Position numbers and translations under genes: made by a program
Shown: one piece after another, positions 1 through 64,000 of the stretch
Layout of the letters: the number at the start of each line of letters is the position of its first letter
How positions within the stretch are numbered: position 1 is the stretch's first letter
DNA from: Podarcis pityusensis
Taxonomy: Eukaryota
Assembly (NCBI GenBank): GCA_964106645.2
Contig: OZ067038.1
Reading direction: 5' to 3' (one strand)
Length of the DNA: 64,000 nucleotides
The notes under the pieces: generated by a model
What the model was told of the DNA's origin: nothing
The model's database searches: none
What the model saw: the letters and a program-made list of their open reading frames with translations, nothing else

Positions 1-326
1 TGGGACAGAAACTCTGCTTCCTCAGGATCCACATCACATCTAAAGCCAGTCTCAGAGGTCACTGGCTGTTTCTTCCACTCTGATCATTAGGGCTTCCCTA
101 TGCCATTTCCAGGCTGCAGATGAGACTCCTACACACACTCTTTACAGAGGTGGATTGTAGGGTGGATGGGAAGAGGCTCTTGGGCAGTAGATCTATAGAA
201 ACCCAGTTCTTGGAATGCCCTAGTCTTGACCCACTTACGGAGCATGCAGCAGCAAGCTCATGTAAGCCTTCCCCTGAATTGTACCCCAGAGGCTGTGCAT
301 ATCATTGCCCCATCCTTCCTCTCTAG

Positions 327-412
327 GCTGAAGAAGAATTAGTAAAAGCCCAGAAAGTGTTTGAGGAGATGAACATTGATCTTCAGGAAGAACTGCCTTC
401 ACTATGGAATAG
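327..412 (+). CDS. BIN1: BIN1 exon 8 (BAR domain), AEEELVKAQKVFEEMNIDLQEELPSLWN(S)
   Basis: Acceptor ctctag, donor AG|gtaagc, 86 nt. The translation matches the BIN1 BAR helix. Earlier exons lie upstream of the window. Confidence 0.97.
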
Positions 413-646
413 GTAAGCACATTCAGTAGTTTTCAAATTGTGTTCATGGGGGATGTGGTTGGAGGGGAAGGGTAAAGATATCTTGACTGATTCCGGCCAT
501 GATGTATTGGTCCACTCAGTTCCTTTTGCTAAGTGGAAACTCGTAAGGTTCAGTTCCACTGAGCATTATGGCTCTGCGAGTGAATAATTGGAAGAAAAGC
601 AGCTGCCCATGTCTTCAGTAACTTATATTATGTTTCATTTTTCCAG

Positions 647-722
647 TCGTGTTGGTTTCTACGTCAACACATTCCAGAGTATCGCAGGTTTAGAAGAGAA
701 CTTCCATAAGGAAATGAGCAAG
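647..722 (+). CDS. BIN1: BIN1 exon 9 (BAR domain), [25 protein letters not shown]
   Basis: Acceptor ttccag, donor AAG|gtaaca, 76 nt, phase continues from exon 8. The peptide is visible in ORF 588..824. Confidence 0.97.
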
Positions 723-2792
723 GTAACAATGGGTGACATTCTTCCTCTTCTCCCTTTGGGGACCATTGATGCTAATCTGGCTTCTCCCCCATGCCTTTCC
801 TCATCCACTGTAAGAGAGGTGTAGCTATGTTAGCTGTTGGTGCTCAGGGATAATGGTACCACCTCCCATTGTTACTAGGGCATTTTTCCTCACTGGCATA
901 TCCCTTCATGATGTTACAGAACAGAAGTGACTTGCTGGGTGGGGCCACAACATCAGCTCCATGGCTCACTAGTTCTTACCAGAAGGGGAGGCTGTGGGGC
1001 AATGAGGAGGCTGGCATGGTGGCTCCCTCTGGAGCCAATCAGGTGCTCCTAGTGGTGTGCCAACCTCCCCACTGCTTTGTCCATCCCTCCTCTTTCCAGT
1101 AAACACCAACAACCCACTTGCCGGGAAGCTAGCATGGCAGCTCTGCTCTTACCTGACCAGCCGCTTCAGTTCCAGAGCATGACCAGAAAGCTCACAGTTC
1201 AGCAGCCTTGCTGAAACGTAGCAGCTCTGCATGGGAGCACCATGTCTATTTCATTGAGTTTCCCTGAGGAAGAATAGTGGGACATAAAATGCAATTAAAT
1301 AAATCATCATTTCATTTGGTCCCTCATCCTGGTCCCTCATCCTGTCCCCACTGCATCTGTCTTTAGCTATGCCTAGTGAGTTCTTTCAGCCAGCTCGTAT
1401 TTCTTCTGCTTTGGAATAATGAAGCTATTTCCATTTTACTTGTGTGAGCCCACCTGTGAGCGAGAAGCCTTGATTTATACTATTATGGCATAGTTTGTTC
1501 TGTCAAGCTGTTGAATTGGTACCAGTCCATAAAGGGTTTTCGTTTAATGTCCAATGCATATAGTTACATAGGCCGTGCAGTTGCTTCAGAAAATTTAAAT
1601 GCCTGCATGTGGAATGACGACTTTATATCTTCTCCTCCCCTGAATTCTGCACAAATCCCAAAAGAGGGAACCAACAAGTTTAAGGTTCAAAGCAGAGAAT
1701 GCAGAATAAGACAGGGCCAGACAAACTAGTAAAATGTTGCTTAGCAGTGATGCATTCATCCAACACATTTGGACAGCTTGTTACTACTCGGTAACAAGAT
1801 TTTGTATCCCAATTTTCCCTGTTTTGGCAAAAGATTATGTGTGTGAAAGGTCTCTTTCCTTTGCAGTTATCTACGTTTTATTAGAGCCTGGGGGAGGTCG
1901 GTTGAATTACTGCTGTGGCAAACACATGGCTGCCGTCACCCCCTCCCCACCCCACGGCATGAAGGCTAAGTTTGGCCTAGCATCTTGTTTAGTGACAAAC
2001 TGTGGTTCCATAGCAACCAAGGCTGTTGCAGTTCCAAGCAAGGCTCCTGGCTGCGGATGGGAAGAGAGAGCAGAAGGAAGGCATTAAGTCGCAATGAGGA
2101 ACAAAGACCCTGTGTTGACACAAGGGCCCGTAGTAGTGGAAGTATGTGATAGAAGGGGCAAAGGGGGAGAAAAGGCAGGAAACAGTAGAAACACGAGCTG
2201 AATTTGTTTCCCTAATGAGACACAGGCTTCGCTTATGCGGCACCTGTTTCTGGAAGTCAAATGATGCTCACAGGACTTGGTGCTTTCAGTTTCTGTGACC
2301 ATGAATCAGTGGGAATGAATGGAAGACCATTTCCAGTAGCCTAGTTTCTGGGTCGTAGTGTTATGGGTGGGGAACCTTCAACCCATGGGCCTGATTAGGT
2401 CTACTGGAAACTTCTGTAGCACAGCTGGTCCCAGAGAACTTCCTATGACACCAAAGAGCTGATTGGCGCTTATAGGAAACCCACTGACACCTGTACTTAT
2501 AGCAAGCACCAAAGAGGGACTTGTCAGAAGAGAAAGTTGCATTGCCAGCTTGAACTGAAGCCAGTGATGCAAAATACCTCTGGTTTAAGCTGTGTCTGCA
2601 AATATGTTCTGTTTTGTTTTGTGTCACCTGACATCATCATAACACCAGCCGATTGACAGGTGGGAGGCCCCGCCACCTGTCAAAATGGCCTTTAGGTTAT
2701 GTTTGTTGGGGGAGGGTAGGATTTGACCCACTGGCCAGATCCTGTTCCCAACCCATCCTCTAGGTTTTTATGCATTTTTATATGCTCTTGTA

Positions 2793-3017
2793 CAGTGGTA
2801 CCTCAGGTTACAAACACCTCAGGTTACAAACACTTCAGGTTACAGACTCCACTAACCCAGAAGTAATAACTCAGGTTAAGAACTTTACCTCAGGATGAGA
2901 ACAGAAATCGTGTGCCAGCGGTGCTGCGGCAGCAGGAGGCCCCATTAGCTAAAGTGGTACCTCAGGTTAAGAACGGTTCTCCGGAACAAATTAAGTACGT
3001 AACCAGAGGTGCCACTG
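2793..3017. mobile_element. Tc1/mariner-Tigger-like MITE
   Basis: TIRs cagtggtacctc / gaggtgccactg, flanked by TA on both sides. It ends 71 nt before the exon 10 acceptor. Confidence 0.85.
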
Positions 3018-3088
3018 TATTAAAATTGTGAGCTTAATTCTTTCCTTTGTTGACCTCCTATTTATTCATTTTAAAATTTTTGTTTCAG

Positions 3089-3171
3089 CTGAACCAAAAC
3101 TTGAATGATGTCCTTGTGAATCTAGACAAAGCACAGGCAACAAGCACCTATCCTGTTAAAGCTCAGCCAAG
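3089..3171 (+). CDS. BIN1: BIN1 exon 10, LNQNLNDVLVNLDKAQATSTYPVKAQP
   Basis: Acceptor tttcag, donor AAG|gttagt, 83 nt, phase 0 to 2. It encodes the end of the BAR domain. Confidence 0.95.
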
Positions 3172-3855
3172 GTTAGTCATTACTATATCTAGCATTGTGG
3201 GAAGGTGAGGGCAAGTCGGTGTTTGTGTTTGTCTTATTCTCTTGACTACGGTCGCCAGTGATACACTGGTTGTTAATCTTCTACCCCGCCAGCCCAAGAA
3301 TTGGCCCACCGAATGCTTTTCTTTCTGTGTGCTGTTACAGATACGGCAGCCACTGTGAGGGCGCCATCTCCCATTGCACACCACAAAGATCACATGGTTC
3401 TTAACATTTGTTGACTATGGTGATTTTGTGCACCTTAAAAAAAAATAGTGTGTTTTCTTCAGAAGCAACATTTTGAAAAACAGTAGTGGACAGAAGGGCA
3501 GGGAGGGGTGGGGAGCATAGGAGTGGTGAGAAGCAACAAACATCTCTCATGCTTTCTATGAATGGAGTTCTCAGTTATGGTTGAAACCTCCTTTTTCTCT
3601 GCCTTCTCCTGTGTTTTTAACAGCTGACTGACACACAGAAATTAACCACTGAAGCTTTTCCTGGTATGTCATACAGTGGTAGGAACAGGAAATTTCTCTG
3701 TGTCGGACTGCTGTTTTAAAGGCACCAGAGCAAGTCCACTTAACAGGGCGCCAACCTTTGGCACAATACCCTTGTCCTCGTGTCCTATTCATACTCAGCC
3801 TGCAGCTAAACCTAAGTATGTGTACCTGAACTAATCACATATTCTTTCCCTGTTT

Positions 3856-4030
3856 CATCCCTGCCTTCCCCCCCTTTCCTCCCCTTCCTATGTTTTTCCT
3901 CCCTGTGTCAAATTTTAGATTGTAAGCTCCTTGGGGGCAGGCACTTGTTCTCTTGTACTCTGTAAAATGCCTTGCACATTGATGGTGCTATATAAATAAT
4001 AATAATAATAATAAAAATTAATAATAATAA
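3856..4030 (+). mobile_element. L2-type LINE/SINE 3' tail fragment
   Basis: Contains ttagattgtaagctccttgggggcagg, typical of L2 3' ends, followed by an (aat)n tail. Confidence 0.55.
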
Positions 4031-4619
4031 ACCTTATTCTCAGCTCTGGGGCTAAAGGCTGGCCCTTTGGGCTCCTTGACTCTGTTCCTTGCAGTCCATA
4101 TTATTAAAAGCTGAGGGTCCCTGTGAAACACATGTTAACACACTTGTATGTTCAGTAAAAATGGATGGGGTTCAGGAAAAAAAAATGAGTTCTACAGCCT
4201 TGAGGGATTAATATAGTTAAACTAATTGTCAGTCATTAAGATGAGAGCTGCGTAGCTAAACATACAAATCACAGGTTTTTTGCTCTTTTTCCATTCTGCA
4301 TGCAGCTGTGGCATCTAGCCACACAGTGATTGCATTTAGACAATCATTATCTCATCTTAATAAGCCCACAATATTTATGAGCCTTTTTGCACATCCATCC
4401 CCTTCACACCTCCCTTTGAAGTCAATTTTCAGCAAGTTGTCTGAAATGGGAAACTGTGATTACCAGCTTCGGAACAGGGCAGGATATTAAACCAACTTTC
4501 AGCTTTGCCCCTTCTTCTCAATCTTGTTGCTGCTCTCATTGACATGGTATCTTGTTGACCCAGCCCAACATGTTGGGTATCGGTGGCATTGTTTTGCAGT
4601 GGTTCCAATCCTATGTGCA

Positions 4620-5135
4620 TATCCAGAGGGGGTAGCATTTGGGGTGGGCAGAAAGTATACTTCTCATCATTTGGAGTGCTGCAGGGCTCAATTTTGTCTA
4701 TTCAACATCTATATAAAGCCAGTGGGAATGGAGATTTTGAGCATGGTGTCCTCATTTCTCCATAACATCTGTATCAGGTGTGACTGAGCGAGCCCTGGGG
4801 TAGTGTCTGGATGCAGCAGTAGGCTGTGTATATAGGTCAGCAAACTGAGCTTGAATCCTGGCAAGATGGAGCCTCCCAGCTCCAAGAGATAGGTTAGTTG
4901 CCTGTTCTGGATGGGGTTGCGCTCTCTTTGAAGGAGCAGGTTGCAGTCTAGGGATTCTCTTTGGCCCATCTTTGTTGCTTGAGGCTCAGATGGCCTCAGT
5001 GACTTGCAGAGTCTTTTGTCAACTTTGACTGATGTGACAGCAGAGGCAGCTCATGGACTGAGATAGCTTAGCCACTGCAGTCCAGGAACTGATAAACTCA
5101 TGACTGGATTGCTGTAGAAGTAGGAAAACCTTTGG
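4620..5135 (+). mobile_element. Degenerate LINE (L2/CR1 group) reverse-transcriptase fragment
   Basis: GVLQGSILS (ORF 4583) and LFNIYIKP (ORF 4524) lie in shifted frames and form a decayed GVPQGSxLSPxLFNIY RT motif. Boundaries are approximate. Confidence 0.6.
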
Positions 5136-7985
5136 GTTCCTGGAGGAAAAACAATCAAGGCCACCTAGCAGTTTCTGTTTTTGCCCTAACACTTTAAAGG
5201 ACTTGTTCAATGACTCACTTCCCCTTTTCATTTGTAAAAGAAATCCATTGTATCTTAGAGTTTTGTTTTGAATAAACCCAGCACAGCTTATGGGCACAAA
5301 TAGGAATAAGGAGGAACTGGCTAGGGTTGTGTAAATACACACACTTCTCTTTCCTCACCCTCCGCTCTTAAGGAGAAGGTAGGCCTCACTCCTTGGATGA
5401 GATGGCCTCTGGCTCTCACCCAAATGCATGAGTGATGAAGCAATTTGGGAACTTGCACTCCCAGCTGCTTTGAGTCCCACATGCTGTGTTAGCAGTAATG
5501 AGTTGAATGTGCCAAGACTGCATTAGGCAGAAGGAGAACTGTGGCTTGACTCCACCCTGCTTTGGCAAAATCAAATGGAGGTCAGTATGATATTTTAAAC
5601 CCAACTGCTTTATGCTCACTCTTTCGTAGGTGCATTGAATTAAATTAAATGTAGAAGCTAAGGAAATTTTTTTAACAGACACCAGGGAGCTCGTGGCTCT
5701 CATACTCTCAGCAATGAGCCGAGCACTTTGTGTAACCCCCAAGGTGTAGAGTGCTTTTGTATCGACCATGCATGAACACAACTCTGCACAATGCTAAGTA
5801 AGAGCAATGCATAAGACAAATGAGAGGGAGAGGCTGAACACGGATACAATTTTATCAGCATGCTTTGTTTATGCATTGTACAAACAAGTACCACTCTAGA
5901 TGTATCGTGCCATGAGGAAAAAGAGAGAAGATGCTAGGGCTAGCTTTTGGTCTCCAGATGTTGTTGAACTCCAACTCCCATCACGCCTGACTGCTGGCCA
6001 TGCTGGGTGAGGCTGATGGAGGTTGGAGTAGTGGTGGACCTCGGGGTTTCAAATTTCAGTGGCACCCTGTGCAATGCCAAAATTTGGTGCCTCCCCTTGT
6101 TCCATTCTAAATCATAGCTGCAGCATCCACAGTGGCATCCCCAAGGCTCAGCGTCCAGTGCAGTCAAACTGGTCATGCTGCCATAAATCTGCCTCTAGTT
6201 GGAGTCCTTTAAAATCTGGAGGGACACAGGTTAGCCAGCCCTGATTTAAATGTATAGGAACCCTGGAGAGAGAAATTTAGATGGACGTCTTCCATTTTAA
6301 GGTTCATTTCTTCCTCATCCTTAGGTTCATAGTGACTTCAACTCAGATGTCATTTCAACACTACAGTTTTCTCTCTGGGGACACTTTGGAAGGAGTGCTC
6401 TCATAATTGAAACAATCTTTTTATTTTGTCCTGTTGCTCTTTGCATGAGGTCTGCCAGAATGACACCAGTTTATACCTGATAATAGGTTTGAAGCTTGGG
6501 AGAAAATGGCGAGATGGTAAAAAGAGCAGGCGGTCCCTATACAATATTGTACCAATACTACGCACAATGATATGTGCAAAATTTTATTTTTAAAGTTAAA
6601 ACACCCTGATATATAGTGTAAAAAACAACAACACAGATATGCAGATAACAGGAGATAAAAACATTCTCAGAGCAGCCAGTGGACTAGGGGCAGCTAGCCT
6701 ATGGGGCATATATGCACACCCCACACTGCAAGAGGTTTGTTTTTTGTGCCTCTAAAATTTATTTTTTTAAATAATGATAGAAGTTTTCTTTTACTGCTTC
6801 TGTGGCTCCCCTTTGCCCCCTAAATCTGTTTTAGGGGTTGAGGAACCCCCAGAACAGGTTTAGCGGGCACATGCATGGGTCATTTTGTGCACATATATCC
6901 CTCTTAGCATTCCTCTGAATTCCCCCCATACATTTTACTTTACTTTATTTTTATTTTTTTAAAAACAAACCCATTCCTGAGGGTTCTTGGCTGTGATTTT
7001 GTGACATCAAAAGGTTTTTGTGATGTCTTCTGGACCTCTCAAATATCCTTTTTATTTTATTTTAAAATGCCACATTCACTTATACACTTTGACATGTGGC
7101 CCTTGGAATGTTGACCATGGGCCAATGTGGCCCTCAGTCTGAAGAAGGTCAGCCATCCCTGCAGTAGAATGTGCAAAGGGCATGAAAGTCCACCCTAAGA
7201 AACTTGTGACGGGATATGAAGGACATGAAAGTAAATACTTCTCAGGAGCTTCTGATTTCACCCCAAAACTCTCCCCCCCAGTGGTTGTTCAGCCCCCTAT
7301 TGGTTTTGTGGGGGTAAGTTCTCCACCATCTTATGGTACAAAATCATTGGTAGAATGGTCGCTTTGGACTTTAAGAAAATATTGCTGCATTGTTAGGGCC
7401 GTGGGTGAAGATACTTTGGAAAGGACTTGCACATTTGGTGGGATGGTGGGTGGGTGCACATGGTGGGATCGTATGCCATAGGGTGATACCCTCAGGAGGT
7501 AACTCCCATTATGTTAGTGCAAGGTTTAAATAAGACACAAGCTTATTCTTTTGTAGGCTCACACTATTGATATGTTGATTGATAGCCGGTGGTCCTTGGC
7601 TCACTCAGCCACCTGCTGGATTGCTTAGCTTTCTAGTTTTCAACCTCCACCTTTGCCCTCCATATAACTTTGAGGTAACTTGGTAGATCAATGGTAGCAA
7701 GTAGCTTGCAAATGGAAAGCAATGAGTCCTTGATCTCTCCTCTTCCCATCTCCTGAACATTCACACAGCACTTAAAATGATATTTTTCTACTGAAAATGT
7801 CTGGCGGACACCCCCTCTGCCAAGCTAATCAGATACAAACTGAGGGATGGCCCCATAGGTCCTCTTTGAATAAGTCTCTTCATGGTAACTATGTACATTA
7901 GCTCATGCACGGAATCTTCACCTTTCTTTCACATTGGTTGAGCCGTGTTGTAATGGACATCACTTTCGTGTGCCGTCCTCAACAG

Positions 7986-8030
7986 AAAGAAAACTAAACT
8001 GTTCTCCAGGCTGAGGAAAAAGATGAGCAG
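7986..8030 (+). CDS. BIN1: BIN1 exon 11, muscle-specific phosphoinositide-binding (PI) exon, (R)KKTKLFSRLRKKMS
   Basis: Acceptor caacag, donor CAG|gtacca, 45 nt, phase 2-2. The polybasic peptide is homologous to human RKKSKLFSRLRRKKN. Confidence 0.93.
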
Positions 8031-10071
8031 GTACCAGCAAGCTCCATTCCCTGCCCGCTCTGATTTGGATGTAAAAGCCAAAGGCCAGGCTGTATTCTAA
8101 CAGCATATAGTGCATTGTTAGCTTGGTGACTGAAATGGAGTTTCTGCATGATCCAAATTGCTTTGTTTTGGAATTACGGATTGCATTGGTGTTTCTGAAT
8201 AATCCTAATAGCGTTTTACAAATGTTTATAACCACTTCCACCCTCCTTTGCAAGTTGCCAACGGAAGATATATGGACCTTTGTATTTCCCAAAGAATAAA
8301 TGAATATCTTGTGGTCTACTCACGTACTGCAGACCTAACTACTAGAAGTTGCTTAAGAGAGCAAATTGCAGCTGTGTGCCAAGGCCAGATTTCCTTTTAA
8401 GTGCAGGGAACTTCACGAAAACTTGTAGTGGATCTGGACAGACATAGGTTGGGTGGGAGGAGAGATGGAAAAAAATGGGAGCAGTCTTCTTCTCTCCCTC
8501 AAACCGTGTTGAAGATGAGTTTTTAGGTCTCCTGTTCTTCCTTCTTGAAAGTCTAAAGAAAAATAATCTCATATCCTTTTTTTCTTCTATATTCTGTGGC
8601 AGCTTAGAATTGTGTTTTTACTCCTCTTTCAACTGAAATTTGTCCTTTTCAGGACAGGAGCCGGTCAGCCTTTTAACCTCTCCCCTTATACTTCCTAAAA
8701 ATAGTGTAGATGTTGGAGGATAACGTAAGTTGGGTGGATGCTTAGGGGACATGGTGCTTGGTTGCATTGTATTTATATACTAACTAGCTTGCTGAATTGC
8801 ATGGTGGCTGGTATTACTGTGTAACTCTGAGTTTACAGAGAGAACTTTCAATTGCTTCCTTCCCACTGTGTATGTCCTTGGATAAGATCTGAGAGCTAAA
8901 AGACCTTCAACCTCCTTGCTGAAACAAGAGTCCCTGTGAGGATACATGCAAGGCAGGAGAATGGTTGAGGTGTGAGTTGGTGACCCACCTTTCATTACTT
9001 GCTTTCTGCAATCCCCATATGAGGCTCCCATAAACAAACAGGTTAGGGTCCCCTCTTAAAACCATGTTTCAAATATGTTTATCTAGAAGTAAGTCCTACC
9101 GGATTCAGTGGGATTTACTTCCTAGTATGAATGCTCAGCCATAGACAGGCCTTGAGCATCCTGTTCTGTTGTTAGAGACAGTTTTCAAACATTCTCAAGG
9201 ATTTCTAAATACTGAGATGACACAATGTGGTGTGGAAATCCAGCTCTTGTGATTGCTTTCCAAGAACAATGTATTTCAAAACAGCTTGTCTGCTCCAAAC
9301 TTGAGCTTTATACTCCATGTTGTTTCAATATGGTCTGTTGCCCCCTATCTTGTTATGTGTCTGTAGCTATCACAGCTAACCAGTGGCTTTGGTGATTGAA
9401 ATAATTATTGCGTAATACAGAGCATGGTGTGGGAGGGTGAAAGACACTGGTGAGGTTAAAGGTTGTATGCTTGATCTATTAGGGGCCCTGTTTAATTTAG
9501 TAAATACCACATTTACTAAAAGTCAGATTCTTTCTTGTTGAATTCTTAGGGGATAACAGCTTACTGTATGCAAGGGCCAAACTACACGTGGCATTAAACA
9601 TACAGTTTGGTATTACATTATCAGGATCAAGACCACAGAATGCAAGGAGAATGAACTCTTCTTCCCCTCCCACATCACAGACCTGATGAAATCTATTCCC
9701 CATGCAGCTGTTGTTTGACATATGAAGAAAGTTCCTATGGGCATCTTCCTGTGAGAGGCAGCAGCTTATGGAGCGAGTGAATTTTTCTTGGCAATTGTGG
9801 TGTGGGAGGCAAGAGTTAAATGAATATGCCCCATGTGTACTATGCCCACCCAAAAAAGCAGCTGCTATTTGTTTTTGAAGATAACTTCTGCACCAAACTA
9901 CATGATTATTGTCACACATTTTCTTGCATTAAAAGTTTGTGCTATTACAGTAATGGGGCCAGGCATCTGTTGCAAAATAATAATTTAAAAGGGTACTTTC
10001 CCTCATTCCTTAAGCCACCTCTAATAAAAAGCTCATTCTAATGCTGATATTCTCTCTCTCTCTCTCTGCAG

Positions 10072-10222
10072 TGACAGTACCCCAGCAAAAGCAAACAAAA
10101 CCCCCTCATCTCCGCCTGATGGGACTCCCATCACCAGCCCTGAGACCAAGGCTATCAACCATGAGCCAGAGCCATCCACTTTGGAAACACCTGGGGGAGG
10201 CATCCCTAAGTCTCCATCTCAG
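10072..10222 (+). CDS. BIN1: BIN1 exon 12, DSTPAKANKTPSSPPDGTPITSPETKAINHEPEPSTLETPGGGIPKSPSQ
   Basis: Acceptor (tc)n-tgcag, donor CAG|gtagtg, 151 nt, phase 2 to 0. NHEPEP and PKSPSQ are conserved with human. Confidence 0.95.
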
Positions 10223-10984
10223 GTAGTGAGGATTGCTGGTGCTGCTGCTGCTGTTTTTTCCTTGAGGACATACATGACAATGTCATTCATGGTTGGGTTT
10301 CCTTGGCTGCTACTCTATGGAGAGTAATGGACTTTTCTCCATTTATGTTCACCAACAGTTCTAGGCAACGTGTATCAACTAGTCTCTTCATTTCTCTCTA
10401 ATGTTGTTCTTGCCTAATCCAGTTTCTTTATCTACAAACAACAGTACTTCCTCTTCAGTAGGGATTCTATGTAGGCCAAGCTGGTCTTGCTGTGTAACAG
10501 GTATGGTACATAACTGTTCTTAAGGACAAGCAGAGGCTATAGATAAACTAAGAAAACCTGTATTGGCATGGACAGCTTCTGGATCAACTGGTGGCACAGG
10601 ATATCAGTTGAATCAGGAAGCAGAATATGGAAGTTAATTAGAATTCTTTTAAAAGGCAAATAGTTTTCCTAGTTAAGAAAGGTGCAATATGAACTCTTCC
10701 ATCCTCAATGGACAAGAAACAGGTAAGTGAATTGGACCAGATATAAGATAATGAAACTAAGAATGACATTTTGGATATTTTTTTCTTCTTCTTCAGCATG
10801 AGATGCACTATTGCACAAAACCTGCTCTGGACTTTTAAAGTGTACTGAGAGCATTTTTGGGTTGTCAGCTTTGCAGCCATAATGGCCAGTTGAAACCCAC
10901 AACAATCATGCGAAGAGAACAACCTGTACACTGGCAGTTAGACAGTTGTAGGCCTTATGCAAAACAGACTACCTGAAAAGTCTT

Positions 10985-11947
10985 TGGCATGTCCCATGGT
11001 TGCGTGTCGAGGTCCCCAATACACCCCAAAGGAAAACACAATTGACACTTAATTTTTGTTTAATTTTTTTGGCATAATTTTGGCCACAACTTTATTCAAA
11101 TACAGCAATGTGAGTGGTTGCTTAGGCATTGGTAGCACTAACTGCCCCCGGACGGGGACAGCTCTGACATTTGCACCCCCCGCAAAGTCAGGAAGGGTAA
11201 GTCACCTGGGGAGAGAGAGGGGACTGGGAACCATGCTTCACCTCTCCCCAGCATGCTCCCAGGGGCTTACGTGGCCCTAGCCCCTTGCCAGGGGGTTTCG
11301 GACAAAAGCATGGGGTTCCTTTAATGGTAAAACCCTTCAGCAGCAGCAGCATTTTGGAGGGGCAGGCACAGCCGAATCCATGCCCCTCCACCAGCAGCAG
11401 CATTTTGGGGGGCAGGCACAGCCGAATCCATACCCCTCCAGCAACCAATTCCAGACCAATGCCTAACCGCAAACCTTACAAGTTGTGACGATTTGCTACG
11501 TGGTAGGCGAAAACCAAGTGGCACACACTAATCAGCCAAATGGCAAAATTCCTATCGGGCCCCTGCCCCAAAGCAGACGACCCCATGACAGGCAATAGCA
11601 AGGTCAAGCAAACAGCCTAACATTAGGGAAGGGAGGGTGGGTGGGTGATCCGAAGCACGCAGCGAAAGAGGACGTCCATTGCTGCGTGCCTTGTATTTAA
11701 CAAATAGGGCTGTCAATCACTAAATGGCAACATCTAAATTTCCCCAGTAACAGCCCGCCCCTGCTTACGAGTTGGCCAAACCATCTGCCCAGAAACAGCA
11801 AGGTGTCTTGGAATCCCCAACTGCAACACGTGCTGTCCGTGATGGAGAACATGCTTTGCCCATGCAACTGCTGAGGATTATATGAATTGCTGAACAGCAA
11901 AGATGGCAGTTCTCTCCTAGCAAAAAAGTTACAGCAGGAAAATGTCA
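10985..11947 (-). mobile_element. Putative solo LTR (ERV/LTR-retrotransposon-like), copy 1
   Basis: GC/CpG-richer island sharing blocks with 32422-33275. AATAAA lies on the minus strand near its 3' end, with an internal ~51-nt tandem repeat at 11341-11441. Ends are approximate. Confidence 0.55.
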
Positions 11948-14900
11948 AATGTCAAAATATTTATATTATGTTCCAAACATTAACTTTTTACTATTGCTGG
12001 AGTTTTTTTGATTTTTATCAGATCTACATACACTGTGAGTGGCTTTTATTTGGCCTTTTCTGTGCCCATTCCCCCCCGCCCCGAGAACGGTAGGTTTGTC
12101 CTAGCAGTTAAAGCACCAAACACTATTTTGAGAATATTGTGCTTGTTAGAATGTTAACCCATGGGTGCTGAATTCTGGCTGTGGTATATCAAATGTAGGG
12201 CATGTTTCATAATATTTACTGTAACTGTAGATTTATATAAGGGCTGCTTGTGAGAAGGAATTACAGTATAACCCTCTACATACTTTCACTGTATTCAGCG
12301 GGGCTTGGTCCCAGGTAAGTGTGTCTTGGATGGTAACCTTAGTGTCCAAACAGAACCTAGCAGAACCATTGAAAGTGTTCTTTCTATATAGCAGTATTTT
12401 TAAATACCCACATCCTGTCTTTTGAATAGGGCCCTAAATAATATGCCCAAAAGAAGAGGTGGAAATTCTAATTGGAAATATCGTATGTTCTGAGAGTAAC
12501 CTCTATCTCATCTCGGATATGTTAGGTCCAAGAAGGAGGTGGTTTGGAAAACAGTTAAAACTTGGATATATGGAAACTTGAGGTTTCAGTGTAGGTGTTC
12601 TGCTATGAAAAGGAATTTACAGATGGCCTCTTGAGGTGCTCCCCGATGTACATCCTGCTCCAAACAGCTGATAGGTGGGATTTTAGGTTTTTTTAAAAAG
12701 GGTTAAGCAAGTAAAGCCTCAACTTTTACATCAGGGAGATGAATTGCACTTGCAGCACCTTCTTTCTATGAGTGATTTCCATATCCAGTTAGGTATATGG
12801 ATGTGAACCTCTGCTGGTATATGTATGTGATCCTAGGCATTTTGGGGGCAAGGAATTGAAGCACTGCTGACCCACAATCTATATGTTTGGGATACCAGTT
12901 GTTTCTAATTCAGACAAGAAATTCTAAGCCCCCCTCCCTGCCCCCCTCACAGGGTGTGCCTCTCCTTTCAGGTACCTCTTCCTGGGCTTTTCACTAACCC
13001 AGTCCTAACTCCTGACTCACTATGACACACCGACAACCACTGCGACTTGCTCTTTTTCTCTAGCTGATATGGGGTTGGGCCTCTCAGGAAAGGCAGCCCT
13101 TCTTCCTCATTGCTGCTAGTTGTTGTTTCTTTGGAGCAAACCACAGCCTCACCCTCTCAGTGCCACCTGCGTGGCTGAAAACGACTTACAACAACAAACA
13201 ACACATGCATTAAAACCAGCCAAGACATAGTAAAATCTAAAACTCATTCATATTTTAAAAAGGAGGGTCAAAAACATTCCATCCCACAAAGGGTTAAAAT
13301 ATTGCCTTCAGGTTTTTTTTGGGGGGGGGGAAGCCGCTTCTCTTTATCCCCGCCACCCCTAAAAAAGAAATACAAAAGAAACATGGTTTACTATAGTATC
13401 TAGAGCTGACTTTCTCAGCCTTGGGTCCCCAGATGTTCTTGAACTACAGTGTGCATCATCTCTGACCACTGGCCTTGCTGGCTAGGGATGATGGGAGTTG
13501 TAGTCCCTGGGGAGCCAAAGTTGAGAAAGACTGATCTAGGGAACTTGCCAAGGTAGTGCATTTACAGAAAATACACATGGTGAATGCTGCCATCAGCTGG
13601 TGGTTCTTTTTCAGTGCATAGTTCAGCTAATCATTGCAGGTTGGTTGTTTCATTTATTATGCTCACACATCAGAGACAGATCCTAATGGGCATAAAACAG
13701 TATTTTTAAACCAGCAGATGGGCACATTAATTTTCCTAGAATATTTTTTAAAATGAAATATAGCATGCAGTAGTTAAGGCATTTCAGCAGGAAATCTATA
13801 ATTCACTAAGAAGCATTCCTGACAAACCCTCTTCCACAGTTCAGTGGTTTATACTTGCAGATAAATGACTAAGTTGGGTGTGTTGAGGAAGAAGTGAAAC
13901 CTGGAACTTTAATGTGAGTTTTTGAAAGAAGATTTGACAATGTTGACACACTGGAGTTTAGCTAAGCACTAATCAGCTCAGCAATGAGTTGCTCTTAACC
14001 CCACCTCCTCATGCAAACAGCACCAAATATTTTTAAAATGCAGTCAGCTTCCTGTTCTATACCTACAAGTGCTTTTGTGCATTATTGTGTAATGAGAGAT
14101 ACAATATTTTTCTCCTAAAATCAGCATATTTGTCTGTTACTAGCTCTCTCGCCTGCCCATGAAATCTTGAGTTGTGCAGGTGGAAATAAGTTTATATAGA
14201 AAGTTATAGGAAGGATCCACCATTAAAACATAAAGCAACATTAGATTTTTTTAAAAGGCACATAAAAGTAGACGGTGCATGCGATTAAATGAAAAATACA
14301 ACCTATTGCCTAACAAAATCAAGTTAAAGTGCAAGCCAAAGTACAGACCTCAGGGTATAAGCTATGTCCAGATGGTGTGCGCAGAATGTAGGGGAAGGTG
14401 GGAAATCCACTTCCGTAAAGGGAAACTTCTTGAACTCTAAAGGAACGAGTTGACAGCACTATCTCAAAGTTAGATAATCTGCCTGTCACTGCAATAGTGG
14501 ATGAATAAGAATTGATCACTTGCATGCTGAAGGTGTGTTCTTGTTTCTTGTTGGAAATCTAGAATGACTTCACTGGACACAGTGCAAAAATATTTTCTTA
14601 AGTTCTCCAAATGAATGTAGCAGCATTTGAAGAGGGCATGTGAGGAAACTTAAGCCTATTGGTCTTCTTCTAGATGACATGCCCCCTTCTCCAGAACTGT
14701 GGAAGACACGTTGCTCTGCTGCATCCAAAAGACTGCCATATTGAGAGGACATGGTTTCCATTTGATTTTTAGATCCCAGTTGGTGCTGATAAAGTGCTTG
14801 TTAGGTAGTGTGGAGGAAGGCATAACACTACTTTCCAGAGTTTTAAAAACCATGAGTAGGGTGTGCGAGAGGGAAGATTGCAGTGCAGATAAACACCCAT

Positions 14901-16460
14901 GTTGCCTCATGAAATCAGGCAGTGGTCTTTCCCAAGAGTGCTGGGCCCTGGGCATGCCAGTTCTTTTTATACTGAAAGCCAAAATGTAGGTTGTGTCTGT
15001 TGTTGTTAATAATGGATGTGTCCATTATTAAAAACCCACTCCAGGTTTTCTCCCAAGTCCCCAACCCCCAATTTCAGAAGCCTAATTTAGATTCCCTTCC
15101 ACCAGTTATATTTAGTGTTGCTATTGTTAAAGCAATTAGGAGTATTGCATTAGTCTTGCCATTCTGCTGCCATTTGCCTGGAGATCTTCTAGTTGATCTG
15201 AAATTACCTTCTGCATGCGCTGGAATTTCTGCAGCATTTGATTATCAGCCAGTTGATAAACATATGTATGAAATGGCAGCACCATCTTGTGCATTAAATG
15301 TAGGTCTGCAGTTAAAAGAGTTACAACCAGAGATAAGCCACTGTGTTACAAGAAGCACTAAAAAGCAAAGTGTGTGAATCACGTGACTCTGTTATTTTTG
15401 GCACTTTTGTGACATGTGAAACTAGCCAGATTGACTGTTGAAGACCTCAGTATGTAGCTTAGCTTGCTCATGCTAAATTGTCTTCAACACTTCAGAAAAC
15501 TAGATCTTTTCTGCTAGGCAGGGGCAGCATGACAAGAGTTTCGCACAATATTTTGACTGGGACATTTTTTGAATGGTCAAGTAGCACAACACAATTGAAA
15601 ACCAACCTACTGCTCTGATATTGCACCTAGAAATGAGACGTATTCCAGCTAATTTAGGTTTCTTAGTATGTTTGGTTGAAAGCCTGACACCAAGTAAACA
15701 TCTGAGAAAGGAGATGGAAGAGAAGAAAATCTTGACGTAACCAATCCAGATGGTACAACCCCCAAGTGTGGCATATGATGTTAAAGAAAAATAAAAGCCG
15801 CAATGTAACTTGTAGGAGAATATGGATTCCCAGACCAGCATAATTTTTATTCTTGTGACATTTGTGGTTATTTCACAGGAATGCTGTGACTCCAAAAAGA
15901 ATTGGACCCTGATTTCTTTTGGTTTGTATCTCAGCCATATTTAGGATGCAGAAATGTCTTTGTGACGCTGAACCAAGGTCACTTATAAAGAATGGGTTTA
16001 ATATATCGGGAAGCCTGTTTTTAGGAATCAGTAAAGCTGGCTTGGGTATCTTCTTTCTCTGTAGGCAGACAGGTACTGCTGCCACGAGTAATGCTGCTGT
16101 CTCTCCTGGCTCCTCAGCACTTTTTTTTTTGTAGTATGTAAACTCCCTCCTTGTCCTCCAGAAGGTTGCACAGACTCTAATTATGTATGCATGACCTATC
16201 TTATGCATATTAATTGTGTTACGCTTCTCCTCTGCAGAAGGGAGACCTGCCCACGACTGAAGTGTAACTAATGATGCGAACCCTTCTTTTGGAAGTGTGT
16301 GATTGTTTCTCCGTCCTCCCATGTGTGGACAACCCTCCTAGACCTCTTTCCCCTCTAGCTCTGTGTGTGTTTTGTATTTAGTTTTTGCTAACCTGGTTCC
16401 TGTCTCTGGTTTTTTGGGTGTTGCTGTCTGTGCCGTCGCCATGTGTTCGCTTGCATGCAG

Positions 16461-16589
16461 TTGCGGAAAGGTCCTCCCGTGCCGCCACCTCCAAAACTCA
16501 CTCCGTCCAAGGAGATGAAGCAGGAGAACATCATCAACCTGTTTGATGACAATTTTGTCCCAGAGATCAGTGTGACAACCCCCTCACAG
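16461..16589 (+). CDS. BIN1: BIN1 exon 13 (12A, CLAP), [43 protein letters not shown]
   Basis: Acceptor atgcag, donor CAG|gttagc, 129 nt, phase 0-0. It carries an RxxPxxP SH3 ligand and the FxDxF AP-2 motif (FDDNF). Confidence 0.97.
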
Positions 16590-17855
16590 GTTAGCTTCTC
16601 CTTCTTCCCTGCCCTCCCTTGTCCCTTCCTCTATCCGCTTCACCTTCACCTAATATTTTTTTTTGGTCCTTTCCTTATTAGAGGTGTCAGGCCATGAAAA
16701 CTGCTCAGTGCATGAATGTATGGGGGGGCCAATGTGATTTGAAATGGGCAAAAGGGCCAGTGAGTTTTCCCACCATATCTTATCGGCTCAGAAACTGTGT
16801 CTGAGGTAAATGGAGGCAGAATACGTGGAGAGGTTCCATCATTTTCCAATGTCTTTCATCAAGGCCATGGAGATCAAACCTATTTCTCCCCAGCTAAATA
16901 GGAGAGTGAGGCAGGAAGGCATTATTGTTTCAGGACATTGGGTACCCACCCACCCACCCACTCATGTGAAGTGGTCCCAGTTCTGCAGCCAAGTGGAGGA
17001 AATGTGGTTTGGATCAAGGGCATCCATCCCCATCCTTTAGAACAAAATTTCCTCCTGAGGCCCACATTCCTTTCTGGGGAGCTTTTTGGGGGGCCTGGGC
17101 AAAAGTGGGTGGAGAACAGAATCTAGGGTAAAGTTTAGAAGCTCTGCCCACATTATTTTTCTTAGAGTGAGGAGGAATTGGATGGGGTCTGGATGGGGCC
17201 CCCTTGATAATTGGGTACTAGCATGGTCACCCTGGCTCATACCTTACTTCCCCTCACATGGCTGGGGCATTAAGAATTGTGAGATTCTTAAATATATGAA
17301 TGTGGACTGTGCCTCACAGTGGTAACTTGAAATACCTGTGTGGTTTTAGCTGCCTCCAAGAAAAAAGTGCTTTTTTTCCTTATTGATAAGAATTTGAGAG
17401 ACAAATGGGTTTTGTGTTAGTGACTTTGGATGCTTTCATGCATCAACCCTAGACAGGTCATTCTTGGCCCTGGGCCTGCACTTAATATTTTTTAAAGTCA
17501 CTAGCATCTGCCACCTCTTCAGAGTCTCATGGCCTCTCAAGCTACTATTGTAAAGCTTGAGAAACTGATTGAAAACAAAATATTCTGTTGTAGCTAATTG
17601 CCTGAGGTAGTGACTAGGCAAATGGATGATATCCACCACATTGTCCCTTCCCAGGGATGATTTAATTCTAGCCCTTGTGAGGGAAGAAGGAAAAAACCAG
17701 CCTGATCAGTTTTCTGGCCACAATCTTACAACTTGCATCATCATCATCATCATCAACAACAACATTGTGATGTATAATTTTTTTCCATTATTCATAAAAA
17801 AATGACACCTCTAGCAGTTCTGTTTCCTGATTCCGCTCTTCCTTCCCTACCTCAG

Positions 17856-17909
17856 CGCGGTGGCCTGCGGCTTTTACCTCTTCCTCCTGTTCGACGGCCG
17901 AAACATTGC
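17856..17909 (+). CDS. Candidate additional BIN1 cassette exon, RGGLRLLPLPPVRRPKHC
   Basis: Branch-like cctgat, long pyrimidine tract and cag acceptor; donor TGC|gtgagg. It is 54 nt, phase 0-0 and open, with six CpGs in a CpG-poor intron. No transcript evidence is available. Confidence 0.6.
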
Positions 17910-20900
17910 GTGAGGGGCCTGGAGTTGGGAGAAAAGGCAAGTGTAGGCCACAAGTTACAAGGGTTGTGGGATTACCTCACAGTTGTGGGGATACAGGTCA
18001 TAGTTCTACAACAGATTAGGATTCCTTATTGAGGGTGGGGAGCAAAGGAAGATATTAAGCTGCCACTTAGCTAGCTTTAAACCTGATTTTTTTTAAAATA
18101 AATAAATAAATAAAAAGTAGGTCTTTGTCATTGCCAGAAACATTTATTGGAATGTTCTGAAACAAATTAACACAGAAATGAGCACCAAGTGTGGATTTCT
18201 GTCTGGCCATTTAGTAGCAACCATACATATATGGGCCAGTTCAAGTAGAACAGGGTGTGGAGCTCTTTGGAAGTGATGGGAGTTGGAGTCCAAAAACATC
18301 TGAAGGGCTTCTGGTTCCTCACCCCTGCAAGGGTGGAAACAAAAAGCAACAGATTGCAACATCTCTCTCCATCAGGACTTGATTTTAGAAGGTAAGGGGA
18401 ATGTTTATGTGTGGAAATCTCTTGAGAGATGACCAAAGGGAAGGTTCAGAAGTAAAGGAACTACAAGGGAAAAAAGAGGACCCTGTAGGGGAAAAAAAAG
18501 GCTTGTAGTACAAAATAAAAGAGGTTGTTGGGAGTAGTGTGTGGGAGTAGTGATTTGTTTACATTTGAGAGAGAGAAATAAATGAGCCTGTCTAGGAGAT
18601 CTTAGACTAAGGGACTTTTGGAAGAATGCCTGTGGAAAAACACCTGTAGAAAAATGTTATGTGAAAATGCAAAATCAATGATGAGCACAAGGTAGAATTA
18701 GTCTCACCCTGAGGTACTGCGAGATTATTGTTTCATGTGGCAGATTCTGAACAGCATTAGAGGCTATCCAAATTGTTCTTAATTTAGTATAATTTTAATG
18801 AGGTGGGAGAATGGAATTTGAAGCAGAAAATTCTTAAATGCGCTGCTAGCCATGCAAAAAGGATTTCACCACCTGTTAGTGGCACTTTTCTTTCTTTCTC
18901 AAAATCCTGATATGTAGGCGGTGTGGTTTTAAAGAGGTTAATTGTTAGTAACATGCAATTGGCCGAATTTATAGCTTCAGTGAAACGTACCAACAAGCAT
19001 TGCCTTTTCTTTTTGATTTTTCTTCCTAAAGATGAGAGCTCAGAGATAACAGTGGATACCATGGGGAGCTAGGAAGGAGAGCAGAGGCTTTGCATTAATG
19101 GGGAAGCAGAGACTAAAAGTGAGAAGAGTTGCACTTTGTAGAGTCTTTTGGTCAAGGGAACCAAGGAGCTGCCTTCAGTGTAGGAATTCTGTCTGTATAT
19201 GCCCCGTTCATTTTGTTATCTGAGAAAGCCGTGGGCCACTGAGCAACCTCCCATCCTTGTCCACACCTATCTTTTCCTTGTAGCATGCCTCAACAACTCT
19301 TACACCATGTTTTATATCATACGTTTCTGTGTAAAAACACTTGCCTAAACAGAGCATTCAGCTTGGGACGCATCCAGCATGGAGGACACCTGGCATGTAC
19401 AGGTTTCAAATGGATGGGTTTGAGTCCTAGAACAGAAACCATAGGGAAAAACCTATGATCAATGTATTTCATGTACCATATGTGATTTTTTTCTGTGTGT
19501 GTTGGGCTAATTATTTGGGAGGAGAGGGAGGGCAAGCTAACAAGAAAGAGGAACCCTCGGCACATGGTGCAGGTAACTCTGGGGTGACAGGTAAGCTTCT
19601 AGCATGGCTATACCCTTTTGACCTGAATTGGTTTTTAGTCAGGCACAGAAAATGAATACCTAGAAGGTCTTGCTTCAGTGGTAACCTACATAAGAAATAC
19701 TTAGGTGATCTGCTGTGAGTATTGTGTAACCTTTTAAAATCTAAATTTATTGGAGTTGAGATTATGAGACAGAAAACCGCCTTCATTGAAAGCTTGTTCT
19801 GATATTGGTAGGAACTAGTGAATGACACAAAAAAGTTAAAGTTGAAATATAAATTGCTGCTGCTTGGAAACTGTGTGGAAAAGAATGTGCTAGAAGTTTC
19901 TCTCTTGAAAGTATGTGGATATATCAAACTGATAAAGGGTTTTGCTTTGAAACAGCAGCAATATAGTTTTCCTCAGTTGGTGCATTTACGTTAGTTTTCA
20001 CCAGATATCCTAATAATTCAGAAATGTTTACTGCTGTGCCTTGGTTTGGTTTAGAAAGGTTACATTGCATTACTTTGCCTTAGGACCAGAAGAACTATCA
20101 GAGAAGTTGCTGAAATATTTGGACAGAGCTCCTTTCAGAAACAGCAAGCTGGGAAAAAAGGGGTGCCTTGTAAATCATCTTTTTAGGAATATGGACATTA
20201 GTCAAAATTTGAATGCTGCCACTGATGTTCTAATTTGCAACCCCAATAGAATTGCTTCTAGTTAATAAGATAACCTCCTGACTAAAAAGGGACCTTTTGG
20301 CTAGATATATAACTTGAAATGTATATAATAGAGAACTGGAATAATTTATTAATATTGGAAATAACGTCCGAATATGGAAAGCATTAGAATATGGGCAGGG
20401 GAAACAGATTGCAAAAGCTAAGATCTTAAACAAGGAATCTACTGTGTTTCTGACTATGATGATACAGATTTGCTGCTGTGAGGATCATAGAGAGGCTTCC
20501 ACTGAAAATGCTGTGCACATCATACATAGTTTCATTCTTTTAAGAAGTGCCTAAAGCAGTGGCCTAGCTGTGCTGAAAGTTGCATGTGGAAGTATCTTGG
20601 GTAGGATTTAGGGACCCTGTTTGGAAAGATCACAAGTGATAGTGACCTCAAGAAGACCCCTGATAAATATGATGGATGGTAACATGAAAACTGCTCAGGC
20701 TCTGTAGAATACTGATGCTTTGTTTTCACGGCTGCGTTTCTGCAAAAGTGTTGAGCGTACTGTGGCCACTGGGCACATGTGAGCAGTCATTGCTTGTACC
20801 ATAGAGTTGTATGCATCTTTTTTTGCACCTTCAGCTCCTGGGTAACACCTTCTGCATACCAGCCTGCATCCTATACCTGACTAACACGCAATACTGCTTT

Positions 20901-20919
20901 TCTTCCTTAATGCTGCAAG

Positions 20920-21030
20920 TTTGATGCCCCTGGGCCCTTCCAGGAGGGAGCCAGCCTGTTGGATTTTGATTTTGATCCCATTAAACCTGATAACAGCCCT
21001 GTAGGGAAGTCGCCTACGCCTGCTGCCCAG
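20920..21030 (+). CDS. BIN1: BIN1 exon 14 (CLAP), [37 protein letters not shown]
   Basis: Branch point ctgactaac, acceptor gcaag, donor CAG|gttggt, 111 nt, phase 0-0. Contains the clathrin box LLDFD. Confidence 0.93.
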
Positions 21031-22350
21031 GTTGGTTTACTGCTGCCATTCCTTCATGAAATGTTAGACAATATAGACCTCATCAGTCATGATGGGGATG
21101 GGTGTGTATGTATGTATTCATAGCAACAGAAGTACATGTGGAGACTTACAAAATGTATCTACAGAGTCTCACATGACTCTTCCTGATGATTTGCATTAAT
21201 AACAGTAGCTTATGCTTTTTTTAGGTGTTTCATGTACACTAACTTGATAATTCTTAGAATAATCTTGTAGAGCAGACCAGTGTTGTTTATACTACACTGC
21301 TGATCAGGGAGCTGAGACTTGGAGAGATTGACTTGCCTAAGACCATCTAGGAGTCCATGACTGAGTTGAGATTTGAACCACAGATTTCCTGCAATCAGTT
21401 ATGAGTCAACCTTGGTAGGCTTCTCGTTGCCTTGTTGCCATTATTATTATTATTTCAACTGGGAAAGTAATCTGTGGATTCTGTACACATAATACATAAT
21501 ATCCAGTAGGTAACTGCATTCTGCAGCTGAGTTTCTCCTTCAGGTACCTAGCGTATCAGAAGTCTTCTCCACAGTAACTTGCCACAGAGCTTTCAGTGTG
21601 GCTTCTCCTCTTCTACTTTCTAAAAAAACAACTGAATACATTTTTTGTTTTGATGAATTTTTCCAGCTGGATGTAAAAAGGTCTCCTTTCATATTGTTTT
21701 TAAACCAATCTGCACCTGGATTTTTGTAGTGTTCTAAAAACTAATTTTTAGCTGTTTTACGGTATATTTGTAAATTGCCTCGAGATGCATGCAAAAGGCA
21801 ATTAATTAATTTAATCAATGGCTCTCCTACAGCGCATTATCTGCTGAGCCTGTTTAGCTTCACAGGAATCCACCCTCATCTGGCAGATGCAGAAATTGTG
21901 ACGTAGTGAGATGAAAATTGGCCATCTCGTGCAGTGTAAATTAGTAGCAGCTAGATTAAAGAACATGAGGGATGAAATGGATAATTCAAAATATCACACA
22001 ATAAGCTTGCATTAATGTCAATGAATGGCATATTATTAAATGTGGTATCCAGTGCTGGACCTGAGCGGGAGGCAGTTTATGGTGTGTTACTCTCCTCTTC
22101 GAATCCCTTCCAGAGCAGGGATTTTTGTGTGTTTCAGCATGTGTGTATGTTACTGATAGTGTAGGAGGCTCCTACAGGGAGAGCGAGGGTCATTGAAAAT
22201 TGCCTCCCTCTCTCTTCCACTGATGGATATCTTTGTTGGAGGAATCCTCTGGGTGGTACAAGGAGACTTTGTATGTTTGCACTTTCTGTGTTGGCTGAAT
22301 TAATGATGTCTCAATGTGTTTTTATTCCTGTTGCTCTTTGCTATGCTTAG

Positions 22351-22374
22351 TCTTTGCCTTGGGATTTATGGGAG
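22351..22374 (+). CDS. BIN1: BIN1 exon 15 microexon, SLPWDLWE (clathrin W-box)
   Basis: Acceptor gcttag, donor GAG|gtaaga, 24 nt. Contains the PWDLW motif. Confidence 0.95.
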
Positions 22375-24106
22375 GTAAGATTTCTATTAATATAGCTTTC
22401 AGTGCAATAAATTCTACCATGTGGTGCTTGGCATGTGTGAGTACTTCCTTCTGTCACTATCATGCAAAGATGATTATTCTTGTCTTGACCTTCCGTTCTC
22501 ATCCTCTTCAGTGCTATGAACTAAAGTGGTGTGGTACAGTTGCAACCTCTTCTGCCCTTTGTCTGTCACGCTGAGAAGAAGTCTTCATCCCCTGTGCTTT
22601 GATATTGCCTATTATTAATGGCATTGACTGAAGCACAAACCTTCTTGCTGCAATAATTGTAGACCTTGCTGCTACTTTTTACCTTGTCAAAAAACAAACA
22701 AACCCCTGCATGCCATTTCCTACCTCTCGATTGTGTAGTATGTATACTTCTCAACTACCACCAAACAATTCCTTATTCTATACATATATTTAGTATAATG
22801 CTGTGCTTGCTGATTTGCTGCCGTGGTTCACTAATAACAGAGATTGGAGATCTCTCCAGTACTGCTGGAGAAACGAACCTTTCCTCCTTTCTTATTATGC
22901 TGCCAGATATTACGCTGTAATAAATCAGTTTAAAAAGCCAATGGCTTGTAGTTTCCAGACTTTCTTCATAACATTTTGGGCATGTTGAGATATATAGCTT
23001 TGCTTGAGTCCACCTGCTAGCAAGTAACCTTTATTCTTTGCTTTTGTGCATTTCCTGTTGTCTTTATTAATTCTATATCTTCACAGGAGGATACTTCTTA
23101 TGTTCTAAGTTAAAATTTAAGTTTACTCATTTGGCTTACGTTATCTGCCATCAGATGTCTTTTGAGGTGTGATTGGCCTTTAAACAGAATTGGCCTACAC
23201 TGGTTTCCCATTGTAAATTCATCAAATTGTCTCAAGAAGTTGACTCCCTTGTCTTTCCTGACCCAAGAACCTTCACTATTACTTCTTCCTAAGCATTTTC
23301 TCTGCTGTTTTCCCTCCTCCCTTTCCTCCTCATATAAAGGTTTAGTGAATAGATTGTGTCCTCAGGATAGGTAGCCATTAGATTTAGATCAACCACCCCA
23401 GAAAAATGGTGCGCTGGGGAAACAAGCACCATATTTCTTCAAACAAATGTGTATGAATCCCCCCGCCTTCCATTATTTTCCTTGCTATTTTTCCTCATTG
23501 AAAATATATATTATCACACAGCAGGGTTTAACTGCACCAAAACATATAGCAGTCCAGTGAGTAAAGAATTGCTAGCTCAACCACCAAATTATCTGATTTA
23601 AATCTAAACATCATTGAGTACTGCATTACCAAAACTTCAGTGTAGGGAAGTGCAAGTTGACTCATTTCATTCTGTATAAAAGCAACACAGAGAAGCTAGA
23701 TAGCCCCCCAAATAAAGAAGTATGACAAGTCTCACCTTAGTTAAAATTTCTCAACAGAAGTTCTGGCTACTGATTCAGTAGCTTGCCACCCTAGTTAAAA
23801 AGCTTACTAAGCCTGACAGAAGGCATTGTTGTTCAAAATGTATTGTCAATAAAGCCAACTATTAAAGGCAGGAAGTGAGAAAAAGAATTGTAAGCTACTT
23901 GTGTGGGGTACTGTGGCCTGGCACCTTTCTGTGCAGTTGAGAGGAGCCCGATCAGATGAGAGATTGCAGTGGACTACCCATGTAGCTGTGCCTCAGCAAC
24001 TGTGGTTGTTGAATGGAAAGCCAGTATGCTGTGGCCTCTCTTACACAGTCATAGTGTATGTACAACTACTCCAGAAAAATGGTGCAATGTGGAAACAAGC
24101 ACCATA

Positions 24107-24485
24107 CAGTGGTGCCCCGCAAGACGAATGCCTCGCAAGACGGAAAACCCGCTAGACGAAAGGGTTTTCCGTTTTGGAGGTGCTTCGCAAAACAAATTTC
24201 CTATGTGCTTGCTTCGCAAGACGAAAATGTCTTGCGAGTTCCTGCGGGGTTTTTTTCCTCCCCCCCCTTTTTCCCAAGCCGCTAAACCGCTTATCAGCTG
24301 ATCGTTAAGCCGCTTAACAGCTGATCGCTAAGGCGCTTATCAGCTGATCCGCTAAGCCCGCTAAGCCGCTAATACTGTAGCGCTAATCCGCTAAACCGCT
24401 AATGGGCTTGCTTCGCAAGACGAAAAAACCCGCAAGATGAAGAGACTCGCGGAACGGATTCTTTTCGTCTTGCGAGGCACCACTG
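24107..24485. mobile_element. Tigger/mariner-like MITE, relatively young
   Basis: TIRs cagtggtgccccgcaagacg / cgtcttgcgaggcaccactg with TA TSD. CpGs are retained and there are internal ccgctaa repeats. An empty-site paralog lies at 23390-23451. Confidence 0.9.
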
Positions 24486-25070
24486 TATTTCTTCAAACAA
24501 ATGTGATCTATATTTTCCCAGCTTTAGTTGTGATATAGGATGTTAAATACCTACCCTAAAGTAGATAGAGACTATGAACCACCAATGTTTTGCTTCTCTC
24601 TGAACTGCAACCTTTAACCTAAGATATCTTCTGCTGCTATTTGCTCTGCTTGCTTTTGTAATATCCTTATGTCATGCTGACGGCGTGCTTCTATAGTTAT
24701 TGCTGAAACCATTATTGGCTGAACAATTCATTAATTTCCGATTCAGAATATAGATGTTTTTAAGTGGAACAGTTCTCCATGAAAGGTCATTTAATCCATG
24801 CTGATATTATCACTGTATGTAGTTTGCTTCTTGTCAGGAACTACCTTTAAGTCTATTTAGCAGTGTTTCGTTGCTAGTTAAGCATTTACCTAAAAGCAAA
24901 TACATTTAGTGGTCGTTCCTTCTTTAAAACCCTGCTCCCACCCTCTGCCAGCAATGGCTATTCTTTAATATATATTTTTAAGGACATAATCACCTCCCCC
25001 CCAGGTTCCATCCAAAATTATGGCACATTTGACTCTTACCTGTTCAACAGTTCTATTTACCCTGGGATTA

Positions 25071-25294
25071 CCGTATTTTTTGCTCTCTAAGACGCACCCG
25101 ACCACAAGACGCACCTAGTTTTTGGAGGAGGAAAACAAGGGAAAAAAAATTCTGTGCAGTGAAAGCAGCAATCCCTCTTGCTGTTCTTGCTTCTGTGATA
25201 GCTGCGCAGCCTGCATTCACTCCGTACGACGCACACACATTTCCCCTTACTTTTTAGGAGGGAAAAAGTGAGTCTTATAGAGCAAAAAATACGG
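25071..25294. mobile_element. Tc1/mariner-type MITE inserted in duplication copy A only
   Basis: 16-bp perfect TIR ccgtattttttgctct / agagcaaaaaatacgg, TA TSD at 25069-70 and 25295-96. Copy B has the empty site gggatta-tttcattg. Confidence 0.92.
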
Positions 25295-25426
25295 TATTTC
25301 ATTGTCTACTCTGTCTTACTTCTCACTGCACTCTTCTCATTTTTGTAACTTCATGTAACCATGCCTACTGCTATCTCCTCCCATCTCTGTTTCTCTCTCC
25401 TACCTCCTTCAAATTCTGTCCATCAG

Positions 25427-25546
25427 CCGGAAAAGACTCCATCTAGCAGCGTTCAATCTATGGATCAGTTTCCGGCCGATAATCCTAGCAATAGTGCGTT
25501 CGAGGTGGACTGGCCTGACCAGCCCACTGAGACTAAGATCAGCCAA
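25427..25546 (+). CDS. BIN1: BIN1 exon 16, copy a, PEKTPSSSVQSMDQFPADNPSNSAFEVDWPDQPTETKISQ
   Basis: Acceptor catcag, donor CAA|gtaagt, 120 nt, phase 0-0. Its position and AFEVDWP resemble human exon 16 (TFAVSWP). Whether this copy is spliced is unknown. Confidence 0.75.
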
Positions 25547-26050
25547 GTAAGTGAAAGTATTTGAAGTGATCATACATTTGAAATTGTCTTGTTCTGGCTG
25601 GTGTGCTCTAGCACAAGCCTGATTCAGTTGTTATTCTTTGGAATGCATTATGCTGGGGCAAATTTATGACCTTTTGCACCCAGCACTCTTCAAAAGGAAT
25701 TAGAATTTACCCATTCCCTAAGCACAATAGTAAAGCACATCTCCTTAACCGTTTATCTGAACTGGGGGGAAACTGGTGTGGTCTAGTGAGTAAAAGTAAT
25801 AGCTTGGCACGGAAATTCTAGAATTATTTTATCATTTGTTTTAGGGATTGGTGAGCAGCCGTGTACCCATAATAGAGATGCATTGCATCCCTTGAAGCTG
25901 AATGTTCAGAAAACATTGGAGGAGGGTTCTCTGAGTGTTCAACTTAATATTTGAAGGGTTCGATGCCAGCCCACCTCTGCCTGTTTCCCTCTCTCCCAAG
26001 GAAAAGGACTAACTGTGGGGAAGTCAGAATGGGTATCAGGTGGTGGGAGA

Positions 26051-27070
26051 GTGATGTAGAGAAACACTCTTTTATTTTCTTTTGGAATATTTACTGCTAA
26101 ACTGCCTAATAAAAATGCTTCCAGTTTCTTTACAAATGTATGTTTTAGCATTTTTTTTAGTTCCTCGTAAATCATGTCCCAATTTTTTTTAATTTGGGGA
26201 CAAGTCTGCCACTTGTGGAAAAAGGTTCCTATGGTTTGTTTACACCTCCAACACTTGTTACTATTGTTTTTATTAATTTTAGCTAATTTGGATGGGGTCA
26301 GGTACCATCTGTAGGTCATTTTCATAAACTTTTCTTTAATCAGATAGCACACTATAAATTTTAAATCTTTTTCCCCCATAATTCTTCCCATTTTTCCATT
26401 TCAATTGGGTAGCCGAAATGAGCTCACTTCACCATCACTTCCTTTACTTTTTCATCTTTCAAATAATAATAATCTATATGTTTTTGATAATGTCTTCCTA
26501 TTATTTAATATTAATTCTTTTTCTAGGTCTTACATCTTTATATCAAATCCATTTGTTTTTTAATGTAATTTAAAGATTTCATTTAGGTGGTAATATTGTA
26601 GCCAGTTCATCCCTGTCTGTTTAAGTTCTTCATACCCTTTAAGTTTTAATTGGTTATTTTCTTCTTCTAATATTTCTTTATAGGTGAGCCAATTAATTTC
26701 CATGTTTTTCTTTTTCACTGCTATTGCCTCTACTGGAGACAACCATCAAGGTTTTTTTTTGGGTTCCAATAGTTTATTTCTCCCCCATACTGTGAAAAGT
26801 GATCTCCTTCTTATATGGTTAAGGAATCCTCTGTGCATTTTAACTTTGTCATATCCGAGATAACCATGCCAGTCGAACCTATTGTCCCGGCCTTCAATGT
26901 CTAATATATTGGCATTTTTTAGTAGTATCCATTCTTTGAGCCATACTAAACATGCAGCCTCGTAATATAATTTAAAGCCTGGCAGCACGAACCCTCCTCT
27001 GTCTTTTACTTCCATTAACAGTTTAAACTTAATCCTTGGCTTTTTGCCCTGCCATATAAATCTAGCCAGG
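26051..27070 (-). mobile_element. L1-clade LINE ORF2 C-terminal fragment (frameshifted, no 3' tail)
   Basis: ORFs 26746-27135 (RFIWQGKKPRIK...GGFVLPGFKLYYEA), 26560-26742 and 25939-26391 (CWRC...FH..QTCP zinc knuckle) form an L1 post-RT region. Confidence 0.88.
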
Positions 27071-27183
27071 TCTAGGGGCAACTTTGCCTTCTGTTGCACC
27101 CCTTTCTCTTTCGTCTTGCTGCGCGTCTGTCTCAAGATGGCAGGAGCACAAACTACAACCTGACACTGAGCGTGCTAGTCTGG

Positions 27184-29166
27184 AAGTCTTTCTAGCAGTG
27201 TTTTGTTGCTAGTTAAGCATTTGCCTTCGTTAAATATTCTCAAAGCCATTGAGAGAGGGTATTCTGTAGATCCAGCTCTATGTTTTGTACAACAGCAAAA
27301 CAAGCTACCCTGGATGGGGTTGCGTAACCCACCCACAGCAAAAGACAATTCAATGAGACCTCGATGAGCATTGTGTTGAGGGTGTGTATAGGGAATGAAT
27401 ATTCAAATGCACACCTGCACCAGTTGTTCACACAGAAGTTTACTCTACAAGTTGATTTCCCATGCTATTTCCTCCTGAAGAGAGTCAGGGGTTGTGGATT
27501 GTGATACATATTGTGACATCAAAGACCCATATACTGGTGGGATGGGAAAGCCATTTTAGAATCAAACAGCCTGATATAAATGTAACTGATGCAGATATGG
27601 GCTGCCATAACTCAGAGAATCTGCTTTGCATGCAGAAGGTCTCAGTTTTCAATTCCCAGCATCTCCAGCTAGAGCAGGAAGAGACTGCTGTCTGAAACCC
27701 AGTCAGGGTAGACAATGGTGAGCTAGATGGCTTTCTATATTCTGATATTTTCCCCAGAAGGTGTTTGATCCAAAGACACAAAGAAGAGATAGGGGTTTTA
27801 ATCTTTATAATACGACTTTTGCAACAAAATAAGCTATACAGTTGAGAGTCCAAATAAAAGGACATGAATATTTTATGACATAAAATAAATTACCCCAAAT
27901 GTTATAAAATAAGATAAACCAAAATATCAGATAAGCTTGTTAAGTCCATACTCAAATTCACCTCACAGTTTCAGGCTTTAATTTAGCTCACTATAGATCA
28001 TATATCTATATCTATATACAGTATCTACATATCTGTCTGTATATATTTATATATACTGGTAGATATATATAGATATAGATATACATATTCTGTGACTGGA
28101 AAACCACAGCTTAAAAACAAATACATTTAGTGGTCTTTCCTTCTTTAAACCCTTGCTCCCACCCTCTGCCAGCAATGGTTATTCCTTTTATATATATTTT
28201 TAAAGGACATAATCACTTCCTTCTGTGTTATGGAATTAAATCTACTGAGAGGCTAAATTCAGTGACAAAATTCAAAATGTGGCCCCATTCCCATCTTCTG
28301 CAGCAGAGAAGGTGTCACTGAGACAGCTCAGCACTGCCTTTATGGATTTGGCAGTGCATAGAAGCAGTGAGGGAGAAAGCAAGAGGTACTTAATGATGTA
28401 GGAGGGATTTTTAGAAATATCCAGGGATGCCTTGACAAGGCTAAACCAGGACAGCATCCTCTGGAGAACGGTGCTGCCTGATGCTTGACACTGGCAGTCT
28501 TCCAGGGCAGTTCTACTTGCACTGCCTGTATCCATGGAAGCTCCATCTGCACCCTAACAATCCACTTCATCTCAAGGTGAACTACCCTGGTCAATAAATG
28601 GAGGCACTTTTGTCAGACCATTGGCTGCAGGGGTAATGTTGACCCCACTTTCCCCCCAGGATCCATCCAAAATTATGGCGCATTTGACTCTTACCTGTTC
28701 AGCAGTTCTATTTACCCTGGGATTATTTCATTGTCTACTCTGTCTTACTTCTCACTGCACTCTTCTCATTTTTGTATCTTCATGTAACCATGCCTACGAC
28801 TATCTCCTCCCATCTCTGTTTCTCTCTCCTCCCTCCTTCAAATTCCACCCATCAGCCGGAAAAGACTCCATCTAGCAGCGGTCAATCTATGGATCAGTTT
28901 CCGGCCGATAATCCTAGCAATAGTGCGTTCGAGGTGGACTGGCCTGACCAGCCCACTGAGACTAAGATCAGCCAAGTAAGTGAAAGTATTTGAAGTGATC
29001 ATACATTTGAAATTGTCTTGTTCTGGCTGGTGTGCTCTAGCACAAGCCTGACTCAGTTGTTATTCTTTGGAATGCATTAGGCTGGGGCAAATTTATGACC
29101 TCTTGCACCTAGCACTCTTCCAAAGGAATTAGAATTTACCCATTCCCTAGGCACGATAGTAAAGCA
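27184..29166 (+). repeat. Tandem segmental duplication, copy B (contains exon 16b)
   Basis: Homologous to 24849-25737. It carries ~885-nt and ~430-nt segments absent from copy A and lacks the MITE. Confidence 0.93.
28856..28975 (+). CDS. BIN1: BIN1 exon 16, copy b, PEKTPSSSGQSMDQFPADNPSNSAFEVDWPDQPTETKISQ
   Basis: Acceptor catcag, donor CAA|gtaagt, 120 nt, phase 0-0. It differs from copy a by one base (gtt/ggt, V/G). Confidence 0.8.
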
Positions 29167-29779
29167 GGGTATAAATAATAAATTATTATTATTATTATTA
29201 TTAATGAGAAGGGGCAGGCAGGCAGAGACTACAACCTCCCCTCCATCCAAACAAACAAAGGCTTACCCACCTACCACTCTGATAATTGTCTTTTCTTTGT
29301 GTTTTCCATGTAAGGAAGTTTTTTTAATATTTGATGCTTTGATGTGTTTTAATAGTCTGTTGGGAGCTGCCTAGTCAGATGGGCAGCATATAAATAATAG
29401 AATTATTATTAAGTTCATCAATTCCTAATTTGTTCAAGAGAGATTTTGCTGTTAGAAGTGTCAAATAAAGCAAGGGTTGCTATGTTCTGCTGCATGTGGG
29501 ATGGGAGTGAGGGGGAGAATTTTACCTAGGCATTGTTTATCCCGCATTGCTGAGTTTCCCTGTTGTCAGAATGCATACTGGTTCCTTGTGTGTGGCTTTG
29601 TTTCAGTGGAGTGTGGCCCACAATTATTTATACCAAGTGTGGAATATGTGTGTATTCTTTGGTATGATTCTCCTGAAATCATTGGAATAAGCTGGTGTGC
29701 TTTTAGTGAGATTTCGTTTTCTGCACACTGACAATAATGTTTTTGCAAAATTGGAGCATTTATCACTTAGCAAGTTTCA

Positions 29780-30215
29780 TTCCTACCCTACAAGAAAAAA
29801 GACTGCATTTTCTGGGGCTTGGTAGTCTAGAAAAAAGAAAATTAATGGGGAACATTTTGCAAGGTGTGGAGAAGCAGGATAGAGAGTACTGTGTGTCTCT
29901 CTCCCTCATCATACTTGGGATCACTTGACAATGTTGATGGGCAGAAGCCTTGAGACAGGTGCAGAATTATTAATACAAATTATTATTATTAAATACTTAT
30001 TCATACAATACACCATTAATTTGAGAAACCAATCAAGACTAGTCCTTGATTGTTATATGAAACCTCCAGGTTTAGAGATAGGATATCTCTGAATATTAGC
30101 TACTGGGGAGCAGCACTGGGAGGGGGCTAGGACCTGAATATACCGGTAGGTTTCCCATATTGGCTAATGGGAAACAGGATACCTGACACGATGGACTACT
30201 GGTCAGATCCAGTAA
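29780..30215 (+). mobile_element. CR1 LINE 3' fragment (old)
   Basis: Decayed translation EKRLHFLGLGSLEKRKLMG resembles CR1 ORF2 YEERLxxLGLFSLEKRRLRG. Confidence 0.6.
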
Positions 30216-30891
30216 GGAAGCTAAACAGAAATAGTTGCAGTTTCAATGTAAAATAATAGTGATTCCTAAAAGGGGTTTTTGAATTCCCTTTTAATAGACT
30301 CTCTCAGTCTTGTGCATCAGAGCATATCTATCCTGCATCATGTTGCCTTTATGTAGCATGTGGCTTTGTAAGAGCACTTACACAGTGCCTGTATCTTCTT
30401 TGCTCCTATATAGTTCAATATATAGCCAGTTCAGTTAGCTTTGTGCCACTTCCATTGTAGTGTTTCAACAAGAAGACTCTATAATGACTTCTCTGAAGAG
30501 GCCTATTAGGAATAGTGCCATCTTGGACAATGGCTTGTCAAGTTGTTTAGTGCAGAGATCCGTACTGGAAACCTTTTGAGAGCAACACTTGGATGTGATT
30601 TTACTTATCCTATATTGGCAATATGTAAGTTTCAATCAATGGTGGCAAGTGGCATATGCTCTTAAAGCCCTTGTAGACTAAAAGGAAATGTGACGTGTGT
30701 TCATTCATACACTGGGAGGTAGAATGGGCAGCTTTAATGATGTGCATAATATTCCTTTCTACATTACCTACCCACCTGTGCCACTGCCGTTTCCCTCATA
30801 CTCCACTATGTAGATAAATAATATACATTTGGGTCAGCTTGAAAATGACAAGCCCAGAAGAAAGCCTTATCTATTTCATTAATGGGTAGTG

Positions 30892-30892
<1 letters not shown>

Positions 30893-30935
<43 letters not shown>
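30893..30935. repeat. (ATT)n microsatellite
   Basis: Read directly; explains the poly-Ile in ORF 30882..31157. Confidence 0.95.
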
Positions 30936-30936
<1 letters not shown>

Positions 30937-31440
30937 TGCTAAAAAAGAATAATCATTATTGTTTATACCCCCATCGATTTGCATATTTTATTCTTCTGAA
31001 GAAAAGAAATGTTGGTAGCATCAACAAAGATTTCCCTGATCTTATCAGTTTCCCCAGAGATGTGGGGAAGGAAGCAGCCATGGTGTGGCTGCCCAAAGTC
31101 ATGGGAAAAAAGGAGGAAGGAAAAAATGTACTTCAGTTGCAAAGCTTCTGTTCATAGATGAAAGGGGGGGGGGGGAAGGCAGGAAGACAGAAATATGATC
31201 TGTATATCCACCATCCTTCAAGGCAATCGTTTTTTGAAACTTCATGTAAATGCATTGAAAACTGCACTTCTATCTTTAACAAATGAATGCAAATGGTAGG
31301 AGAGAAGCCAAAAATCACTTTAAATAGCATTTTGGAACTGTTCACCTCAGTAGGTGAACCTTTCAGCATGTCAGGTCCTCTGTTTCATAGGCTCCATTAT
31401 CAATCTTTTTTTGGTTTTAATCTCTGATAAATGTTTCTTA

Positions 31441-31752
31441 GCTTGCATTCACACGGCAGTTTATTTTGTTTTCCTGACATTTCCCTAACATAAATTTCTG
31501 CCTTATATTCCAGCTTTCACACAACGATAAAGACACTTCCAGAAACAGAGCGGAATGTAGCTTGAGTTTAGTGCTCATTTCTGCGTTATTTGCAAATGGA
31601 TTTTTTTTCTTCTAGAAATGAGTGCTAAACTTGTGTTATAGTCTGCTTTATTTCTGGAAACGGTTTTTATGTCACCTGAAAGTTAAAATATATGGCAGAA
31701 ATCAACTAGGAAACACAGGGAAAATATAATAAACTGCTGTGTGAATGCAGCC
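31441..31752. mobile_element. PIF/Harbinger-like palindromic MITE
   Basis: TIRs gcttgcattcacac..cagtttatt / aataaactg..gtgtgaatgcagcc, with TTA on both sides (31438-40 and 31753-55). Confidence 0.75.
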
Positions 31753-32421
31753 TTACTGTAAGATTGAGATGCATGCAATCCTATTGATTAACTGCTGAGA
31801 GGTAGGAAATTGGATGGGTTCTTACTAGTCTCTTCTTCAGTGGCCAGGTGGTGGCAGTCTTTGATAGCATTGATTCTCACTATATGCTGCTAACTCTGCA
31901 CAGCCTTATGTGGTATAACTGATCGGCAGGGTGTATGCCATCTTCATATCTGATCTGATGGTCTATTATTTTAACTGCTGCTGACTTAGAACGGTGAACT
32001 TGGTGACCAGTTGACCCTGGTCCAAAAGGCAGCTTCTGTTGTTCTGTTGTCATAAGGGTCTGCTGTTATTAGGAAGCGCACTGCCAGATTTCATCAGACT
32101 TTCCTTTCCAAGTCCTGCAAGCAGGAATTTTCTCAGCCACATTCAAACGTTTTACTCAAGGTGAAGTGCGTCAGTTTTTGAAGCTATGCAACTGTATGAA
32201 GAGATACAGCAGTTTTTCGCAGCCATAAAAGAAATGGTAGAAACTATGCAATCATGCAGAAGATAGAACCTTTTGGGCACACTGTTGGCTTATTTGGCAA
32301 AAGACAGGGTCAGCACTGGAAAACTTGAGAACATGAGGTTGTTTTCAAATGTGAGGTTTTAAATAGCTCTTGCTTCAAGCTGATTTGTAATGCAAATGCG
32401 AAACCTTTATTAGCTGGATCA

Positions 32422-33275
32422 TTTTCATAACCCAAGCTGCGCTTCGAAACCCCCAAACATACCCCCCCCCAAATGAAGATACACAGGATTTTAGTTTAAG
32501 TTAGTGGCAAAATTTAGGCCACAACTTTATTAAATACAGAATGTGAGTGGTATTGGCTTAGGCATTGGATTCACCCGACTATATCAGACTCCCATCTGCT
32601 TCGCAGGGAATCTGATAAAAGGGTGAAACACCGCCAGAGGGAGCCCTGCCAGTGAGGACCGACTTGAGCTCCCCCGGTGTCTCTGTGGGGTCCTGGTATG
32701 GCCCTAGCTCCTACCACGGGGTTTCGAACAAGACCCAGGCCAACCACTGATTCCTTTAATGGGATACCCTTAACCTTGGAGGGGCAGGTGATGGCCACCC
32801 CCCTCCCCACATATCACTGATCCAATGCCTAACTGCCAGACTTTACAAAGTTGTGACAATTGCTACGTGGTAGGCAAAAACCAAATGGCCATGCCAAATG
32901 GAAAAATTCCTACCAGGCCCCTGTTGCAAAACAGGTGACCAACGAAGTCCACAGCAAGGCCAAGTGCACCAAGATAAAGGGCGGGCGGGTGGGCGTTCCT
33001 CTGCGTGAAGGCAATGAGGACCAGCAAACAACACGCAGGGCATAAATAAAGTTTTACAGCCACCCCCTAAGCCACGCCATTGGCTTTAGGGTCCAGGAAA
33101 CATGCAAAACGACCAACCAGCGTGGAGCAGGGCATAGCCCTGCCAACCCCAGCAGATGGGAGATGCTTGGAGGCCCGATCGCAATGCGTACCCTCCATGA
33201 AGAGGATCCGATTTAACGCAAATAGTGCAGGAAACCCCTCAAAGGTGCGCCTCCTTTAAACTTGACTCATGAAAA
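32422..33275 (-). mobile_element. Putative solo LTR, copy 2 (same family as 10985-11947)
   Basis: Shares the blocks ggccacaactttatt..aatacag..gcttaggcattgg and ccaatgcctaac..tgctacgtggtaggc. Short terminal inverted repeat ttttcat/atgaaaa. Confidence 0.55.
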
Positions 33276-33616
33276 ATATCTGAGATGGGTGAGACTGACC
33301 CACATAGTGCAACCACAAAGACTTAATAAGCAGCCAACTCAATGAGCTCCAGGCTACATTCCAGCCCAGGGTCATTTACTCTTCCTCAAAGTGGTGCAGA
33401 TTGGATCTGTGCCAACACATGGACTTGGGATACCCAACTGGTGCCGATACCTGACTGTTTTAAGAGTGTGGGTGCTGCAGTCCAGCTAAGGACTCAGACT
33501 CCACTCAGCACTGAGCTGCAGATGCTCATAATTCTGGCAAGGCCTAAAGATGTGGCAGGTCATGCTCTCCTGGGCATGCTGGGGTTCCAGGAGTTTAACT
33601 GGCTTTTGTGTTGCAG

Positions 33617-33718
33617 CCCACAGAAGCCGCTCCTGCTGGTGCTGAGGCAGCTGGCAAAGAAGCAGCAGCAGCTGGAGCTGAAGCAGCTAAAACCGAAACT
33701 GACTCAGGATCTGCCTCA
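33617..33718 (+). CDS. BIN1: BIN1 exon 17 (MYC-binding region, alternative), PTEAAPAGAEAAGKEAAAAGAEAAKTETDSGSAS
   Basis: Acceptor ttgcag, donor TCA|gtaaga, 102 nt, phase 0-0. Ala/Glu-rich like human exon 17. Confidence 0.88.
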
Positions 33719-34727
33719 GTAAGACCATAGGCAAGGGAGAGGGGTGGTGGCGGTGGGATCTCTTTCTCCCATGTTGCTGGCACACAATATATAATCACTG
33801 TTTCACTTAACTCAGTCAGATGGGAGCCCGTCAAAGCGACACTGTTGTAGCTTCTGTTCTTCAAGTAGTACAGAATCCTTGATGGAGGGGCCCAATTTGC
33901 TGGGTTGTGACTGTTGAACAAAGCCCTTTAATTATCTGCAGGTGGTCTTCCAGAAGAAAAATGTCCCCTTTGATGCAAACAGCTAAGCATGTAGCAGCAG
34001 CAGTTGCAAGTGGTCTGAGTCAGAAAGAATATCTCCACTGTTCTCCCCAGTCCCAGTTAATCACCACCCTGGCTCTTTCATGTCATCCAACAGCCTTTGT
34101 TGCTCTGACAGATCCCTCCAGGCAAACCATGAAGGCTAAAAGCACAGAACCCTTTCTCATTTCCCCTCCCTAAGTTTTGATTCCACTTTCTCACCATGTC
34201 TGCCTCTGCTAAGAAATTTGGCCAGAGGCATCAAATTTGTTGCTCTTACAAGGTCACTGAGTTGTTAGTTCTTGTGCATGAAAATGATGCTGAGGACGTA
34301 GAGGTCAGAGGCCACCAAGAAGAAGACAGGTAGCAATTTCAGATCAAGGAAAGGAAAAAAAAAAATTTAGAAGAACTTCTGCCTCTTACTATGAACCTAT
34401 ATCTCCTCTCACCCTTGTGACAGACACCTGCTGTGTGTTCCATAATCTTTATACCACCCTGATTTTCCCTCTAATATTTGCCACTGTCTGTGATTCCCTT
34501 TTTAAAATTCCCATCTTGTCATGAGTCATTCTCTTCACCTTAATGGCTACTCTGGGCCATAAATTGTAACATCCATGTGGTGGAGGAAAAACACACAATA
34601 CATTGGCGTTGAATTTCTGAATAATGGGGTGAACCAGTTTAGTGCAGTGGGGTCTCATTTTGCCAAGTGTCTTGTTTCAAGTGTTCCTTGTTGTGTTTTC
34701 TTTGCCTCCCTTCACTGCTATGCTTAG

Positions 34728-34838
34728 AGCTCTCTGCCTGCTGTAGTTGTGGAGACCTTCCCAGCCACAGTCAATGGAACAGTTGAAAGTGGAGCCGCTT
34801 CTGAAAGGGCTGACATGCCACCAGGTTTCCTGTTTAAG
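34728..34838 (+). CDS. BIN1: BIN1 exon 18, [37 protein letters not shown]
   Basis: Acceptor gcttag, donor AAG|gtgagt, 111 nt. The N-terminal half is nearly identical to human. Confidence 0.97.
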
Positions 34839-35550
34839 GTGAGTGTGAGGAAGAACATTTACCTCAGCCGGGCACACATTCCACACCAATGTCCATTAAA
34901 ATGAATTTGTGTTTCCTTGTCAGTTAAGTGAAGAGTAAGGGCAAGCCAAAGGGAAGAGACAGGATCAAGCATCATTTAGTGCATCGAGAAACCTTGTGCA
35001 TGCTGCTACTCATAGTATGGGTGGCTTCCGACAAGTTAGGATCTGTTGTTTATGTTAGCCAAAAACATAGCCTTCATAGTAGCATAGAGGACTGTCACAA
35101 AAGATACATGAGCTGGACCATTTCTGTCCCCTTATAATTCAAAGTAATTCAAAGTACTGTCCCAGGCATCTCTTTTTCTAACTTATTTGGTGAAATAACC
35201 AAAAGAAAACAACCAGTTGTGTCTCCCCTCCTTTTACACCCTTCGGAGAAAATCATCCTACCATAGAGCTTCTCTGGTTCAAATTTATTTTATTTTTATT
35301 TATTAAATGTCTATAATGTCATTCGTTTAAGGATCACAGTGGGGCTTACAATATAAAAACACAGAAATACATAACATATTAGCAAACAAAACAATAACTT
35401 TGCAGGACAAGAGGAGGTGGGATAGCGGATAGATAATCATGTTCTCACTTGTCAGTTTGGGTAAAAGTGGGCAGGAGTTGTATGCATCACCCCTTCTTCA
35501 TGAAATGGACCAAGCTCTCTCCCTTCACTGGAGTCATTATTTCTTTGCAG

Positions 35551-35652
35551 GCACAAGCCATGCATGACTATGCAGCCACTGACAGTGATGAGCTACAACT
35601 GAAGGCTGGAGATGTTGTCCTGGTGATTCCATTTGACAACCCAGAGGAGCAG
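35551..35652 (+). CDS. BIN1: BIN1 exon 19 (SH3), [34 protein letters not shown]
   Basis: Acceptor ttgcag, donor CAG|gtaagg, 102 nt. Encodes the SH3 RT-loop; visible in ORF 35449. Confidence 0.97.
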
Positions 35653-37193
35653 GTAAGGAGAGCATGTGGGATTTATCATCATCTTTTTTTGCTTCACACA
35701 CCAGTGTCATATAGTATGTAGAACACTGGATCTGAACCAGAAAGACATTGTTTGAAAACCCCATTCTCCTGTGTGTGTCACCTTCAAGCAGCCAGCAGAT
35801 AAATGGAGATGATGTCTTGCAAAACCAGAATCTCTGAAGTAACTGTCTGCTTGATTCTTTGAAATGATTAGTATAGAGCAGGGGTGGCCAACCTGCCACC
35901 CACAAACCAGCTGAAGCCTACAAAGCTGTCTGAAAGGCCCTGCTAGCTCCTTACAAAGGCACCTCTTCTTTACTTTTCAAACCTCTCCTCTGATTGGCTC
36001 CAATCAGCACAAAAGATGAGAAGACTTCTCAGTGGCTAAATCATGTTGTGATTGGGTGGCTTCTGGGTGCTGGAGAGTGGGACCTGCAGCACAAATAGTA
36101 GTGGGTCCTCAATCCCTCGCAACCCTATGTGCCTCTTGTGTGTCACCATCACTAGCAGATCAGAGCACTCTAGAAACCGGAAGCATTCAGTCCTGTTTCC
36201 TGAGTGTCTTATGCAAACAATGGACATTTTCTTATGAAAGGCCTCAATAGCCTTTAGATACTCTTGATGCAAGAGCCACTGTGTACCTCATGAGTGGAAA
36301 TGACCAAGATGTAATCATATTCAGTTTTTCACAATAACAGCTTCCTAGGAGAAACCATAGTGTTGAGAGAGAGAGAGAGAGTGTGTGTGTGTTTTATTTG
36401 GTCCATAGACAAGCTCTCTTCCTAAACGGATTAGGAATATCTCTTCTTAGCAAATAGCACCTTTAAAAATGTCTTCTCTTCTTTATTGTAGTTAGCTCCT
36501 AAGTGACTTTAGAGCAGGAATGGGGAACTAGATTCAGGCAGCAGGCTGGATCCCTATTTCCCCCATCCTCTGTGGGTCAACGTTGACAGGTGGGCAGGAC
36601 CTTACATGTGCAGCTAAGTACCTTCATCTTCAGATAAAGCTTGAATTTGTCAAATGCAAATTTCAAGACAGGCAAAAAACCAAAATCAATGGAGCTTAGG
36701 AAACATAATAGGTCATATTAAGCTCTGCTGTTCTGCTCGCGCAACAGACTTCTGCTTGAATACTCCTTGTGCATCATTGAATCTACTCCAGAGAATTGTG
36801 GGAACCTCCAGAGCAGATTTTCGGTGCTCCTAGAGGGAAGAGGAAGTCCTGTTGCATAAGCGGAACTCTGCTTGCACAGCATTGGATACAACCCAGTGTA
36901 TCCAGAAACAATAACAGAATCTTATAGCGCCCTAAAGACTAGCAAATGTATTGTGCTGTTACCTTTCGTGACCTAGAGTTCACTTCTTCAGACGCATGGA
37001 GTGTTGTCCTCAGCTGACAGGTATATATACCCATGAGGAGGAAAATGTGAAAAGTTCTGTGAAAGCTCAAATGTATGCAAAAGCAGCACAGATTCTTCAA
37101 AACCACAATAATAGATGATAACAAATTTATCACCAATAAATAACTGATTGCCTTGTTTGCTCAAGGTTGTGATCAGTGGCCTAAGAGTCCTAG

Positions 37194-37364
<171 letters not shown>

Positions 37365-40200
37365 GGTCCTGAGGCTTCTAGGTGGCTTCTCTGCATCGAG
37401 AAAGCAGAGGTGTTTCCTCTCTCCCTCTTGCCCTGGGGAAAGTCTAAAAGTAATAGAGAGAATTTTAAAGGGAAGAGAAGCCTAAAGGTTGGATTCTTCA
37501 CAGAAAACAAGCTTTTAGAAGTACATTGAATTCAAAGTGTTGTTATCAAATATATAGGTAATAAAGAAAGACAGGTTGAAAAACAACAACAACTTTTCCC
37601 CCCTTTTAATTTGAACAGTGTTGGTGTTCAGGAGGTTTGCCACCAAAGTGGCTGCGTCGTTTTGTGTGAGTTGGACTTAGGGTAACTCCAGCATCATAAG
37701 CCTCAAAATACTAACTGCCCCATTACTCTGAAATGACATACTTTTAAGTTTACCTTGTGGGAAGGTGCAGTCAACCTGTCTTGTGTCTGAGGCTGCTTAT
37801 ATGGCACCCCCTAGATTTCAGACCCTGCACATTATTCACACCCGCTGCCATAAGCCCAATGCCTGTCATGCTGTTGAAAAGAAATATTTAGTGTACAGTG
37901 TTCACAAATTATGATTATATATATGTGTGTGTGCGTGCGTGCGTGTTTGTTCATCCTTGGGGGGGATGCAACAAGAACTGTGATTTTCTACATATAATGC
38001 AAACAAAATTACCTGCAGATGCACATCAGAAAGAAAAAGGAGGAAGTGACGCCTGATCCAAAGCTCCTTCAAATATGTGTTTTGATATAGTATATTGGCA
38101 CTTCCTTTTCTTTGAAAAAGATAAACATGACTTCATTTGATTTTTAAATTATTATTAAAAAACCCCACTCTGTTGTTGTTTTGTTAAACTGAGTTTGGAA
38201 TGGGCATCTAAAATCATTTTACTGCATTTGAAAGGCTAGGGTGGGGAGAGAGCGCGCTGTGAAATACTAACACGGGAAAAAACATTTGCAGTTTTTGTTT
38301 CTTCCATATTTTGGAGAACTCTGCAGGCAACCGCACGTCCCTTGCCCCTCATTCATTTGTTTTATCTCACCTGCAGTTTGTGAACAGCCTGAACAGCTTG
38401 AATTTAGAAGTTCTGAGCGGCTGCAGCTGTGTATAGTAACTTGCACTGATGTCTGCCCTACGCTTGGCAAATCCAAGCAGCTGTGTCACCTACCAGTTGC
38501 TGCTCCATGATAAGAAGTTAATACCAGTCCATACAGTTGTACCAGTGTGGCTGGCTCTGGAGGAGGGAGGCCTTCTGGGCAGCCACAAAGATAAAGAAGA
38601 TCCAGTGCTACACCTGCCTTGTCTCTGATACCTGTGCTGTGCACTAGCAATCTTGACGCTGGAGGCAAGTAACACACCCTTTTGCTGTTGCAGCCTCCTA
38701 GCACTTCATGCAGGATCATTGTTTGTGGAAAGCAAACTTCTGGCACAGCAGTTATTGCACTCCACCCATCTTAAACATTTATTTCCCAGTGCAATGGCTC
38801 ATAGGATTAAGGTAGGAAAAGAAAACATATTAATGCATGATTTTTAAAACAAACAAACAAACAAACAAACAAACAAACAAACAAACAAACAAACACAGTG
38901 GATTGAACTTTCTTATTTTTAAACCTTTGCAACATAACCTGCCAGCATGGTACTTTTTCAACTTTTATTTTAGGAAACCCTGTTCCCCAGAAGGCTGTCA
39001 TGAGTTTTTCAGGGGGAAGGCCTATAACAAGAGGGCCAACTTCAGCTTGCCCACAATTACAGTGCGGAGCTGGGTGTTGTCTAGGGTGCACTCTCAGTTC
39101 ACTGTTGAATTGGGTGTGCACCCTAGAACGTGCCCTGGACCCCCCTTTTTTTGCAAGGCCATGGGCTTACAGAGCATATATGCAGGGGTAGCCAAATAAA
39201 AGGTAGAAAAAGTTTCTGCATGGTAGACAGTTGGAAAACCACTCCTGCCATTTATACAGTTGACCTCATATTGCCTCCATTGCTCCTGTTTTGTTTTGTT
39301 ATGTGTATTGCTAAGTTGCTAGGCAGTTTTTATTGTTAACAGTGCTCTACATATTAGTGGCAACAAGTAGGTTTTCTCCCGACACAACTGAATCCTGCAG
39401 TGTTACTTGAATAGCTGACACAGCTACTGAGCTCTTCACATCCTTTTATGGCTGGGTTCATTTACTTCCAAGTTCCACTTTGGATTTTTTTCTATTTTAT
39501 TTCTTATTTGCCTTGAAGGGATTGCTTTAGAACAGGCTACCTCCTCCTGCACTGGAATACATTGGAAATCCTTTGTATTGACTAATCTTATAAAAGATAA
39601 ACTGCTTTTAGCAAAGCATGGTATGCTAAGTTACACCACTTTATATATATATAAAAATAAAAGTAAAAAAAATTAGACCAGCTTAGCTTATATAATCAGA
39701 GGGTGTGTGAGAGAATTCAGGTGCAAAGCTTTCTTTCACCCAGTAAAAAGTGAATGGTCCAATTTTGCATTGTGGATATAAATCATTATCCAGAATTGCT
39801 GCACAGCCAAGAGTGCACACAAAAAAACCCAAGGATATGGGGAATGTGTGTGTGTGTGTGTGTGTGTGTGTGTTGTAGATTAGTCACAACTGCATATGCA
39901 GTTACAACCACTTTATCTGTGTCTCATTATTCTTCATAACAGTGTTTTGAATCTTTTTTTTTAATGGCTCAGTGGGTCTTAACCCTCCACCCCAACACAT
40001 TCTAGATTTTGTGATGGTCCCTTCCTTCAGCCAAAGTTGCATTGTTTAAATTCCTCTGTATTCCAGAGCTGCTATCTGTTAAAACTAGCCCACCACAAGG
40101 TTGTACATTGCTGTGTTGTTGATGGTTGCAGTAGCATATTCCCAATTCTTGCATCCTTTACAGCCTCTCCTAATAAACTCTCTATATTTTTATGCATTTG
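37365..40200 (+). other. BIN1: BIN1 3' UTR (end uncertain)
   Basis: Follows the stop codon. AATAAA candidates at 37560, 39194, 39656 and 40172; the last is followed by a T-rich tract. Confidence 0.45.
38847..38895. repeat. (AAAC)n microsatellite
   Basis: Read directly. Confidence 0.95.
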
Positions 40201-43059
40201 TAAAACAAGTTGTCCTCCTTTGAAGGGCAATATTGGAAGGCATATCTAAAGGAATATCAATTTTAAAAATACGTTTATCCTGTAAGGAAGGTCTCATTGT
40301 AAAATCTATTTTTATGAAGAAACAAGGGGGGAAAACCCCAACCCTGTGGATTTTATTTTAAAAAGATAATTGCCAGATTCATGGTGTAACATTTAGGCTG
40401 TGATCCTGTACTCACTTACCTGGAAGTATGCCTCATTGAATTCAATGGAACCTACTTTTAAGTAAACGTGTAGGATTATACTGCTAAACTGCTTCTGTAG
40501 CTGCTAGTGCATAGGTATTTGTGTAGACTTCTAATCATTGTCTCTTTTTGTTTGGTCTTTGTGTTTTGATTTTTCAGGCAAGTGTTGCAAAAACGTTTCT
40601 GATCAGCTTTTCATTTTGTTGTGGAAAAACAGCCATCAAGTACTGTATTATGTCTTTAATGATGCTTTATTCTGAAGCTGTACAAAATGGTATAGCTCTT
40701 AGCCTTTAAAAGAACGGTTGATAAGCTTGTAGTTTTCAGGTCTTATTAAATTTTCTTCAGTTGCTGCAACAGGGAAAGGGGTCTGTCTCACTGATCAATA
40801 TTTGCTCCTGAAGAAATCTGCTCAATAAAGGGGGAGTTATCCAGCTAAATAAAAAGCCACCCATATGGCCTGGGTCTTCTACAAGATATACTGAACACAC
40901 AATGCTCAGTGATGTTACTAAATGGTTGTGGACAGCCCTGAAAGGAAAGGCAGATAGATTTGCCCAGTGTAAACAGGCAACTAGTGAATGACCCATTTGT
41001 TTTAAAGATTGGGGAAAACTAGACAAATCCTGACTGTTCAAAAAGATCTGCAGATAGGGTATAGCCAAAATTTATATTGGATTGCATCCAATAAAATTGT
41101 CCATTGGTGCAAGTGTTGCTGCTTGAGCAGTGGAACATCTCCTCCCTCTCTTTCAGCACAACTTCAGATCTGCTCCAGAGGGTTGAGGGGAAACCCCAGA
41201 ACAGGTTTGTTGGGTTTTTTTTGGCAGAGGGGGAAGGAAGTCCCATTGCTCTTCTGACACTCTTTATACTAACTGGGCAACTTCATTGGAGATAACCCAT
41301 AGGTGTCATATCAGTAAAATTGTTACAGCCTGCCCAAACCATCCAAAATACATAATTTCTTGAGGATGCTGCAAATTCTGTCTGAGAGATTCCCAGTGCC
41401 CTCCCTCCAGAACTATGGGTCCTACAATTCCCTAGAGAGAAGGAATTCCTATTAAACTGGTCTAAGGGACTCTGTAGTGTAAATATGCCCTAGGAAGAGG
41501 ACAGTTCATGGGCTACTTCCAAACGTGATGCAACTCCAGAAAAGAAATTTTTTTATGTGCCTTATCATAATCCCTAGAAGAGGGGGTAGCCACTCTGGTG
41601 CCCTCCAGATGTTGCAGCCAGAGAAGGTGCCAAGTGGAGTCCAAAAGCATATTGAGGGCACCACATTGGGGGGGGGGAATACCATGCATTTGTTTTAAGA
41701 AGAATTCTTAAAGGTATCAGCAGCCTTGCACCAAAGCAGGTGGGGGGAGGAAGATGAAGTCTTGTTGTGCAGGTGCAAGTCATTGCAAGAACGGTACCAA
41801 TCCATTGGCTACAACCCAATGCTTTGAATCAATTACAAACATTCCCCGCCCCTGCTATCAACATTTTCTTCCAACCTTGGTTAAAAGTTGGATGTGCAGC
41901 TTGGTCTTACTTATAAGGTTGCTTTACACACGATAGGTTTCCTAGATCTGATATCCCTTTGATGGATGAAATTACATGGAGGAAACATGCATCTTTTTGA
42001 CTATTTGTGTAAATTCTGGGAGGCCACAATTTGTATCCGATTAGCATGAAGTAATAGACACATCTGCTTCAAAAATGATGGTGTGAACGGGTAATTTCTA
42101 ACACAGAAATGATGCTTGGTTTGTTATGTTTGGTCATGTTTCTGTTCAACTTGGAAGTGTCATCAGAAGGCATTGCCATTTATTAAAAAAACAAAACCTG
42201 TTTTTTTTAATTAAAAAAAGTTTAGTTTTATGTTGGTCTGAGATGCTTAGAGGTAGGCATACACTCAGTAAATGATGCTTCTTCCTAAGCACGGTGTCTT
42301 AGAAACAAAATGCAGTGTGGAAATTTTAGCTGGGCTTAGGCAAAGAAGCAGAAATTGTGTTTTCATGATTTTAAGCATCCCAGCATGAAATATATCCTTG
42401 CTTGCCCCACCTAACAAAAGGTGATGCACACAGCACTGATGGGCAATATTGAACTGTTTCCTGTTCCATAGCAGGATTATTTATTTACTGTAAATCAGTA
42501 AGGGGTGTGCATGAGGAGAAGAGTTTAGCAGTTACTACCTATGGTAGAGGATGGTGAGAAGCTCCCTTATGGACCCCACTATTCATTCACATCCCAGAAG
42601 TGATTATTGGCAGGATTTAGCTTTTAGAATGCTTGGACTGCTATGTTCACAACATGCCCTATTCAGATGTGCTGAAATGAGAAAAGAAAAACGAGAGAGG
42701 TAATATACTTTCAGTTTGCTAGTCTCTGGACTCATTCTTAATTTGCAAGCAACTCACTGTGGCTCCTTTGTACTGAATGTTTGTGACCTGTTAAGTCTCT
42801 CTTGTAGTACTGATGAGCTTTCATGTCCCACTGAAGAAATAATGGTACAAAGGAAATTTGATATCACATAGTGATGGATATCAAGCCTAGTGTTATAATG
42901 GAGGGTGTATGTATGAGGGATGCAGTGGTTAATTGAACAGCTAGAGTAATCAATTAAAATACTTTTAATTGACTAAAAATTGTGCCCTCAATCAATCATG
43001 CAACAGATTATATTATATATTGCAGATGGCAAGCACCATCTCAAAAGAAGCATTCTGTT

Positions 43060-43600
43060 TCTTTTTATTATTATTTAAATAGGGTTTTTTTAACCTTGGC
43101 TTTTAGGGTGTCTACTCTCCTAAGGTGGATTACACACAATATTAAGACACTACAACATTAATATTTCAAAGATAGCCATAAGTGACAGAACAAAAATAGC
43201 AGCAAGAGATGAAACGAACAGTTCTTACGTAAAGGAACCATAGAAACAGCCAAATGTAGACCTGCTTTCATAAAGGCCAAGAGAGATGAGGCCATATGTA
43301 TTTCCATGAGGAGGCTATTCCAAGGATACAGGACCACAACAGAAAAGGGTTTATCCTGTCCTGGGTACCCAGAAACCTAAGAACTTTTGCCATGTATTGG
43401 AGAACAGGACTTCACAGGCTGATCTTATAGCTCAGGCAAGGACACATGGATGCAGGTAGTCCTTGAGATAGCCTGGTCCCAAACCGTTTAGGCATTTAAA
43501 AGGTTAATAGCATAGCAGAACCTTAAATTCACCCCAGAAGTGAACAGCTAACCTATAGGCCAAACTCTGGTACTTGGACCTTTAGGTAGAGTGCAATGCC
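43060..43600 (-). mobile_element. Old L2-like LINE 3' fragment
   Basis: T-rich tail followed by decayed squamate LINE 3' sequence similar to 52165-52580. Limits are approximate. Confidence 0.45.
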
Positions 43601-46244
43601 ATCCACTACCAGCTGTGTACCACCATCCAGATTTGCAGATTTCACAGTCCACAGCATGTTCATTTTGTCTCGATTAAGTTCCAAAAGAGGTGTTCTCCGT
43701 CCTCTCCTACACAGGAAGGGTGTTTCCTCTGAGATGATGCCTGCAATGACACTCATTCCTGCATCATCTCTTCTTGATGCAGGAATGCCAATTCCACCCG
43801 TTGAATGAAATGTACACTGATTCAAAATTTCTTTAACTGAGTTGCTGCCGTATCTTGTGTGGGTTTTTGGTATGTCTTGATGGATGAGAAAGTGAAGTTA
43901 GGAAAATAAGTGATATAGTTGTATATTTCTTTTGACCATTATTGTGATAATTGCCTGAAGGGGTAAAAAGGGTGCTTCCAGGGGAAAGGAGAATTGACAG
44001 CATCCCTTGCTCAAATGTGTTCATTGCAATCTTCACACTTGCAATTAAATTAATGTGCATTTTGGGCATGGTGGCATCATTTTGGTAAGCGTATTTAAAG
44101 CTTGGTGCACTCTGATACACACCTGCTCTGAAGTAAGCTACATTAATTTCAGTTAGACTTATTCTCCAGGAAAATATGTATAGGATTGCAGCATCAAGCA
44201 CCTTCTACAAAGCACTATCTATGCTTGGGCCTTGTTGCATCCTGCAGAAGCCGAAAGTTCTTCAGGTTCTCAACAGTCACCTGACACCTCCCTGAAACAA
44301 GTCCCTCTTGGCACGGCATGATTCCATATCATTCAGACTTCAGACTCTCACAATAAGGGCCAGGTTGTAGATATACCATAGGAAAATTTGGTAAAAGGTG
44401 AGTCATTTAGCCAGTGGTATAACTCTAAAGATTCTGAAAGAGCATTACAAGCACTATGTATTCAGAAAAAATCATGGTGGCTTGTGACAACCGCCTATTT
44501 AAAGATAAATAGCTTCCCATAATGACTCCAGGAAAATGTAATCTCTGCTGAGCATATGAACCAACTTTAGTCTTGGAACAAATTGGAAAATTACTCTTGT
44601 TGGGCTCCTTGGTCAAATATCACTGCAAACTCCCTAGTGACTTCAATATAGGATTTTTTTGAGAACCACCCTTCACTGATCAATAGTTTGTGAGCATATT
44701 GTGCTACTGGCAAAAGGTAACTAAAAATGACTGCTGTAGGATTAGGGATTCCAGCCTTTATACGAGCCCAAGAGTTCAGTTGTGGTTTAAGAGCGCTGTT
44801 CATAGGTCAAGAAGAGTTGAGCACCGAACGTAGCCAATTTCCATGTTTAAATAAGCCCCCCCCCATCTGCTGCAGGTGAGCAGTTTAGGGAATAATGACT
44901 CATCACTCCATTCCGCACTTGCCCTCTAGCTCTGCTGGGCAGAGTATAGCCTCAGTGTTTTAGGATTGCAAGAGCTCTTTAATGTTGAGCATCAGAGAGT
45001 GGATTCTCACAGTTCCCCTCAGTGCTCTAGAAAACACCAGCTTTTCAATAATGTTTTGAAGCTACCAGGTTGGAAAAAGGAGGATTTTCCCTCTGGAAAG
45101 CTACATCCTAGGGTTGGGACATGAGTTATTTGCTTCTGCTCACTTGGAAGAAAAACATAATACTTGTAATAGGTCTCGGTTGGAAGCCATGGCTGCATCT
45201 TTGCTAACTGGAGTCTGGTTTTTCCAATATCGATATAGGGAGGCTGTGAAGAAGAGCATTCCAACTGGTACATGGCTTCTTCATGGCCTTTGTAGCATAT
45301 GAATGGCCAGGCCATTCTGAACCATATACACATGGTTAAAATAAGATATAAAGTAAAACTCCCATTGTCAGGGTTTGGAATGTGTGGAGGTACCAACAAT
45401 CAGAGTGGCTTCCTAGGGAGAGAATGATATATTAAATGTGGCATTTAGAGAGTGGATTTTGGGTGGAAGTGAATGGGGTGATGCTATATTAGCTAGAGCT
45501 GGTCAAACCAGAGACAAGGTGCTAAGGTTTAGGTAATCTTTCTTGGCCTGAATGTCTCCCTGCTTAATGAGTTTCCCTGAGCAGTAAATCAAACTCTTCC
45601 TTCTTCCCTTTGCTATGGTATAAGGTATACAAACTCTGTCCTGAAAAAGTTGATAGCCTTTTAACATGTCATACTTTGATCCTCCATGTCACCCCTATTT
45701 ATTTTTGCTGTGGGGACACCCAGTAAAGCTGGGGATTCTGTATTGTTAGAAAATACAAATGCATGGGAAATTGCAATTATATTTTGACCTCTTCTGCCTA
45801 TGTAATTCTGTTGCCTGCAGCCAGACAGAATATTCATATTTGAGGCTTTCTGGATCGTATCCCTGCTTTCCAACACCCCTCTAACTCAATGAGTTTGACT
45901 CTCTGTACTTGCTTTCTTAAAAAAAATCTGTTATTTCAGCCACTTTGATCCTGTAACTCACAGAACACCTGATATTTTGGGTGGCATTTCCTTTTGTTCT
46001 GCAAAAAGAAAAGAAAAAAAAGGATTCTGGTGTACTGAGAACTGTGACTCCTACTTTTAGTGACATGTACTTAATGGAATTATGGATTTATTTATCCCGT
46101 ATGTTCAGAAATATAATTTTGTGTCATCCTGCTTCCTTGTGTACTGTTGTTTTTGCATTGTCTCTTACACACATATCTTTATACCTGAGCACAAAGTACT
46201 GTTGTTGTCAACCTTTGCAAGATCACAGATGTATGGATTTTATA

Positions 46245-46452
46245 GAATCAAAGTATCATAGAATTGTAGACTTGGAAGGGACCCTGATGATCATCTGGCC
46301 CAACTCCTTGCAATGCAGGAATCTCAGCCAAAGCATCCATGACAAATGGCCTTTCAAACTCTGCTTAAAAGCCTCCGGCGGGGGGGGGGGGAGCCCACAT
46401 CCTCTCGAGGGAGTTTGTTCCACCGTCGAACAGCTCTTACTGTCAGAAAGTT
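46245..46452 (-). mobile_element. CR1 LINE 3' end
   Basis: tagaatc..atcatagaattgtagacttggaagggacc is the reverse complement of a CR1 (attctrtg)n tail and 3' UTR. Confidence 0.7.
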
Positions 46453-48755
46453 GGCCACACTAGCTATTAACTTCTGGGGTGGACTACTGCCTTAAGTGGG
46501 GTTGCCCTTTAGGATAGTTTGGAAATGGTAACTATTTCTTTAATATATGTATGCCCTGCTTTTTTCTCAAGTTTTCTCCCAAATCAAATGCACCAAGTTT
46601 TCAAAGGCCTGTCTGAATAAGAAGGTTGAAAGATCTGCCCTGGTTTCCAATTCACTACCAAGCTCAGTTTAAGGCATGAACACCCACATATAAAACATGC
46701 AAATGACTTAGGCCTCAAATATCTGAAAGCAAGCTTCTACATCAACATGCTACATCAACATGCCTGAGTATTAAGGTCAGCAGGGGAGGTTCTGTTGGTC
46801 ATACCACCACCCCCTTTGATTCAAGGGGTGGCAGTGTGTGAAAAGACTTGTGTGGTGGCCACAAGATTGTAGAACGATTGCCCCTCTGGTATGTCTTGTG
46901 CCATCATGATATGCTCTTTGACAATTGGTCAAGACAACTCTTTACTAAGGCCTTTGGTCGAGAGGACGTCTTCTCCCCTCTTGTATTGCTATTCTGTGCT
47001 ACTGTTATTTAGTCACTGGTGGTTTTATGGTTTTATTTTAATGTAAATTGTATTAGGTTGGGGTATAATAAGAAATAACAGTGGATTGGATTGGGGAGAA
47101 CATAGTCATGGAAGCTGAGTGAGGTATGCAGTTCTGGATTCACACAGAAAGCGCTTGATGAAGTGGGCCAGTCTCCTCCTTCCCTTTAGTACGAGAAGAT
47201 TATTCCAGTTCACAAAGCTAAGAAACAATGACATTTACTTTTATTTGAGACTGAAATTATCTGCTGATTTTGTTTTGACATTTTGACATTCACAAATGCA
47301 CATACACTTTCTGCTTGCTTGCTTCCGAAATCCTGATGCCTTACACTTGGAATATATATTTTTTAAGCTTCCCATTATTTCAATGCACACTTGTTAGACT
47401 GGTTCTGCAACCTGCTAACATGACTTCATGGTGGCTCGATTTGGAATGTTTTCTCAAGGCATGCTGCCAAGCACCACATCACCCATAACCTTTCAGAAAA
47501 GCTATGACTAAAAGCCAGAAATTGGTGTGTTTATGCAACACAGACCTGTTACAAATTATAGCCTTGAATAAAGCAAGCACAAAACTAAAGCAAAACGTTA
47601 GTAGGAGTCATGCCAAGATGTGGATTGAGTGCATCAGCGCTGGAGCTAACCAGTGTGGCAAAGCAATTGATCTGGAGGCTGACATTTGACCTTAAGTGCC
47701 ACATTCAATTCATATTTCAGTGTACACCAGGCGTTGTGTGAATTGGCCTTGATTTTGGATTAACCAGCTTCCGGCAAATCTATAATAAGAATTACATCAG
47801 TGATCTATTCGCCACCTCCTACAATGGACTCTCATTGAGAGATTTGTGGTCTAGGATGATGAATTTTGGGATTTTCCAATGAGAAGCTCCACATGCTGCT
47901 CTTCATTAAACTCTAAACAATTCTATCTTTCGTCACCAGCTTAGGGTGTAACTAACTTCCATCTCTCTGCAACTTGGGGTGTGCTATAACTAAGTTTAAC
48001 TTATGTTTAAATGCAATAAAAGTCACAAAGTAATATTGAATGTTTGCTCAATCAATCAACCTCTGCACCCTCCTTATGATGCTGATACCTCCTCCGCACT
48101 GAGTGTCCTTGGCAGCAGCCAAAGCAAGACACTCAAGAGGACCATAAATTAATGATGCTGCAGATATGGGGCTGGCAGCTTTTGACTTGTGCCTGAAGCC
48201 AAATAGATCACAGCATCTACTGAGCCACCATGTCCCTTTCCTCTTCATTAGCAGCCCAAATGAACTCCCAAGTGTGATTGGCAATCAGTCTGTCCTGTGT
48301 TCTCTTCAATTTGCAAGGCTATAAATAAATCAGACTGGGGCAGCTGCTTAGTAAGAACCTGTGATTCATTAACTTGCTGCTGGCACTTAAAGATCAGGCT
48401 CTTTGCCTTGGACTGCTTCTGCTAATAAAGGACTACCCATCTCTGTTGCAAGGCTATGAAGCTAGCTGGTTTGTGATTAGCCAGAATACACCAAGCCAGT
48501 AAGGTGGTTGGACTGCTCACTAAAGCACAGCTAATATTCATGTCTTCCCTCCATGAACTTTCTCCATGAGGTAACCTTATGATAAATCCATTTATCCCTG
48601 TCATGGATGGTCTTGAAGCCAACTCAGACAGAAGAGTAACATAACTGCAATTTTTCATTTTTTGGTGAATCTGCGAGCAACCAAGGAAGAGATTCACAAT
48701 GGCATCACTAGGTTGATACAAGAGTATCCAAAGGATGTTGACCTTAATCTAGTCC

Positions 48756-49015
48756 TTGTTGTTGTTGTTTAGTTGTGTCCGACTCTTCGTGACCCCATGG
48801 ACCAGAGCACACTTCTGTCTTCTACTGCCTCCCGCAGTTTGGTCAAACTCATGCTGGTAGCTACGAGAACACTATCCAACCATCTCGTCCTCTGTCGTCC
48901 CCTTCTCCTTGTGCCCTCCATCTTTCCCAGGGTCTTTTCCAGGGAGTCTTCTCTTCTCATGAGGTGGCCAAAGTATTGGAGCCTCAGCTTCACGATCTGT
49001 CCTTCCAGTGAGCAC
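48756..49015 (-). mobile_element. BovB-like RTE LINE, 5'-truncated 3' end
   Basis: ORF 48769-49044 reads SLEGQIVKLRLQYFGHLMRREDSLEKTLGKMEGTRRRGRQRTRWLD. (CAA)n tail and TSD tctagtcc at 48748-55 and 49016-23. Confidence 0.92.
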
Positions 49016-49022
49016 TCTAGTC

Positions 49023-49805
49023 CAGTGCTTCCCAAAGCAGGCAATATTGCCCCCGGGGGTTGCTGGAATGATACAGGGGGGGTGATGGTAGCCTTGGGTG
49101 AAATTGGGGGATATTGAATAAAAATAAGGGGGTGTTGGAAGCATAAAGAAAGAAGAGAAGAAATTTTTTTGAAAAACCACTCCTACATGTTTCACCTGTT
49201 GTGTAATGACGCTTACTGCTAGGTCTGGCATTGTTGTGGGACGGTGACAACGCTTTCCCTGGTTCAGCTTCACCCAGGCCAAAGAAATGGATTGCAACTT
49301 GCCTGCCTGTTTGGTCAATTCCTTCATTATATTTAATGGAATGTGGGTTCAGTGTGGTCACAAATCTGTTAACTATTAAAAAGAAACTGACTGCAAATAG
49401 CTAATCACAGTGATTTAAGAATGCTGCTGACAAAAATAAAGCCGAACATTAATAAATTGATAGCAGTGCACCAGGTTCATCCTTCTCATTAGGGCTATTT
49501 TTAATGCTATTCACAATTTTTATTTTAATATTATCCTCCATTTTCTTAATTTTCTGTGTTTAATGTGAATGTTACTATGGTTGATTTTAATAAATATTTT
49601 ATAATTTTAAGCTTCAATGAGTCTTATTTACAACAAGTTTCTTTACGATGTTGTAGGATGTAGGTAGAAATACAGATAAATAGAAGAACACAAATTTGTC
49701 TGCATATTTCTATTCGGTTAAAGAAGGTAGATTTCCAGGGGGGCACAGAGTAATATTTTTTTCCTGAAAAGGGGGCGGTAGGCCAAATAAGTTTGGGAAC
49801 TTCTG
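49023..49805. mobile_element. hAT-Charlie-like non-autonomous element
   Basis: TIRs cagtgcttcccaaa / tttgggaacttctg with an 8-bp TSD Ntctagtc, resembling the Charlie NTCTAGAN target. Confidence 0.8.
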
Positions 49806-50211
49806 GTCTAGTCAATGAACTATTTCATCTGTATGTCAAACAAGCTTACCAGAAAATTTCAGCTGCCAAGATATGTATCAAGTAGTATTCCAGGACAAAA
49901 TTCAGACAGCTTTTCCAAATGTGGAAACAATTTTCAGATTGTTACTGTTTTTAATGGTTGCAAACTGTGTTGGCAAAATATCATTTTCTAGACTGAAAAG
50001 GATAAAGAATGATTTACAGTCAATAATCATTCTCTGCATAGAAAATGATAGACTATGACTTACTGATTATAATGATATAATTGATAAGTTTGCATCCAAA
50101 AGAGCTCAAAAGAAACCGTTCTAACTTTGTATATAGTGTAATGGCATAACATAGTTATGATTCCCCTATGAATGTTGTATATGAATGTTTTCATTTATAA
50201 ATAATCTTTTT

Positions 50212-50657
50212 AAATCTTTTTTTTAAAAAATAATTTTTATTGAAGATTTAAACAAAACGTATTATCCAAAAACATATCATCCTTAATTCCCCCCCCATTT
50301 TTCCTCCCCCCACAACCCCCCCGACTTCCCTCAGTTCCAGTCTTTGGTTTCTCTGTGAATGCTATTCTCTGCATGTTACAAAGTTGTATAAATCCTTCAA
50401 TTATTTAACTGATTACTGTCAATAAAAAGTTTGTGAATATTTATTCAAAACCTGCCAAGGAGTCCAATTCACTTTGTTGCCTCTTCAAATACTTTCTAAA
50501 GGGTTCCCATTCGTCTTTAAAGTCACAGTTATCCTTGTCCTGTAGCTTATGTGTCAATTTTGCCAGTTCTGCATAGTCCATCAATTTTTCTTGCCATGAT
50601 TCTTTAGCTGGAATTTCTTCCGTCTTCCATCCTTGTGCTATTAGGACTCTCGCAGCC
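50212..50657 (-). mobile_element. L1-clade LINE 3' end, 5'-truncated
   Basis: ORF 50441-50659 (AARVLIAQGWK...SWQEKLMDYAELAKLT...EWEPF) followed by a 3' UTR and A-rich tail. Probable TSD aataat(c/a)ttttt at 50200 and 50658. Confidence 0.8.
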
Positions 50658-52164
50658 AATAATATTTTTTATCAATGCTAAAATTTCAACTATGTTCTAC
50701 TTTCCTTGAGTAGCTAAAGAAGAGAATGGGGTTTTGTTTCTCGTGATCAGAGTCTATTAAGTTTGGGCCTCCCCAGGTCCCCTACTCCACTTGCTTTAAG
50801 CTGGGCCTGCACAGCATGCTTCCTCTGGCTGAATGTTCAAGGGGGAAACCTTCAGTGCTGGAGGTGATGGCTTTTTCTGCCTTGGTAAGCTTGTTTGAGC
50901 TCCAACATGCTTAGATGGACTTGAGCAAGTCTCATTCTTACCTATCTACAAGGGTTGCTATGAGTAGGAAACGAGAGGACTCCCATGCATGCTGCCCGTG
51001 GAGAATGTGAAATACGATGCGATAAAGTACAAGCCTTTTCAAGCCCCCCACAGAGTCTCAGATAAATAGGCATTTTCTATTTGCTACTACCAGTGCAGTT
51101 TGGAGATTAGTTTTTACCAAGACATAAATAACTCCAATCCAGTGACTTTTTTATTAACCGCTTTGCTCTGCACATTGAAGAAAAATGGAAGAGGGGTTGC
51201 TAATTAAATGTTTATTGTTAAGGACTTTGTATATTATATACTATAAGCCATTCTATCCATTAAACAAACCATTTAGCTCCCATAAAACTGCATTGCTGTC
51301 TGTTATTAGGTTAATCAGCATTCATATCCAGCCACACTGCATTTCCATTTAATTGCCCTTACTTAAACTTGTTTCACATTTTTATTTAATTAAGCCCAGC
51401 CAGCCACCAGAATGAAATTAATTGGGATTCAATCAGAGGATATGATTGTACCCCCTAAAGTCCATGGGCAAGGCATTTGAGCTCCCCTCCCCCGCAAAAA
51501 ATAAGTAGTTACAGTTCCCTTCCCATTCAAAAGCTTGATGTTAGCGCTAAAGAGTTTCAAGAATCTAGTGAAAATATGGGATGCAATTTAGATAAAATTA
51601 AATACAGCTAAGGGTGTGGGGTTTAAAAAAGTTTTTTTTTAAAAGAAGTGCCATTTGCTTTTACTATGTCTGTATTGCAAATGCAAATTTTATTGTCTAG
51701 AGAGCAGTAGTTTTCAAAATGTGTTCTAGAGAATGCTGGGATTGTCACAGGTTTCAGACAATATATGTTAAGTCAGGATCATAAAAAAAAAATACCTGCC
51801 CAAATTAAAGAGAAGAAGCATTGGTGCTGCCTGAATGCAGACCTTCATAACCCATGCATCACAAGGGTATCATTTCCTGGCATATAAATGGGCAGAGATG
51901 TGCAGATGAGCCCAAGGTTGCAGCAACTAATTGTGCTCTATCTTAAAAGTAATCCTGAAGCCACTTCAGTTTGCATAAACGTAGACTTCTGATGCATGGC
52001 AGTGAGTTCAGCTGCCATTACATTAGTCCAAGGATAGGGAACCTGTTGCTCTCCAGATATTGTAGACTCCGACTCCCATCAGCCCCAGCCAGCATGGCCA
52101 ACATCAGGGACAAGAGGAGCTATAGTCCAGCAACATCTGGAGGGTCAAAGGTCCCCATCCCTGT

Positions 52165-52580
52165 ATTTATTCTTTATTTATTGAACTGATATACCACCCT
52201 ATGCTCGGAGGTCTCAGGGCGGTTCACCAAAAATGTCACAATATATAAAATAACAATAACATCAATAATCCAATAACACCCCCCCCCCAAAAGAGCCACA
52301 TTTTAAAGGGTATAGGATGTTGATTAGAGCAGCCAAAGGCCTAGTTAAAACGGAATGTTTTTGCTGGATGCCTAAAGGTGTATAATGAAGGCACCAGGCG
52401 AACTTCTCTGGCGAGAGCATTCCACAGATGGGGAGCCACTGCAGAGAAGGCCCGTTCTCATGTTGCCACCCTCCGGACCTCTCAAGGAGGAGGCACGTGA
52501 ATGAGGGCCTCAGCAGTTGATCTCAGGGTCTGGGTAGGTTCGTATGGAAAGAGGCGGTCCTTGAGTTATTGTGGTCCTGA
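52165..52580 (-). mobile_element. Squamate L2-like LINE 3' fragment
   Basis: (ttta)-type tail, then ataccaccc..tctcagggcggttcac and a decayed ORF2 end. Confidence 0.6.
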
Positions 52581-53768
52581 GCTTGCACTAGTGGAACTTA
52601 CATGCTGCCCAGTGGAACACTCTTGTTCTACCTGCCTGCTCGGGTCTAATTTTGCAATAAATCTCTGCACTATTGCAATTGAACATTTATTTTAAATCCG
52701 AAGGCTGGTGAGCATAATCTATGGGGAGATATTTACTGGATTTTCTTCACTAGCCATAGCTGTAAAACAGCAGCAGCAATTATACTAGTGATAACAGCGT
52801 GAAGCAAAGCAGGCCACACTGAGATTTCAGTCTCTGGAGTGGAAGACCTTTCTCGTTCACATCTCGGCATAGCATGCAGTACAGTAGGTGTGTCCATCAA
52901 GATTCTAGAACTTTGACTTCAAGGTTCCACAGCAAGCCTAGAAATATAAAATAGTGAAATGCTCCGGATTCTACATTTCAGAACTGCAATTTGTTGTGTT
53001 TCACAAATGCAGTTGTTAGACAAATTATGCTACGGTTCATTTCTATGCCTTTCAGCCAACATTGCCCCTAGGTGGCTCACAAGGCTAAAATACAATAATG
53101 GAAATTATAGGACATTTCAAGTGTTCAGAGCACTTCTTGTACATTATTTCATTAATCCTTATAACAGCTCTGTAAAGTAGAGCCCTATTTTACAGATTGG
53201 GAGTTCAGAATAGGCCATCTAATGGGTTTGTGGCTCAGATGGGATTTGAACTATGGATGTCCCTAAGAGATTCCTGTTTAGATTTTATCACCTCTTCAAG
53301 ACCTGGATCAGAGCAAATGTTAGCACAACCTTCATCCTGCTCATTGTCCCCTAACCTTGAAGCTGCTACACCAGCCCGTCCGTCCAACACCCAGCTCCTT
53401 CTACTACTGCTGAGACCAAAACAACTAGCACATTGAGTCCTTTTATGAACTTTAAATGGGGAGGTTAGTCTCAGCCACGAGAATAAAACCAATTTATGAG
53501 GCAATTAGCGGTGCAAAAACATTTCACTCTCCCCCGAGAAGCCATCTGAAGAGCATCTTACTCCAGCTGAACAGCCTCATTCCATCCCTGCATTTATGGC
53601 ACACTTCACTTGTCATAAATAATAGTACTGTAAAAGTTAACAGCTTCCCATTGCTTCAGGGAAATAGAAGAAAAATGTACCCGGGCTAGTGTGGCAACAG
53701 GGTAGATTTCTTGTCTATTTGCCTGCATTTGCAAGTTATGTAGATGCAAAGCTTGCTGAATCTTTACT

Positions 53769-54205
53769 AGGGGTGGGGTTGGGGAGAACTTTGTTCAGTT
53801 TGCAATTTATTGAGAAACTACCAAATTGCCACTTTCCAAACCAATACACAAACCAAAAACACAGCTCTCCTTCGAAATTTGCACTTCTCCAATTTTTGCG
53901 ATGCAATCTTCTCCCCCCAAAATGTGTTCAAAAATGCTACTCTTAATGCACCTATTAGTGAAATAATGCCCAAAATGCATTTTGGATGTACAAAAAGGCA
54001 TTTTGTTACAGGAAAATTGCTTGCAAAATTCCACATAAAATGTGCATATTAGGGGAAGTGTGCATGAAAATTTTGCATTGCAAAATTTGGATAAACGCAA
54101 ATTTCAATAGGTAGCTGTGTTTTGGTGTGCATTTTGTTTCAGAAAGTGCAAATCTGATAGATTCAGTTTTAAATGTGTGCTGAACCAAGTTTCTCCGCCA
54201 CCCCT
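53769..54205. mobile_element. Palindromic non-autonomous DNA element (MITE)
   Basis: Imperfect inverted ends aggggtgg..ggagaa..ttcag / ctgaa..ttctcc.ccacccct, and an interior with inverted symmetry. Confidence 0.6.
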
Positions 54206-57200
54206 AGTCAGGAGACATTGATTCCTGCTCTATGGGGGCTAGGGCCCTTGAAATAGTTGCAGGGATAAACAATATTATCAATAACACATCCCTATCAGGA
54301 TTTCTTATGTGCGCTCTCTCTCTTCACAACCCGATTACTTTCTTTTACTGTTATTCTAGCTAAAGACCTGGTTAACATCCATGTTTGAATCATTCCGCCT
54401 TTAAATTTTGATGACTCTATGAGTCTGACAGACTGGAGCTTTTTAAAAGCTTTTAATTCTAAGTTTTCAGGCTTTAACACAGCTGGTTAAATTTGTAATG
54501 ACTCTCTGCTGCTTTCCTTCTCCCTTGAACTTTCTACCTCCTTGGCAAGTGCAGATCTCCTGCTAGGTGCCAATTAAATCCTATCAAGGAAGCATACATT
54601 CATTAAGAGAATCGCTCTTTGTCTTAATGCTTCTGCATATAAGTGGCACTAACCTCAATAGGCTGATCATCTACCTGCAAGGGATGGGGAGAAAAGGCCA
54701 CCTATGTCTATCTGAATAAATTTTGCAGTGAGGATTGGGGCCTGAAAAAATGAGCATTTTTTTAACTGCAATCAGCTGCTATAGATTGATGGGGAGGTGG
54801 AATGAGGGAGGGAGGGAGGGAGGGAGGGAGGGAGGGAGAAGGAGAAATTGAGATTTGTATGAATAATGTGCCACATTGGCACATGTCTTGTGCATGATAG
54901 CACACCACCCCTTATCACATTTAATTTTCTGGAGACATGGCTGTTTTGATCCAGGAATGGTTCAGTGCATTGGGTCCACACCAGCCCGGTTAAGAGTAAT
55001 AAAGAGATTTGGAAATGATGTACCTCCTCTCCATTAATTAACCTCTGCCACTCTGTGTACAACTCATGTATAGCACTGCTGGGGCAGGAAGGGGGGAACA
55101 AAATCATTGTCATAGCTGGTTGCCTCCTACTTTGCATGGGATCTGGGATCTAGGGCCAACACCAACACAAGGGAGCTTGCTGTCTTCTTGCACTGTCACC
55201 TCCTATCCAATTCTATGAAATGCTCTACAAGTGCAGCAGTTTGGCAGGCTTCCGTACATCAAGCTATATAAACCATCAGATAACTCCTCCTTCTGGTCAC
55301 GGGTAAGGGGAAGTTGATATCCTATCTCTTTCCCCCTTGACCTTTGACACCTGAGATGTATATTTTTAGGACCCACCCTATTTTTGTGATGGTAAGTTGT
55401 TCTAAACTGTTTTTAATGTCGAAATTTAAATGCTTGCAACCCAACCTGGGACCTTAGGGTGAAGGGCGAGTTGTAGTTGTGGTTGTTAAGGTTTTGGTAA
55501 AGCAAACTTGAAAAGCATGGATGTAAGTCTGGCAGGTATAAATGATTAGGGGATATCTGTGGAGTGGAACTGTATGTTACATATGAAACAAATGCAAGTA
55601 ACCCTCACCTCAAAGCATGAGGGGTGTCTCTTTTTTTTTTATAAAAAGAGAAGTGGCAGTGAGGGGGTGCTTAACTTCTCTCTGCCCATTAAAAGGTGTT
55701 TCTAAGCTGCTTGCTAGTTAGAAAAACAACCAACCCTGTGAGAGACAGTTCTCTCTTTTGCTTCTTTGATAAGGAAGAGAAAGGTAGCAGACTTGCGTGA
55801 GTGAGATTATGCACCCTCTCAAGTACCCTTTCTCATTTTAGAAATCTCATGGCTACTGCCATTTTATAAAAGCAAGCTTCTTGAATCTCACCCTCTGCAA
55901 AATTCACCCGAAAGCTATTTGAGTGATGCTTAGCTTGACATTCACTACCCATTTTGGTATGCGCTTTTGGTGTGGCATTTCTAGTATTCCCTGCATTTAA
56001 AAGGGAGATAATACAATAGCGCAGTAATGTTAACTGCCGAGAGTGGGTAAATGTCACAGATAACATTGCCAAGGGACACACACACACATACACACAAGCC
56101 AATATGTGCTTTCCAAATAAAATATTAAAATCTCATGACTGGTGTAAAATGTAAGATCAGTTTTGAGAGCCACCTTGGAAATGTTAAAGGAGACACCTCA
56201 CAAAATTCATACTATTTCTGGGTACAACTCTTTGAACATTCAAAGATGAGTGAACATGCACATCTTAATATTTAATAACATGAGATTATCTTAATTGAGA
56301 ATATTATGGGTGGCCAAAAAAATATTTAAAGGAGAACATTTTAGAGCTTTTATAAATAATGAGATTTCTCTAGAAGGCTACAGAATGGGTGCATTCACAT
56401 GGGATTATTGCATTAGTTTTCCTGGTTATAAAGTGAGCACTTCTGCTCTAGTTTTTAATGCTCTTTTTATGCTGCACTGTCTGTTGCATTATGGAACAGT
56501 GGCTTTTTAAATCAATATACCACAATGTCGTGTTAATTTCATTCACACTAGTAGGCGTGGTGTGAAACAACAGTGGATTTAATTGGACATTTTGCTACCC
56601 TTTCTGTGCATGCATTTTTTCCCTTCCCATGATTCATCCATGAAAATGGCAGACAGGAACTGTATGTCAGAATAACGCTGTGTATTTGGTCACATGGTAT
56701 GATCATGGAAATGGTGGGAAATCATTGCACAAAACTCTCACGATTTTCTAAGTCAGTGAGGTTGCAAACTGAATGCTGTAGGGTGTGGTTTATTTGCACT
56801 TTTTCTAGCCATACAATATCCTTTCTGAGGGGGTCGTAACCGGATCCGCACACAGAACAACAGCACATTACATGTGCTGAACTGAAATGTTAAAATGCCA
56901 TGGGTGATAATTCCAGGTGAACGTTAGAGAAGACCCACAAGCGGGCAGAAAATGGTCTCTTTTCCTGAAAAGAATACAATTTTACAGATGGGGACTTTTT
57001 ATGAGGGAGGGCAGGATGTTAAGGAAAATAAACTGGCACCAATCACTGAAAGAATGAAATGCTCCCAACTCATAGTCAGGGGAAAACATACACAAATGGT
57101 TCTCAGATGTTTGTATTTTGACTCCTGTTACTTAGTGATGTAATCAGGGCATTTTAGACTCAGGAGGTAATAGTCTAAACTGGATGGAGGTGAGGTTGGG

Positions 57201-57245
57201 TAGGATGAGGAAGGCCTCTCAATGGTAATGTGTATTACTTCACTT

Positions 57246-57597
57246 TGGTGGGGATGCAGGTGGCGCTGTGGTCTAAAACCATAGAGCCTAGGGCTTTCCA
57301 ATCAGAAGGTCGGAGGTTTGGGGTGAGCTCCCGTTGCTCGGTCCCAGTTCCTGCCCACCTAGCAGTTCGAAAGCATGTCAAAGTGCAAGTAGATAAATAG
57401 GTACCGCTCAGGCGGGTAGGTAAACGGCATTTCTGTGTGCTGCTGTGGTTCGCCAGAAGTGGCTTAGTCATGCTGGCCACATAACCCGGAAGCTGTCTGC
57501 AGACAAACGCCAGCTCCCTTGGCCTATAGAGCGAGATGAGCGCACAACCCCAGAGTCGTCTGCGACTGGACCTAACGGTCAGGGCTACCTTAACCTT
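57246..57597 (+). mobile_element. Sauria SINE, full length
   Basis: tRNA-like head ggtggcgctgtggt, the characteristic body and an (acctt)n tail. 13-bp TSD tattacttcactt at 57233-45 and 57598-610. Confidence 0.92.
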
Positions 57598-58729
57598 TAT
57601 TACTTCACTTATTTCAGAACATGTGAAGCCAACCCTGCTGCGTTAGGGGCTCCCCTACTTGTTCAGCTGACTTGCTCCATTATCTTGCTCCAAAGTCTTG
57701 CTTGCTCCATTGGAGTACCACATCTCCCACAGCCTTAAATGTCCTGGTGTGCCGTCTGGAGCAATCCACAATCTTTGGTCAAAGTGTATCTTTTCAGTCC
57801 CCTTTCAGCCAGGTATCCCTTTATTTACTTTGGGACACACAGCTAGGCCCATCCTCTTCCTCCCTCCTACAATGGACAGGTTCTTGCCATAAAATCTTGG
57901 TCTCTCTGAGCAGTCCCAACCATCTTCAGCTGTGGCATGAGAAACAAAACAACCTCTGCTTAGGCTTCGCTCCCTTGCAAAACAGTAAGGAGATTGTCTG
58001 CATTCATTTCTTTTACTAGTCAAACAGCCCTCAGAGCTGCTATAAAATCCACATTGGTTCAAGTGAACCAGGAAAATGGCAAAATTGGCTATTTTTGTCC
58101 TGTTAAAAATACAGCTGTCTTTGAGGTGAAGCATCTTAAGGTGGCACTGTTGCCTCATGGTTAGAATAGTTCGCTCTTGCTTGTTTTGTATTTATTACAA
58201 ATGCTCAGTGCCAGAGATTTTGCCCTGAGTCGGGAGGAAGCCAGGCTCACACCACAGCTTGAGAGTTTGCTTTGAGCATTGGGTTAACAATGTAATGGAT
58301 CCGTGGGACACTGTGGGTGAAGACAGATGGAGGATGAAAACAGAGCTCAAAGCAAGTTCTCAAGCTGCGGTGTGGGCCCTGACTTCCTTCTGACTTCACA
58401 ACTGAAATGACAGGCATAGGGTGCATTGCCAAAAGAAAGAGAGGACACAATTTTGCATATACCAATGTATAGATATAGACACAAATTTAAATATATTTCC
58501 TCTAATTGAAATACAAATATAATACAGCTCTCCAAAGCAGGAAACACATCAGATAACTTGTGTATCTCCTCAGTCTGTTGACCGGTGCTGTTAGCTGTTG
58601 ACAGACAACTTTAGGCCTCCTGCTCGCCCTCCTTTCTTAGAGTTTCTTATCTTTAAATCAGACTTGGATTGGACAGCCCCCAAACAGAGGACACCTTCAG
58701 ATATTGTACAAATTGATAGTGCAACTGCA

Positions 58730-59325
58730 CTTTGAGTACCGTGTACAGTCCCGGTTGTCTCATTTCGAAAAGGATATTGTGGAATTGGAAACGGTTTGGA
58801 AATGGGCAACCAAAATGATTAAGGGGATGGAGCGTCTCTTCTATGAGGAAAGGTTTGCAGAGTTTTAAACTTTTTTAGTTTAGAGAAAAGCCAAGTGAGT
58901 GGTGACATGACAGAAATTTGTACAATTATTCAAGGTTTGGAGAAAGCGGATAGGGAGACCCTGCTCTCCCTTTCTCATTATATAGAACTTGGAAAGATCC
59001 AATGAAGCTGAATTTTGGAAGTTTCCAAAAGAAAGCACTCTTCAAGCTGTGCAATAGGCAGTGATTGGTCAGCAGCTTAAATGGCTTTAAAAGAGGATTA
59101 TACAAATTTATGGGGGGGGGGGATGGCTATGTTTTACCTCCATTGTTGGAAGCAGTATGGCTCTGAATACCAGTTGCTGGGAATCACAGGTAGGGAGAGA
59201 GAGTGGTGTTGCAGTCAGGTCCTTCTTGTGGATTTCCCTCAGGCATCTGCTTGGCCACTGTGAGATCAGGATGCTTGACTAGATGGGCCATTGGCCTGAT
59301 CCGGGAGGCTCTTATTATGTCCTTG
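58730..59325 (+). mobile_element. CR1 LINE 3' fragment
   Basis: Decayed KDIVELE.V..ATKMIKGMERLFYEER..FSLEK CR1 ORF2 C-terminus, then a 3' UTR ending cttattatgtcctt. Confidence 0.78.
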
Positions 59326-61620
59326 GAGGATTATCCTTTGTAAAGTAGGTCACATGACCACCCTCACCCAGACCAGCAAATCAAGCACTTGTCACAACTT
59401 CCCATGTGCTGCTGTAGGTGACCTGTCCCCCTTCATTTTTGAAAAAATGTCTATATAACTTTTATGAGTTTATCCATACATCTTTGCCGTATTATTATTA
59501 TTTTTAAGTGCTAAACCTCTCCAGGGTGAGTGGGTAGTGACAATGTAAGAGCCATGGGCAGCCAGCTTCTGCTTGAAACTCCAGAATCATTCCCTCCACC
59601 CCAGAACTCAGCCCTGTACAGGAGTCCTTGGGTATATTTGAAAGGAACAGAGTGAGAGTGCTGTGATTTATAACACGATCAGGATTCTTAACCATATGGG
59701 GAGCCCACCTGTGAACAGCAGGCCATCAACTCTTCCCACTCTGATATGGGAAAGGCAGGGTGGAGAGGGTGGAGCTTGGAAGAATGGTCTCTCGCTCCTG
59801 CCTGATTGTAATCGCAGGAGAATGAAACCAGAAAAGGGTTATGGAAGAGGAACGAAGTGCATCTATTGCCCATGTATTGTGCAGTGGAGGTTCAGATAGT
59901 TTCCCTCCGCCTCCTCAAGGAAGCACTTCCACAATTTGAAAAAGGATTAGACCTCTTCGTGGAGAATAGGTCTATCAATGACTCTCAGCCACGTTCTGCC
60001 AGTGGCGGTGGCTCCTTTTTGGTAATTCTGGTGGAGCAGGGAGGTGTTCTCCCTCTTCCTCTTGCCTCATCTCTCAAATCAGCAGGGCTAATGGAAGCAA
60101 CAGGAGACAGAAAGCTAAACTACCTCCAGAGCCATAAGCAATCCTGAGGTACTTGCGAGGCATTTTCCTAATTAAAGTGCAGCATTTTGTCATTAAGGGG
60201 ATGCGATTTCCTTTGTCCTCTGGTATTTTGCCTAACTGTTTACTCTGCCCTTTTCTCCCTAGATCAAATTGCCCCTTCACTTAAAAACATCAGCTTCCCC
60301 CCAGGATATAGGGAGGGAAAGAACAGAAAGCTGTCCAGAATTTCCTTATTAATGGCAGAAAAGAGCAGGAAACCATAGAAGGCAGAGTTAAATTTGTCAG
60401 CTTGGAAGGAGGCAGGCTGCTGGCATGACAAGGGCAGGCTGTAATACAGTATGAAACTGTTAACCACAAAATGAAATAAATGCTCCTCAGGGAAAGATCT
60501 TACACTAATGCCTATTACCTTAATAGCCTTGTGGTTAAATTCAGGGGGTATGGGTTCCATTGTTATGTTGCATTGGTCTTGAACAGGTGGTCTTAATTTG
60601 AAGTCACTTGAAGAACAGATCATTATAAAGAGGCTGAGGGCTGTGAAACATGCCGCAATGATTGCTGCAGTGATTAGGCATGTAGCCCCTCCAGCCAGCA
60701 GATGGTGCTGCATTGTCTCCTTACTGCTGACCTAGTGGTCTTCCATGGCCACATCCATTAATTTAAACCACTATGCTTTCCCCAAAGAATCCCAGGCACT
60801 GAGAAATTTAGCTCTGTGAGGGGTAAACTACCAGGGTAAACTATTCTTTTGAGAGAATCTGTGTGCTTTAAATTGACGATGTGGGTGAGACCTGTTATCA
60901 TCCTGTTCTAAGCAGGATCTGGAACTTTAGTCATGTTCCTAGGATGTGTACACTTCTGGAGTGGTCATTTAATAAAGCTTGCTTATTTAAGGAAGTATCA
61001 CAAGTGACTGGTCACTCACATCTAAATTATACATCTTAGATCACTGAGTACCAAGCAAACGGTGACTTCTGAGTCTTTGTGAATTGAGTGGACTCATCCG
61101 GACAATATTTCAAAAGGCGAGTGACAAAAAAGATCACCTGCAGCTTCCTAGCGCAGTTTATGGTCCCTGCAGTCGGTTATCACAACAAAAGAACATAAGA
61201 AGCACCTGCTGGATTGGGTCAGTGACCCCATCTGGTCTAGCTTCCCGTTCTCATAGTGGCTGGACAGTTGCCTGTGGGAAATCAGTGAGCAGATTTGAGT
61301 GAAAGAGCTCTTTCCCTGTTCCTGCGGTTTCCAGCATTGCTGCCTCCAGCTGTGTAGGCAGAGCATAGCCATTGTGACTAAGAGTCATCCATAGGCCTCT
61401 CCTCCATGATGATCACTTTGGGCCAAAGTAGATGTGATGCTTGGGGAACCTCAGGCCTGGGGCAAGGAGGACAGGAAGGTTGCCCTCAAGGCCTCTCTGT
61501 TCAACTCTTTGGTCTTTCTTTAGGCTATACCCCTTGCTGGCTCTGCTTTGGAGTGAGTCCTTAAACAGGGATATTGCTTCTTGCTTGTTGGATGGCGAAC
61601 GGAGAGATGGTGGGGAATAC

Positions 61621-61622
<2 letters not shown>

Positions 61623-61657
<35 letters not shown>
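61623..61657. repeat. (TG)n microsatellite
   Basis: Read directly; a similar tract lies at 39845-39872. Confidence 0.95.
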
Positions 61658-61660
<3 letters not shown>

Positions 61661-62742
61661 AAGTTCTGACTTTGGCCTGGCTGCACAAAGGTAAGAGTCA
61701 TAGCCATAGCTCTGTGCACTTTTGCCTCTGGCCATGCTCATCATGCTCACGTGCCCCCCCAAGCTTTCTCATTTGAGAATATGGCCCTTGGTCTAAAAAA
61801 AGATTCCCCACCACTTTGCTCAGTGCGTAATTAGAAACCACAAAAAGTTTTTAATAGGAGATGGGATGGGAGGTTTAACCCTTTTCCTCTCCATGTGCTG
61901 TGGGCACAGTGACCTCCTCGTGGCTCCCATTAAATGAAAACGAATACCATGTCTAGTTAGTCCTTCAAAATTGCTATTAAGGAAGCCTGGCCCTTCTAAA
62001 ATGCAGGAAGAAATGGCAAGCTAGGAGAAGTCAGGAAAGGGAGCCTTTATAATGTATCTTTATTCGTGCACACTGAGAAAGCTGTTTGATGGAGCTTTTC
62101 CTGTCCATTCCCATCCTATGGAGGGTTTAATCGAAGCAAAACCTTCTAGAGAGATCTGAAGCTGGCAATGCAAAAAACCCCACCAGGCTATGTTCATTGG
62201 CAAGCTATGACTGAATCCTGTATGAAGAGTTGGTTTATAAATGGATTTCATGACCTGCTGTTGAGGGAAGGTGCCTCCCTAGACACACCAGCAATCTGTT
62301 GCAGACTGTGGAAGCGGGAATGAGTGTTCACTTTTGTTAATTTGAAGGTCTGATCATATACTTAGGGTGTGGGCAGATTCCATGCTTTGCTGGTTTGTTA
62401 ACAGAACCTCAAGATCTACCAACAAGAGCCAGGTACAAAAGACATATAGTCCATACCTTGTTAGGATCAAGGCTAGTACGGGGACTCAGCAGTCTCAGGC
62501 AACGGGTGTGAGGTACACAAGTTGAGTGGGAGCAGTAGTGGACATTCCTCCTGAGCCCCCTGGCCATGCCACTCTGTCGAAGGACAGTGCTGTGTGCGCA
62601 CCATGCAGCATGCTAAGCTAGCTTGCTGCCTCCTGATGTGGTGCAGGACACTGTCTCTTCACTCGTGCAGAACTAAGATTCAACTGACAGTCCTGTCTGC
62701 TGTTGGGATGGGCAAGAGGCAAAATGTTTTTTTGGACCACCT

Positions 62743-63057
62743 CTAGGACTTGCCGATCAGAAGGTTGGCGGTTCGAATCCCCGCGATGAGGTGAGCTCCC
62801 ATTGCTCGGTCCCTGCTTCTGCCAACCTAGCAGTTCAAAAGCACGTCAAAGTGCAAGTAGATGAATAGGTACCACTCCAGTGGGAAGGTAAACGGCATTT
62901 CCGTGCGCTGCTCTGGTTCGCCAGAAGCGGATTAGTCATGCTGGCCACATGACCCGGAAGCTGTACGCCGGCTCCCTCGGCTAATAAAGTGAGATGAGCA
63001 CCGCAACCTCAGAGTGGGTCACGGCTGGACCTAATGGTCAGGGGTCCCTTTACCTTT
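62743..63057 (+). mobile_element. Sauria SINE, 5'-truncated
   Basis: Homologous to 57246-57597 and ends ggggtccctttaccttt. Confidence 0.9.
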
Positions 63058-63190
63058 TAAAGCACATGGCACCCCCAAAGAATTCTGGGTGCTGTAGTTT
63101 GTTAAGGGTGTTGGGAACTATAGCTCTGGAAGGGGTACACTACAGTTCCCAGGATTTTTTTTGGGGGGGAGTTATGTGCTTTAAATGTGT
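63058..63190. mobile_element. Short palindromic MITE-like repeat
   Basis: Inverted arms taaagcacat..ctggg..tgtagt / actaca..cccag..atgtgcttta. A related copy lies near 60750-60885. Confidence 0.55.
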
Positions 63191-64000
63191 GAAGAACAGC
63201 ACAATTTGGGAGGAAGCGGAGTAAAGTGAGAGCTGAGTAAAAGATATGGACAGGCACCATTCTAGGAACAAAAGAGTGACATGTCAAAGAGTTGCCTCAG
63301 ATTTCTGTGATTCTGTGAAAACTGAAGGTTTTAGGGGGGTTCTTCCCATCAAAGCAAAAGCCCTGGAAAAAGAGAAATGTTAATGGAGTTAAGTGACAGA
63401 ACTGGTCCAGATGGGACTGGGGGATTGTGGGCTTCAAATTTGCCTGAAAAGGCAGCAAATGAAAGCACTCCTGAGAGACATGATAAAGGGGTATATTATA
63501 ACTGACTTTATTTTGTAGATTTTGGCTTTAAATTCTTGCTGAGAGGTTTGTTTCCTCCTTGAGGATTTCCTGTTAAATATAAAAGCTTAATGGAAGCTGT
63601 GAAATGGTTGCACTACGAATTAATCATTGAAGTTGATACTTCGAGATGAGCGAGGACTGGGACTTGAGTAGTTCCCAGAATTTTCGGTCCTCTGAGACTC
63701 CATGGCAGCTTTTATTTCCATTTTCCTTGATGTCAAAGTCCACTCTTCTGAACGCTGTTGGTAACTCTACCCAACAGAGGAAGTTTTCCTGTGCAATATG
63801 ATTCTCTTGCCCAGATTCTATTCATTTCACTGGGGCCAATCCAGGCAGCGATGGGACGTTCCTGGCAATTTTTCCATGCCCTAATTCAGCCTTAGCCTAA
63901 ACATCTGAAGGGCACCAGGGTGGCAAAGGTTGTCCTAAATGGTTTGGTGTGCTTGACTTATGTCTGGTAAGCAACATTTTTTTTTAATGTACGCTGGCTA

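Follow-up and report, generated by a model that had tools for sequence, protein, structure and literature searches.

The stretch of DNA that we analysed, 64,000 nucleotides in all, read as far as position 46,000 and referred to below as the window, contains the BIN1 (amphiphysin 2) gene of a lacertid lizard of Podarcis type (Table 1). Window exons 18–20 match 52–64 BIN1 records letter for letter, BIN1 proteins are the best PDB matches, and Lacerta BIN1 model P0092 has an N-terminal BAR domain (Pfam, E 1.4e-43) and a C-terminal SH3 domain. The exons lie in the order expected for BIN1, with the PI exon 11 followed by CLAP exons 13–16 and MBD exons 17–18, using the domain-to-exon map given in PMC7389646.

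Table 1. Positions of BIN1 exons and associated elements in the window.
Feature	Position	Strand	Remarks
BIN1 exon 11 (PI, muscle exon), 45 nt	7986..8030	+	matches lacertid BIN1 models; upstream context
BIN1 exon 12, end phase 0	10072..10222	+	upstream context
Exon 13, CLAP proline-rich motif, class I RxxPxxP + FxDxF	16461..16589	+	129 nt; models, RNA-contig joints
Exon X, probable cassette exon of squamates, GC donor, 81 nt (27 aa)	17856..17936	+	protein records; RNA-contig acceptor
Exon 14, clathrin box LLDFD (lacertids), 111 nt	20920..21030	+	14-to-15 joint, run X2
Exon 15, W-box microexon PWDLW, 24 nt	22351..22374	+	RNA-contig joints
Duplicated unit, copy a	24849..25737	+	~670 bp + 224-bp element
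224-bp element, terminal inverted repeats + TA flanks, in copy a	25071-25294		
Exon 16a, 120 nt, FEVDW	25427..25546	+	
L1-type LINE, broken 3' fragment (ORF2 C-terminus), spacer between copies	26056..27073	-	
Duplicated unit, copy b	27184..29166	+	private insertions 27227-28111, 28221-28645
Exon 16b, 120 nt, FEVDW	28856..28975	+	one base differs from 16a
Exon 17, first half of Myc-binding region, 102 nt	33617..33718	+	joints 13-to-17, 17-to-18
Exon 18	34728..34838	+	downstream context
Exon 19, SH3 first half	35551..35652	+	likely partner of exon X
Exon 20 coding part, SH3 second half + stop	37257..37364	+	

The in-frame exon array from exon 13 to exon 17

Exons 13, 14, 15, 16a, 16b and 17 are all flanked by AG and GT, free of stop codons, and multiples of three in phase 0-0. 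The initial annotation had counted these exons, together with a candidate at 17856–17909, as up to seven modules where human has five, and the count holds: every one exists, is a phase 0-0 multiple of three and keeps the frame. Human BIN1 exons 13–17 are likewise all phase 0, so the all-phase-0 symmetry of the lizard region is not new by itself. The candidate, hereafter exon X, is a real exon, but it has 81 nt rather than 54 nt and ends at 17936 with a GC donor. The AG at 16238, from which the array had been said to start, lies 223 nt upstream of exon 13; if this site is read as opening a 24-nt microexon, the resulting sequence is found in 0 of 158 proteins.

The short linear motifs assigned to the array are present in six exons: a class I RxxPxxP and FxDxF in exon 13 (41 of 43 columns invariant among 20 squamates), PxxPxR in exon X, LLDFD in exon 14, PWDLW in exon 15, and FEVDW in both 16a and 16b. 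Exon 17 has none of the listed motifs, and FEVDW, although present, is not conserved. Glutamate occupies its second position in 3 of 10 non-lacertid species, valine or alanine in 7, and only FxV[D]WP is kept across species. FEVDW fits none of FxDxF, DPF/W, the clathrin box or the W-box, and no source was found that assigns it a ligand. The second exon 16 brings in neither a new motif nor a known site for clathrin/AP-2.

Splice joints were taken from contigs of four sequencing runs presumed to be RNA and were accepted only at exact exon borders; those described are 15 of 41, and a joint that is missing from these 15, such as 16a-to-16b, 16-to-17 or one from the donor of exon X, does not count as absent. 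The exon 13 donor is joined to exon X and to exon 17, the latter in three of four runs. Run X2 contains 14-to-15 and 15-to-16 joints, the second with 24 letters on its short side, which fit 16a or 16b alike. Gene models are diverse, with 24 distinct combinations of exons 13–17 among 151 full-length models and 14 among 19 Lacerta agilis models. Contrary to the suggestion that the modules are freely combinable, exons are coupled: exon X is accompanied by exon 13 in 74 of 74 full-length models and exon 15 by exon 14 in 69 of 70, in a set biased toward models found via exon 16 or X.

Exon X, a probable cassette exon of squamates

Exon X is present in protein records of 33 squamate species, from geckos to snakes. 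Outside squamates no record was found, either among the 48 and 56 candidates from word-seeded searches in annotated proteins or in a HMMER scan of cluster representatives, which gave two matches. An ESM Atlas search gave no usable match. Judged from these protein sequences, exon X is of long standing and fixed in squamates, and would have been gained at or before the squamate root. A transposon origin finds no support, as exon X occurs just once in the genome, but an ancient origin of this kind would be hidden.

Of the 27 positions, 18 are invariant among 28 species, including PLPPVRR, which is unchanged in 28 of 28 species compared, and a 12-residue core shows 99% pairwise identity versus 83% for exons 17 and 18. 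The exon encodes overlapping class I (RLLPLPP) and class II (PLPPVR) motifs, a basic tail and a conserved Cys; PLPPVR, at residue 401 of model P0121, matches the class II core P..P.[RK]. PxxPxR is short, and other SH3 proteins could be served by it in trans.

The donor of exon X is of GC type (AAG/GCAAGT). Exon X has 27 residues in 75 of the 77 records that carry it behind exon 13 and 18 residues in none, the two exceptions being models that run on beyond residue 27; no record shows the 54-nt form joined to exon 14 or 17. A GT..AG joint from exon 13 to exon X is present in one of four runs (an RNA contig of run X8), where contig depth is 34 for 13-to-X and 30 for 13-to-17, values that do not represent an inclusion level. 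Exon X is probably a cassette exon: its acceptor use and its skipping are seen in RNA contigs, and its donor is taken from those 75 protein records, which are gene models. It is found both with and without the PI exon. Exons 14–16 are skipped in 53 of 74 full-length models with exon X, and 13+X+17 is the commonest modelled form that contains it.

Duplication of exon 16 in lacertids

Exon 16 is truly duplicated. Five lacertid species share the duplication of the ~670-bp unit, and ten other species sampled have a single exon 16. Of the 48 lacertid models that include exon 16, 40 carry it twice; of 66 models from the 10 non-lacertid species, 0 do. Inclusion of 16a and 16b in one transcript is read from database gene models, which can permute exons. 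Both extra exons are lineage-restricted, as initially suggested: exon X to squamates, and the second exon 16 to lacertids among the species sampled. Exons 16a and 16b have both retained frame and splice sites and are identical at 119 of 120 bases, both in phase 0-0, with a V to G change at residue 9. Their proteins are 39/40 identical in the window and fully identical in Lacerta and Zootoca. The copies are homologous and equal in phase, as in a mutually exclusive pair, but in gene models they are not limited to one per transcript, those 40 of 48 holding both. The intron of 3,309 nt between them poses no steric block to joint splicing.

Two haplotypes placed in tandem during assembly could also give a second exon 16, and the 96.6% identity of copies a and b over 443 bp is near the 2.4–4.1% divergence between the window and related organisms' contigs. 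However, five species show the duplicate in annotations made independently, the unique spacer is bridged by another organism's contig, which spans 25708–27562, and each copy has private insertions. An assembly artefact is largely refuted by these observations, and we consider it extremely improbable. Target-site duplication by the L1 fragment in the spacer (which has 46 genome matches and a zf-RVT match at E 0.009, short of Pfam's cut-off) is not supported as the cause, since 318 and 110 unique bases separate the L1 from the copies and no target-site duplication of 6 or more was found.

The unit holding exon 16 was duplicated before the split of Podarcis, Lacerta and Zootoca. Exons 14–16 are absent from 10 of 10 models examined from Rhineura, the nearest non-lacertid sampled, so the duplication cannot be dated against Rhineura. 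In Crotalus tigris, 9 of 9 models examined lack exon 16 and pass from exon 15 straight to exon 17, a likely loss in this rattlesnake. Because exon 16 is phase 0-0 and under low constraint, a second copy would have been tolerated and could be included in tandem; inclusion of both would add 40 residues. The likeness of 16a and 16b may be kept up by mild selection or by gene conversion centred on the exon. In all probability the second exon 16 is nearly neutral and does no more than lengthen the linker. Differences between the copies number 1 of 120 in the exon versus 30 of 553 in introns (Fisher p 0.028; p 0.08 against proximal introns alone), and this greater likeness of the exons might reflect selection to keep both copies instead of near-neutrality.

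Interpretation and comparison with known systems

We favour, with a probability of roughly 55%, the reading that an ordinary CLAP/MBD region has received two unrelated additions: exon X, a likely second and stronger SH3 ligand, and the lacertid copy of exon 16, which probably only lengthens the linker. The BIN1 SH3 clearly prefers class 2 ligands (PMC11245310), and by the class definitions of that study no class II motif apart from that of exon X lies outside the BAR domain. PMC12510028 gives binding at 7.7 uM for a p140Cap peptide ending PPPPPPRRS, and PMC6778065 gives 71 uM for an exon-13 peptide, which closes BIN1 in cis. Because PLPPVRR is a ligand of the class preferred by the BIN1 SH3, exon X is likely to be a second cis latch on its own SH3, mostly in the 13+X+17 isoform; a role in SH3 autoinhibition is plausible. 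Exon X would fold back onto the C-terminal SH3 and compete there with dynamin-type partners, and its inclusion would damp SH3 recruitment in non-neural isoforms. A stronger version, in which exon X is a purpose-built, splice-controlled latch far tighter than exon 13 that shuts dynamin off, with the lacertid doubling of exon 16 lengthening its tether, is conceivable but doubtful. In that case 13+X+17 would be a tubulating, scission-poor isoform found only at the membranes of heart, muscle or gland in squamates, and a natural counterpart of SH3-loss myopathy alleles.

Exon X might instead dock other SH3 proteins in trans, giving non-neural BIN1 a new partner without closing it. Consistent with this, RLLPLPP and PLPPVRR are both conserved despite their overlap, and the R and first P-L-P-P are invariant even though class I is not the preference of the BIN1 SH3 (PMC11245310). 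By contrast, a class II-preferring SH3 lies in cis about 60–90 residues off in 13+X+17, and cis closure by exon 13 is already demonstrated (PMC6778065); we regard docking in trans as unlikely, though worth keeping in view. Cis-latch and trans-docking roles may coexist. A membrane anchor, with a basic patch and an S-acylatable Cys acting much as the PI exon does, would suit the RR, the further K/R, a Cys that is invariant in the 28 of 28 species compared (Tyr in Heteronotia), and the occurrence of exon X irrespective of the PI exon; however, the best-conserved part of exon X is the proline core. We consider this explanation very improbable.

The initial annotation had seen in the array a possible code that may still be growing, in which up to seven free modules could tune SH3 autoinhibition and clathrin/AP-2 avidity. 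On such a reading the doubled FEVDW would be a selected second adaptor site. The shared phase, the number of combinations (24 among all models, 14 in Lacerta agilis) and the retention of both exon-16 copies in five species are consistent with this idea. Against it, exon X is coupled to exon 13 and exon 15 to exon 14, FEVDW varies at E, the two copies are nearly or fully identical, exon 16 is missing from all Crotalus tigris models examined, and exon X dates to the squamate root; two gains do not make an expanding code. We consider such a code improbable. Gain at or before the squamate root, duplication in lacertids and likely loss in a rattlesnake indicate turnover rather than an expanding splicing code, and the series of probably 0, 1 and 2 copies of exon 16 within squamates suggests little specific function for this CLAP exon.

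BIN1 splicing decides the availability of the SH3 for dynamin or tau, which matters for T-tubule formation as well as for centronuclear myopathy and Alzheimer risk. As a near-consensus SH3 ligand kept in all squamate groups sampled, exon X offers a ready test of tuning by linker exons, and its peptide is a possible inhibitor of the BIN1 SH3. Neither exon X nor the exon-16 duplicate was found described among the papers listed in literature searches; supplementary tables of lineage-specific exons may hold either. Cassette exons specific to one lineage are common, as are exon duplications, and public gene models already contain both extra exons, which lessens the surprise.

Tandem exon duplication was reportedly described by Kondrashov and Koonin in 2001 as a source of alternative splicing. 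Exons 16a and 16b resemble such pairs in being adjacent, homologous and symmetric products of a short intragenic duplication; they differ in being modelled as co-included rather than mutually exclusive, 3,309 nt apart and barely diverged. Compared with human and mouse BIN1 (PMC7389646, PMC11297290), CLAP exons 13–16 and exon 17 are alike in order, motifs and variable inclusion, and the proline-rich stretch of exon 13 and its phospho-switch threonine are kept. The lizard gene differs in having an 81-nt exon with a GC donor between exons 13 and 14, exon 16 twice, and, in lacertids, LLDFD as the clathrin box. The 13-to-17 joint without exons 14–16 corresponds to mammalian cardiac BIN1+13+17 (cBIN1; PMC7956774), whereas squamates also make 13+X+17, their equivalent of that form with an insert. 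In the CLAP-SH3 and PI-SH3 autoinhibition outlined in PMC6778065 and PMC12510028, an alternatively spliced linker exon is a ligand of the protein's own SH3, as is predicted for exon X; the latter differs from both in that its class II motif is canonical and has a basic tail.

Exons of BIN1 and the borders of exon X

BIN1 exons 8 to 20 lie on the plus strand of the window. The Pfam BAR and SH3 domains were both found in a full Lacerta BIN1 model, the nearest solved structures to which are of BIN1, and domains were mapped to exons following PMC7389646. The initial annotation had proposed seven freely combinable phase-0 modules, possibly forming a lineage-specific splicing code. Exons 13, 14, 15, 16a, 16b and 17 are real, each being bounded by AG and GT, a multiple of three in length and of phase 0; the listed short linear motifs occur at the exons to which they had been assigned; and the translated 16a-16b pair matches 10 protein records from Podarcis raffonei and P. 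lilfordi letter for letter, which marks the gene as that of a Podarcis-type lacertid lizard. The end drawn for the candidate exon and the weight placed on FEVDW did not stand. Overall, that account describes something real, partly mis-drawn and over-read.

The candidate exon between exons 13 and 14, here exon X, had been ended at the GT at 17910. That GT lies in a codon that differs from species to species (V, A, P, T, E), and no record stops at residue 18. X follows exon 13 in 77 records; 75 of them have 27 residues before the next exon and the other two continue past residue 27. In the window the 27 codons end at a GC donor (AAG/GCAAGT). RNA contigs of a related organism contain the joint from exon 13 to X (16589 to 17856) in one of four runs and the 13-to-17 skipping joint in three of four, with run X8 showing both. 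Lacertid and gecko sequences directly 3' of X, translated as a continuation of its frame, can still be aligned, a hint that a splicing element next to the GC donor is conserved.

Features in and around the variable BIN1 exons
Feature	Position	Strand	Observation
Dispersed repeats	11052-11608 and 32488-32964		77-85% identity
Dispersed repeats	57288-57598 and 62743-63057		77-85% identity
Intron end upstream of exon 13	16180-16460	+	two TGCATG (RBFOX-type) sites, one ACTAAT (QKI-type/branch-like) site
Spare AG upstream of exon 13	16236-16237	+	24-nt reading from it matches no protein record compared
Exon X	17856-17936	+	81 nt, 27 aa
Intron directly 3' of X	17937-17975	+	alignable, lacertid and gecko
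Exon 14 clathrin box	20956-20970	+	LLDFD in 4/4 lacertid, LLDLD in 11/11 other squamate records checked
High-copy element	24105-24490		inverted ends; very deep repeat cover in runs
Duplicated unit, copy a	24849-25737		~670 bp; repeat within window
High-copy element	25071-25294		inverted ends, TA flanks; very deep repeat cover in runs; in copy a only
Exon 16a	25427-25546	+	120 nt
L1-type LINE 3' fragment, broken	26056-27073	-	46 genome matches, 67-87% identity
Duplicated unit, copy b	27184-29166		~670 bp; repeat within window
Exon 16b	28856-28975	+	120 nt

Conservation and predicted role of exon X

A query of the candidate plus its downstream frame returned 20 proteins from 48 candidates, all squamate BIN1 records but one unspliced ORF, and a query over the 13/X border returned 46 proteins from 56 candidates, all squamate. 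With cluster members added, exon X is found in 33 species, which comprise geckos, a cordylid, an amphisbaenian, lacertids, anguimorphs, iguanians, a boa and colubroid snakes. When 1.84 billion representatives were scanned with HMMER, X matched only the query and one gecko record. Judged from these protein records, X is likely of squamate origin.

Exon X is single copy in the genome. Across 28 species compared, 18 of its 27 positions are invariant, PLPPVRR included, and its 12-residue core has a mean pairwise identity of 99% (20 species), versus 83% for exons 17 and 18. Three snake records with X (UniRef T1DAD9, A0A098LYK5 and A0A0F7Z1G6), which come from venom-gland transcriptomes, contain neither exon 7 nor the PI exon (exon 11), as fits non-neural use.

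SH3-motif classes were assigned by ELM definitions as used in PMC11245310. Exon 13 has class I matches only. X matches each class once, and no other class II site occurs outside the BAR domain. The same paper describes a clear class 2 preference of the BIN1 SH3 domain. In other work, a class II peptide with two arginines at its end binds at 7.7 uM (PMC12510028), and the exon-13 peptide binds SH3 with an affinity of 71 uM and acts in cis to close BIN1 (PMC6778065). From the class II motif, this preference and the 7.7 versus 71 uM peptides, we infer that X likely supplies a further latch on BIN1's own SH3 domain, stronger than that of exon 13.

The duplicated exon 16

The exon 16 search returned 78 proteins from 79 candidates. 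Exon 16 occurs twice in 40 of the 48 lacertid models that have it, cluster members included (three Podarcis, Lacerta agilis and Zootoca vivipara), and in none of the 66 models that belong to ten non-lacertid squamates. The duplicated unit has exactly two matches in the genome, the two copies themselves, each with private insertions. An assembly fault as source of the second exon was ruled out, because a contig of another organism crosses the 1,446-bp spacer. As the antisense L1-type fragment in this spacer sits between two unique stretches, L1 is not simply the cause of the duplication.

Exons 16a and 16b differ by a single base in 120, their introns by 30 in 553 (Fisher p = 0.028); exon-adjoining intron differs at 14 of 323 (p = 0.08 versus exon). 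The greater likeness of the exon fits selection or exon-centred conversion. Residue changes across five species (none in 16a, three in total in 16b) are too few for a test. Inclusion of both copies in tandem is taken from gene models; run X2 has a 15-to-16 joint, fitting either copy, together with a 14-to-15 joint, and no 16a-to-16b joint is among the 15 of 41 joints listed.

Of 10 non-lacertid species, 7 have FVVDW or FAVDW in place of FEVDW. In Crotalus tigris, exon 16 is missing from all nine models compared (P0151, P0153-P0155, P0173-P0176 and P0183), the five with exon 15 joining it directly to 17, and no colubroid was among the exon 16 matches; colubroid snakes may have lost this exon. 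Given this variation and these absences, exon 16 seems dispensable, and a second copy of it close to neutral. As a lacertid variant, the duplicate is a modest one.

Exon combinations and known isoforms

The 151 full-length models hold 24 distinct combinations of exons 13-17, versus 96 possible at the protein level, a soft count because gene models can permute exons and the set comprises only those reached via exon 16 or X. Within this set two couplings are firm: X is accompanied by 13 in 74 of 74 models, and exon 15 by 14 in 69 of 70. An X-only search likewise gave X with 13 in 19 of 19 spliced records. Exons 14-16 are missing from 53 of the 74 X-bearing models, which read 13+X+17.

Models P0100 and P0103 (Zootoca) and P0112 (Ahaetulla) run on past exon 14 and end within the intron, and other Zootoca models lack exons 14-15; a break in the assembly or a truncated isoform may be the cause. 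In a protein alignment (A1), Pogona, Elgaria, Rhineura and Hemicordylus have small alternative donor or acceptor extensions (4 aa after exon 17, 3 aa after exon 19, 9 aa before the PI exon).

Exon X and the exon-16 duplicate are both already in RefSeq/GenBank predicted isoforms. We found no description of either in the main texts searched, which took in few subscription papers; the two papers to which the searches pointed, PMC7561204 and PMC7878758, no more than touch on BIN1 or deal with it as a whole gene. Variable CLAP inclusion was already known in mouse, inclusion of exons 14-16 being highly variable in the cortex according to PMC11297290. Of the two extra exons, the one that deserves to be pursued is X, conserved among squamates and a likely, predicted SH3 latch. 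Judging from gene models, 13+X+17 of squamates would be a variant of the cardiac BIN1+13+17 described in PMC7956774.

What the first reader, a model, noticed from the sequence alone, without database searches (positions are those of the whole stretch)
17856..17909. Candidate new BIN1 cassette exon encoding a second SH3 ligand (RGGLRLLPLPPVRRPKHC)
Seen: a branch-like cctgat at about -26, the tract ttccgctcttccttccctacctcag, 18 open codons in the phase 0-0 needed between exons 13 and 14, and donor gtgagg. There are six CpGs in 54 nt amid CpG-depleted intron, and (CAT)6 YCAY repeats ~100 nt upstream. The peptide contains PLPPVR (PxxPxR) followed by RPK. Known: BIN1 SH3 binds basic Pro-rich ligands (dynamin PxRPxR, MYC, tau), exon 13 binds it intramolecularly, and YCAY clusters bind NOVA. 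The human exon series I recall has no such exon. Inference: this may be a non-mammalian exon adding an extra SH3 latch or partner site.
Basis: partly seen in the sequence, partly recalled or inferred. Interest (0 to 1): 0.8.

Follow-up and report, generated by a model that had tools for sequence, protein, structure and literature searches.

The report
Lizard-specific extra BIN1 exon, boundary corrected
Lizards carry an extra 81-base exon in the membrane-shaping gene BIN1; automated annotations already contain it but I found no study of it, and it adds a short proline-rich piece that may bind the protein's own SH3 domain.

Summary
The exon is real, but it is 81 nt (17856-17936, 27 codons), not 54 nt. 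It ends at a non-canonical GC donor (AAG|GCAAGT). The window is BIN1 of a Podarcis-type lacertid.

The 27-residue exon is already in 36 RefSeq predicted isoforms from 10 lizard species (geckos, a cordylid, lacertids, an amphisbaenian). It always follows exon 13 and joins exon 17 in all ten species; it joins exon 14 only in Lacerta agilis. An 11-residue core holding overlapping class I and class II SH3 motifs is invariant. The YCAY cluster upstream is conserved in three lizards, a position that predicts skipping where NOVA is expressed.

Turtle and ostrich keep alignable DNA there without the splice sites or the frame, so birth from ordinary intron sequence is the likelier origin. SH3 binding and tissue pattern are inferred, not shown. 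I found no paper on this exon, and the scan had not noted it on other DNA.

The parts
17856..17936 (+). Cassette exon, 81 nt, 27 codons, phase 0-0; codons 4-14 form the invariant core with overlapping class I and class II SH3 motifs; net charge +5
   Evidence: Translation identical to the insert in RefSeq models of Podarcis raffonei, P. muralis, Lacerta agilis and Zootoca; conservation line; motifs
17826..17855 (+). Branch point (A at 17830), pyrimidine tract and AG acceptor
   Evidence: 48 of the 55 upstream bases invariant in Podarcis, Gekko and Lerista
17934..17942 (+). GC-type 5' splice site AAG|GCAAGT; intron starts at 17937
   Evidence: Invariant in three lizard genomes; matches the exon end in 36 RefSeq models
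17910..17915 (+).
   Evidence: AC in Gekko and Lerista; no retrieved model ends here
17718..17795 (+). YCAY cluster, including the CAT repeat; candidate NOVA silencer
   Evidence: 8, 10 and 10 YCAY in the 160 nt upstream in Podarcis, Gekko and Lerista; 1 in turtle, 4 in ostrich; about 1% of background windows reach 8
17699..17718 (+). 20-nt intronic element shared by lizards, turtle and birds; positional anchor for orthology
16461..16589 (+). BIN1 exon 13, the upstream splice partner in every model that holds the new exon
   Evidence: Matches PDB 1MV3 BIN1 at E 2.6e-18
20920..21030 (+). BIN1 exon 14; joined to the new exon only in Lacerta agilis models
33617..33718 (+). BIN1 exon 17; a downstream partner of the new exon in all ten species

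Best explanation
A regulated, lizard-lineage cassette exon of BIN1. Shown: a strong acceptor and a GC donor define 81 nt that splice in frame after exon 13, most often straight to exon 17, in predicted isoforms of ten lizard species; the core peptide is under purifying selection. Inferred: (1) the upstream YCAY cluster lets NOVA silence the weak-donor exon in neurons, so it appears mainly in non-neuronal, probably muscle or heart, isoforms of the 11+13+new+17 kind; (2) its basic proline-rich core binds BIN1's own acidic SH3 domain as a class II ligand, adding a second latch beside the exon-13 site and competing with dynamin-type partners; (3) it arose from ordinary intron DNA on the line to lizards. 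My odds: exon real at 81 nt 0.95; non-neuronal bias 0.65; gain rather than loss elsewhere 0.7; own-SH3 latch as the main role 0.45.
For: 36 RefSeq models in 10 species carry the exon with the same two ends. Podarcis versus Gekko: 4 synonymous and 3 non-synonymous base changes in the exon, against 0 and 8 in the next 48 in-frame bases, where Lerista also has a stop. Codons 4-14 invariant in all 8 peptide variants. BIN1 SH3 prefers class II motifs (PMC11245310) and binds its own CLAP region in a closed state (PMC6246682). An upstream YCAY cluster drives NOVA2-dependent skipping (PMC8358048). The exon joins exon 17 in all 10 species and exon 14 in one; Rhineura has it in 10 of 14 models, none with exon 14. 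Turtle DNA aligns (score 94, shuffle maximum 35) but lacks both sites.
Against: No binding data; only 176 of 448 motif-matching peptides bound BIN1 SH3 in PMC11245310. Podarcis versus Lerista shows 1 synonymous and 6 non-synonymous changes, all outside the core. The exon is absent from the retrieved models of Euleptes, Sphaerodactylus and Salvator. Lacerta agilis joins it to exon 14 in 8 models. Snakes, iguanians, anguimorphs, tuatara and crocodilians were not tested.
Confidence: 0.5

Rival explanations
1. Same exon, but its motif recruits other SH3 proteins in trans (Src-family kinases through the class I reading; endophilin, SNX9, cortactin or similar through the class II reading) rather than closing BIN1.
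For: The invariant core also matches class I, with R-x-L-P-x-x-P spacing, while BIN1 SH3 prefers class II. The class I arginine is as conserved as the class II one.
Against: Exon 13 itself has only class I matches, and from my own knowledge that site binds BIN1 SH3 in cis, so a class I match does not point away from BIN1. A ligand in the same chain has a proximity advantage.
Confidence: 0.25
2. The peptide acts as a basic, partly hydrophobic patch that binds anionic lipid, like the exon-11 phosphoinositide motif, or as a localisation signal; the PxxP match is incidental.
For: Net charge +5; arginines kept despite CpG-rich codons; co-occurs with exon 11 in most models.
Against: The proline spacing is fully invariant, while the basic positions after the core partly vary.
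Confidence: 0.12
3. A low-inclusion exon kept mainly by DNA- or RNA-level constraint (splicing control of the 13-16 block), with little protein function.
For: Upstream intron is as conserved as the exon (48/55 versus 70/81 invariant); one model only in several species; absent from models of three species.
Against: Frame and length kept in 12 species; changes in the core are synonymous; present in 10 of 14 Rhineura models.
Confidence: 0.1
4. An alternative last exon that reads through to a stop and makes an SH3-less BIN1, as in the Gekko kuhli GenBank model KAL8183105.1.
For: P0001 reads through the GC site; AATAAA repeats lie near 18100 in the window.
Against: Stop position differs between species, with a stop in Lerista 8 codons after the GC site; changes after the site are mostly non-synonymous; the AATAAA run is not in Gekko; G. 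japonicus RefSeq splices at the GC site.
Confidence: 0.03

Closest known systems
RefSeq predicted lizard BIN1 isoforms, e.g. XP_053258780.1 (Podarcis raffonei X13), XP_077790698.1 (P. muralis X13), XP_033017527.1 (Lacerta agilis X1), XP_054826180.1 (Eublepharis X1), XP_061465184.1 (Rhineura X1)
   Same: They contain this exon; the lacertid peptide is identical to the window's 27 codons.
   Different: Automated predictions; I found no paper describing the exon, its GC donor, its origin or its function.
BIN1 exon 13 / CLAP intramolecular SH3 latch (PMC6246682; PDB 1MV3)
   Same: Alternatively spliced proline-rich segment in the disordered linker that can occupy the C-terminal SH3.
   Different: Exon 13 is found across many vertebrates and has class I matches only; the new exon adds a class II match, is more basic and was found only in lizards. 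Binding is shown for CLAP, not for this exon.
Cardiac cBIN1 (BIN1+13+17) and muscle exon-11 isoforms (PMC9527923, PMC5570487)
   Same: The commonest models skip exons 14-16 and use 13 and 17, often with 11.
   Different: An extra 27 residues between 13 and 17; reptile hearts mostly lack T-tubules (PMC9527923), so skeletal muscle is the likelier setting. Tissue not tested.
NOVA-silenced exons with upstream YCAY clusters (UNC5B exon 8, PMC8358048)
   Same: More than 3 YCAY within 45 nt upstream of a cassette exon, conserved.
   Different: No CLIP or knock-down evidence here; part of the cluster is a simple CAT repeat in two of three species.
GC-AG alternative introns (PMC3167603)
   Same: GC donor with otherwise full consensus, on an alternative exon.
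   Different: Nothing unusual as a class: about 1 in 20 alternative human introns.

Membership tests
Coding cassette exon with GC-AG intron | Conserved branch point, pyrimidine tract and AG | tested here: met
Coding cassette exon with GC-AG intron | GC donor with strong remaining consensus, conserved | tested here: met
   AAG|GCAAGT in three genomes
Coding cassette exon with GC-AG intron | Frame-preserving; included and skipped forms both exist | tested here: met
   81 nt; both forms among RefSeq predicted models
Coding cassette exon with GC-AG intron | Spliced reads across both junctions | not testable with these tools
BIN1 SH3 ligand | Class II motif P..P.[RK] in a basic context, conserved | tested here: met
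   definition from PMC11245310
BIN1 SH3 ligand | Measured binding or solved complex | not testable with these tools
   Needs ITC, NMR or holdup assay
NOVA-silenced exon | More than 3 YCAY within 45 nt upstream, conserved | tested here: met
   6, 8 and 8 sites within 45 nt in Podarcis, Gekko and Lerista; definition
NOVA-silenced exon | NOVA binding and lower inclusion in neurons | not testable with these tools
   Only indirect: rare junction to exon 14
Exon born from intron DNA | Orthologous non-exonic DNA in outgroups | tested here: met
   Turtle and ostrich align at the same place, lack the AG and GC, and have 10 nt of gaps
Exon born from intron DNA | Direction is gain, not loss in turtles and birds | tested here: inconclusive
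   Tree shrew intron 13 does not align; tuatara and crocodilians not fetched; parsimony favours one gain
Transposon-derived exon | Match to a repeat family | tested here: inconclusive
   No self-match in the 64-kb window and single-copy orthologue in turtle and bird; no repeat library on hand

The most novel reading that the evidence does not exclude
A protein-coding exon born from non-repeat intron DNA on the lizard stem, which gained an AG, a GC donor, a NOVA silencer and a two-way SH3 ligand, and now sets BIN1 autoinhibition or partner choice in lizard muscle isoforms that skip the neuronal clathrin exons.
Probability: 0.25. Interest if true: 0.62.

Novelty: new variant of a known kind. Interest (0 to 1): 0.4.

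Why it matters
BIN1 splicing controls membrane tubulation, dynamin binding and muscle triads, and its SH3 is gated by a spliced-in internal ligand. A lizard-restricted exon with an invariant SH3-type motif is a natural experiment on that gate. The alignable, splice-site-less DNA in turtle and bird also makes it a clean case for studying how a coding exon arises. The caveat is that the exon already sits in automated annotations and no function is shown.

Tried and rejected
As a precaution I sent no window letters of that stretch to DNA-pattern, genome, homology, paper or findings searches afterwards; protein searches used exons 10, 12, 13 and 14 only.

Possible human records: P0024, P0014 and P0019 look human or primate. 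They were printed once with the other hits and not compared, saved or searched further.

Other dead ends: Pfam found nothing on the three pieces. Complex prediction of SH3 with the exon peptide gave no verdict (0.04 against a mark of 0.34) and is not evidence either way. The first word search returned only mammals, selected for the 13-14 junction, so it says little about absence in mammals. Contig look-ups failed for Sphaerodactylus and Varanus. The Chelydra intron is mostly N and was left unfilled.

Rejected readings: the 54-nt exon with GT donor; the terminal-exon reading; and the CAT run as a mere microsatellite, since Gekko keeps 10 YCAY without a pure repeat.

Full report
Setting. The window holds the 3' part of BIN1. 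Exon 13 (16461-16589) matches BIN1 in PDB 1MV3 at E 2.6e-18, and exons 9 to 20 were located by translation. Exon 12, exon 14 and the two exon-16 copies match Podarcis raffonei models residue for residue, and P. lilfordi shares the copy-2 variant. The organism is therefore a Podarcis-type lacertid lizard.

Observation. The CpG density is reached by 0.12% of windows. The acceptor is the best in intron 13 by a crude matrix, but the proposed donor is weak.

Finding the true end. The best hit to exon 13 among cluster representatives was a Gekko kuhli gene model that joins exon 13 to this same acceptor. That predicted an 81-nt exon with a GC-AG intron. The prediction was written down before RefSeq isoforms were retrieved. 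A search with gecko exon 12 then returned lizard isoforms. Thirty-six models from ten species carry exactly 27 residues: Podarcis raffonei, P. muralis, Lacerta agilis, Zootoca, Rhineura, Hemicordylus, Eublepharis, Paroedura, Heteronotia and Gekko japonicus. The skink Lerista has the exon and donor intact in its genome. From my own knowledge, RefSeq alternative models with a GC donor normally rest on transcript alignments, but I could not view those reads. GC donors are enriched in alternative introns and have a stronger remaining consensus (PMC3167603).

Selection. Podarcis versus Gekko shows 4 synonymous and 3 non-synonymous base changes in the exon, against 0 and 8 in the next 48 bases; Gekko versus Lerista shows 5 and 3 against 2 and 10. 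Podarcis versus Lerista is less clean (1 and 6), with the amino-acid changes outside the core. Across 8 peptide variants, codons 4-14, codon 16 and codons 20-27 are invariant. The core holds a class II match (PLPPVR) and an overlapping class I match (RLLPLPP).

Splicing pattern. The exon always follows exon 13. It joins exon 17 in all ten species, exon 16 in three and exon 14 only in L. agilis. In four geckos the model has exon 11, lacks exon 7 and skips exons 14-16, which resembles mammalian muscle and cardiac isoforms. Rhineura has the exon in 10 of 14 models, none with exon 14. Long-range combinations in predicted models are weak evidence; adjacent junctions are better. The 160 nt upstream hold 8-10 YCAY in three lizards, against 1 in turtle and 4 in ostrich, and about 1% of background windows reach 8. 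Upstream clusters are linked to NOVA-driven skipping (PMC8358048). The likelier reading is exclusion from neurons, not neuronal inclusion. This is inference.

Origin. Green turtle intron 13 aligns over the whole segment (score 94, shuffle maximum 35). Ostrich aligns to turtle there (56 against a maximum of 39), although directly against the window it stays within the shuffle range (34 against 41). Both lie just downstream of a shared 20-nt anchor. Both lack the AG and the GC donor, and the turtle stretch is 71 nt with frame-breaking gaps. Turtle has another AG a few bases downstream with an open 66-nt frame, but no GT or GC where the lizard donor lies. Tree shrew intron 13 does not align. No repeat match was seen within the window. 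One gain on the lizard or lepidosaur stem is simpler than a gain plus a loss in turtles and birds, but the direction is not proven, and snakes, iguanians, anguimorphs, tuatara and crocodilians were not tested. The exon was not in retrieved models of Euleptes, Sphaerodactylus or Salvator; that may reflect tissue sampling, unseen isoforms or loss.

Mechanism. BIN1 SH3 prefers class II motifs (PMC11245310) and is known to close onto its own CLAP region (PMC6246682). A basic class II motif placed next to exon 13 would most simply add a second internal ligand in isoforms that lack exons 14-16, lowering access for dynamin-type partners. The same paper shows that only 176 of 448 motif-matching peptides bound, so the motif alone gives modest odds; conservation raises them. 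Recruitment of other SH3 proteins is the main rival.

Known versus new. The exon is in public automated annotation, so its existence is not new. A full-text search showed no paper joining BIN1 with lizards among the 12 listed, and a review of BIN1 exon evolution treats exons 11, 13 and 17 in the passages read. What this work adds is the corrected boundary, the GC donor, the restriction to lizards with alignable non-exonic DNA in outgroups, and a testable NOVA-silencing and SH3-latch model. Verdict: real, a new variant of a known kind, interest 0.4.

Limits and rules followed. Three hits that look human or primate were not pursued. N stretches in fetched loci were left unfilled.

Noticed in passing
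window 16160-16300 (AG...GT segment 16238-16261): Highly conserved block upstream of exon 13 with TGCATG and ACTAAT motifs and a 24-nt AG-GT segment, open in three lizards. It is 23 nt in turtle and one bird and 25 nt in ostrich, and is in none of the retrieved proteins. More likely a splicing-control element or a non-coding or poison microexon than a conserved coding microexon.
   Followed up: partly
window 25427-25546 and 28856-28975: Two intact copies of exon 16 (443-nt duplication, 96.6% identical). Both are used in tandem in RefSeq models of Podarcis, Lacerta and Zootoca, single in other lizards, so the duplication is lacertid-wide and already annotated.
   Followed up: partly
window 17699-17718: 20-nt intronic element conserved in lizards, turtle and birds, older than the exon; function unknown.
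   Followed up: partly
window 16668-16708: Short conserved intronic block about 90 nt after exon 13, shared with turtle and birds; overlaps an AG at 16681.
   Followed up: no
window 19132-19707: About 500-nt stretch of intron 13 alignable with gecko and skink at 68-70%, with short matches in turtle; no exon assigned.
   Followed up: no
window 24098-24502: CpG-rich stretch with a 23-nt tandem repeat, probably a repeat-element fragment.
   Followed up: no
L001:23161-23301 (Gekko kuhli, KAL8183105.1): The GenBank model reads through the GC donor to a stop and truncates BIN1; probably an annotation error from missing the GC site.
   Followed up: yes
Rhineura floridana models: None of 14 retrieved models has exon 14; either tissue sampling or loss of the clathrin-binding exons.
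   Followed up: no

What the first reader, a model, noticed from the sequence alone, without database searches (positions are those of the whole stretch)
24849..29166. Tandem duplication of BIN1 CLAP exon 16: two intact in-frame copies
Seen: the 120-nt exons at 25427-25546 and 28856-28975 have the same catcag acceptor end and CAA|gtaagt donor, both are phase 0-0, and they differ only by V/G at codon 9. They are 3.3 kb apart, so nothing sterically forces mutual exclusion. Known: human BIN1 has a single exon 16, and tandem exon duplication is a recognised source of new alternative splicing. Inference: this lineage could make 16a, 16b, 16a+16b (40 extra aa, doubled FEVDW) or skipped isoforms, changing the linker between the clathrin/AP-2 motifs and SH3. 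Short reads would multi-map, so annotation could easily miss it.
Basis: partly seen in the sequence, partly recalled or inferred. Interest (0 to 1): 0.9.

Follow-up and report, generated by a model that had tools for sequence, protein, structure and literature searches.

The report
Young duplicated BIN1 exon in lizards
A group of related lizards carries two intact copies of one optional exon of the membrane-shaping gene BIN1; the duplication is real and shared between species, but whether both copies are used is unshown, and other reptiles get by without this exon.

Summary
Observation confirmed. BIN1 exon 16 (120 nt, phase 0-0) is present twice, at 25427-25546 and 28856-28975. The copies differ at one base (V/G at codon 9; G is derived). 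They lie in a duplicated unit of about 670 bp, and each copy has its own insertions. It is not an assembly artefact: copy-specific junctions recur in another sample and in two other species labels (2.8-3.8% diverged), and the shared core collapses at double depth. Splicing was not shown: two probable RNA runs of unknown tissue gave flat intronic cover and no listed exon junction. The exon differs less than its flanks (1/120 vs 28/545, P=0.02). One neutral copy is not excluded (P=0.18), and the identical tract runs into unconserved intron, which suggests gene conversion. Nothing enforcing mutual exclusion was found. Best reading: two independent neuronal cassettes, with a possible 40-aa longer linker. 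Exon 16 is labile: single in geckos, decayed in garter snake, undetectable in green turtle and a probable bird. This is a new instance of a known process, of modest interest. The scan noted this same stretch before, but not on other DNA.

The parts
24849..25737 (+). Copy A of the duplicated unit (about 670 bp ancestral sequence plus one insertion)
25071..25294 (.). 224-bp high-copy MITE with terminal inverted repeats and a TA target duplication (Tc1/mariner-like by inference); private to copy A, at the 5' edge of the AG-free zone
   Evidence: I3; very high contig depth, and its junction with the core present in organism E
25283..25424 (+). 142-nt AG-exclusion zone / pyrimidine-rich tract before exon 16a; 81% identical to gecko over 25295-25426
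25427..25546 (+). BIN1 exon 16a, 40 codons, phase 0-0, Val at codon 9 (ancestral state)
25420..25622 (+). Near-identical tract between the copies (1 mismatch in 203 bp; counterpart 28849-29051); candidate gene-conversion tract
25738..27183 (.). Non-duplicated 1,446-bp spacer containing repeat sequence, with a weak (sub-threshold) zf-RVT hit on the minus strand, LINE-like by inference
27184..29166 (+). Copy B of the duplicated unit, split by two private insertions
27226..28111 (.). 886-bp insertion private to copy B (includes a high-copy repeat near 27552-27715)
28220..28651 (.). 432-bp insertion private to copy B; bridged by contigs of three species labels
28706..28853 (+). 148-nt AG-exclusion zone before exon 16b
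28856..28975 (+). BIN1 exon 16b, 40 codons, phase 0-0, derived Gly at codon 9
16461..16589 (+). BIN1 exon 13 (proline-rich SH3 ligand and FxDxF-type motif)
20920..21030 (+). BIN1 exon 14
22351..22374 (+). BIN1 exon 15 (24-nt W-box exon), upstream neighbour
33617..33718 (+). BIN1 exon 17, downstream neighbour

Best explanation
A short genomic tandem duplication copied BIN1 exon 16 with all its local splicing signals (long AG-free pyrimidine tract, acceptor, donor) before several related lizard species split. Insertions then landed separately in each copy. These steps are shown. Inferred: because both copies carry the same signals, lie 3.3 kb apart and keep frame, each acts as an independent cassette under the neuron-biased CLAP splicing programme. 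That gives skip, 16a, 16b and 16a+16b transcripts rather than an either/or switch. Double inclusion would add 40 probably disordered residues between the exon-13 proline-rich motif and the SH3 domain (exons 13-18: 199 to 239 aa) and could slightly loosen the closed, self-bound state. The effect is probably small and tolerated rather than adaptive. Near-identity of the exons reflects moderate constraint plus, probably, gene conversion.
For: Intact AG/GT and frame in both copies, identical donors. AG-free zones of 142 and 148 nt match the 145-nt zone of the single gecko exon; such zones mark alternatively spliced exons (PMC1431707). Copy-specific junctions in runs X2, X8, X15 and X17, and core depth 43 vs 20-25 in X8. 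Exon 1/120 vs intron 28/545 differences, Fisher P=0.021; P=0.013 against both copies being neutral. No inverted repeat among the 25 longest that could act as docking/selector for the copies. Exons 13-16 are variably included and the CLAP domain is brain-specific (PMC7389646; PMC6246682). The CLAP-SH3 open/closed equilibrium is documented (PMC6246682).
Against: No spliced junction seen: X17's contig 28825-29166 runs unbroken through intron-exon-intron, X15's contig 25378-25534 crosses the acceptor unbroken, and exon depth is only about twice intron depth (tissue unknown, RNA status a guess, 28 joints not displayed). One constrained copy plus one neutral copy is not rejected (P=0.18). No lacertid BIN1 protein was retrieved to show either isoform. 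One organism-E contig carries 4 gap letters of unlisted position that might fall in an exon.
Confidence: 0.5

Rival explanations
1. Only one copy is used. The other is a passenger pseudoexon that has not yet decayed or is kept looking intact by gene conversion.
For: P=0.18 for at most 1 change if one copy is neutral. The identical tract includes 76 nt of downstream intron that is only 58% identical to gecko, whereas the squamate-conserved upstream tract (81%) has 7 A/B differences; longest identical run 170 bp, P=0.01-0.04. This pattern fits conversion better than selection. Copy B has derived T-to-C changes at -10 and -8 of its acceptor and the derived Gly; copy A has a MITE at the edge of its AG-free zone. 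The exon is dispensable in other reptiles.
Against: Neither copy shows a disabling change in the window. The gap-free core contigs in X8 and X17 show few differences, although these are collapsed mosaics. Identical donors and near-identical acceptors should both be recognised.
Confidence: 0.28
2. The two copies have already become a regulated mutually exclusive pair (16a or 16b).
For: Tandem exon duplications are often linked to mutually exclusive choice (PMC9013439). Long AG-free zones occur at known mutually exclusive exons such as those of tropomyosin and actinin (PMC1431707).
Against: The 3.3-kb intron rules out steric clash; both exons keep frame, so NMD cannot enforce the choice; both are GT-AG; no competing pairing was found. 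The AG-free zone predates the duplication (gecko). The products would differ by a single residue.
Confidence: 0.1
3. Both copies are nearly silent, and exon 16 is on its way out in this lineage as in the snake.
For: No spliced form in X15 or X17. Decay in Thamnophis and absence in turtle and probable bird.
Against: Both-neutral rejected at P=0.013. Organism E shows no substitution in 108 exon nt at about 4% background (P about 0.01). The sampled tissues may simply be non-neural.
Confidence: 0.1
4. Assembly artefact (false haplotype duplication).
For: Run X2 gave no contigs over 27224-27551 and a loose end at 27054; no single contig spans the whole region.
Against: The spacer matches neither outer flank. 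The copies carry private insertions. X8 contigs bridge every copy-specific junction except the MITE edges (24934-25055, 25696-26311, 26284-28000, 28155-28710) at single depth with the core at double depth; X15 (including the MITE-core junction) and X17 agree.
Confidence: 0.02

Closest known systems
Tandem exon duplication (general class; PMC9013439, PMC9741552)
   Same: A single internal, frame-preserving exon copied in tandem with flanking intron, in a gene with nervous-system and muscle roles.
   Different: Catalogued functional cases are mostly ancient substitution events (PMC9741552 abstract). This pair is young (about 5% intronic divergence), 99% identical, and not shown to be used.
Mutually exclusive duplicated exons (e.g. 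tropomyosin, alpha-actinin, U2AF1 3/Ab)
   Same: Homologous equal-length exons; long AG-exclusion zone suggesting a distant branch point.
   Different: The intron of 3.3 kb puts the branch point far from the upstream donor; no frame or structure constraint was found; exclusivity is untested.
Vertebrate BIN1 (amphiphysin 2) CLAP cassette exons 13-16
   Same: Same gene, exon order, phases and position; exon 16 is homologous to the gecko, elephant and sawshark exon.
   Different: Two copies instead of one. BIN1 is not mentioned in the two tandem-duplication papers checked, and no paper reporting this duplication was found.

Membership tests
BIN1 exon 16 ortholog | Lies between exon 15 (W-box) and exon 17 of BIN1, phase 0-0 | tested here: met
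BIN1 exon 16 ortholog | Sequence homology to exon 16 of annotated BIN1 proteins | tested here: met
   75% aa to Gekko exon, E=1.6e-23; Sphaerodactylus P0031 residues 392-436; weak to elephant, E=0.01
Tandem exon duplication | Two homologous exon copies in the same orientation in one gene, present in genomic DNA | tested here: met
Tandem exon duplication | Single copy in outgroups | tested here: met
   one copy in Gekko kuhli (a 0.76-kb stretch between L003 and L006 not seen) and one decayed copy in Thamnophis (1.3-kb N gap in that interval)
Functional duplicated cassette exons | Both copies spliced into mRNA | tested here: inconclusive
   no junction in two RNA-like contig sets of unknown tissue
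Functional duplicated cassette exons | Purifying selection on both copies | tested here: inconclusive
   both-neutral rejected (P=0.013), one-neutral not (P=0.18); gene conversion possible
Mutually exclusive exons | One and only one copy per transcript | not testable with these tools
   needs brain long reads
Mutually exclusive exons | An enforcing mechanism (steric, U2/U12, frame/NMD, competing RNA pairing) | tested here: not met
   3,309-nt intron, both GT-AG, both 120 nt; none among the 25 longest inverted repeats. Protein-mediated exclusion was not testable.
Distant-branch-point exons | AG-exclusion zone of 100 nt or more | tested here: met
   142, 148 and gecko 145 nt
Distant-branch-point exons | Mapped distant branch point | not testable with these tools
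   no consensus yTnAy of the strong yTrAy type in either zone; needs lariat mapping

The most novel reading that the evidence does not exclude
Both copies are spliced in neurons, and 16a+16b is a major brain isoform fixed across a lizard radiation. This would be a young exon duplication caught before divergence, lengthening the BIN1 self-inhibition linker, in an exon that other reptile lineages lost independently. It would be a natural series (0, 1, 2 copies) for testing how duplicated exons start out and whether linker length tunes BIN1 SH3 availability.
Probability: 0.3. Interest if true: 0.5.

Novelty: new member of a known kind. Interest (0 to 1): 0.3.

Why it matters
How newly duplicated exons behave before they diverge (both included, one silenced, or exclusive) is hard to study, because most catalogued pairs are very old. 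This pair is young, fixed across species and distinguishable by one base, so the question is directly testable with brain RNA. Together with the apparent loss of exon 16 in snake, turtle and a probable bird, it suggests this part of the BIN1 CLAP region is a tolerant spacer, which is a useful note for BIN1 isoform biology. It does not point to a new mechanism.

Tried and rejected
Protein searches with exon 16 alone found nothing (50%-cluster library; word-index search limited to 56-177 aa; ESM Atlas; Pfam); these blanks say nothing about full-length lizard isoforms. P0031 and a spacer ORF had no contig on record. A 20-nt inverted pair bracketing both copies (22709-22728 / 31797-31816) is rare in shuffles (P about 0.02, picked post hoc) but its 3' arm is not conserved in gecko, so I do not rely on it. 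False duplication was rejected. Literature searches found no report of this duplication. Hits that might be human (P0007, P0008, P0010, P0011, P0022, P0023, P0025, P0026, P0028, P0029) were not fetched or compared.

Full report
Observation. The window has no N. Two 120-nt exons at 25427-25546 and 28856-28975 translate openly and differ at one base (nt 26, T/G, Val/Gly). They share the catcag acceptor end and CAA|gtaagt donor. They sit in a 443-bp core that is 96.6% identical without gaps. Further matching pieces upstream define a unit of about 670 bp: copy A 24849-25737 and copy B 27184-29166.

Gene. Exon 13 and exon 19 hit solved BIN1/amphiphysin-2 chains. The gecko BIN1 protein P0031 maps exon by exon on the window, and its residues 392-436 hit both copies. 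The order is exon 13 (16461-16589), 14 (20920-21030), 15 (22351-22374), 16a, 16b, 17 (33617-33718), 18 (34728-34838), all phase 0. The species is a squamate.

Anatomy of the duplication. Copy A carries a 224-bp MITE with terminal inverted repeats and a TA target duplication (25071-25294). Copy B carries insertions of 886 and 432 bp. A 1,446-bp spacer matches neither outer flank and has a weak, sub-threshold zf-RVT hit. Co-duplicated intron differs at 28 of 545 positions (5.1%).

Reality and spread. Four public runs were laid on 24600-29500. In X8 (another species label), single-depth contigs (20-25) bridge the A-type upstream segment (24934-25055), the A-end/spacer junction (25696-26311), the spacer, B start and first insertion (26284-28000), and the second insertion (28155-28710). 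The core collapses into one contig at depth 43. X15 and X17 (a third label) show the same junctions, including the MITE-core junction. X2 (same label, another sample) has both upstream contexts and a core-plus-spacer contig at depth 34, close to the roughly 30 expected for a double-depth core. Ortholog divergence outside the core is 0.8% (X2), 2.8% (X8) and 3.6-3.8% (X15, X17). The duplication and its insertions therefore predate these species splits, and an assembly artefact is excluded. No single contig spans the whole region, and X2 lacks contigs over 27224-27551, which I cannot explain.

Outgroups. Gekko kuhli has one intact exon 16 and Sphaerodactylus proteins include it once, both with Val at codon 9, so the Gly of 16b is derived. 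Elephant and sawshark proteins contain the homologous exon. In Thamnophis the exon is recognisable but dead: acceptor AG and donor GT are gone, with a frameshift and a stop. No trace was found in the gap-free exon 15-17 intervals of green turtle (12.4 kb) or of a Logan contig I take for a bird (3.1 kb), although the neighbouring exons align well. Exon 16 also changes faster than its neighbours: 10/40 aa between lizard and gecko, against 0/43, 3/37 and 2/37. It is an old but labile exon.

Splicing signals. Both copies keep a long AG-free pyrimidine tract (142 and 148 nt). The gecko has 145 nt, and this tract is 81% identical to gecko, nearly as conserved as the exon (86%). Zones of 100 nt or more occur in about 1% of human introns and are enriched for cassette exons (PMC1431707). 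The feature predates the duplication, so it does not by itself imply mutual exclusion. The 3,309-nt intron, GT-AG sites and equal in-frame lengths exclude steric, spliceosome-type and NMD enforcement, and no docking/selector pairing appeared among the longest inverted repeats.

Selection or conversion. The exons differ at 1/120 against 28/545 in intron (Fisher P=0.021). Both copies being neutral is unlikely (P=0.013); one neutral copy is not excluded (P=0.18). The near-identical tract (1 mismatch in 203 bp) extends over 76 nt of downstream intron that is only 58% identical to gecko, while the strongly conserved upstream tract has 7 differences. The longest identical run, 170 bp, has P=0.01-0.04. 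That pattern fits gene conversion at least as well as selection on both exons. Derived changes fall on both copies, so neither is plainly the dying one.

Expression. Not shown. X15 and X17 (RNA by guess, tissue unknown) cover the introns evenly at depth 5-9 and the exon at only about twice that. Contigs cross the exon boundaries unbroken, and no 25546-to-28856 joint is among those listed (28 joints were not displayed). This is what non-neural tissue or DNA would give, since CLAP exons are brain-specific (PMC6246682; PMC7389646), so it neither supports nor refutes use in brain. One X15 contig (25378-25534) has 4 gap letters whose position is not listed; a slip in the pyrimidine tract seems likelier than an exon frameshift, but this is unresolved. 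Protein searches did not reach a lacertid BIN1. A joined spliced model was not searched.

Mechanism. Shown: genomic duplication with intact signals, fixed across species. Inferred (0.5): independent cassette behaviour in neurons, giving skip, single and double inclusion. Double inclusion would lengthen exons 13-18 from 199 to 239 aa, between the exon-13 ligand and the SH3 domain whose intramolecular pairing sets the open/closed state of neuronal BIN1 (PMC6246682). A modest effect is plausible but untested, and I found no reported function for the FEVDW stretch. Rivals: one passenger copy (0.28), mutual exclusion (0.10), both nearly silent (0.10), artefact (0.02).

Comparison and verdict. This is a new member of a well-known class, tandem exon duplication (PMC9013439, PMC9741552). 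It is not shown to be a mutually exclusive pair, and no report of it was found. Its value is as a young, easily scored test case and as one end of a 0-1-2 copy series in reptiles. Interest 0.3.

Noticed in passing
L004:18695-18815 (Thamnophis); L005:26026-38458 (Chelonia); L001:4995-8058 (probable bird): BIN1 exon 16 is a decayed pseudoexon in garter snake and undetectable in green turtle and a probable bird, while intact in geckos, elephant and sawshark: apparent repeated loss in reptiles.
   Followed up: partly
window 17856-17909: Candidate 54-nt phase-0 proline-rich exon after exon 13. The same peptide follows exon 13 in the Gekko kuhli model P0015, and the region aligns in gecko, snake and turtle DNA.
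   Followed up: partly
window 22709-22728 and 31797-31816: 20-nt, 90% complementary inverted pair that would loop out both exon-16 copies; P about 0.02 in shuffles, 3' arm not conserved in gecko. A TGCATG (RBFOX-type) motif at the start of the 5' arm is conserved in gecko.
   Followed up: partly
window 28703-28706: A tandem cagcag acceptor bounds the AG-free zone of copy B and reads in frame into exon 16b (270-273 nt); a possible longer 3' splice variant. In copy A the MITE displaces this site.
   Followed up: no
window 27054-28094 in run X2: Another sample of the same species label has a loose end at 27054 and no contigs over 27224-27551: a polymorphic structure or filtered records.
   Followed up: no
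window 25378-25534 in run X15: Contig with 4 gap letters of unlisted position: an intronic slip or an exon frameshift in one copy in organism E.
   Followed up: no
window 19145-19884: Long intronic stretch conserved in gecko, with parts in snake (19206-19392) and turtle (19549-19628), between exons 13 and 14; a possible regulatory element or further cassette.
   Followed up: no
window 24104-24488 and 31444-31749: Two further elements with terminal inverted repeats (MITE-like) in the introns around exon 16.
   Followed up: no
window 57288-57598 / 62743-63057: A dispersed repeat pair of about 320 bp at 79% identity, probably a transposon.
   Followed up: no
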